Source: Convolutriloba macropyga
Lineage: Eukaryota
Reading direction: 5' to 3'
Assembly (NCBI RefSeq): GCF_964194025.1
Contig: NW_027451928.1
Coordinates: 1-64,000, forward strand
Length of the DNA: 64,000 bases
The notes under the pieces: model-generated
The model's input: the letters and a program-made list of their open reading frames with translations, nothing else
The model's database searches: none
What the model was told of the DNA's origin: nothing
Made by a program: the position numbers and the translations under genes
Part shown: in pieces, positions 1 to 64,000 of the stretch
Layout: each line of letters opens with the position of its first letter
Numbering within the stretch: position 1 is the stretch's first letter

Positions 1-211
1 GTTTTTTTTTTGGGGGGGGACGGGGTAGGTAGCTAAATGGGATCAAATTTTCTCAAGTTGACCTCTTCACCTTGAATTACAGACTGTTACTAAGCTATTG
101 TTAAAATCCAATATTCGAAAACAGAAGTCAACAATCAGAAACGGAGGTAAATGCTCGAACTGAAAGAAGTCAAAATTCAAGTCATGAACAAACTTGCTTT
201 CTGCTAAAAAA

Positions 212-363
212 AAAAACCTGTAGAATATCATTACTCCTCTTCGAGTCGTAAAAACCTGTAGAATCTCATTACTCCTCTTCGAGTCGTAAAAACCTGTAGA
301 ATATCAATACTCCTCTTCGAGTCGTAAAAACCTGTAGAATCTCAATACTCCTCTTCGAGTCAT
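212..363. repeat. 38-bp minisatellite x4 (AAAAACCTGTAGAATMTCAWTACTCCTCTTCGAGTCGT)
   Basis: Four near-identical adjacent units. The same unit recurs as ~2 diverged copies at ~40135-40210 and ~42430-42505, so it belongs to an interspersed element. Confidence 0.9.
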
Positions 364-850
364 AAAAAACCACGATGTCCCCAATAATAGCCGCTATCGC
401 TTCGCGGCTATTAAACATAAATAATTATCGAAAGCTACTCGACTCCAATGCACCCCTCCCTTTTGCTACTCCTTTCCCCCTTTCCCCTGTCTCAGTTACG
501 TTTACGATAACATGACTACCCCATCTACTCGCGAGTCGTTTGAGAGCAATTCTCGCAACGTTAGTCGGTTATGTTTTGGATTAATTACTCCAGTTGCTTT
601 TTCGGATCTTTTCCGTTTCTGACCCCCAGCCTAGTACGTACATACTATTTGCAACCTCCAGAACACGTGCTATATTAACACAAATATTTGCTGCACTGAA
701 GCACAGGTGTGTGCCATAACGTACTGGGGGAAGGCGGGGTAGGGTCAATAACTTATCAGCACAGAACCACGCATATATTTGTTCCCACATGCAAAGCAAA
801 ACAATTCACAAATTCGTCTATTGTAGTAGTAGTTATGAACACAAACTAAC

Positions 851-2888
851 TCGACTAAAACAGAAGGAATTATGCGATTCAACTTGTTCAAGGTGGCTAT
901 CTTTTCCTCTTTAGTTGCTTGTTGAGGCGCGACTACTTTCTCCCGAATGGCACAGGGCAATCTCGGGTAGGACCCAGTCGACAACACATCCACTGCATGT
1001 GGTATGTAGAAGGTGGGCAGCTTTGCATTTGCTGTAACGCAACATTAAGAACTTAATTGTTTATGTACAAGAGTTCTAAAAATTGACTAAATAATTGAAT
1101 CGAAAGCCAAAAAATAAAATCCCCGCCATTCCGGAAGACTAGGAACTCAGCGGACTCCGTTTTTTTCTTGTGGATTCCGAAGATAGACTACCCATATTTC
1201 AGGCTAAATTTTTCAGCTGGGGCTATTTATTTAAGTCTATTGGGCAAGAAAAACTTACTTTAAAACCGAAGATTGCATTCTTGAAAAAAATTGCTCGAAA
1301 GTGAACGTCCGAATAATTGTAACCTAAGTCTTCATTGGCCATGATATGAAGTCTATCAGCTGTCATGACAAAGTATGATGCCTGTGTGTGAAGGAAATGA
1401 GTCATCTGGGCACTGCCATCTACCCTAGAGGCTCCAGCAGCCCACTTGGCCAGAGCCAACACCCTCACTAACATCTGTCTGGTCCTCACACACCACTTAC
1501 ACAACTCCACCTGTGCAATCAGACATTATTATAATCTTTCTAATGAAGAACCAACGGACGTTAAAAAGAATTTATTTATCCGAATCTAAATGTTACATCA
1601 ATATAATTAATATATCAATATATCAGCACAGAGGGAGACTCGGAAAGCCCCGTTGTCTGTCCTCTCCAATGCAAAATATTGTGCAGTAATTTGTATATTA
1701 TTCATTGGAGAAATTAATTAATTCTTTCTTTCTTTCTTATATGGAACAGGTCTGTAGAGCCCTCAGAGTGCCTACACTAAGAACTATTAATTAACGTAGT
1801 TTTAAAGAATTTAAATTTTTATTTATTTTTTAGGTATTGTAGAGGAAATTATACTGATGGACAGTAGAATTTTTCTCTCACTCTAATATATCGTTCAATA
1901 GTATTTTTGTATTTGGTAGCTAACATTCAACATTCTTTTGAAGTTGAAGTTCGAAAACGTCCTGTATTCTGCTAAGATGAGAAAATTCTGCAAGTCTTCA
2001 GAATAATCCAGTGGGTTGAACTTTTCAGAAAAGTCAAATTTACGGTCTCCTACCCCCCCCCCCCTATCAACCACATAGCTGGCTCTGCTATGTAATGGCA
2101 TAAAATTTTTTAATCGGGACGTGCATAATGCACTGGGGAAGAATAGCAGAAAAGATCCATTTCACCTTTCGTTCAACGTCCGGCTTCCGGGGTAGCAATT
2201 CCGTGAGCACCATCAATTCATGATACGCAGTTTGAATTGCTCTCTCTATGATCAGTGACAATTTCACTGTCTCCTGCTGAGGCACACCATCAATGGGAAC
2301 AACAGCAGTCTGTCTCTGGAAATTCATTCACCCACTTCGCTCAAGTTCATTTTTTTTTCTTTTTCTTAAGATACTACTAACATATGCGAGCTTTGCAATA
2401 CATTGCCGTTTCAAGCTCGATTCATTGACGAAAAAAGGATTCAGGAAAGGTTGAACAAGCTGCTTTCGGTGCCTCCATTGAGCTCTAACTCAATAAACTC
2501 ATTCTTGATTGAAACTCCTCAATAGCGCAATCTTCGAAAGGCATTAAAACTAGATCCAAATCTCCATATTTAAAAATGATGAGTTTATCTTCTAATCTTT
2601 AGGCATTAACTGCATTGAGCTTCAGATCATTAATTTCAGAACAATCATAAAAATTATAAAATGCATCTGAACTCGCACCTTTTTCAATGAAAAATATGTG
2701 TTGATGTCATACTTATCTGTCAAAAAATTCATCATCAAGACAATGACACTTACGTCTTCCATGACTGCATGGCCAGCCATTTGAGTGACCGATGGATCGA
2801 GGGAGGGTGGCAAGGGTCCACTGTTTGCAAGGAGAGGGTTGTTGGACTGACCCGAACTACCCACTAATGCAGACGTGCTCATTGCCAT
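851..2888 (-). CDS. MED14: Mediator subunit 14, 5' exons; gene presumably continues beyond the left edge
   Basis: GT-AG exons traced by eye: 2888-2754, 2315-2166, 1510-1324 and 1031-~851 (last donor uncertain). Peptides AYHELMVLTELLPRKPDVERK, RTRQMLVRVLALAKWA and LPTFYIPHAVDVLSTGSYPRLP match the MED14 N-terminal domain. Confidence 0.9.
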
Positions 2889-5129
2889 AGAAAACTGAAA
2901 TAGTTGCTACAACTAACAAGGAAACTTAAATTTTTATGGATGCATTTGAAGAAGATTGATTTCTACGTATAAAGTATGCAAGACAACAGAAAGCAAGACA
3001 AGATGAGCTGTGTCATACCACAATGGCGGCTATAATTTCGCGGGTAAGAGGGAGGGTTGGTATAATGCGAAACGCTTATAATGGAATATAATGAAATATG
3101 ATTGCGCTTTACTTTGAATACACTCGCATTACGTAATTACATGAGACAGCTTAAGTTACGATCAGGGTCGACAACGTTTCTCAGACCGTTAAATGGTGAT
3201 TCGCTTTTCAGCAGCTCTGTGAATTTCTCGAAGTGGCCTCAACCAGTACATGATACTGGGCATATTTAAGCGCGGGGGGGGGGGGGGGGGCAACGACCCA
3301 AAGCGGTTTTAAAGACATCATTAAATAACACTTTTAAGATTTTCAGTGAAAATTTAAACCGATTCCCGTGCACTTTTTATTTGACTTTGAGTAGTAAACA
3401 ACCATCAATTGAGTTCAGCTGCTTAAAAACAAAACAATGTAATGTTTTTTTCATTTATGAAGTTCAACTAACTAATATAATTGATATAGACTGAGGCACA
3501 TGTAATGAAAACGGAACCATTCCATGGACAAAAAAACCTAACGCTCTAGTGTTATAAATTGCTTTAAGAACAAAATGCAATAGTGGGGTGCAATTGAAAC
3601 TTGAAAACATAACCGACTAACGTCGGGCGAAATGCTCTCAAACGACCGGCGAGCAGTAGGCTTCCGAGGTAGCCAGCTGGGGCTCAGGGATGCTAGCATT
3701 GGGGGGGGGGTTCAAGTGATGGGGAAGGGGTGCGTAGGGTTCGGAAGGCTTGAGGAGAGTGGCTCCAAATTGCCAGGTGCACGGTGTGTGTTGGGGAGGG
3801 GGCTGACTGGGAGGCGGGCAAGAGGGGCTGACTGCGGTGGAGGGGGGGGGGGGGTGAATGAGTGTGACGCCAACAGATTACGAATCGCCCTTCACACGTG
3901 GAAATTGTCTCCTCAAAAGTTTCAGCGAATAAAAATCTACAATAAAGTTAGGCTTGGTCACTGAATTGAAAAGTTGATGAGTCATTGTTTCGTACTTTTT
4001 ATGCGTCCCACATTTTTTTCAAGATTTCAAGTTTGATATCACACTAGATTTCAATGTTGATCAGTTTTCACACTGTTGCATTGAAATGAAGCTACCAAAA
4101 TGGTAAAATATGAGCAATCAACTGAGCAAATTTCTTAAAAATTATTCGAAGCCTTCTTGGAGCCGGAGAAAAAGAATTCTCTTTCAAAGAAAAAGAAATC
4201 TCACTTCTAAAGCGATATTTAAAAACAGGAAACAGTCATAAAAAGAAACGAATTTCGAAAGCAGGATTTTTGTTAAGAACTATAATTGATTCAATACAAA
4301 GAAATAATTTCATAGTTTACTCATTTTTGAAAACTATAAAGAGTAACATCGAGAGTGACACAAGACACAACAGAGCTTGCTGACAACTTCTGCAATCCCT
4401 TTGCTCCTACAATAATACCAAACAAAACTTGGAGATTATTTTAAGAAACCATTACTAAAGATGAAATGTCAAAAATACCAAATAAGGAGTTATCAAAAAA
4501 TTGGATGCGAAAAACGCTATCGACGACGATTGCGAGAAGGACGTTTTGTTTGACGAGAAGGAAGAGAGTAAGAACTAGAAATACCACAAAACTAACTCTA
4601 AGAAAAAACTTTGATGGGAAAAAATTCTTTCACAATATTCAGAATTGCAATTTAAATATAAATTTTCATTGAATTCTCTTTGAGTTTTGAAGAGTAAAAT
4701 TTAGGTCTAAATAAGTTAGAGTATAGTTCTGGAAAGCCTTTGGCAAATCGAGCTCGGCCTCAGGCGCCATCGGCGTCGAGCTAATTACCATAGGTTTCGC
4801 AGAACATATACTTAGTGACTAGTAAGGCGTAGGGCTCTAAGAGAGCTCCTCAGCCACTTAATGCCCTCTGGACGCTACCTGTTTATCCCGTTTTTGAGAA
4901 CAAAAAGTCAAAAGGGTTAGACGAAAAACGGTCAAGCGAAAATCGCAAAAAACGACCGAAGCACAATAATTGCTACATACTGTTTGAGAGAAATTTGGAA
5001 GTACCAACGTCTTAACTTTTGTGACCAACGATGGTAAAAAATCAAGACTTCGAAAATATGCCAGATTCAGCTCCGACCTCTTTTGGACCAAATATCTTTT
5101 CTATGAAACACCAGTTCATACCAAACAAA

Positions 5130-5570
5130 ATAATTTTTTCAACTCAGCATTCACGGCTCAGCTATTTATCTGCTTCATTGAGTAGAAAATACTCAGCACC
5201 AACCCGGACGAAAATTGATTTAAAAGTATGTAAAGAACTTCGAGTGAGCGTAAAGAACAAACTTGGAGTTAAAGTTTACGGCTTTGAGATTAATTGTCCA
5301 TATTGCACTGAGGCCACTTTGGATGCATTCGCTGTCGAACATTCGTAATTTTACAAGACAAGAAACAATTCACGAACGGTTCGCAACAGCCTGCACAACG
5401 GCTAACATCTCCAGTAGTCGAAAAACGAAACCATCGGTGATAGCCATTCGCAACCAGGTGATATTTTTCTGCTATCACGTACATCACGTCAAGCACGCTT
5501 TTCTGCTGCTTTCGATGTTAGGGTGACTTCTCTGCAATCAAACTTTTTACGAAATGTGGCTGAGAAGTGA
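5130..5570 (+). mobile_element. Decayed 3' fragment of a CRE/SLACS-type (RLE) non-LTR retrotransposon
   Basis: Reading through stops gives ELRVSVKNKLGVKVY..CPYC..LDAFAVEH..QPGDIF..AAFDVRVTSLQ. This resembles the Cys/His knuckle plus restriction-like endonuclease (RPGD..D.TV) of these elements. Confidence 0.6.
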
Positions 5571-8460
5571 GAAAATTGAGAATTGATCAATTGCAGCCTG
5601 CGTCAGTCGGGGGGGGGGGGGGGGGGAGGAGGAGGAGGGAGGGAGGGAGGGGAGCCTAAATGGGACTAAGAAGATCAAAAGTGTGCTTCAAATAACCACA
5701 ATAGAGGTTAACATATACCACTATATGGATTTAAAGTAAAAAATGACTCCAGTTTCAGCGCACTTTTCATTTGACTTTTAGTATTAAATTGCCGCCAATT
5801 GAGTTCAGCTGCTCGAAATTGTGATTGAGAGAGAAGTTTAGATCACGCGAAACGCAAAAAGTCAAGGGCGTAAAAGTCACTCGAAAAGTCAAAATTGTCA
5901 CGTGAAAATTTTGCATAAAAAAGACACACACGTTTACAATAATTGCTATGAATTTCGCTCAAGAGCAATTAAAAACAAAACAAATACCAACACTTTCAGA
6001 TAGCAGACGCTACCAATCGAATTTTCTATTGCTTTTGGCTGGCCGTCACAGTCAATCCCAGTAGTAGCAATTCTTACTTTTGCTGTATCGCTGATAGCCC
6101 GCGCGCCATAAAAGTATCCACTGTTTTCTCAGAGAAAATTCGAGCTCACCGAAAGGAAAGGGACTGGCTTCTCAGAGGCATCTGATTGAAAGCACCGGTA
6201 CTCATCTTTGAGTTCTGATGCGATGAAGCGGTGAGAACTTCAAATGTTGAAGCAATAAGAAAGACCACTGAAGGCATGTCAATTCCTCTAACAAGTTTAT
6301 CCACACCTGACCAAAGAGGGGTCAACGAAAAGCAATTGCAATAAACGCCTACTCAAAGTGTGGAGAAATGCGATGGGCTCCTAATAATTGATTCAATTAA
6401 TTAAATCTGTTCTATTGACAACCATAGTTACGCTAACCGCGATAATTCTTAACTATAAAACTATAAAACTTAAAGTAAAGAACACAGCTAAATTTGTTTT
6501 TATGCAAAATACTGATTTCCTCTTCACGTTTGACTCACTGCAACCTGCAGTAGCATTTTTCTTGATTTGACATTAATTTCATCAAAAAACAACCGAAAAA
6601 AAACGAAATGCATTAGCTTTTTCGGAACTAATTTAAAAAAACCAAGTCGCCATCAATTAATCTGACAAAATTTCTGCGAAGAAAATTCTTCCAGAACCAT
6701 TCGAAGAAAAACTGATAGAACACAAACACTGAAAAGACATTCTCCCATAACTTAATTAAAATTGGGTCATCTATAGAGCTCAAGATGGAACAGGGCATGT
6801 GTGACCAAACATTAAATGAATGGGTTTGGCTAGGTTTGAAAATCTTTGTAAAAGCGGGGATAAAAATCTCAAAAATAACCGGCTAAGATTGGTCAAATTA
6901 CTCTCAAACAAAAAGCTGGCTTCAATTGTGCCTGGCATTAGCCGGTGAGGGGCATAAGGTCAAAATGTTATTAGAGCTTCAAATAGACCACTCCTAATAT
7001 TCAAAACAAAAAGTGCAATCAATCGCTATGAGTTGACATTAAATGTTCAACTGTGGCATAAAAAGTAGGTTATTCAATTTGAAAAGAGCAATTTAGATCA
7101 CGTAAGAATTAAGTTGCCAAGTGTGAAAACCTGAGTCGAAAAAATAAAGGATAAATTAGCATCGAAAAGAAAAAAAAAGGAGCAACATAAATGCTACAGG
7201 CTTTATTTGAGAGCAAATAGAAATTTTAAACATGCCTGGCAGATTGCCAGAAGACAGCTGCGATAGCTTCATAGACCTGTAGTCAAACCCCAAATGAAAA
7301 GGCTGAGACCTAAAATTTCGAAGAAGAAAGTTTTTAGACGAACTGAAAGAACAAATGAATGAACAAAATCTTATTTGAAGGGTCTTGATGTCATATGGTC
7401 TGAACAGGAACCTTCACGACGATATAAAAAATACAGCCCCACTAATCCTGGATTACAATTCAAGAGAATTGAACAAAGTAAGAACCAATGCGAGACAAAG
7501 TAAAAGGACAACTAGACATTTAGCAAAAAATCCCGTTTTACGAATATCTTTGGGAATAAATGGTGTGAAAATATTAAAACAAGCACCTAAAACTTCAATC
7601 TTTAACGGCGATTCATCCTTAGAAAGCATAGATCAACTTGCGAATATATCAAAAAGCATATATCAAAAGCAGGTAAGGGACATTGTATCACAATGACAAC
7701 AAATGGAGGCAACAATAAAAAAAATGAACAAAGTATTTTTGAAAAGAAGGAGTCAAGGCAAAAAAAGCCAGTACAATAAATTGGAACCATTACTGGCCTT
7801 TCATTAATAAGACTAAGCAGCAGAACAATAAAAATACATTATATCCAAAATATCACTCATTTTTAAAATCAAGCCGCGTCAAAGTCGTTAAAACCATTAG
7901 ATATGAAGAGAAACCACTAAATAGCTCAAATATGATTAATTAGGGAGCCGATGTAACCTGTCAAATTGTCAGATGAAAAAAATATCAGACGTAAGTCGGT
8001 AATATGAGAAGTCCCATATAAAGAACGACAGGACTTATATGATTGCTACAAACTTAGCGTTTGAGAGGAATTAAAAGCATAGATCTTTTCTACTAAACTA
8101 ATCAGTCTCAACTAATAACTTTTATCAAATATTAGTAGTGTGGCTTGGAATAAACAGAAATCTGAGTTTAAAAAAATGCTCTTTTACTCCGTCTAAGGAA
8201 GAATGTCACATCAGAAAGAGTAAATTACCGCCTAGAATATTTATATCGAAAATTACCATTACGAATAAACAATAAAATATCAATTATTTGTTAATCAACT
8301 AGCTGACTTCCGGAAAAAGCAAAATGAAGAATTCAATAGTCTTTAACTTAGTTAAGGTCTTCATTTCGTAGTTCAGAAAGCGGTTATCAGGCTACAATTC
8401 CATGAGCACCAAAAATAACATACACAATCTCATAAGCTACGTTAGGAGACACAACAACTG

Positions 8461-11400
8461 TTACTCAGCTTTGTCGTGAACAACTCTACTTTGCTGTCGA
8501 ACAAGTTCATCGTCACTTTGACTAGCTTCGATAGTATCAACAGACAGGAATTTTACCGTCTTTGTTGGCGATACATTACTTCTAATCTCCGTAGCCATAT
8601 CATTGCTAGCTTCTTCCTCATCGCTTGGAGAGCTAAGCTGATAAGCGGGGAGGTTCACTGTACTATTTTCTGTAAACAGAGGTCCCTGTCCAATTTGTGA
8701 CTGATTTAGCTGTTCCAAAGAAGCGCTCAAAAGTGGCGAATCCGATACGGCATTTATCTGTTGGTTTTGGAGGAGATGAGTTTCGTGAAGCTCGTTAATA
8801 GCCGGGGTACTTTGGGTTATTTGGTAAAACTCAGTTTCGTTGATTGGATTCTCGGCGTCTCTGAAAAGGGAATTCTTCGACGTTGGATCTCCTTCTCCTG
8901 TCACTAATTGTGTATCTGGTAGAGATATGCTATGTTGCACACGTTGTCTGCAGTTTTGTGATGCCGAATTATGCGGGGGTTGAGGTGAGTGTTGTCTTTG
9001 ATGGACAGGTGTTGAGTTGTGAGATTGTCTGTCTGATTGGCTAACTGATTTTGCGTTTTCTCGTTGAGAATCTCGGTGACCTTTGATTATCTACAATACA
9101 CAAAAATATTTCACTTGAAATGATCTTCCGGTTAAAAATTCTAGCAAGAACAATGATTTCATTAAATTAACTCCTTAGTTAGACGTCTTTATGGAATCAT
9201 AGTTGATCGCAAATTTATAATAAGCTAAAAAAAGAAGAACATGGTTAATTTCCTCTGATGCACATAAGAAGAAATGCAAATGGTAAAAGAGGCAATGTAA
9301 AGTTAAGAATATAACATTGTGTAAAATTATAAAATCATTGTTTTTTTCCTCGGATTTTCTGCCCTGATTTCCAGAAATAGATGCACTTAGATAAAAACTG
9401 TTCTCGTAAAACAACAGAAGAAAACATAGCTGGCAGATTGCCAAAAATAGCAGCAATAGCTGTGTAGATCTGCAATCTCAAAAAATTAGTAAAAAAGACA
9501 GACCAAAAAATTCCTCTTTTCATTGAAGGCTGATATCTTATATTTGGTTAAATTTTGATTGAATTAAGTTTTTGCTGCCTCTATTAGCAGCTCTCTAACA
9601 ACCTTCATTTAGAGTAACACACGCCCATTTGACCTTATCTCTTTGAATTAAAGTAACGAAGAGTCAACTTCAAAGTGAGGAAGTCATTTTTGAGATTGAG
9701 GTAAGCCAAGTCTGACCAAAAATTTAATCACGCAAATGAACAAAAAACTCGCTCCACTAAGAGCGAAAAATGACGTCACGCACGCTTTTCAGTTGAAATT
9801 GCATGAACGAATGAACAAAAAGCAGATTTGAAGTGGTTGTGACGTCATATGGTCGTAAAAAAATCGCAACGACGAAATAAAAAAACCAAGAGAAGGCCAA
9901 TAATAGCCCCAGCTACAGCTGTGCGGCTATTTAAAAAATCTAATGCTCTCAATGTCATCTTTCATATCAGTTGCTTTTGCATCCTTCAAAAATTCTTTCC
10001 AAAAATGTTCTTTCAGTTCTTTTTTTTAAGGAAGCTTTCGATGTTGTTTTCAGTCTACGATTAGAAGGCAGACTATTACAAATTGGAATGGCTTGTGCAA
10101 TAAAAATCAGTTAAAAACTTATTGTTCTGTCTTATATCGAACGTTATTTATTAGAGATGTCATGTTGTTTTATTCTCATGACAGAGAGGTTCAATTTTAA
10201 GGAAGATTCAGGAAGATCGTTGCTGAGTAAGCGAAAAAAATATTTTGAGCAATGATATTTCAAGAGAAAAGAGACTGGTAATATTTTGTTGCGAAGTTTG
10301 AGATCTGTGGACCGATCGTATTTTCTCCTAATAAAAATGGTTTTTATTCCCCAGTTCAGTTGTTTTTCTAAAGTTGTGAGCAATGACTTTTGCAACCCTA
10401 TCAAAATTAAGCGGAATAATGTAGATGACTCATTACTATTGCATTAAGTAATAATATGTTCGTATTCTCTGGTCAAAAGTGTATTCAAAACTTTTATTCC
10501 ACAAGCCATTCTCCGAAGAATCTTTTTCATTTCTCCATCAAATTTTAGTTTGCTATCAATACTTATGCCAAGATACTACACACTATTTGACTCTGCAATT
10601 TTTTCACTGTGGACATTCAGAACAGAATTTGTTAACCTCTTCCTGGTGCTTAACACAATATATTCTGTTTTTTGTTTGTTCAAAACTAACCGGGACTTTG
10701 CCAGTTAGTGGTGAACAAACAAAATTACTTACTACATGAACAGATCGAAATTGTCATTTGTATTCGACACATCTTGAAATTGCAACCCACATAATCGGGT
10801 TTTCAATGCTGCAGTATACTCCTCGTGACCAGCCTGATCTTATAGCTTGGTAGTTATCTCAGTCTCCCGGCTCATTGATTGAGATAAGGTAATGGAATTA
10901 CTGATTGCATTTTCATTCTATTGTCGACCAGATTAGGACCCGAAACTCCCCTCTGTTTGGGTTGAGTTTCTATGAAAACAATCAGGGATCTCATTGAGCT
11001 CTAACAAGAATGGTTTTAGTTGCCTAACATTAGTCCTGAACAATTGGTCACAGACTAATCAAAATCGCTGGCACGCTGAAGTAGCAGAACATAGACAATA
11101 AGATAAGTTTCACAATACTGCTAGGTCCCTTAAGGAATCGTCAGGACGCATTCACAATTAGAAATAGTATTTGAATTTACCTGGCAAGACTGTTTGAGAA
11201 CATGAACACTGGTGACAAACTTGATTGCAATGCTCACTGGTATGATTACAGCTGCACTGCACAAGGCGCATATTGGGTCATTTAGGAACAGGATCTGGTC
11301 GAACGTCTGAAAACACAAAAAGTACTGTTATTAAGTATTTAAAGCAGTCCTATTCTTCAATACACAGCAGTCAAATCATTTTCTAAAGTGAGCTTCAAGG

Positions 11401-14400
11401 TGGAACTTTTCAACCTATGGCATAAATAGTTCTGACGAAAATACTTCACAAACAATATGAACAAACAAAAAAATCTATTTAAAAGTCTTGTTTAAAAATT
11501 TTATCTATACTTTCTACTCCGCGTTAGTGAAAATATCACCCTACTTTTTTTCTTTTACTATACAATACAAGCAATGTGACGTACAATGCAGCACATGATT
11601 CGTTAGCGAACGTTTGCAATTTAAAAATTTGATGTCATAAACTGGATTGCTGTTTGAAACAAAATAATCTGAAAAACTAAGCATATTTTTAAAACATGCT
11701 GGCCATGTTGATGGAACTGCTTCATAAGTTAGGCCTCGCAATCTTTACCTTTCAAATGACTTCATGGAACCTACTATACGTACCATATTCTTTATGTAGA
11801 AAATCGATTATACATTGTAATGCTCCAAAGCAGGACAAGGGAGGAAGAATTCTTTAACTCCTCCAATTGCACAAAAACTTTTTAACCGAACAATAAATTC
11901 TGATCACAATCCCCCTTTCAACTGATGGTGGTGACAATATGTACAATTGTTTTACCTTGAACAGTACACAGACTAGTGGAATTGGGTTGTGCCCCATCTT
12001 CCTAGCCACAACATCACAGTGCTCCGAGACAGAGTCCTTCTTCTTACTTCCCATCCAGTCCATCGCCAGACTCAGACGATACTCTACAAAATCACAATCT
12101 AAACAGCTCACTCTGCACTGTCAAAATAGAAACAATTTTTAAAAAAAGTATTTAACAGCTCTTCAGTTAAACTAAATGCCAGTAATTCAAAGAAAACCGT
12201 ACAAGAAGCATTACTTCTAAAATGCTGTTGCCACAAAAAATGAAGATGTTGACTTTGATTGTACTGAGTACTCAGAATTCTCAAACCAAAAAAAAAAAAC
12301 AAAATTAGCCAGAAATTTACCATAATTTTAACTTTGTCTTAATAATGAGTCAATTTTTGGTACCTATCTCAGAATCATTAAAACAAACAAAACAGTTCTT
12401 ATAAGTCCTCGTACCACGCAAGGCACCGGAAGGTTGTAATTGGGCGACAAAGATTCATGCACCCTAACTCAGATCTTGACAAATCAGTTGACATCTATAG
12501 CACTATCAAAGAAAAATTGCGTGGCATTTAAGCCTATGGATGATCATAGCTATTTATATGTAGCTTTAGCATTTTTGTAAATGACGTCCATTTTTCATCT
12601 AAGTAGTTGGCAAAAATGAAAGAAAAACTGTAGAAAAAATGTTTGGTTACAACTAATTATAGGTATGGCAATGACAAGAGTTGAGTATGAGAGAACATAT
12701 ATAAATAGTTTACGTTAAATTGCAAATTACTCAGAGTAAGGTCCTCTTGAGAGTGCCCGACGACATGTACGGATACGAAAGTTAATTAAAAAGAAAATTT
12801 GGGCAACACATTCTTCCCAACTGAATAAAAGCAAAGAGGGATCGTGTTACGAAAAGCATCTTGGAATAGAATAAAAAAGAGCACAACAGAACATAGCTGA
12901 CAGCAAATCACGGTGACAGTGATGATGTGACTCTAATATAATTGGCAATATCTGTATCTCAAGGCCGCTCGAGTTACGTGAGTAGTGATGTGTCTTTCAT
13001 GCCCCCCCCCCCCCCCCCCCCCCCCCGTAGTTTGCCCAGAAAGACACATCACTACTTACGTGAATATACACATCATAACCTGGAATCATTTCTTGTATCT
13101 AATTGGGACTTAGTAAAATTAGTCTCCAGTCAATAGGGCATAATTCCGTCAAAAATGGTTATCTTTATGTTAAAGTTTATATTTGTTAAAGGCGGTTTGA
13201 AAGAGAATGTCGAACGACCTCGTGACCTGTCCGTGTTATATCATTAATTATCAGTGTTACAACAAAAAATATTCTTTCTTACACATTCATTGCATCATTT
13301 ACGAGCAAATAAAACCATTTATGAAAAATCACAATAGTTCCCTTAACTATTATAAAGAAAATCTGAGCAGTAAGAGATTAAGGTGAAGTAGAATTGCCAA
13401 ATCAGACTAGAAAACACTTCAAAACGTTGCTTTTTATGTTGTTCGCGGCAAAAGCAATAGATCTTTCATAGATTTCAAATAGAAAACCGACAAGCCTACA
13501 TACAGAGAAAACCCAGATATAAGTTTGCCACTTTTACGTAAGCAACAGTAAGTTGAGTCCCACGTGACATCTCTTCAACATGCTCGTCAATTAATTGAAT
13601 TCGAAATTTTCACTCAAATTAATGGAGGCGCGACCAAGTTGAACAGATTTTAGGTGGGGTCAACTTCCTGTTGCTATCAGAAAACTGACCAACTTCTGTC
13701 TGAAATTTCTCTGAAAGCCGGCTCGTCAATTTTTGTCAAGCGAAATGTATTAAAGTTCTGATAATAATGCCTCGACCAGCATGAAAACCAATAGAAACAG
13801 TGAAAATTATTCTGACAAAAACTGACTTCAAAAACAGGCAGTTGACCATGTAAAACTGCATTTTATGCGTTTAGTTTTGCCAATGAGCGCTTACTTAATA
13901 TCGAAGGTAAGTTAGCACTCTACAGTTTCTTGTAATTTCTCGTAATTTCCTATCAAACATGAAATTTTGATCTCATAAATTATATGAAGCTAACTTACTT
14001 TTGATGTTGAGTATAATATTTTAGCAAAGATTCCTAACCTGAGTAAACATCAGCTGGTATTTCGTTGAATTTGGCAATGAAACAGTGCTTCACCCAATCA
14101 ACTATGATCTCCGAAAACCCAACCAGGGCTAACTCAGGCAACAGCTGTCCGAAATAAACCACATCCCAATTCAACTCTCGCAGGTTCCTCACTGACACTA
14201 TGACCAATAGAATTAATAGATGCAGTCGTTCTCTGACGTCAGAGCAGGTAAGCTGGTACAAGTTGTTTTTGTCGAATTTCTTGAACACCGTTCCCTTCAG
14301 CTCCGCAAAATTGTTCGACATCATCACTATTAAGAGACTCTTGTTGTGCGAATTGAAGGCAACACTGAAAAAAAAAGAATTAATTTCTCCAATGAAAAAA

Positions 14401-17400
14401 TCTATGTACAAATTACAGCAAAATATCATATTGCATTGGAGGGGACAAACAACGAAGTTATACACACCCATTTTCAGTCTACCCCACATTCACAGCAGAC
14501 TGAATCATAGAAAGATACTCCAATGATACTTGGTACAAAACCATCAGGATGCGTACTAATTTGCAGGATGTTTATGTGTTTAAAAAACATAGTAGTAAAA
14601 AGGAGCAATAAATACTCGAGAGGAATGATTCAAACACTGACCTCTGTCCCAGAACAATTCTATGCGATAAGCCACTGCAACTCTAGTCAAGAGAATCAAG
14701 ATCTTATGTGTTGAGAAGGTGAATCAAGTGTGGTGTCACTTTGAATGCTTTATGAGGCGAGGGTAGGGTATAAGGGGAGGGGGAATAAACAGACAGTTAT
14801 TGTGCATGATCCCTGAAGATAACCTTTTGTCACGCCCCTATTTCGTCCCTCATAGTTACGTGATGATATTCCTTAAAATATCCATAAATAAGTGATATAA
14901 ATTAATTAATATTCATTTAGTTTCAAGGCCATTTATAGCTAACATTTCCATCTAGGCCTGTAACCTCTAATTTGTTTATGTATACGAAAAACAACCGCAG
15001 AAGTGACAGTTTAATAGCAAACATATCAAGTGCCTAAAGGCCTCAATATTTACTTTTTTGAGTTTCTTGATGATAAATTCACATAATCAGTAAATAACTT
15101 CATGAGAGATTATGTACTTGGCGAAGTAATTATTCTGATAAAGTAGGTGCTAATACGGAACTTGTATATGTACTTAACAAACATCAAGAGACGTACAAAA
15201 GCCGGAAACCGCCCTACTTGAAAATCAGTAAATATTTGCGAAGGACCAATACAACTGAAGGCACAAAACCTGCGGAACCCACTATCTCCAGAACACCAGC
15301 GAACCGACCCAGAAATCAGTTGATAAAAACTAAAACTTTCTTTCAATTATTGTGACATCTTTCTTAATTCTAACAGAGGAAATAATAAAAGATTGAACTG
15401 GCAATTCTTTTAAAATTCTTTCCAAGTCTGAGACTACTCGTCAGAAATAATGTTGAGATCACAGATACTCCTAAACCAAGGCAACTAGTGGATATATCGC
15501 ATATCCGAACCGCTCAGTAAAAGGCTTTTCCTAGCTAACTTTATTAAAATATATCTGCTAAAAATTGCACTGTGAAACATCTAAATAAGACCTTGGAAAA
15601 TGGCAATAATTACTCTAGATTATCTCCATAATTTGTATCAATAACAACCCACAAAAATACTCTAAAAATCAGTGCGTAACATGGTGACAGGAGTTATTAA
15701 CTGTTTTCCAGTTTAACGGACCGATAATTCGGTTAATTCCTTGATATTTTCGATATTTCCTTTCTTTATTCTGTTGTTTTCTTCCTTCTCTTCTTCTCCA
15801 TTACCTTAAGAGCCTCCAATCATCCAGAACCACATCCAGCACTTCCTTTCCGAGCAAGATGATAACACAAAAAGCAGTAACAAAGGAAAGAATGGGTGGA
15901 AACTGTGTTTGTGTCTCTGTGGACTAAGTGTAACAGTAATACAAAAGTGTTTGAGTGGACAATAACTGGAACAAACTCAACCACAGCCGCCACAACGGAC
16001 AAAAACAATACAGGGTATTTGCAAACGAGGATATTGTGAGTAAATGAATTTGTAAAATTAATTTTGGTGCTTTATTTATGTCAATTTATAAAGAACAAAT
16101 TCTCCCCGCTATTAATAATTGTCGCTCTTCCCCCAATTTTGTTGAACATATTGAAGGAAACCACATTAATTATACCCAAAACAACAGTAAAACGCAAGCT
16201 CAGATAGTAATCGCTTTTTCCTCTTCATTTTATAAGTCTATCGTTATTTATGTGCTAGATAAAGATGACAAACGTGTTGCAATTTATTGGACAGCAAAAA
16301 GTTTAAATCAGAAATCTCGTAAATTTGGACTTATCCGTCACAAACTTCAATCTGATAAAGAAATTAACCTTGATAAGATCATCACTGATTATCAGATAAC
16401 ATCAGAATAATAAATTACTGAAACCATAACTTAATTAATAAATAAAAAAGAGCGCAAAACAAAAGTTTAAACAAAAATAAAAAACAATTATATTTTATTT
16501 CCCCACCCAGCTCCGGAGGTTAATGAATCAAACAGTGACTTCAGTCATTACGCTGTTGCCTATCTGAGTGCAGCTTCCACAAGGCCTGTGCGGTCGTGGT
16601 CCCCACGAATTTTCCTAAACTAAGGGGCACTCTTCAGAGGTGAGACTTCGGCGGCCCATACGGCTTCAACGATATAAGTCTGACGATTCGACCGGAGCTT
16701 TAGGAATAGGTTTATAAGCAGCCCTTCTTTATTATTTTTAGAACGAATGGTTTCAGTAGTTTCTTTTCTGATATTTCTGTGCTATTCATTTAACTGTTTT
16801 CTTCACTTAAATCCCCTTAATCTCTCCATTAAGTTAAGTTAAGCGTGCTATTTAATACTTTAGAACGAAAATAAGACTGATTGAACGAAAAGTATATAGT
16901 CTAATCGGGTAAAAAGCAAAATGGCACACGCGCAGATCAACATCACGCCTTTTTCCGGATCAGAAACGGACAATTTTAACGAGTTCAAACAACTAATAAC
17001 AGGTGCAATCGGAGTTGCAGCAATCGCAAACGCGCAACAAGCGAACTTTCTGCAATTACATTTAAAAGGAGACGCTTTACGATACTTCTTAACCCTACCA
17101 GAGGCTACCAGACTAGTTTTTGAAGACAGTATAACAGCCCTAAGACACAGATTCACGAAGGATGACTTCAGAGAGATCAGAATTATAAAGTTAGAGAATC
17201 AAAAGTTTAATCCAAAAACAGACACTGTTAAAAATTTCTTAGTAAAGTTAAGAACTGAAGCCAATAAAGCATATCCAGCACCTGAAATAGTAGTAGCGCC
17301 AGCAGGAGCAGGTGACCCAGAAGCTCGTAGATTCGAAAGAGAGACAGCAGCAAGAGATTCTGCCCTTCAGATGTCAGAAAATCGAAAAAATGAGCAAATA

Positions 17401-20400
17401 AAGCGCTTCTTTATTAAGCCTAAGCTTTTAGAAAGGCCAGATACAGATACCATTGATCAAATATGCACCTTAGCTAGCCAACAGATTGCAATAAGGGAGA
17501 TGTGTAATAGAGAAGAGTACTTTGACGATGGATTTAATGAAATAACAGTAACAAACACTGATAAAATGTTAAAAGCAATAACTGTTATCTCCAATAATCA
17601 GAAAGAACTTGAGCAGAAGCTTCAGCAGAGAACAGCACCTAAAAATGAGCCATCAGAACAAGGCCCAGTAAACACATTCACACCACATTACCCTCAACAA
17701 GTCTACAAACAAAGTTATAGACAAAATTTCCGCCCACAATACCAAAATTATCGACCAAATTACCCTCAATATCAGTCTAATTATCGTCCAGTTCAGCAAA
17801 ACTATCGGCCCCAGCAACAGTACGCCCCCGTGCTAACAATTACCGAGAGTTTAGACCATAATTTAATGCCCCTAGACCGTTTCATTATAACGAACAGCCA
17901 CAAACTCGTAACTATTGGACCGAACCTTCAGACAGTCCCCAATTTGTTCATCCAGCTTATGTTAATAGACCAGTTTATCGGTTCCCAACAAAAAATACCC
18001 CACAAAACCTTCTTAGACAGGGTATAGTTTACGATAGTCCAGCACAAGACCGATACGGTATGCAAAAAGCAAAAGAATTTAGTCGTGCTGGTGCACTCCA
18101 AAGTAGAAATATGAGAGGTATGAATTTCCCATTTAATCAACAGAAAAACTAATAAAGCCACCCAACTTTAAAAAACAAAATAAAAATTATAAAAACTCAG
18201 TTAACCATTATAACGAAAGCACGTCTAGTCCTAGTTTAGATAAAGTAATTGATCCAGTTTATAACAAAAGTAACAAAAAGCGTAGAAAACGCAAAAGTAA
18301 TAATAATAAATGTAAAGTGAATAAAACTGTGCAACTCCCAACACAAGTATCTCAATCCACACCAAAGCCAATACCACATGTTCAGCAACTATTTAGCATT
18401 GTCCCACTTTTAGGCAGAACATTATCCTATGTTAAAGTTAAATTTAATGGAGAATTAGAAAGACGCGCACTAGTCGATACAGGAGCATTTGCAAATGTGA
18501 TAAGTCGTGAATTCTACAAAGAACTAAGTAACACAAATATTAACTCAATAACAGAAATAGAAAAACCTGATCTAGATAAAGTTAAAATGGCAAACGGCAA
18601 TATAGTTAAAATTGATAAAGCAATTAAAATTACATTTAAATTGGGCACACAAACATTTACAGAAGATTTCCTTGTATTAATTGTCACAACTCCTGTAATC
18701 CTAGGCAACCCATTCTTTGTTAAACATAAAGTTAGCATCTGCCCAGGACAAAGTTACATTAAATTCCCTGATCAAACACTACAAATAAGTGAAATAAAGC
18801 CAGAAAAGCAACCCAGAACAGTTGTAAAACGAAAAAAATTTGGAGTTTATACACAGAAAAAGCAAGTTTTACAGCCGAATCAACAAGCAGTATTAGAATG
18901 TAAGCTTTATGATAAACTAGAATCATTCACTGACCTTTGTGGAGTAATAATTCCAAACGAAATCTTTGAAAAAGATAGTGAAGTAATATTAACATCATCT
19001 CTAAGTAAAGTTGCTGAAAAAAACATTCTCTACATCTATGTCCTGAACATTACTGACCACCCAATTACCATAAATAAAGGCGAAGAAATAGCCAAATTCT
19101 CATTCTTAACATCAGACCAAGCTGAAAAGTTGTTAGAAGTAGATCCTCAATTAATAAATGTTGCAAAAATGAGCGAAAATTACTTAACAGAAATAAATCA
19201 ATTAATTCAAGTTACAGACACCCCGAAAAGAAAATCTCAGCCAGCGAAACCGGCCCCGGAATATGAAAAACTATGGTTCCCAACTCCTGAAACGTGCCCA
19301 GATCCGACAAATTTGTCGCCTTTGCAGAGAGATCTATGAGCAACTGCTAAAACTGCAAGAAATGGAGAAATTAGATCCAAAGGGTAAACATCAGGATAAA
19401 ATAACATTTTTAAGCAAGTTTCCGTGGGAAAAATCAGCCCTCAATGATGAGCAAAAAGCAGTAGTAGGTGAACTACTAGTCGAATTCAGTGATATTTTTG
19501 CGAAACACAGATTTGACGTTGGATATAATACAGATTTAAAAATAAAGTTAACTCCAGAAAGAAGCATACCAATTTACGAACAAGGCCCTCCAACGCCCGT
19601 CCATTTGAGAAATGAGTTACAAGTAGAGCTCGCACTAATGCATTATTACGGACTGATAACAACCTTGTCTCAATCAAGATATAGTAGTCCACTTTTCGCT
19701 CAAAGAAAGAATTCAGGAAGACTCAGACTATTAATTGACTTAAGTAAACCACTTGTTGAAAAATGACTACGTGAATACCAATTTCCCGATTTCCAACATG
19801 AGTGACGCAATAAATTACTTTGCCGGGAAAAAATTGTTCACAAAACTTGACTGTTCTCATGCATATCACTGTGTGCAAATGGCAGATGATGTATCAGTGC
19901 AACTGCTAGCATTTAACTTTGCTTCGAGAACTTATGCATATAAATGTCTCGCACAAGGATTGAATAAGTCAGTAACTGGATTTAGCTCTTTCATTAGACA
20001 TTATTTGGACCCATGTTTAGCATCAGGAAACTGTACCCAGTTTATGGATGATATTGGAAATGCAGTAACAAATTTTGAACAATTGGTACCCTCTTTAAGA
20101 GAAATTTTTACGTGTATACGTCAATCTGGATTAAAATTGTCACCCGAAAAGTGTGAAATAGCAACTGACACAATGAAATTCCTTGGAAATAACATCAGTG
20201 CAGAAGGAATATCACCAGAAAAATCAAAAATAACGAAATTTCTTGATAAATTTAAAATGCCGAAAACAACAAAACAAGTAAAACGATTAATCGGCTTCAC
20301 GCAATTCTTCCGAAATTACATTCCTAACTTAGGTGAAAAACTAATGTCATTTTACAAGCTCCTGAAGAAGGATGCAGTAATAGAAACCGCAGAAGAACAT

Positions 20401-23400
20401 GTAAAAGCATTAGAAGTAATAAAGAAGGATCTAATGGAAGCAACAAATGTAACATTGCGATTGCCAAAACCAGGCCTACAGTATGTAATTCTTTGCGATG
20501 CTAGTTACCACGGTGCAGGTTTTGTACTAATGTTGGAAGACTACGTAAACGAAACAGGAAAGAAAGAAAAGAAAACATACGCTCCCGTATCGTTTGGATC
20601 GCATTTGTTTAATGCTACACAATTAAAGTTCTCAATTTATTACAAAGAGTTCCTAGCCTTGTACTATGCGCTGGACTACTTTTCACACTACATTTGGGGA
20701 TCAAGCAAACAAGTAATTATACTCACTGACAACAAAAGCCTCACACAATTCTTCCAGTCAAAAGTAATACCACCATCTCTTTGGAATTGTTTAGACAGAA
20801 TACTCGCCTTTGATATAGTAATTGCTCACATTCCTGGGCGCGCTAATTATGCTGCAGATTTTCTCTCCCGAATGGAGAATGACAAAACAGCAACAATGTC
20901 TTTAAAGTTAACAGATAGAATTCCAGTTAGAGAAATAGAAATTGATACAGAAGCACAAAACCCTGATGTTGAACTAAATGTACTGTTAGATGCAGAAATA
21001 TCCAATGATGAAGTAAATCCAGAAGTATTAGATGCTCTCAAAAAACTCGGATATTACGAGGACTACAAAAAACGGCAAAGTAATTTACCAGTAACAGAAA
21101 TCCAAGGACTGTTTAAACTAAAAAGAAAAACAGAAATAAATTCAATTGAGTACCCAAATCCATTAGATGAGTTTCCAGATCTTACAGACAACTTAATTAG
21201 CCTTAATTTAGCAGAAGAGCAGCAAAAAGATACAGACATTAGAACAGTAATAAGCTGGATTCAACAACCTAATCAACAACCAGATTTAAAGTATGCTTCA
21301 ACCAATTTAAAAAAGTATCACAAACACTTAAACAGATTAATTCTTGAAGGGAATGTCTTATACCGGAATTTTTATGATGATACTGGAAAAGTACTTCATA
21401 AACAATTCTGTGTACCTAAGCATTTGTGGAAAGAGACTATATATAGGTTCCAAAATTCACAAACAGCAGGTCACTTAGGCACCAAAGCAACAATTCAGGA
21501 ATTTAGAAAGCGATTTTATTATCCAGGCTTCACTGAACATTTCATTAGCTTCATCAAAAACTGCCTCACTTGTCTTCAATTGAACAGAGTACCGAAAAGC
21601 CACATCACACCGAAACTGCAACCAGTCAGTTCACTACAATCATATCCAGGAGATATGCTCCAAATTGATTTAGTAGGCCCCCTAAAGTCATGGCAGTATA
21701 AGTATGTTTTGAGTGCAATAGATGTCTTCACAAAGTACCAATTCGCAGTTCCATTAACAAATGGATATGCTGACACAGTAGCCCGAGAACTAGTAAAGGT
21801 GTTCTTCCAACACAGCTACATTCCTCAAACGATACTTAGTGACTTAGGAACCAACTTTACTTCTGAATTAATGTCAGAATTAGCAGGTTTATTAGAAGTA
21901 AAGCTAAAACATGCCTCACTAAAGCACCCTCAGACTATCGGAGCAGTAGAACGATCTCACGGACCACTGAAACGAATTCTGAAACTTAATACAGAAGAAC
22001 AATGGAAAGACTGGCATAAATATGTTCCTCTTGCAACCTTTATCCATAATACTTCATATCATTCAGCCACAAATTGTTGTCCTTCAACTCTATTCCATGG
22101 CAGAGAACCCATAAAACCCCTTGACGTACGGTTCTCCAGAAAAGTAATGGAGAACAAATTGTCCGAATACCAGTTAATCCGTTAATTGCTGATGAAATTA
22201 GACAGCAAGAACCAGAAGTTCGTGTTCCTCTTGTATCATCCTCATCAGACGATGAAATGTTTCTACCAGCTCAACAGCCACAGCCGTCAATAGTACCATT
22301 TGATATTGAATCGCCTCCAGAAACACACGAAGAGCAATTTGCTTTAACTGATAGAAAAATAAGAGCCAGACCTTATAATCCAAAAAGAAAACCAGAGAAA
22401 AGTGCTTTCAAATCACCAGAATACCAACAAAAGAAAAATGTGCAAGGATTTAAAATAACTAGACAAATACAGTTACATGATGAAGATAGATCTAACCCTC
22501 ACCTAACCAACCCAGTCAGAAGATCAGGCAGTCCTAGACCAAAAAACGCTCGTGCAAGACTGGAACAAGAAGAAAAACGTGAAGCAATAAAAGCATCAGC
22601 ACAAGCATCAAAACAGTCAAATACTCCAAGTAGAGAGACAAAACTAGATCAAGTTAGAGCAAGTATAGCAAAATATTCAGGGAAAAAGCCCAGCAGTTCA
22701 ACAAACAAACCAGTAACCAGATCTCAAACAAAAAAATCTTCACCAGGCTCATCTAATCAAAATTTAAACCATTTTAGTCAAGAAATAAATGCAACATATC
22801 AAAGTTCCCCAACAGATATCTTATATTCACCATACTCTTTTGCACACTGTATATCAGCTGACCTTGCAATGGCAAAGGGATTAGCCCGACAAGTCAAAAG
22901 CTGGTACCCAGCAGCCCCAAGTGCAATTAGACTTAGATATCCACCAGATATTGGCTCAGTTTTAATCTACTTCGACCCCATTTCCGAACGTTATATCTTC
23001 AGTTTAGTAACAAAATTCAGATACTACCACAAACCAACTTACGAATCTGTATTAGCAAGTCTCTATGAGCTGAGAGAAATAGTAATAGATGCAGGAATTT
23101 CACACTTAAGTCTTCCAAAACTCGCCAGTGGCTATGATAAATTAGATTTTAACATCATTTTTGAGCTTATATGCCAAGTCTTCGACCCTCTACCCATAAC
23201 CATCTATATCCATTGGTATGTACAGACCCAGTACAGTCCAGCAGTACCCTTTATCCGCCCCAAAAGCCCAACAAGCCTGAGCAACTTAGCCCTAAAGCCC
23301 AAAAATCGCCAAAAACCGAAAATTTTTGACCTCAAAATCCAGTTATTTTGATATATCTCCAAAACTACTTGTCCGAACCTGGATTAACCTATTGTTCTGA

Positions 23401-26400
23401 AAATCCCTCATCCAGTAGAAGCGATTCCAGCCTTTATTGACCCCATTCGACCCGTTCTAAGTACCAAAAACTTAGTCTAAAATTGACCCTTCCGAAAATC
23501 CTGGGTTCAACTCAGAAAAACAGTCATAAAATTGTGAAAAAAGCCCCGATCATTCCAAATTTTTGCGCTGCAGCATTTTTCAAGCCGACATGCAAATTTT
23601 GAAGCGATTTGGAGAACTTTAAAAATCGAGTGACGCTGGAGCCCTCAATTTTTGACACTTTTCGAATCCGCTCGAATTCAATGATAACTCCTACAAAAAA
23701 CCTTCAATTGACCCATTTTATAGCCCTAGACCATCCTACTGCTCACGCTTGACACCCCAATACCCAAAAATTCCGTCAAAAATCAATAAAAGTTGAGTTA
23801 TGACAAAAATACCGAACCCTACCAAAGTGCGTTAAAATTGATTAAAATGTAGTGTAAATTATATCCCAAAAACATGCCAAAAACTGTCCCAAATGCCTCC
23901 AGCAGCTACCCCCAGCTACCACCTACATGGTACAAACTCAAACAACCGTTAAAACCCAATATTTCCAAGTATATATTGAAAAATGACGAAAAAACGAAAA
24001 TTGCGCTTCTGCTTCAATCCTCCGCTTCAAAAATTTTGTCATTTTATTCTCCACCTGACCCGATAAAAGCCACCTATACCACCTACAAACCTAGTGCGAC
24101 CCCCCACTAGCCTCGTAGTACCATAAAAATCAGTCCCAACTCATCCCAGTATCAACCATGAAGACTTCAACCCAAATAAGCTCTGAAACCGCCACAAATT
24201 TGTCAGGAAAAATTCAGTTATTTCCCACTAGAGTCAAAAAAATTAACTTCTGACAAAAATTAACCACACCATCAGCACTCCCACATCTATAGCTCTCAGA
24301 ATATGCACTCCCAGCCCCCTAGTGCCAATACAAGACTGCCAAAGTAACGAAAGTCACAAAAAATCGAGTGAAATTTCCGAAAAAAGTGATCAAACATGCA
24401 TCTTAATACCCGAATATGCCCAATTTTATTGTTAATTCAGTTAGCCCCACTCATAAGCAGTCCAACCATAGCAATATCAATCATTTTGAACAAGTTTTTC
24501 TTAGCCTCATAGCCAATAACCTACCCCCTATCTGGGCCTTTTAAAAAAACCCAGGTTCACTGCAGCACAAACGTTATAACTAGAACAAACGTTAAAAAAT
24601 AGTCAAAACCACCCAAATTTTTGCGCTGCAGGGTTTTTTGAGCCGACAAAGCGATTCACCAATTTTGAGCTCAATCGAAGCATTTTAAAAATTGAGTGAC
24701 GCTGGGCCCCTCAATTTGGAGACTTTTTGAAAATTCACGAACATGTTCGGAAAATCCAAAATATGATCGAAAACCTGATATTATTAGCTTAAAACATCTG
24801 CATGCTCAAGCTCTACACGCCCATATCAAAAATATTGAAAATTATTAAGTAAAATGTTGAAATAATAGCAAAAAACTGAAGCCTACCAAACTCTTCTCAA
24901 ATTCGTCAAAACAGAGCAAAATTTAGAACATAAAAATAGTATCGAATAGCCGAATTATGAGCCCATATCCAATATTCAGTCTCCCTAGTAGTTACCCAAG
25001 CCCAATAAACCCATACAATCGCACAGAAATTCATAAATGTTGAAAAAAGTGAAAAAACCGAAAATTGCAGATATTTCACAAAATTTGGTCCGAAATTCTA
25101 AACTGAAAAACTTAATATATTATAGTCAAATAATGCATTAAACCACACCAATAGCTGCCACCAACATAGTACTCGCTAGTATGACCCCCACAATTACTGT
25201 CAAAAATCAATTCTCTTCAATCTATGTCAACTTATGCACCAAACATGACGCTTCACAAGTAAAAAATCAGTACATTTCACAGAAAAACTGGTATAAAACC
25301 TAAGTTAATCAACTCCAAACCTACCAAAATGCTACCCCTGATAGCCACAGATATCAGTAACAACAGTTAGCACCTGATTTAGGCCACTAGAGAATCACCA
25401 GACTGACACATGTCTCGAAGAAGCTCAATTAGTGGAAAAATCATGCTTGAAAATTCGCATTTTGGACCCAAAAATCAACGTTATGACCCGAAAAATAGCT
25501 TCAAACCCTATAATTCATTAACATACATTACAACAAACCAAACAAACGTGAATTAAAGTAACAAAACTTAGTGAAAATTGCGACAAAACACAACAAATAC
25601 CTGACTTCCGACCAGTTAAAGTGTAGTACAGAGCACTGAGAGCACACAGACCACCAACTTCGGCCCTCACACCAGCCGCACCAAGCAACTTTGGAGTTTT
25701 AAATGACACTATGTCCACATGCTCAGCATAAATGTCATTGTAAAACTCGTACCCCAATTCGGCACACACATTTGCACGCAGATTTGCACGGAAAAAAGTG
25801 CAATGCACCTCTTTGCCGTGCATCTTCTTCACGAAACATGGCACACACTCATGAATAGCTCTAAATAATAAGCATACACCACTCCACAATTAATAATACA
25901 TGTAACAAACTAAAGAAAAACAAATAAAAATATCAATAAATATTATAAATATATGCAATTACCTCTCAACAGCGGCCTGCAATCCCCCCATCGACCGTGG
26001 AAAGAAGAACCCAGCAGCTTTCAGGCGATCGACTTGTGACCTCACACGAGTAATGTGCTTTGCAGAAGCACTAAACCCGACATGAAGCGAAGCCAACTCC
26101 TGAGACACCATCTGCTGAGTTGGAATTTCCTTCTCCTGAACTTGCATCTCGCTGCCCACCTTCACTTCCACTTTGTACATCAACACCTCCCGATGTACGG
26201 CCAATTCTGATGTTCCCACGTTCTTTGTCCCCAGTACCATATGTTCTGCTTTGTCCCGATAAGCTCGTCGCTCCTCAGATGACCGAACAAATGATGGATA
26301 CACCCATTCAGACTGAGACAACGACTTGCTTCGCAAGAAAGTCAGAAAATCCTCATACTGGGCAACATCCATGATTCACAATAACTATCTGAAAGTTTAA

Positions 26401-29400
26401 AAAATTGAGTCAAACTAGTTATTAAGCAAGCAGAAAGTTAACGTGTTAAGTCAAAAATGAACAATCACAGGAATGAAAACACACAAACAGAACAAATTAC
26501 GCAATAAATGCCAAGGACATTTAAATACCATGCTATAATGACCGCTAATAGTTAATAACACATGCCGCAAAACACACAACAACGCTCTGAACATACAATT
26601 GCACCCTTCACTAGCATTCACTTATTTACTACGTCTCTCTAATTCTTCCTTTTGTCCCCTACTTATATCCTCAACCCCCCCCCCCCACAAAACAAGTCTT
26701 GATATATTAATTACTACCATATTACTAGCACCATGTACGAAGTATATTAGTAGCACCAGTCAATATTACATGTAAAACTACAATATTAAAGTCAGTCCCA
26801 ACAGTCAGTCCCTTACACAGTTATATTAATATTAATATTACACAATATTACAACTATTAATATAGTTAAATAAAATAAAAATAAATAATAAGTCACACTG
26901 AATCCTCCCTGACAGCCTCCTCTGATCTTTTCACTTCCCCCTTCTCCTCCTTCGATTTGCCCACACTCCCAACAATCCAGATACTAATGATAATAATAAA
27001 AAGAATACTAATATAATAATAATCCACCACTCAGTCCCACCACCACTCCCATTATCAATAACTATATCATCTACTGCTGTCATATTGCACTTTGGATGTT
27101 TCAATCTTGACCAGTGAACAGCGTTCCTTCCGACAAACCTGGTCCCAGTTGTGCAACATCCAATAATTAAAGAGGAAACAGTGATATTAAAGCACATGGT
27201 GCAATATTGTGGGCAAAATAATCTGAAAAACTCGAAAAAACATGTAAAGACTGCATAATTCGACCCCCCCAACCACTATCCCCATCATCACACACCCATC
27301 ATTCAACCAAATAACCACACTTCAACATGTTTAAACACCATACTCAGTAGTAATATCAATAAATACACACATCAGCACACATCACCTAAAAGTAGAGTAC
27401 ACCTGAAATAAACAAACATCACATAAACAAGTGACATATTGAGAAAACTAGATCTAGAAGCCCGAGTAAAGTAACTAAATGAGCAAATAAACACCGGAAG
27501 ACCAAATAGAGCCAGTTGAAACACTCAGAAGAGCCACATCAGTAGAAGATTGTCCTGAAACAAAGTCGATATTATTGAAATATGAAAATGTTACTCACAA
27601 TTGTGTTAAATCTCTTACTTTTCGGCCCCACTTTTGAAACTCCGATCAATACAGAAGCAGCTCTGGATAAAGGCATCATCTTCCATAAAGAAGGAAAGAT
27701 TCTGATTACCGAAAAGTTCATAAATGTGGAATTTTTAGTACCGTTTCCTCGCTATAATTTCACTATCAGACAACAAGTAGAGACTCTACTTAATGATCTC
27801 TCGAAAAAGTGGATCACGCAATCGGAATTTTGCAACCTTACCCATAGCACTACTTACCGGAACCAAACAGCTGCCTTCAATGTTGATTGGCTTTACACAA
27901 AAATACTCAATGAAACCATAGAAGCCGAAATTGAAGTCCTCAAATTGTGCAACGAGACTGAAAAACTCCTTACCAGAGTCAAAGAAGACCCTCACACTCG
28001 ACAAAAACGAGCCGCCCCGCTTGCAATAGCAGCCGCAGTTGCTGGAATTGGACTCTTTGGTCCAGGAATCGCAATGAGTAGCGGAGGATGCGGTGGAATT
28101 ACAGGAATTTTCGGATCTTGTCAGCGAACGTCTTAAAACGCTGAAAATATTGATCGATTAGCTAACAGTTTCAATAGCCTCAACGACTATATCATGGAAA
28201 TCGGAGCACAAACCGATGAGAAATTTTTCCTAGTTGCTGACGAACTTGCAAAGGTTTAAAAAGTTCAAAACGAAATGCAAGAAAACCAGAACAGAAACTG
28301 GAAACTAGTAGAGGAACAGTTTGCAATTATAGATCACAATCTGAACGCACTAGCAACCTGCATGGAAATCCAACTATCACAGCAACAATTGAATATTAAC
28401 TTTGATACAGCAGCTTCATTACTTCTCACTCTTTATGCAGATATTAAAAGTTACAGAGCAGCCTTATATTCTTTTCGAATTAATGTTATAAACGCAATTC
28501 CTACTTTGCTTGACAAACGTCTTCCAATCTCCTTAGTGCCTCGTAAATCTTTGATAAAGATCCTTGATTCAGTCCATGATAGCCAAAAGAACGCCCCAGA
28601 TCGTCTAACTTTGGCAATACCCATGACTGACATCCTTTCGTACTACGATGCGAAATTAGTACAAGAGATTTCGACAGTTGAAGACGGACATTTACTGACA
28701 CTAGCCATTCCCCTAGCCTCTAGCCAGACAGTGTTCGAAGTTTATCGTGCAATAGTAATCCCTATGCCTCAAAAGGACTCCGTAGACGCCTTACGATATG
28801 TAATAGAGGGGAGTACTTAGCAATCTCAGAAGGACAGATGGAAACCACAGTACTGACGAAAGCCCAGTATGACAACTGCCTTGGATCGCCACGATACACA
28901 ATCTGTCATGAGACAATGGAAACCCACCTAGGATTCTCCTCGTGTCTAGCAACCCTCAAGTTTCACCACACAATCTCAGCATTGAAAGTATGTGATACAG
29001 AGAAGGTTGTGTTACCCAACCCAGAACGAGCACAGAACCTCGGATATGGAATTTGGCTCCTCACATCAGCTTCAAGTGATTATACCCTTAGTGAGATTGG
29101 TATGGACGAAAATGGCCGACACATCAATGTTCCTCACAAAGGTTGTAACATCTGTTTAATCACATTAAAATGTGGACATACAATGTTCAGTGACAACATT
29201 AAGATTCGAGCTGATTTACAAAGTTGTCAGTACCTTCCAGCAACCAGAATTAATGTTAAATTATCAGATCCACTTGCCCATTTAATTGATTCAGTGCCTA
29301 ACAAACATGAACTTCCGAAATATGACTCTCCCACCGAAGCAAATCTCGATTTATTGAAGAAAGTTAAAACGGAATTTATTTACTCGAACAGAAAATTATC

Positions 29401-32400
29401 AACAGAGTCACTAGATGCCATAGCAAAGCCAATTACCACTGAAATGAAGACATTCCAGCCAGCACTAATTGATAAACTTGAATCTTACGTACCGATCAAA
29501 CTTTCCCTTTCATTAACCATTATTGTTTTTATCGGAAATCTAGCGTTACATATTTTCTTCATGTTCTTATACCATAAAGTAGCCTTTGTACGAAGAATGG
29601 TACCAAATTTCATGAAGCTCAACGGAACCAATGTACCGCTAAACCCAGTAGTTTCCGTGCCCAAACATCTAAAAGCAGATGTAGTCACAACTCTTGCCAA
29701 ACAACTCAAGCAACCTCCAACAGTCATATCTCCAGAAGAACTTGGAACACTCAAGCGACGAAGACGAAATTCCATGCCAACAACTTCGGCTCTCTCATTG
29801 AACACCCTGGAACGGTTCAATACAGAAGACGAACTGGAGAATACAGCTCAAACCCCAGAGGAAAGTATGCTTTGAGTTCTTGATAGTCTTATATAAGTTT
29901 GACAAGTATTATTCCTCTCACACATTAAGTATCTCTTCATTCATTAAGCTTAACTAATCAGTGCTTCATAAGTTCAAACTAGTACCTGAATTCACAACCT
30001 AAACCAGTGCATTAAACCATCCCTCCAGTTTGACCATATGTGTCTCCTCCTCAAAAGTTTAGAGCCATTATTCACAGAAATAACCATGATTATTCCCAGT
30101 GCTAATTCCCGCTGTTCTTTTAACCGTCACTTTATCTTATGTCTTCACTCTTTCTTCTGAATGAGCGCATTTTATCTCCCCTAAATGTTTCTTTAAAGCC
30201 TTTAACCTTGTCTCAACCTTCTTCATTTTAACTTTATCTTAACTTAACCTTTATTTCTCTTAACTTCTTTAACTCTTTTTAACCTTAAATGCTTTCGTTC
30301 AAAACTCTTTTCTAAGAAAACATAAATTGGGTGGCTCCAACAAAAATATGTTTATATCCTTATACTCGTGCAGATTATACGTTTTATAGAAAAATTGTAA
30401 AAACCCAGTTCCTTCAAAATTTTCATGGAAAATTTTCCTAAAGTCGGGTAGTGTCACGCCCCTATTTCGTCCCTCATAGTTACGTGATGATATTCCTTAA
30501 AATATCCATAAATAAGTGATATTAATTAATTAATATTCATTTAGTTTCAAGGCCATTTATAGCTAACAATTCCATCTAGGCCTGTAACCTCTAATTTGTT
30601 TATGTATACGAAAAACAACCGCAGAAGTGACAGTTTAATAGCAAACATATCAAGTGCCTAAAGGCCTCAATATTTACTTTTTTGAGTTTCTTGATGATAA
30701 ATTCACATAATCAGTAAATAACTTAATGAGAGATTATGTACTTGGCGAAGTAATTATTCTGATAAAGTAGGTGCTAATACGGAACTTGTATATGTACTTA
30801 ACAAACATCAAGAGACGTACAAAAGCCGGAAACAGCCCTACTTGAAAATCAGTAAATATTTGCGAAGGACCAATACAACTGAAGGCACAAAACCTGCGGA
30901 ACCCACTATCCCCAGAACACCAGCGAACCGACCCAGAAATCAGTTGATAAAAACTAAAACTTTCTTTCAATTATTGTGACATCTTTCTTAATTCTAACAG
31001 AGGAAATAATAAAAGATTGAACTGGCAATTCTTTTAAAATTCTTTCCAAGTCTGAGACTACTCGTCAGAAATAATGTTGAGATCACAGATACTCCTAAAC
31101 CAAGGCAACTAGTGGATATATCGTACATCCGAACCGCTCAGTAAAAGGCTTTTCCTAGCTAACTTTATTTAAATATATCTGCTAAAAATCGCACTGTGAA
31201 ACATCTAAATAAGAGTAAATGGCAATAATTACTCTAGATTATCTCCATAATTTGTATCAATAACAACCCACAAAAATACTCTAAAAATCAATGCGTAACA
31301 CCTTTTATTTGTTTAAAAAGGCTACCTTAAAGTTGTAGCTTCCAGAAGGATGATAACTGAATGCACACATATGTACATGAAGGCCAGAAAGAACTGGAAG
31401 AGGAATTTGAAAAGAGCTCTCAGAGCTGATATGGACACCATTGCATGATCCTTTTGAGCTATACGCGTAGCTGTCCAAAACACAGTGTCCATCAGGTCTT
31501 GTCCTAGAGTAGAGAACAGTCTGTCTGCAACGTCCAGCATATTGAATATTATGTACACTTTCAAGACATTCTGGCCACGCACCTGAGAAAACAGAATTGT
31601 TCAAGAATGTAGACTCGTTTTCTCGGATAGGTGAACAACTCAAACTCTAACGTCATCAATACATAATTGATTAATTTTTTTCCAAACTAATGCCAACCAA
31701 CATAACTCTTAACGTAAAGCTATGTTCCATTTGTTACTTAACTGATTACAACGGTTTTTAGCTTGCAATTAAAAAGGATATCCGTACAAGATATCTTCAG
31801 TCTTCAAAGCGACTTCATAACTTAGCAGAAAGAACCCAGAAATTTATACATCTAAAAACTAGGCGTAAAGCTTGTTGAAACAAAAATCTAGCAATACGAG
31901 TGCTATGAAAAAACATTTATGATACGACATAAAATTGTTTCAATTTCAGACAAAACATGAGTTATCCATCCATCATAGAATACGCTTAAGATTGAAATTT
32001 GTTCATTCTTTTTGGTGAAAATTTCCCATGCTCGGCAAGTAGTTATCGCAAAATTACAAAAAACATTTAAAATATCAGTTGACAAAAATATTAATAATTT
32101 ATAATTTTCATATATTCGTAATATTCATAAATATTATGAAAATATTCATAATATCACTTCAAATAAAATTCACAGGACGAAATTTTTTTTAATCACGAAA
32201 ATGTGTTTTAAAATATTTTACCACTTTACCTGATGGTACAGAAACGACAAGTCTATCCACTGAAGGCTGCAACAACAGAACACAGTCAATAGCACTCTCA
32301 CAATATCACAAATCTGAGCGGGCTCTAACATCCGTTTCCTCCTCCCGTCACTTGTCTTTCTCTGGCGTCCAAAAAACGACAATAAAACCGACTTGATTAT

Positions 32401-32709
32401 CAGAAACAGTCGAATAGGGAGCATAGCTAGCACAAATATGAACGAATCCAACGCGAGCATAAATCCATACAGGAAGAATTTTTCCAAATGAAAGGGAATT
32501 CTGATCAACGTGTAAACTTTCTCAATTTTCTCTTCATATTTTTCGTGTTCGTTATTCAATTCGTACGTGTTCTTGATTTCCATTTCAAAGTATTTTGTAT
32601 ATGACATCTTGGACAAGTTTGAGACTAAGTCATATTGGAAATTGGCACTTTTGACATTCTCGCTGTTGTAATTTGCTTTCAGCTCGCGAGTTGTAGAAAA
32701 TGCAGCCAT
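8461..32709 (-). CDS. TAPT1: Transmembrane anterior posterior transformation protein 1 homolog, 6 coding exons; intron 2 holds the LTR element
   Basis: Exons 32709-32230, 31582-31326, 14364-14039, 12083-11956, 11306-11181 and 9090-8461 join in frame at GT-AG sites. Motifs: RGQNVLKVYIIFNMLDVADRL, VAFNSHNKSLLIVMMSNNFAELKGTVFKKF, VDWVKHCFIAKFNEI, VARKMGHNPIPL. Confidence 0.93.
9421..9933 (-). mobile_element. Helentron-like non-autonomous element (HINE family 1), diverged copy
   Basis: Carries both family ends: CATAGCTGGCAGATTGCCAAAAATAGCAGC and AATAATAGCC...GCGGCTATTT. Confidence 0.55.
12982..13055. mobile_element. 74-bp hAT-like mini-MITE
   Basis: Perfect 17-bp TIRs (GTAGTGATGTGTCTTTC at 12982-12998; GAAAGACACATCACTAC at 13039-13055) around a poly-C tract. 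Flanked by the 8-bp direct repeat TTACGTGA (12974-12981, 13056-13063). Confidence 0.75.
14828..15681 (+). repeat. 5' LTR (854 bp)
   Basis: Direct repeat of 30452-31300, with about 10 substitutions and one 5-bp indel by eye. Candidate initiator TCAGTT at 15316-15321 and AATAAA at 15384-15389. Confidence 0.97.
15682..15694 (+). promoter_or_regulatory. Primer-binding site, tRNA-Leu-like
   Basis: TGGTGACAGGAGT directly abuts the 5' LTR. It is one mismatch from TGGTGTCAGGAGT, the complement of a typical animal tRNA-Leu 3' end. Confidence 0.8.
16078..16410 (+). CDS. 110-aa leader ORF upstream of gag, unknown function
   Basis: ATG-initiated 333-nt open frame in very AT-rich leader DNA; no recognised motif. 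Confidence 0.4.
   Translation: MSIYKEQILPAINNCRSSPNFVEHIEGNHINYTQNNSKTQAQIVIAFSSSFYKSIVIYVLDKDDKRVAIYWTAKSLNQKSRKFGLIRHKLQSDKEINLDKIITDYQITSE
16921..18152 (+). pseudogene. gag: gag, with a frameshift at ~17829 and a stop at 17859-17861
   Basis: Capsid-like N-terminus (ITPFSGSETDNFNEF, LQLHLKGDALRYF, LRHRFT, VKNFLVKLR) and a Q/N/Y/R-rich tail. The shifted frame ends ...NQQKN* at 18152. Confidence 0.88.
18143..18152 (+). promoter_or_regulatory. Putative -1 gag-pol frameshift site G AAA AAC TAA
   Basis: The heptamer sits on the gag stop. The -1 frame from 18149 is open into the protease ORF at 18317. Confidence 0.65.
18149..22185 (+). pseudogene. pol: pol (protease, dUTPase-like spacer, RT, RNase H, integrase) with frameshifts at ~19330 and ~19743 and the integrase C-terminus lost at ~22151
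   Basis: Protease ALVDTGA and VILGNPF. RT SSPLF..LLIDL, KLDCSHAYH, QGL and FMDD. RNase H LCDAS, KEFLA, LTDNK and ADFLSR. Integrase (Q)..GHLG..C..C with IDLVG / SDLG / VERSH. Confidence 0.95.
22152..23351 (+). CDS. Low-complexity linker plus TARG1/OARD1-type macrodomain (~22780-23215), probably the original C-terminus of Pol
   Basis: SFAHCISADLAMAKGLA, YIFSLVTKFRYYHKPTY and LSLPKLASGYDKL align with TARG1 LAHCISEDCRMGAGIA, YIYYLITKKRASHKPTY and LSMPRIGCGLDRL. The frame is open from the integrase break point, upstream of the ATG at 22257. Confidence 0.88.
   Translation, partial: EQIVRIPVNPLIADEIRQQEPEVRVPLVSSSSDDEMFLPAQQPQPSIVPFDIESPPETHEEQFALTDRKIRARPYNPKRKPEKSAFKSPEYQQKKNVQGFKITRQIQLHDEDRSNPHLTNPVRRSGSPRPKNARARLEQEEKREAIKASAQASKQSNTPSRETKLDQVRASIAKYSGKKPSSSTNKPVTRSQTKKSSPGSSNQNLNHFSQEINATYQSSPTDILYSPYSFAHCISADLAMAKGLARQVKSWYPAAPSAIRLRYPPDIGSVLIYFDPISERYIFSLVTKFRYYHKPTYESVLASLYELREIVIDAGISHLSLPKLASGYDKLDFNIIFELICQVFDPLPITIYIHWYVQTQYSPAVPFIRPKSPTSLSNLALKPKNRQKPKIFDLKIQLF
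23400..25520. repeat. Diverged ~1.06-kb tandem duplication inside the LTR element
   Basis: CCAAATTTTTGCGCTGCAG..AGCCGACA..GAGTGACGCTGG..CCCTCAATTT occurs at ~23555-23650 and ~24613-24720. Further matches at ~23820/24885 and ~23990/25050. Boundaries approximate. Confidence 0.65.
25601..26372 (-). CDS. Spliced antisense gene: integrase-type H2C2 zinc domain plus OTU-like Cys box (Ginger-like, no DDE core); 3' end unresolved
   Basis: Exons 26372-25963 and 25860-25601 flank a 102-nt GTAATT...TTTAG intron and join in frame. This gives LH(x8)H...FFFP...VERAIHECVPC, then VCAELGYEF...VGGLCALSALYYTLTG. Next donor CAG/GTATTT at 25600. Confidence 0.72.
26931..27197 (-). CDS. Small antisense single-pass membrane protein (88 aa from ATG 27197, or 50 aa from ATG 27083)
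   Basis: NGS sequon, hydrophobic stretch WWIIIILVFFLLLSLVSGLLGVW and basic tail NRRRRGK. TTTTTCAG acceptor 25 nt upstream of the first ATG. Confidence 0.55.
   Translation of the reverse strand: MCFNITVSSLIIGCCTTGTRFVGRNAVHWSRLKHPKCNMTAVDDIVIDNGSGGGTEWWIIIILVFFLLLSLVSGLLGVWANRRRRRGK
27582..29875 (+). pseudogene. env: env, class I fusion glycoprotein (F-like), with stops at 28134 and 28257 and a frameshift at ~28810
   Basis: Signal peptide, N-glycosylation sequons, furin site RQKR (27999-28010) and fusion peptide AAPLAIAAAVAGIGLFG. Followed by a heptad-like helix, the LAIPL..FEVY..IPMP motif, a Cys-rich region and TM LSLSLTIIVFIGNLALHIFFMFLY. Confidence 0.92.
30440..30451 (+). promoter_or_regulatory. 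Polypurine tract (weak)
   Basis: Purine-rich AAAGTCGGGTAG immediately before the 3' LTR. Confidence 0.5.
30452..31300 (+). repeat. 3' LTR (849 bp)
   Basis: Direct repeat of 14828-15681; ends ...GCGTAACA, followed by the TSD CCTTT. Confidence 0.97.
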
Positions 32710-33360
32710 TTTGTGAAACAAAGACAACCTGAAAATGTGTCAAAGAACGAGCATAGCAAACATATTTTAACAGTTTTGACCATTAAGAAATTCAATAGGT
32801 TCGAGAAAAGCTGATTCAGTATTCAATAGGGGTTCCAAATTCAGAAATTACGGCAATGCCTCAGTCTGCTAAGACAGGTATTTTCCATTTCGTCATTCTC
32901 AATTATTAATTCCATTCCAGAAAAATCGATTCTATCAACTTTCGGCTAAAGCATCGATCATGAAAAAGATTCTTATCTTTTTCGTCTCCATTGAAGTTTT
33001 CAACACAAAATTCATTCAGTTTTTAAGTTACTCGGAGGTTTTGAAAGAATCTAGCTACATAATAGCCCTTTCCGGTCAAAATTATCAATAATGATTATGG
33101 AAAAATATCTTACCTATGGTCAACAATTTTGCAAATACTGCAAAAACAAAAAAGCTACCTCTACAAAAAAAAAAGACTTTATTGCAGCTCAATTAGCAAA
33201 ACCTCCTGGCCCGTTCAAAAGGCAACGCATTAAAAACTCTAACAGCAACTGAACTGCAATTTAGTACAAAGAATTGGCACTAGCTTATCAGTGCTTATAA
33301 ATGTGCACCCATAGTAAACAACACGATCCCTATAACTCATCTCCGAAAAATAAAAAAACA

Positions 33361-33777
33361 AACATAACCGACTAAACGTCGGAAGCATTGCTCTCGAAAG
33401 ACTAGTGGGAGCTCTAATCAATTGCAGCCTGCTTCAGTCGGGAGGGGGAGGAGGAGGGGTACCCTAATTGGGAATAAAAAGTTCAATAGTGGGCTTCAAA
33501 TACCCACAGAGGTTAACATATACCACTATTAAGATTTAAAGTAAAAAATGGCACCAGTTTCGGCGCACTTTTCATTTGACTTTTAGTATTAAATTGCCGC
33601 CAATTGTATTCAGCTGCTTGAAATTCTGATTGAGAGTGAACTTTAGATCACGCGAAACGCAAAAAGTCAACGGCGTAAAAGTCACTCGAAAAGTCAAAAA
33701 TGTCAAGCGAAAATTTTGCATAAAAAAGACACACGTTTACAATAATTGCTATGAACTTCGTTCAAGAGCAATTAAAC
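33361..33777 (-). mobile_element. Helentron-like non-autonomous element (HINE family 2)
   Basis: Ends AACATAACCGACTAAACGTCGG...TTGCTCTC and AATAATTGCT...AAGAGCAATTAAA. Homologous to ~5585-5975; the same end also at ~3606 and ~55248, and inverted at ~535-578. Confidence 0.65.
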
Positions 33778-35616
33778 AACCTTCAAACAAGTGGAACTAC
33801 CAGCAGGTTTTCAGTTCAAACATTCCAAGGAATAATTCAGGGAATAAAACATAATAAGCATAGATAACTATGCAAATCTACAGTCCCAAAAAGATTTTGA
33901 AAAAAAAAAAACTAAGAAGAGAACTTTCAGTTTTTTAATTAAAATTGCTGATGTCAAATTTTGAGGTCGAAGAAAGTTTCTTACTTATGTATGGTTTATA
34001 TTAGCTGCCCTTGAAACCCCTTCAGTTAAATATACACAGTCAACCTATCTCCTTTAAGCAAGCAAAAGTCTAGTGAGGACAGTCGTTTTTGATAGAGATA
34101 GATCACGTGTTACCAATAACTTAATCACGCGAATGAACAAAAAACTTGCTCCGATTGAAAAAGGTTTAGTCGGTGGCGAGGTCGATGGCCGAGTCTAAAT
34201 CATTCGGTGGCGAGGTCGATGGGGTTGTATGTCGATAAATTCACTAAGCAGCTTCAAATGATGTTCATATAGACCACTACTATAATTCAAATTTTTTAAA
34301 GTAAAACCAAATGTTGCGTACTTTTCATTTTTTTACACAAAACTGGGAAAATAAACAACGTAAGAGTTAGTCGAAAACTCAGATACGTTCAAATAGTCAA
34401 ATCATTCATTCACTCACTCATTTTCTTTCACCCACTTTCTCTCACACACACAAGCGCCCGCCCGCACGCGTACACAGACACACAATGTAAAGGCTGATTA
34501 AAAGTTTTAGTTTAGTAACAAAATAACAAAAATTATGGCATTTCTGCATACATGAACCACACCCGGAAAGTTGCCGGAAATAGCCGCCATTGATTCCGAT
34601 ACACACCGATTGGGATTGAAGGGACAGAAAAACAAAGATAAAAATTGATTGTTATACGAAAACATATTAACAGTGCCAAAAATTTTGATTGGATTTCGTA
34701 GTTATGCATACTCCTGTTTCTTTATGAGAGGATTCAGGGGCTATTATCAACGCATTAGAGATGATAATTAATACTTATAGGAACAAAGTTCAAGTTCCGG
34801 ACATCTAAAATGGGGCTTTATGGGTTTATCTTGTTTCTATTTTGATTTCAGCTTTCAATACCAATTCTGTTAAATTGCTTTGCTGAGCAACTGCTGTTTA
34901 AAAGCACCAGAAAGAGCGAAAAATGGAATTAACCCAGAGAAGACAAAAAGATTTCATGCAAAATGTTGAACCAGCTGAACTAACGTAAAGCTAAAAAAAT
35001 TTAGTACGACAAAGTAAAAAAAACATAGGCGGAAGACTCCATATTGACTCAAAGTAAAAAGTCTTACGCTAGCCAACCACTAACTGGTACAACAAACTTT
35101 ATTATACTATTCAAATTGAAATAACATCAGTAAACAAATCAACAGAGAAAAAAATCATTAAAAAATTTTCTTACAAATCCAGAAGCATTGTGTACGTTAG
35201 TATCTGGTTTAAATTAACTTAGCTCAACAATTAACTATCAAACGATAGGATAAATTTAACCAACGAAACATCTCGAAAAAGGGGAAAAATAGAGCAGAAG
35301 GAAATAGTTAAAGAACAAAACCTAAAAAATCTGTTGAATTCGCGGATATTAAAAAAATTCAATTAACTTTGAATTGTTGTCTAAGATGAAAATAGAATAC
35401 ATAAACAGTTCTATATTTACAGCAGGTATTATAATCATTTGTACATTTTATACAACTTTATCTAAAATAACAGATAGAATACAAGTCAACTATACAAATT
35501 ATAAACGTTTCATCTACGATGAAGATTTCAGTTCACAGTATGATTATCAATCTTCTTGGCTATTACTAACAACGCAATTCGTCGAGACGAGTTTCTCTGT
35601 GTAAGATAGAACCAAT

Positions 35617-58646
<23,030 letters not shown>

Positions 58647-59104
58647 TTTGTATCATTATTACCTGAAGATCAATTTAATCTCTAGCTCGGCTGTTGGTTT
58701 ATAAGGTCTTAACTCTGTTCTGCGGCAGGTTGGTTACCTTTAGCCGCAAATCAGTGGTCAAAATTTCAAATGCGTTTCTGGTAATAGAACAATATCATTC
58801 ATCTTTTCCAAAAAAAAATATTGAATTGAACATGTAAGTTGAGTTCCAATTGCCTCATTTCAATGAAAAAATAATTGGGAGCATATCATAATTAGGTAAG
58901 AAAGCTGTTATATATACTTTACCAAATAAGTGATATCTTATTTGCGCAATTTTACCCACTGCAATTTAATTCTAACTGACACTAGCACAAAGCACCCTTT
59001 TATGTGAATTCGAAAGCTATCGCGTTGCAAATAATTGAGCCACGATGAACATCACTATTTTACAAATTGGGATTGAAATAGCTGAACCAAATGATAACTA
59101 CAGC

Positions 59105-59980
59105 TTAAAACACAGTTAGGAGAGCAAATACGCCGTAAACTAGCGCACAGGGATATGCAATGAGCAATTGCTGTCCTTCCATAGCCAAAGCTGCCACAAA
59201 GAGTTTACTAGACGCAAAACTTGCCCATCCAACACTGGCTATGCTCAATATTAACCCCAAAGACCCTTTTAGTGATATGAACACAGCGAATGTTGACAGT
59301 CCGACCAGCGGCAGAAGGCAGTATCCCAATACACTGACAACTCCAAGAAAACCACATCCGTGCATTGACATTAGATTTAGTAATGTGTACATTCCCAGAC
59401 TACCCAAAACGCCGATTCCGTAGATGTAGTTAAAATGAATTTTGCCAGCCAGAAGCAACGCAGTTCCGAACGCCAGAGCGAAAACAAGCGGTCCCGCCAA
59501 ATCGTTATCTTGACACACTGTAGGGTCCGCACTCTTAGTAGGGTGAAGAACTGTTAAAGTTTTCTGTTGTATGTGGTTGAAATTGATTCCCAACTCTTCC
59601 AATAGAGGCGGTTCATCTTCGTCGTAATTGTTTGGCGAAAATGCAGATTGAGATAATACAGTTTTTCTCCCTGTTGAGTTGGCGCTCGACGGACTAACTG
59701 CCATTTGACCATACAATGAATTTGGATCTTCAGTAGGCTGATAATACTGATTGCTATAGTATGATTCGGGACTCATGTAACCACTCACAACATTTTTGTT
59801 TCCGTCGGCATATTGATGTTCGGAGTCAAAATAGTTGTAGTTGTTGGCAGCTTCAATGGAGTATCCTCCGTAGTGCTCGGATCCTTGATCATCATGAACA
59901 TCAGATGGGCGAAATTGTGTATCCCCGAGAGCATTAGTATTCCACTCATACCCTCCCCATGAATCATAATTCTGTGCCAT
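59105..59980 (-). CDS. YIPF5: Yip1 domain family member 5 (YIPF5/7-like), 291 aa, single coding exon
   Basis: [43 protein letters not shown] and [24 protein letters not shown]. Confidence 0.95.
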
Positions 59981-60529
59981 TGTTCTGAAAGAGTTTCATC
60001 AATTATATCTGTACTTCAAGTGATGGTTTGTATGAGTTGTTTGTGCATAGCACAAAGTTCCAATGAATTACGGTGTAAAAAACGGTTGGAAATTTTTAAC
60101 CTGTCAGGATACAAGGGAAACGAAATCGTCTCAATTTAAAATAGTCACAAAATTGTATCTTCGCTTAAAACAAGCTTGCCAGCCCTTAAGCCATCCGTCG
60201 ATTAAAAAAATCGAAATCTAACGTGGTATAAAAGTTTGCAAGCAAAGGATTACAAAAAGTCAATTAAATGAAACTCCCCTTAAAGGGTAGTCGGTCAACC
60301 CGAGGGAGGCAAGTCAATTCCTATATAAATTTATAAATTCTGACAGTAGTCAACGTCGAATCTGCAACAAGTTCACATTATATAGAACAGCAAGTAGAAA
60401 ATTGATAGCTACTTTCGAGATTTCTGAAGGGGTGGATTGAATCAAAGAAAAGCACCAAAGGCGAGAAGCACTTTGCTCCTATAGTAGCAATATACCCTCC
60501 TCAAAAACGGTTGCATTCAATGCGTCGAG

Positions 60530-63500
60530 GGCCGCTCGTCACCTGAGCATGCTAGATCCGCTGATGTATATGATTGAGCTTCGCAATAGAGCGAAGCCTA
60601 TCTTGGTCCTTATGTATGCAAGGATGTCAGCGTAGGAGTCCCCTTCACCTCGCTCAGCGATGCGCTTCAAGACTTTAAGAGAACGTGCTCCTCCAGTGCA
60701 GAAAAATAGACGCAGAGAAGAAGGAATAGTCAATAAAAAAGTATATTGATTAAAAAAAAAAACGTTTTCGATCACTGCGTTCATGGTCAGGTTTAACAAC
60801 CGAATAAAATTATTTACAAAGAATATAAACTTATCTCTGACTCTATCTGTTGAATTCTACGGAATGAGTGAACGTAACAACGAATTTTTGAAATTATTTA
60901 CAAATAAAAACACTTTTACAACACTTTGTTTACATTAATAACACCAAAATTAATTCACTCTTCATTCCGGAGTTTTTAAAAATCCCGGGTAAATTGTATT
61001 CAATTCATGAAAAAGAATTGAATACAATTTTTTACTTTCAATTCTATCTGTTGTTTTCCTTAACTTGTTAAGGTTGGCAAAATTTTGAATTAATTCAAAT
61101 TTTTTGGATTTGAACTAATACTTCAATGTCAATTCCCGCCCCCAGTACTCGTCACGCGTATTTAGTTGCCGTTTCAGCTTTTTGATGTAGGTCGCTTCTA
61201 TAGTCATTAGTTTTTCAACCCCGCGACATGCATCTAGAATCTCCCAAAATGCGCTCTACCACAACATTCAACGAAGTGTTGACCCACAAAGGAATCTTTG
61301 TTGATTCTCCCAAAATTCTAGTGGTGACATGTGGGCTGGTTTGGCCAACATAGATGGAACTGCATCAATTACATTTAACTTTATATACCACGTGCAATTT
61401 CAGATTTTTATCCAACGATGATTTCAGGGTGGGCAAGCAAGTTCTTAATTTACTCGTTGTGAAAATCATTTGAACTTTTTTAAGTCATTTGAAGTCTATT
61501 TTTAAACTTTGAGTGATGCTACATCGGTTTAAGTTCATTTTTGTTGAAACTTTTATTTTGTTTGAGATGTTCATTTTTTGAGGGTTTTGCTGCAATCTTT
61601 TAGGTCATTTTGTTGTTTTGCTGTAACTTTGTCATTTTGCTGTCATTTTGTTCATGTTTTGGGGGGTTTGCCAACTCAACACCTCTGATTTGTTGTTCAA
61701 ATTTTAGTTTCTCAATTTGCTCGTGATATTTGTAGGCTTCTTCATTTGACTGGGACACTTTTTGCCTGAGGGTTATATACCTTCTCACAAAGTCATTGAG
61801 ATTCTCCTTATAAAATCACGCTTTAACCTCTACATAATCGCACGCTTCGTAGACTAAATTAGCCAGGTAATCGCAAATGTCGATTTGTAAGGTTTTCCGC
61901 CTGTTTCTTCCCTTTAAGGCGTTGTAACTTTGATGGAAATTTCGTGCCTATAGACTCGACAATTCGGATGGATGATGAGACCCCGTTCGCTAACCGGCAG
62001 GGATAAAAAGTCTCTGTGCTTGTTGCTGTGTTTAGGATGAGTAACCATGGATGGGATTAGCCCGTAGCTCTTTATTTTCCTTGTCCTAGTGGTTTAAGTC
62101 TGAGCTTGACGTAGTTCTTGTTATGACCGTCAACTTTGTTTGCAAAGATATTTCTCAAATTTTGTGGCGAGACCTTTGCATGCTCACTGAATTCTGCCAG
62201 CTGTATTTTTCTTGACAGAAATGTATGACACTGATTCAGTTGAGTCAATGACATGGCCGAGGACTTTATGCACGTCTATTGGAAAAACCTGGTCCTTTTC
62301 GGAAACTTTATTGGCTCCCTCTGTGTGCTCTTTTGTGAGGAGGTGGCACTTGATAACCTTGCTCCCATAGTCTTGTGCTATTGCGCGTTAATTATCGTGG
62401 AGACGTTTCAGGGATTCGATTGAGCCTGCTTTATTTCAATCATCTGTATGCCACTTTCTGAAAAAAGCTAGAGTGATGAGTTTGCCTGATGACCAGCAGC
62501 GTCGCCACTCCATACATTTCCACAACTAATTGGTCGCCGTGAGTTGTGCATGCTTCAGATTTTAGGGTTAGAATATTAGTGTATAGTTTTTATGGTTTTT
62601 TGTATGAAGTCGTGAGGAAGGTGTACAAACGACGTGCACAAATTTTGTATATCTCTGAGGGCAAGCTGGCAATTGAGAATGCTAAATGCGTTTTTCGAGC
62701 CAATCAACAAGATACCTCCTACGTTTTCATCCTCACATGCGCTTAGGCAGTGAAAGGAGTAATCAACACCACATTTTTGGCCGAGGCATAACTCTTTAAT
62801 CCAATTAAGTTGGGCGAGATCTTGCTTCGCACATTTCTGATGCTTCATCTCAAGAGTTTTCGTATTATTTTATTAATACCTATAGGTCGAACGCCGGGGC
62901 AATTGTTTCTGCGTATCATTGAAGTCATGTTTTGCTTTGCTTTTTAAGAGTCGCCTTTGCAAAACGTTCGCTTCGGTGAAGAGTTCTTTTATGTCCCCTG
63001 CTACCCATTGATCAAAGTGTCCGGCAGTCGTTTTCGCGATAGATCCGTCATTGTCTTTTTTGCGACGGGACAAATTGGTGCATAATAAAAGCGAAGATCA
63101 ATATGATTTCCCCTTTCTCAACATTTTAAGTTACTGAAGGGATTATGCATTATGTGTCAGTGAACGTGAATCTCGCTGTGTTTCTGCTGTTCACGAAAAA
63201 CGCAGTTCGCCCTTGAACGACTTAATTGTAAATATTCTTCATGCTTTCGTTTAAGTCGGGTTGTCTTGTTTCTCCAGAAATCACAAGACTGGCAGTTTTG
63301 ATTCTTCTCAGCTTTGATGTGGTACTGCTACTAGCTTGCATAGTCCGTTGAGGTGGTCCTGTTCAGTGTTTGCATATGAAAACAATATGGTGTTGTTTTC
63401 CGGATGACAATCCGCTGCATTTCACGTGCATGCAGGTTTCGCAGGAAAAGCAAAAGACATCGCTGCTTTTGAGCTGGTTTGAACATTTGGAACAATGCGT

Positions 63501-63600
63501 ATACAAAGTTACATGTAATGGACGCAATTCCACATTTTCTGGCCAATTAAGCTATGTTGACAGTGGTATTTCAAAACAAACCAAGGATTCTCCGTTTTGG
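60530..63600 (-). mobile_element. Decayed CRE/SLACS-type non-LTR retrotransposon interrupted by a Penelope fragment
   Basis: Motifs in order through stops and frameshifts: W.AGDIKELF.EA..LQRRL, ELCLGQKCG, LLIGSKNAF..LN, TTHGDQL..MYG, WHTDD, LSLPV.ERGL. C-terminal CTGG...YIRTKIGFALLRS at ~60550-60710. Confidence 0.8.
60760..61870 (-). mobile_element. 3' fragment of a Penelope-like element (GIY-YIG endonuclease), decayed
   Basis: VVYKVKCN*CSSIYVGQT..V.TRI at ~61315-61395 and KLMTIEATYIKKLKRQLNTRDEY..RELTLKY* ending at 61115. Boundaries approximate. Confidence 0.8.
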
Positions 63601-64000
63601 CTGCACCTCTTAGAATATTTGGTACAAGACAGTTTAAGGTGGGACATACTACACAATTTTATCATAGCTGGAAAAAATGATAGCTACTAAAACTTCACAT
63701 CAAGCTAAAAGCTTTTGAGTATCGGGAGAGGGAGTTGCCATTCAAATTTTTAGTCAAATAAAAATTGTTATGAAAGAATCAAATGCAAATTACACTCTCG
63801 CGAAAACATAATATATATAACAAAGATAAGTTTCTTGTAAGAAAAAAATTATAAATGGTAATAAGGCTTCGTCTGAACAAAACATAATGTTGTTGTTGTT
63901 GTTGTTGGGGATTTACAGTTTTCACTGAGGGGATTTTCGTCCCAGTCGTCGTCTTAGAAAATTGTCCTATTATTTCTGCAGATCTGACAGTCACAGCATA

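Follow-up and report, generated by a model that had tools for sequence, protein, structure and literature searches.

The closest described relatives of the element reported here are the metazoan env-bearing Ty3/Gypsy elements termed 'ancient errantiviruses' (PMC13524379), with which it shares the gag-pol-env order, LTRs, an F-type-like env match and multiple near-identical copies. Animal elements of this kind have been described as gag-pol-env only, whereas the present lineage has four or five selected accessory units, with 2.5–6 kb of cargo between pol and env that sets it apart from the elements as described. The first filter of that survey allowed a pol-env gap of 1 kb and a total length of 10 kb, with a manual extension of 3–5 kb, and because of these limits cargo-bearing elements could have been missed, suggesting that surveys with a pol-env gap limit overlook complex elements; the terms 'OTU' and 'antisense' are absent from its main text.

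Ginger1 transposases (PMC2836005), compared by description, resemble an antisense protein of our lineage in their C-terminal OTU and 1–4 GT-AG introns, and may also do so in their N-terminal YPYY/H2C2 region, but the antisense protein lacks both the DDE core and the GPY/F motif, and its gene is carried by an LTR element, on the reverse strand. In plants, nearly every active copy of the Retand/Grande elements (PMC11963269) has, between pol and the 3′ end, a conserved antisense gene whose origin is transposase-related, although these elements lack env, their gene encodes the TRP28 domain of unknown function, and the word 'intron' does not occur in the available text. An orchid Gypsy element with a captured AlkB demethylase (PMC9289625), rotifer LTR retrotransposons with an ORF3 of DEDDy/GDSL/TM type (PMC5408684) and fish epsilon-like endogenous retroviruses with a macro domain (PMC4977317) are alike, as far as these reports are available, in having fixed extra enzymes (2-oxoglutarate dioxygenase, macro domain) or exchangeable extra ORFs; the present lineage differs in its antisense OTU or JmjC gene with predicted introns, its env, its membrane-protein gene and its Pol-fused macrodomain. 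Among titles and opening lines of abstracts, a scope outside which lie Repbase and most subscription journals, no OTU gene in an LTR element is described, and a search on macrodomain, LTR retrotransposon and Gypsy returned no paper. The bioRxiv supplements of a chromatin-fusion survey could bear on the question of OTU genes in LTR elements.

The window analysed here, a 64,000-nucleotide stretch of Convolutriloba macropyga DNA, holds a decayed copy of a high-copy, recently amplified env-bearing Ty3/Gypsy retrotransposon. Its 5′ LTR (14828..15681, + strand) and 3′ LTR (30452..31300, + strand) have TG..CA ends and align with 838 identical positions, 11 mismatches and 6 gap columns (1.3% divergence), and the element is flanked on both sides by a 5-bp target-site duplication (14823..14827, + strand, repeated at 31301–31305), which matches in 9 of 10 copies. 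The initial annotation, which described a 16.5-kb LTR-bounded unit with a target-site duplication and gag, pol, env and extra coding modules, stands as regards the unit and its modules, and requires correction in its length, in treating a macrodomain as a separate gene and in the completeness of the antisense gene. The length is that of a deleted copy, as 7 of 9 other copies measured span 18.5–18.8 kb, and all 10 other full copies compared contain ~735 more bases at 22151 and ~1.0–1.5 kb more at 25530/25531, marking two deletions in the window copy. Searches found no Rfam match, no tRNA in the 64-kb window and no relatives among viral and metagenome contigs.

Downstream of the 5′ LTR lies a leader ORF (16078..16410, + strand; 110 aa) under purifying selection, without a Pfam match and without a match in families B–F, for which a lipocalin-like lead in the atlas (0.86) falls below the 0.9 reliability level. 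The gag gene (16921..18152, + strand), which is frameshifted in the window, and pol share a −1-frame overlap at an A-run site that recurs at the end of gag in each of the six families. The pol gene (18137..22769, + strand) encodes protease, a weak dUTPase-like stretch, reverse transcriptase (RT), RNase H, integrase and a low-complexity linker, with the order of protease, RT, RNase H and integrase confirmed by Pfam; frameshifts and the deletion at 22151 interrupt it in the window. In the env-like gene (27585..29875, + strand), broken here by stops and a frameshift, a hydrophobic N-terminus, a basic cleavage-like site and a C-terminal membrane segment are visible by eye. Pfam gives a weak Baculo_F match to this frame (E 0.039 for the window copy and 0.002 for a different one, the latter at 17.2 bits under the 24.1 cut-off), and the protein has no match among PDB sequences.

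Between pol and env, an antisense gene is modelled with five predicted exons encoding a protein of ~385 aa. The window retains only exon 1 (25963..26372, − strand), which encodes an N-terminal extension of integrase type together with both His of an HHCC zinc domain, and exon 2 (25601..25860, − strand), which encodes the zinc-domain CxxC, a linker and the motif of the OTU catalytic Cys, whose codon lies at 25646; the OTU body and catalytic His, encoded by exons 3–5, are deleted. Other copies complete the model: 14 of the 43 carrying all five exons have an unbroken gene, the predicted splice dinucleotides are intact in 43–50 of 45–51 covered copies per site, and indels are ~10 times as frequent in predicted introns as in exons. 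The gene is common to families A–F, whose RTs are 56–77% identical to that of the window element. GT-AG intron positions recur across these six families, those after exons 1 and 3 being exact in A–F, and the zinc-domain His, His and CxxC and the OTU Cys and His are invariant throughout; within the window element's family, the catalytic Cys is retained in 47 of 52 copies and the catalytic His in 43 of 45. In four runs of unrecorded kind, none of the joints listed (15 of 26) fell at a predicted intron, which is evidence neither way.

The domain content of the antisense protein, an integrase-type N-terminal zinc domain followed by an OTU fold, was assigned by profile and structure comparison, and makes the protein a predicted deubiquitinase. 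A profile-profile search returned OTU with a probability of 96.4% (E 1.1e-9; reversed control 0.2%), the target profile being built from Helitron OTUs of the same genome that themselves match OTUD3, OTU1 and viral OTUs; taken by itself, the window family did not outscore shuffled sequences on the OTU profile, as many as 9 and 31 of 200 scoring equally high. For a model of the OTU part built without any OTU rows, the 15 best VIA matches were all OTU domains (low Z of 3.9–4.7, rmsd 3.7–4.7, 100–115 aligned residues), as were the top 19 Foldseek matches among those listed, at a low pLDDT of 54.7, with viral OTUs among its neighbours. For the exon 1 model, the best two of 48,161 chains were the N-termini of foamy-virus and Ty3 integrases (Z 4.2 and 3.8, both low), and the zinc-domain profile match is weak (probability 7.8%). 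Foldseek gave no match for either model at E ≤ 0.001, Pfam and PDB sequence searches with the exons and with X-containing read-throughs yielded no OTU or H2C2 match in any family, and an OTU-like atlas lead for exon 4 (0.84) is under 0.9. The helix motif WG..E, which we take to be canonical for OTUs, is altered. In each of the six families ~60 residues separate the CxxC from the catalytic Cys, with no DDE core; weak tests found no longer exon 1 homologue such as a donor transposase, and no long transposase frame was found for the antisense protein. The claim of a spliced antisense H2C2/OTU-like gene thus holds by profile and fold, for a gene of which the window lacks three of five predicted exons.

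Beyond what had been annotated, we found that in seven sister loci a JmjC gene fills the OTU slot, adjoining the same small antisense membrane-protein gene. It matches Cupin_8 and JmjC, with one of four full-length frames above a Pfam cut-off, and has the HxD..H iron triad; PHF2, PHF8 and KDM7A are its only PDB matches at E<0.01 (nearest E 1.5e-4 to 7e-4), which makes its product a predicted enzyme of demethylase type. JmjC enzymes also hydroxylate non-histone targets. In the integrase tree, which like our other trees holds no named reference elements, the JmjC loci are nested among OTU families, and JmjC apparently replaced OTU in the same slot more than once.

Between pol and env, this env-bearing Gypsy lineage reserves an antisense slot for a membrane-protein gene and a predicted-spliced enzyme gene, and we consider it an even call that the enzyme would remove host silencing marks. 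A putative anti-silencing role is our best reading of the antisense enzymes, and a likely one. An antisense promoter would produce a spliced mRNA. The introns would persist since they are on the strand complementary to the packaged RNA, from which splicing would never remove them; intron-containing captured genes could thus be carried, giving the lineage a means of retaining introns within a retroelement. Through its zinc domain, the OTU would be anchored to integrase, DNA or chromatin and would there strip ubiquitin or a ubiquitin-like tag, and the JmjC enzyme of the sister families would perform equivalent erasing on methyl marks. Several loci hold gene-less copies, which suggests that the products would work in trans. 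More tentatively, and somewhat short of even, we suggest that across a deep env-bearing lineage the antisense strand is a protected, exchangeable slot for intron-containing erasers with an anti-silencing function, either a zinc-guided OTU deubiquitinase or a PHF8-like JmjC demethylase. If true, these would be retroelement-encoded anti-silencing factors that take away repressive chromatin marks, and the lineage would be the equivalent, in animals and outside Retroviridae, of complex retroviruses. The swap of OTU for JmjC within a single slot is a pointer to the host barrier being fought, which becomes testable with two small enzymes, known assay types and many natural variants.

Possible, though in our view unlikely, is that the zinc-domain/OTU protein instead helps or regulates the element's own integrase, docking on the integration complex and shielding Pol or integrase from ubiquitin-driven degradation or tuning integration, with JmjC serving a separate function. 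The modelled N-terminal half, an integrase N-terminal fold without the catalytic core, is consistent with this idea, as is the OTU borne on the transposition protein itself in Helitrons and, by description, in Ginger1 (PMC2836005). It leaves unexplained, however, the apparently repeated JmjC replacement in the same slot, and copies without the antisense gene occupy 8 of the 31 young loci sampled, which also argues against it.

Behind the integrase and linker parts of pol is a TARG1/DarG-class macrodomain (22770..23213, + strand), similar to a TARG1-like PDB chain (E 6e-15). It terminates the Pol frame, 1938 aa long in one copy, and is therefore the C-terminal domain of Pol; it appears separate in the window, where it was annotated as its own module, because of the deletion and frameshifts. 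TARG1/DarG (ALC1-like) macrodomains (PMC7050489, as far as available) share its sequence similarity and, in the window element's family, the positions of the Lys/acidic dyad, 51 of 52 copies retaining the equivalent of Lys84 and 48 of 51 that of Asp125; that paper writes Glu125, where the PDB chain aligned here has Asp. The element's domain differs in its fusion behind integrase and in a dyad that has degenerated in roughly half of the aligned relatives, with Lys and Asp both retained in only 7 of 14. It would be a separate gain, binding or removing ADP-ribose near the integration complex.

The initial annotation had paired this domain with the OTU, in the manner of coronavirus nsp3, as accessory genes acting on ADP-ribose and ubiquitin signalling; taken further, the two would jointly antagonise immune signalling through ADP-ribose and ubiquitin and might serve an infectious, env-dependent phase. 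In the window element's family the catalytic residues of both domains are conserved and both domains are under selection, viral OTUs are among the structural neighbours, and env is strongly conserved (dN/dS 0.07 in both tests described below). Yet in families D and E the OTU gene comes without any macrodomain match, all seven JmjC loci have a macrodomain with no OTU, the catalytic Asp motif is missing in families B, C and F, and the two domains lie on opposite strands in different proteins. This decoupling across families makes a coronavirus-style pairing weak and, in our estimate, unlikely; what endures of the earlier interpretation is an env-bearing Gypsy lineage of complex make-up whose accessory genes are heritable and selected.

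The other antisense gene in the slot, placed head-to-head with env, encodes a small single-pass membrane protein (26931..27222, − strand) with an invariant C-CC-C ectodomain; its start exon is tentative in the window family, and sister families have a signal-peptide-like start. Like sORF2/FAST of MDG1-group elements (PMC11952523, as available), it is short, crosses the membrane once and, in the window element's family, has a basic patch after the membrane segment, but it is antisense, occurs alongside env, has a Cys-rich ectodomain and lacks an N-terminal myristoylation motif, none of 10 aligned proteins starting with MG.

Selection on the cargo was assessed by comparing shared with singleton variants in 61 copies (14–56 per module) and young with old subfamilies. 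All selected cargo modules gave dN/dS values of 0.02–0.37, against 0.60–1.23 for non-coding controls (0.74–1.16 for five controls, shared versus singleton). Antisense exons 1–4 gave 0.25 when pooled (shared versus singleton, p 9e-18) and 0.02–0.22 between young and old subfamilies, with exon 1 at 0.22–0.27 over both tests; the macrodomain gave 0.12–0.15 (0.15 shared versus singleton), the leader ORF 0.13 (shared versus singleton) and 0.07 (young versus old), the membrane ORF 0.31–0.37 (0.37 shared versus singleton) and RT 0.03 (shared versus singleton). Purifying selection was thus found for all modules except exon 5, which looks neutral (0.63–0.82). The cargo is common to copies and, apart from the leader, to sister families; the leader and the membrane protein stand as annotated. 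The region 23215–27580 is present in other copies, and its contents are common to young and old ones, excluding a one-off insertion. That the cargo is a neutrally decaying passenger, whether left by a nested DNA transposon or captured from the host, is very improbable: the introns and the Ginger1-like order of domains hint that it arose at the DNA level, and many copies are broken, but purifying selection, conserved splice sites and persistence across families so divergent in RT refute it for exons 1–4, the macrodomain, the leader and the membrane ORF, leaving exon 5 apart.

Between the macrodomain and the antisense gene, a non-coding spacer with internal repeats (23214..25530, no strand assigned) ends at the second deletion of the window copy; a six-frame scan revealed no coding window or hidden exon, and its divergence is ~3 times lower than that at synonymous sites. 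Some copies have a cargo deletion in common, and a single deleted lineage was considered and rejected as their source: these copies are mostly not nearest neighbours by flanking DNA, and recombination or recurrence is therefore preferred.

The env-bearing Ty3/Gypsy element of the window (family A) extends from 14828 to 31300 on the + strand, with LTRs of 854 and 849 bp and a 5-bp target duplication, which confirmed the LTR-bounded unit described in the initial annotation; Pfam recognised protease, RT, RNase H and integrase, arranged as is usual for Gypsy. The element is inserted between two minus-strand exons (14034–14489 and 32218–32739) of a TAPT1-like DUF747 host gene, and lies antisense in the intron. 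A first look at the genome returned 892 LTR, 577 cargo and 183 exon 1 candidates, which are not copy numbers. Since LTR pairs differed by 0.1–2.9% in the 10 full copies measured, with the target duplication matching in 9, the family expanded recently. Decay is evident in the window copy: it lacks ~735 bases at 22151 and about 1.0–1.5 kb at 25530 relative to all 10 other full copies, and retains only exons 1–2 of the minus-strand gene between pol and env. Between protease and RT, a stretch at ~18845–19120 has a weak dUTPase match (E 0.06) and is strongly selected (dN/dS 0.05); one relative, P0076, has PF00692.

In copies other than the window's, this antisense gene is predicted to comprise five exons, separated by GT-AG introns 72–111 bases long. 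The predicted splice dinucleotides are intact in 43–50 of the 45–51 copies covering each site, and old copies carry 2.1–4.4 indels per 100 bases in introns versus 0.05–0.41 in exons. The gene is unbroken in 14 of 43 copies covering all exons, and two recurrent structural variants have removed exons 1–4 from 8 of the 31 young copies in the sample, which fits a product acting in trans.

To measure selection, variants common to at least two copies were compared with singletons among 61 copies, picked from search hits rather than at random. dN/dS was 0.03 for RT, 0.04 for integrase, 0.07 for env and 0.10 for gag, and the expectation of dN/dS below 1 in the cargo was borne out: leader ORF 0.13 (p 1.5e-4), macrodomain 0.15 (p 3e-14), membrane ORF 0.37 (p 0.016) and antisense exons 1–4 0.27, 0.35, 0.22 and 0.14 (pooled 0.25, p 9e-18). 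Exon 5 gave 0.63, which was not significant. A second comparison, of 29 young with 14 old copies, agreed (exons 1–4 0.02–0.22, macrodomain 0.12, leader 0.07; exon 5 0.82). Five non-coding or wrong-strand controls gave 0.74–1.16; the minus-strand spacer control was below 1 in both tests (0.74, p 0.04; 0.60, p 7e-4), and no coding window was found in the spacer carrying it. Spacer 23214–25530, non-coding with internal repeats and no Rfam match, is constrained, because its divergence between subfamilies is ~0.10–0.15 versus 0.35–0.55 at most synonymous sites.

The antisense gene had been called H2C2/OTU-like. Sequence-library searches did not recognise it, but the OTU assignment was upheld by profile and fold ranking. 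A profile of eight OTU domains of this genome (one checked member is a Helitron), itself similar to OTUD3, OTU1 and nairovirus OTUs, aligned with the six-family profile over 119 columns (probability 96.4%, E 1.1e-9; reversed control, 0.2%). Families B–F, sister families in the same genome, each scored above 200/200 shuffles on this profile, whereas family A alone did not. For a model of the OTU part built without OTU rows and with intron codons included (pLDDT 54.7), the top 15 VIA rows were all OTU domains (Z 3.9–4.7), as were the top 19 among the Foldseek matches listed, none at E<=0.001. The exon 1 model (pLDDT 75.9), compared with 48,161 chains, ranked foamy-virus integrase residues 8–90 first (Z 4.2, rmsd 4.2, 81 aligned) and Ty3 integrase 26–125 second (Z 3.8); Z values are low for both models, and weight rests on the ranking. 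Domain order and introns are like those of Ginger1 transposases (PMC2836005). A search for a donor found none. At L125:99–7643 (-), a Helitron protein of 2514 aa begins with an OTU domain, and several long OTU frames resembling it exist in the genome.

A library search yielded 23 fragments, two distant ones of which led to further loci in the genome. Five of these loci, families B–F (13–16 kb; RT 56–77% identical to family A; LTR pairs 98.7–100% identical), each combine gag, pol and env with the antisense gene seen in family A. Boundaries after exons 1 and 3 fall at an identical motif in all six families; for family D the one after exon 2 is unclear, and exon 3 is frameshifted in the copy from family C. 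Two His, a CxxC, a Cys motif and a His motif are invariant throughout. Three fragments of the same OTU-like gene (P0022, P0023, P0020) are only 30–41% identical to their best matches in this genome; the gene is therefore likely to be present in other genomes or in families missing from the assembly.

In one copy whose pol frame is intact, the macrodomain, previously taken for a separate module, forms the C-terminal end of a 1938-aa Pol. It matches human TARG1 (E 6e-15) and DarG (E 1.8e-5), and family A copies retain the equivalents of Lys84 (51 of 52) and Asp125 (48 of 51). The antisense gene is common to all six families; the macrodomain was found in A, B, C and F and had no match in D or E. 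In an RT tree of 60 rows (six families plus 54 of the 120 relatives listed), A, B, C and F form one clade (100/99), with D and E outside. The C-termini of Pol relatives P0044, P0045, P0120 and P0130 are macrodomain-like and strongly degenerate.

The small antisense membrane ORF gave 68 matches with a family F copy as query, and four Cys are invariant in 10 aligned sequences. Among 11 membrane-ORF loci compared, the OTU gene was matched in 3 (one by exon 1 only) and unmatched in 8. In 7 of 7 OTU-negative loci whose gap was listed, a JmjC-like frame occupies the slot between pol and env, matching the OTU gene in strand and position (L115–L121; e.g. L120:3720–4337 +, L116:3736–4335 +), behind a shorter, unassigned upstream frame (~100 aa); the eighth, L114, also matched in the genome search for the JmjC gene, which gave 103 matches. 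Among them are more distant copies, about 30% identical, as well as genes arranged in tandem at C2:27.10 Mb and C11:25.44 Mb. In Pfam, the frames match Cupin_8 at E 2.5e-6, with one of the four full frames passing the cut-off, and JmjC at E ~0.002. PHF2, PHF8 and KDM7A were the only PDB entries matched at E<0.01, and the HxD..H triad is intact. An integrase tree of 32 rows, not all of them full-length, groups six JmjC loci in one clade (97) and places the seventh beside an OTU locus (100). All of these lie within a larger clade (100) that also contains OTU families B, C and F; A, D and E fall outside. From this nesting, OTU is likely to have been the earlier cargo among the loci sampled, with JmjC likely either brought in repeatedly or passed on through recombination. 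Judged from these sequences, the slot is exchangeable. Two membrane ORF alleles (window 26931–27222, L014:4322–4666) are ~73% identical in DNA among otherwise 95% identical copies, which suggests recombination or diversifying selection.

Introns on the antisense strand would never be spliced from packaged sense RNA, so the slot could hold spliced genes. Two interchangeable kinds of eraser-type enzyme would then strip host silencing marks; the enzymes nearest to the JmjC gene are H3K9/H3K27 demethylases. Interchangeability, the integrase zinc domain of the OTU protein and the nearness of the JmjC gene to demethylases point to removal of silencing marks, a predicted role that we consider evenly balanced. 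The antisense OTU protein, which has no space for a DDE core, might instead serve as an integrase helper, a prediction we regard as doubtful, and antagonism of immune signalling by the cargo seems slightly less probable still. The coronavirus-like pairing of macrodomain and deubiquitinase, proposed initially, is weakened by OTU without a macrodomain match in D and E, by macrodomains co-occurring with JmjC, and by a catalytic Lys and Asp motif retained in merely 7 of 14 macrodomains aligned.

Each theme of this lineage has a precedent. These are env-bearing Gypsy elements across animals (PMC13524379), antisense ORFs in plant Retand elements (PMC11963269), the AlkB demethylase captured by an orchid Gypsy element (PMC9289625), macro domains in fish ERVs (PMC4977317) and OTU domains in Ginger1 and Helitrons (PMC2836005). 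Among the titles and abstract openings listed by a literature search on OTU, none reported an intron-bearing antisense OTU gene in an LTR element.

Upstream of env, family E (L087/L088, oriented 14725–15189) carries an additional ORF of 155 aa in the sense direction, and family D has ~2 kb of further sequence that is unassigned. Elsewhere in the window, dispersed and tandem repeats cluster at 34650–46000, where recent duplications of at least 300 bp are 100% identical.

Follow-up and report, generated by a model that had tools for sequence, protein, structure and literature searches.

Captured chromatin domains in retrotransposons, such as chromodomains and PHD fingers, are usually interpreted as targeting devices. 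Macro (A1pp) domains exist in some non-LTR elements, CDD "Macro_Poa1p-like" labels exist on insect Pol entries, and the macro domain of certain fish endogenous retroviruses reportedly lies inside pol, before the integrase. Macro-domain ORFs of these epsilon-like fish viruses have been published (PMC4977317, citing Basta et al. 2009), in keeping with the remark in a first-pass annotation of the locus described here that macrodomains had already been noted in retroelements. Like our element, the fish viruses are env-bearing LTR retroelements, yet they belong to the Retroviridae and not to Ty3/Gypsy. Among env-carrying Ty3/Gypsy elements, a 2026 survey of 1,512 "ancient errantiviruses" reports chromodomains after the integrase in some clades (PMC13524379). 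As described there, those elements share with ours the LTR–gag–pol–env layout, an F-type env anatomy, and, in some clades, an extra domain following the integrase; the main text of the survey contains no occurrence of a macrodomain, and the places shown in its supplement are species names.

Human TARG1 (OARD1, C6orf130) is reported to use a Lys84/Asp125 dyad for catalysis, while the macrodomain of DarG uses the Lys alone (PMC9411070, PMC7050489). DNA ADP-ribose that PARP1 places on unligated Okazaki fragments or single-stranded DNA overhangs has been found to be removed by TARG1 (PMC11102865), and its removal of thymidine-linked ADP-ribose needs Lys84 (PMC8501950). Here, we describe a TARG1-type macrodomain at the C-terminal end of a Ty3/Gypsy Pol. 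No publication on a TARG1-type domain in a Ty3/Gypsy Pol was found in the literature outside subscription journals, Repbase, and GyDB, and a link between macrodomains and retroelements was not found in the available portions of PMC8672886, PMC4299795, PMC2678813, PMC4695847, and PMC8120803 or of the preprints 10.1101/2021.11.30.470311 and 10.64898/2026.07.25.740670. Within the literature searched, macrodomains in retroelements are known (the fish endogenous retroviruses), and the TARG1-type domain at the end of a Ty3/Gypsy Pol is new.

The element and its macrodomain

The window, a 64,000-nucleotide stretch of Convolutriloba macropyga DNA, contains an env-bearing Ty3/Gypsy LTR retroelement of 16.5 kb (14828–31300; this and the features below lie on the + strand unless noted), which houses the macrodomain and lies, in antisense orientation, within an intron of a host gene that is DUF747/TAPT1-like. 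The 5′ LTR (14828..15681) and the 3′ LTR (30452..31300) both have TG...CA ends and are each about 850 bp long; their alignment has 837 matches against 11 mismatches and 5 gap columns. A 5-bp target-site duplication, CCTTT, borders the element at 14823–14827 and 31301–31305. Directly after the 5′ LTR stands the primer-binding site, TGGTGACAGGAG (15682..15693); its terminal 7 bases equal those given as tRNA-Trp ends in other elements with an env, and we infer its assignment to tRNA-Trp. The LTR termini, the duplication, and the primer-binding site are those of an LTR retrotransposon, and the Pol order of protease, reverse transcriptase, RNase H, and integrase, with a single RNase H and an H2C2 integrase, is that of Ty3/Gypsy. 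The Chromo domain that characterizes chromoviruses had no Pfam match in the window or in 5 long relatives.

The gag-like ORF (16921..18027) is assigned by position, shows an apparent frameshift near its 3′ end, and had no match in a Pfam search. Pol follows in pieces. Piece 1 (18137..19339) encodes an aspartic protease (DTG; Pfam Asp_protease_2, E 5e-7) and a dUTPase-like stretch (E 0.06; the dUTPase of the relative P0181 reaches E 2e-4). Piece 2 (19206..19766) holds the start of the reverse transcriptase, is 58–72% identical to long Pol relatives, and is frameshifted at both ends compared with intact relatives. Piece 3 (19744..22149) comprises the reverse transcriptase (FMDD), RNase H, and the integrase H2C2 and catalytic core regions (Pfam RVT_1 1.5e-18, RT_RNaseH 7e-17, Integrase_H2C2 2e-11, and rve 4e-11). 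Beyond the macrodomain frame lies a 4.2-kb spacer (23352..27581, no strand assigned) that is C-rich on the + strand and contains a 120-bp internal repeat and short minus-strand ORFs; Pfam, NCBIfam, PHROGs, and PDB searches of it returned no significant match. By eye, one minus-strand ORF (25962–26372) resembles an integrase N-terminus; a profile built from 10 Pol segments gave this likeness no support, and searches of PDB, Pfam, NCBIfam, and PHROGs gave none either.

The env-like gene (27582..29875) is broken by two in-frame stops and one frameshift. Read by eye, its anatomy is F-type, with a signal-like start, RQKR at 27999–28010 followed by a hydrophobic peptide, a Cys-rich part, and a C-terminal hydrophobic stretch. 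In env-carrying Ty3/Gypsy elements, the third ORF precedes the 3′ LTR and encodes a signal peptide, a furin site, a fusion peptide, and a transmembrane segment (PMC13524379), and the gene has this anatomy by eye. The Baculo_F profile matches it weakly, below the cut-off (E 0.039 in the window and E 0.013 in the sister P0002), and a PDB sequence search had no match. Since the macrodomain is joined directly to mid-env in the sister proteins P0002 and P0014, env belongs to the macrodomain family. With pol in four frames and env interrupted, the window copy is dead.

The macrodomain occupies 22788..23213 (142 residues) in a +3 frame that is open from 22125 to 23351, and it forms the natural C-terminus of Pol. 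Thirteen of 23 sister proteins stop directly after the last macrodomain strand, and by comparison with the sisters the window copy has 45 extra codons (23214..23351). The first-pass annotation had drawn the domain at 22152..23215; the macrodomain stands, and 22152–22787 is low-complexity linker. Among 177,635 PDB sequences, the domain matched human TARG1 (4j5q, residues 16–142) at E 4.1e-15, with LVTK aligned on LITK and SGYD on CGLD. This alignment places the equivalents of Lys84, Gly123, and Asp125 at 23013–23015, 23130–23132, and 23136–23138, respectively; the Lys–Asp spacing in the PDB chain is 41 residues, the same as from K84 to D125. Residue labels follow the TARG1 alignment, except upstream of human position 28 (Asp20), where they are provisional. 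In its phosphate- and substrate-binding loops, the window's domain keeps Gly43 and Gly123, has Ala in place of Gly41 and Gly121, and has Tyr in place of Leu124.

An AlphaFold2 model of the domain has a mean pLDDT of 96.1. Used as a Foldseek query, the model returned TARG1 at ranks 1–8 (TMq 0.83–0.90, 29–31% identity), followed by DarG (20–22% identity). The two were near-tied in VIA-align, with Z 22.6 for DarG (rmsd 1.6, 143 aligned) and Z 21.6 for TARG1 (rmsd 1.8, 138 aligned), and a profile of 83 homologues matched TARG1 at 1e-59 and DarG at 2e-17. The TARG1-like fold with catalytic Lys (LVTK) and Asp (SGYD) claimed from the letters is thus borne out (TM 0.88–0.90), and the structure prediction suggested as a check agrees with it. 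A macrodomain profile match, the other check, was obtained with the PDB sequence search and the homologue profile and not with Pfam, which placed no family on the domain at E<=0.1 or 0.05. With Pfam Macro silent, recognition of the domain needed both sequence and fold searches.

Because the Asp is present here and missing in DarG, we assign the domain to the TARG1 type. Of the original "TARG1/DarG-class" label, the TARG1 half therefore holds and the DarG half fails by sequence; the NCBIfam DarG model NF048014 scores 24.4 bits against a cut-off of 250. Fold and catalytic Lys are shared with the DarG macrodomain (5m31, 5m3i), whereas the C-terminal DarG domain is lacking, and no DarT-like partner was seen in the element. 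With human TARG1 (4j5q, 4j5s; TMq 0.88–0.90, about 31% identity) the domain shares the minimal ALC1-class macro fold, free of N- or C-terminal extensions, along with both catalytic residues of the dyad and Gly123. Human TARG1 is a stand-alone host gene, whereas the element's domain is a piece of Pol and, in trees with weak deep branches, falls outside the OARD1 group. It is the only macrodomain of TARG1 type among the 662 six-frame ORFs of the window.

Pol fusion, linker, and a cleavage-like motif

Sister copies align with the window's integrase frame as far as RFSRKVM (22149) and with its +3 frame from EQI (22152) onward. Between the two motifs the sisters have 242–247 residues that the window copy lacks, comprising the integrase C-terminal region and the first part of the linker, and the frame shifts at this deletion junction (22150..22152). 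Both earlier claims are upheld by this comparison, namely that the macrodomain frame opens where the integrase breaks off (~22151) and that a deletion cut an ancestral fusion.

A search for longer relatives yielded 26 proteins among 352 candidates, 23 of them sister copies standing for 88 sequences. In six of the 23, a single frame covers the integrase C-terminal region and the linker and reaches the macrodomain start or beyond, and three of these six (P0001, P0008, and P0013) run from the integrase C-terminus through the macrodomain end; the sister P0022 extends from the integrase core to the macrodomain start. A second search recovered 11 long Pols among 8,000 scored candidates, of which 8 end in the macrodomain, 2 stop early, and one (P0187) has a macro-less tail of 374 residues. 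Unbroken protease-to-macrodomain ORFs are found in three related families, P0177, P0178, and P0181 (clusters of 61, 121, and 47 sequences). Within the window's own family, where long proteins can be crowded out, no such unbroken Pol was found, and the fusion there therefore rests on overlapping sister proteins plus the related families. The 8 long Pols that end in the macrodomain, 3 of them unbroken from the protease, rule out an independent macrodomain ORF for the clade; short predicted proteins that start in the linker (e.g., P0007) are fragments of the same frame. The proposed check on intact copies thus came out in favor of an in-frame Pol fusion, and comparison of the sequences confirms integrase–linker–macrodomain as the ancestral arrangement.

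The linker remnant in the window (22152..22763, 204 aa) is Pro/Ser/charged low-complexity sequence with 19% hydrophobic residues. Between integrase and macrodomain, the linker measures about 200–305 residues, the integrase C-terminal region excluded. At 22764..22775 stands LNHF, a hydrophobic-Asn-x-hydrophobic motif and a candidate site for the element's protease. In 10 of 12 Pol tails, the motif precedes strand 1 by 4–8 residues, counts in which the relatives are kin and not independent trials, and its chance by shuffling is 0.4–3% per tail. It was seen in 0 of 21 named animal OARD1 proteins and 0 of 42 other domains, and it is absent from the macro-less tail of P0187. The same pattern is present at the presumed protease/RT and RNase H/integrase junctions. 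Scored with a matrix trained on 26 of these junctions, which are themselves inferred, with macro-proximal sites excluded, the macro-proximal site came first or second among ~270 positions for 8 of 10 relatives and fourth and seventh for the other two; in the three tails of the window's family, its rank is 22–25 of about 340. The motif lies in predicted coil with pLDDT under 50, a low value that may only reflect a shallow alignment. Ty1 and Ty3 have similar cleavage-site rules. The Ty1 sites, described as having Val/Ile at P2/P2′ and hydrophilic P1/P1′ residues (PMC6952103), resemble the motif, although the Ty1 enzyme is from Copia and our element is Ty3/Gypsy. Judged from these patterns, release of the macrodomain by the protease is likely at the level of the clade and uncertain in the window's own family.

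Age, conservation, and distribution

Among 9 sequences (36 pairs), mean identity is 66% for RNase H–integrase, 41% for the macrodomain, and 30% for the linker. Pairs with more similar Pols also have more similar macrodomains (Mantel rho 0.47, p 0.005). The clade macrodomains group together in a quick tree of 121 rows (aLRT 87) and again in a 57-row tree built without the rows that lack a label, two rows on very long branches, and four that are near-duplicates (90/58, 88% of bootstrap trees). This group falls outside 22 named animal OARD1 proteins, to which the window's domain is 25–33% identical; the deep branches are weak. The tree, which had been suggested as a means of telling host OARD1 capture from an old element-borne clade, supports the latter, and recent capture is unsupported with the same caveat on the deep branches. 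By these sequence comparisons, the macrodomain is old within the clade. The trees neither reject nor demonstrate one common origin for the macrodomains of all retroelements (AU p 0.29). P0169 and P0137 fall among host genes, and their gene models may be chimeric.

Lys84 is retained in all 17 clade rows, Gly123 and Gly43 in 16 each, and Asp125 in 14. Drift is evident in the binding loops, with Gly at the Gly41 position in 2 of 17 clade rows versus 20 of 22 hosts, and the adenine-binding Asp survives in 6 of 14; these observations count against an eraser, as do the Ala at Gly121 and the Tyr at Leu124 in the window. In family P0184 the domain is degenerate, with loop 2 and the Asp gone. Given this loss and the lack of the domain in P0187, the macrodomain is dispensable. 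In 13 family copies, which were found by macrodomain similarity, shared variants occupy 2 of 142 macrodomain columns versus 31 of 176 linker columns (Fisher p 5e-7), and private changes are similar (45 in the macrodomain and 66 in the linker). We read this variant pattern as selection acting while the lineage replicated, with decay once copies had inserted, which puts the macrodomain under purifying selection as far as these copies indicate.

From a representative library, the best 150 of 1,962 matches were taken, and the 69 longer ones were scanned with Pfam. Twelve of the 69, all outside the clade, carry retroelement domains, and some of the twelve may be chimeric gene models. In these other retroelement proteins, the macrodomain either adjoins the protease, on one side or the other, or follows RNase H, the integrase zinc finger, or the integrase C-terminus. 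Going by the database matches, macrodomains are common in retroelements and have probably been seen in annotations, yet unstudied. The closest viral folds come from invertebrate RNA viruses and cressdnaviruses. The RNA viruses (Kadipiro virus VP8 and thrips flavi-, negev-, and virga-like viruses) have the same fold at 25–37% identity, and phages contribute 12 macrodomain records at 26–34%; neither are retroelements. Corona- and alphavirus macrodomains are far more distant (11–17%).

Possible roles of the domain

We favor, with modest confidence, a TARG1-type eraser that is predicted to be active, is delivered by the particle, is probably clipped free, and removes host ADP-ribose. Made as the last Pol piece of an env-bearing, errantivirus-like Ty3/Gypsy lineage, such an ADP-ribosylhydrolase would be packaged with reverse transcriptase and integrase. 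The element's protease would probably clip it, like other Pol enzymes, at the hydrophobic-Asn-x-hydrophobic site before the first strand. Reverse transcription and integration create nicks and single-stranded overhangs, and the host may ADP-ribosylate such intermediates. The freed macrodomain could then strip host PARP-type ADP-ribose from nicked or single-stranded cDNA; RNA or DNA ends, or Glu/Asp residues of element proteins, are alternative candidate substrates. Its role would be that of a counter-defense or clean-up accessory enzyme and not a targeting module, comparable to retroviral dUTPase or RNA-virus macrodomains. The position of the nearest viral folds in invertebrate RNA viruses and cressdnaviruses is consistent with counter-defense, and since the macrodomain is free in its position within Pols, a diffusible enzyme fits better than a tether. 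All of this would concern the active lineage, the window copy being dead. Against an eraser, we know of no PARP-type restriction of retroelements in the host. PARP1 has been reported to promote retroviral integration but also to repress it (PMC7050484).

One of the two roles offered in the first-pass annotation was the steering of integration to ADP-ribosylated chromatin. The domain would then be a chromodomain analogue that stays on the integrase, binds ADP-ribosylated chromatin at damage sites or active genes, and steers insertion there. Its place as the last Pol domain, downstream of the integrase, in 8 of 11 long Pols suits that idea, as does the same place in distant elements (P0044 and the P0060 type), and readers are among the members described for the ALC1-like class (PMC7050489). 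The weak cleavage-like site in the window's family would also allow a tether, and the single insertion seen lies in an intron of the DUF747/TAPT1-like gene, although one insertion is uninformative on preference. The eraser residues are kept, however, the linker spans 200–305 residues, and a junction-like motif precedes the macrodomain in most relatives; elsewhere, the domain sits before the protease or after RNase H, where it would be unable to tether the integrase. Given the long linker, eraser residues, junction-like motif, and variable Pol position, chromodomain-like steering is unsupported, and we regard it as unlikely.

A variant that keeps the catalytic chemistry has the active macrodomain remain on the integrase and clear PARP marks at the pre-integration complex or gapped intermediate. 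It can draw on the same Lys/Asp conservation and selection data as a released enzyme, and the element makes a 5-bp duplication, a length to set beside the reported link between PARP1 and repair of the 4–6 bp integration gap (PMC7050484). It leaves unexplained, though, both a conserved junction-like motif in a linker of 30% mean identity and the variable macrodomain position in other Pols, and we hold it to be less likely still than steering. The fold might instead have been repurposed, for example to bind nucleic acid or to serve as a structural part of the particle, and have little ADP-ribose chemistry left, or it might be a tolerated passenger. Loop 1 is often Lys/Arg, a strongly basic net charge (+13 to +17) is seen in several domains of the clade, Asn often replaces the adenine Asp, P0184 is degenerate, and the macrodomain diverges faster than RNase H–integrase (41% versus 66% mean identity), all of which would suit such a use. 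Retention of Lys84 in 17/17 and Asp125 in 14/17 rows across deep divergence speaks against it, and a passenger is ruled out by the purifying selection seen in the recent lineage; of the readings considered, we find this one the most improbable.

For the released eraser that we favor, the 142-residue macrodomain can be assayed in isolation, with P0184 (degenerate domain) and P0187 (no domain) as natural comparisons. A whole clade keeps intact predicted eraser residues at the Pol end under purifying selection, and the junction suggests release. If the enzyme is active, ADP-ribosylation would be a real pressure on invertebrate retroelement replication; for retroviruses, the PARP1 data conflict and the question is unsettled. 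The trait is probably under-counted, because standard Pfam annotation misses the macrodomain. A wider proposal, which we advance tentatively and consider doubtful, is that many invertebrate Ty3/Gypsy lineages, each independently, acquired or shuffled a TARG1-type hydrolase to serve as a particle enzyme, freed by the protease, that counters host PARP-family ADP-ribosylation of retroelement cDNA, RNA, or proteins. Were it true, it would point to an undescribed ADP-ribose-based anti-transposon defense in animals together with an element-encoded antidote, a eukaryotic parallel to DarT/DarG hidden by sub-threshold Pfam scores.

Insertion site and surrounding sequence

The retroelement lies antisense to a DUF747/TAPT1-like host gene, whose exons on the minus strand (32221-32739, about 31323-31590 and about 14034-14367) were delimited by eye. 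By these limits, its insertion point falls ~20 bases from a splice donor of that gene. Elsewhere in the window, a minus-strand host exon at 55979-56593 encodes a BTB_SANBR domain (E 4e-22). The region 34600-46000 contains clustered repeats, both dispersed and duplicated in near-identical form, including several 300-bp blocks at 100% identity and 38-bp tandem units; this cluster probably represents other mobile elements or local duplication.

The pol-env spacer

The spacer separating pol from the broken env-like gene (23352-27581) is unusually long. Its GC skew is near -0.3, and a 120-bp sequence occurs in it twice, spanning 23555-23666 and again 24613-24731, with 77% identity between the two copies. 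Three minus-strand ORFs lie within it, at 25521-25889, 25962-26372 and 26934-27275. The second of these encodes 137 aa, begins with Met and has the appearance of coding sequence, while one of the other two encodes a hydrophobic stretch followed by RRRRRGK. Searches of the spacer ORFs against Pfam, NCBIfam and PHROGs returned no significant match, nor did the 137-aa product significantly match PDB entries or an integrase N-terminal profile. These ORFs may be antisense accessory genes or may belong to a nested fragment.

Accessory domains in Pol and its relatives

Between the protease and RT, at about 18845-19120 (+), a dUTPase-like stretch was detected (Pfam E 0.06), with the corresponding match reaching E 2e-4 in P0181, a related-family Pol with an unbroken protease-to-macrodomain ORF. 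Judged from sequence, this stretch would constitute a second accessory-enzyme fold within the same Pol as the macrodomain.

Among the other retroelement proteins, P0060, P0062, P0064, P0078, P0103, P0109 and P0154 form a separate family, in which a TARG1-type macrodomain follows the integrase C-terminus and is itself followed by a CCCH-like zinc finger, reminiscent of ZAP/PARP12-type modules. In P0184, a related-family Pol, the macrodomain remains in frame and keeps the equivalent of the TARG1 catalytic Lys84, but its binding loops and the Asp125 equivalent are gone. With this degenerate, in-frame macrodomain, P0184 provides a natural control.
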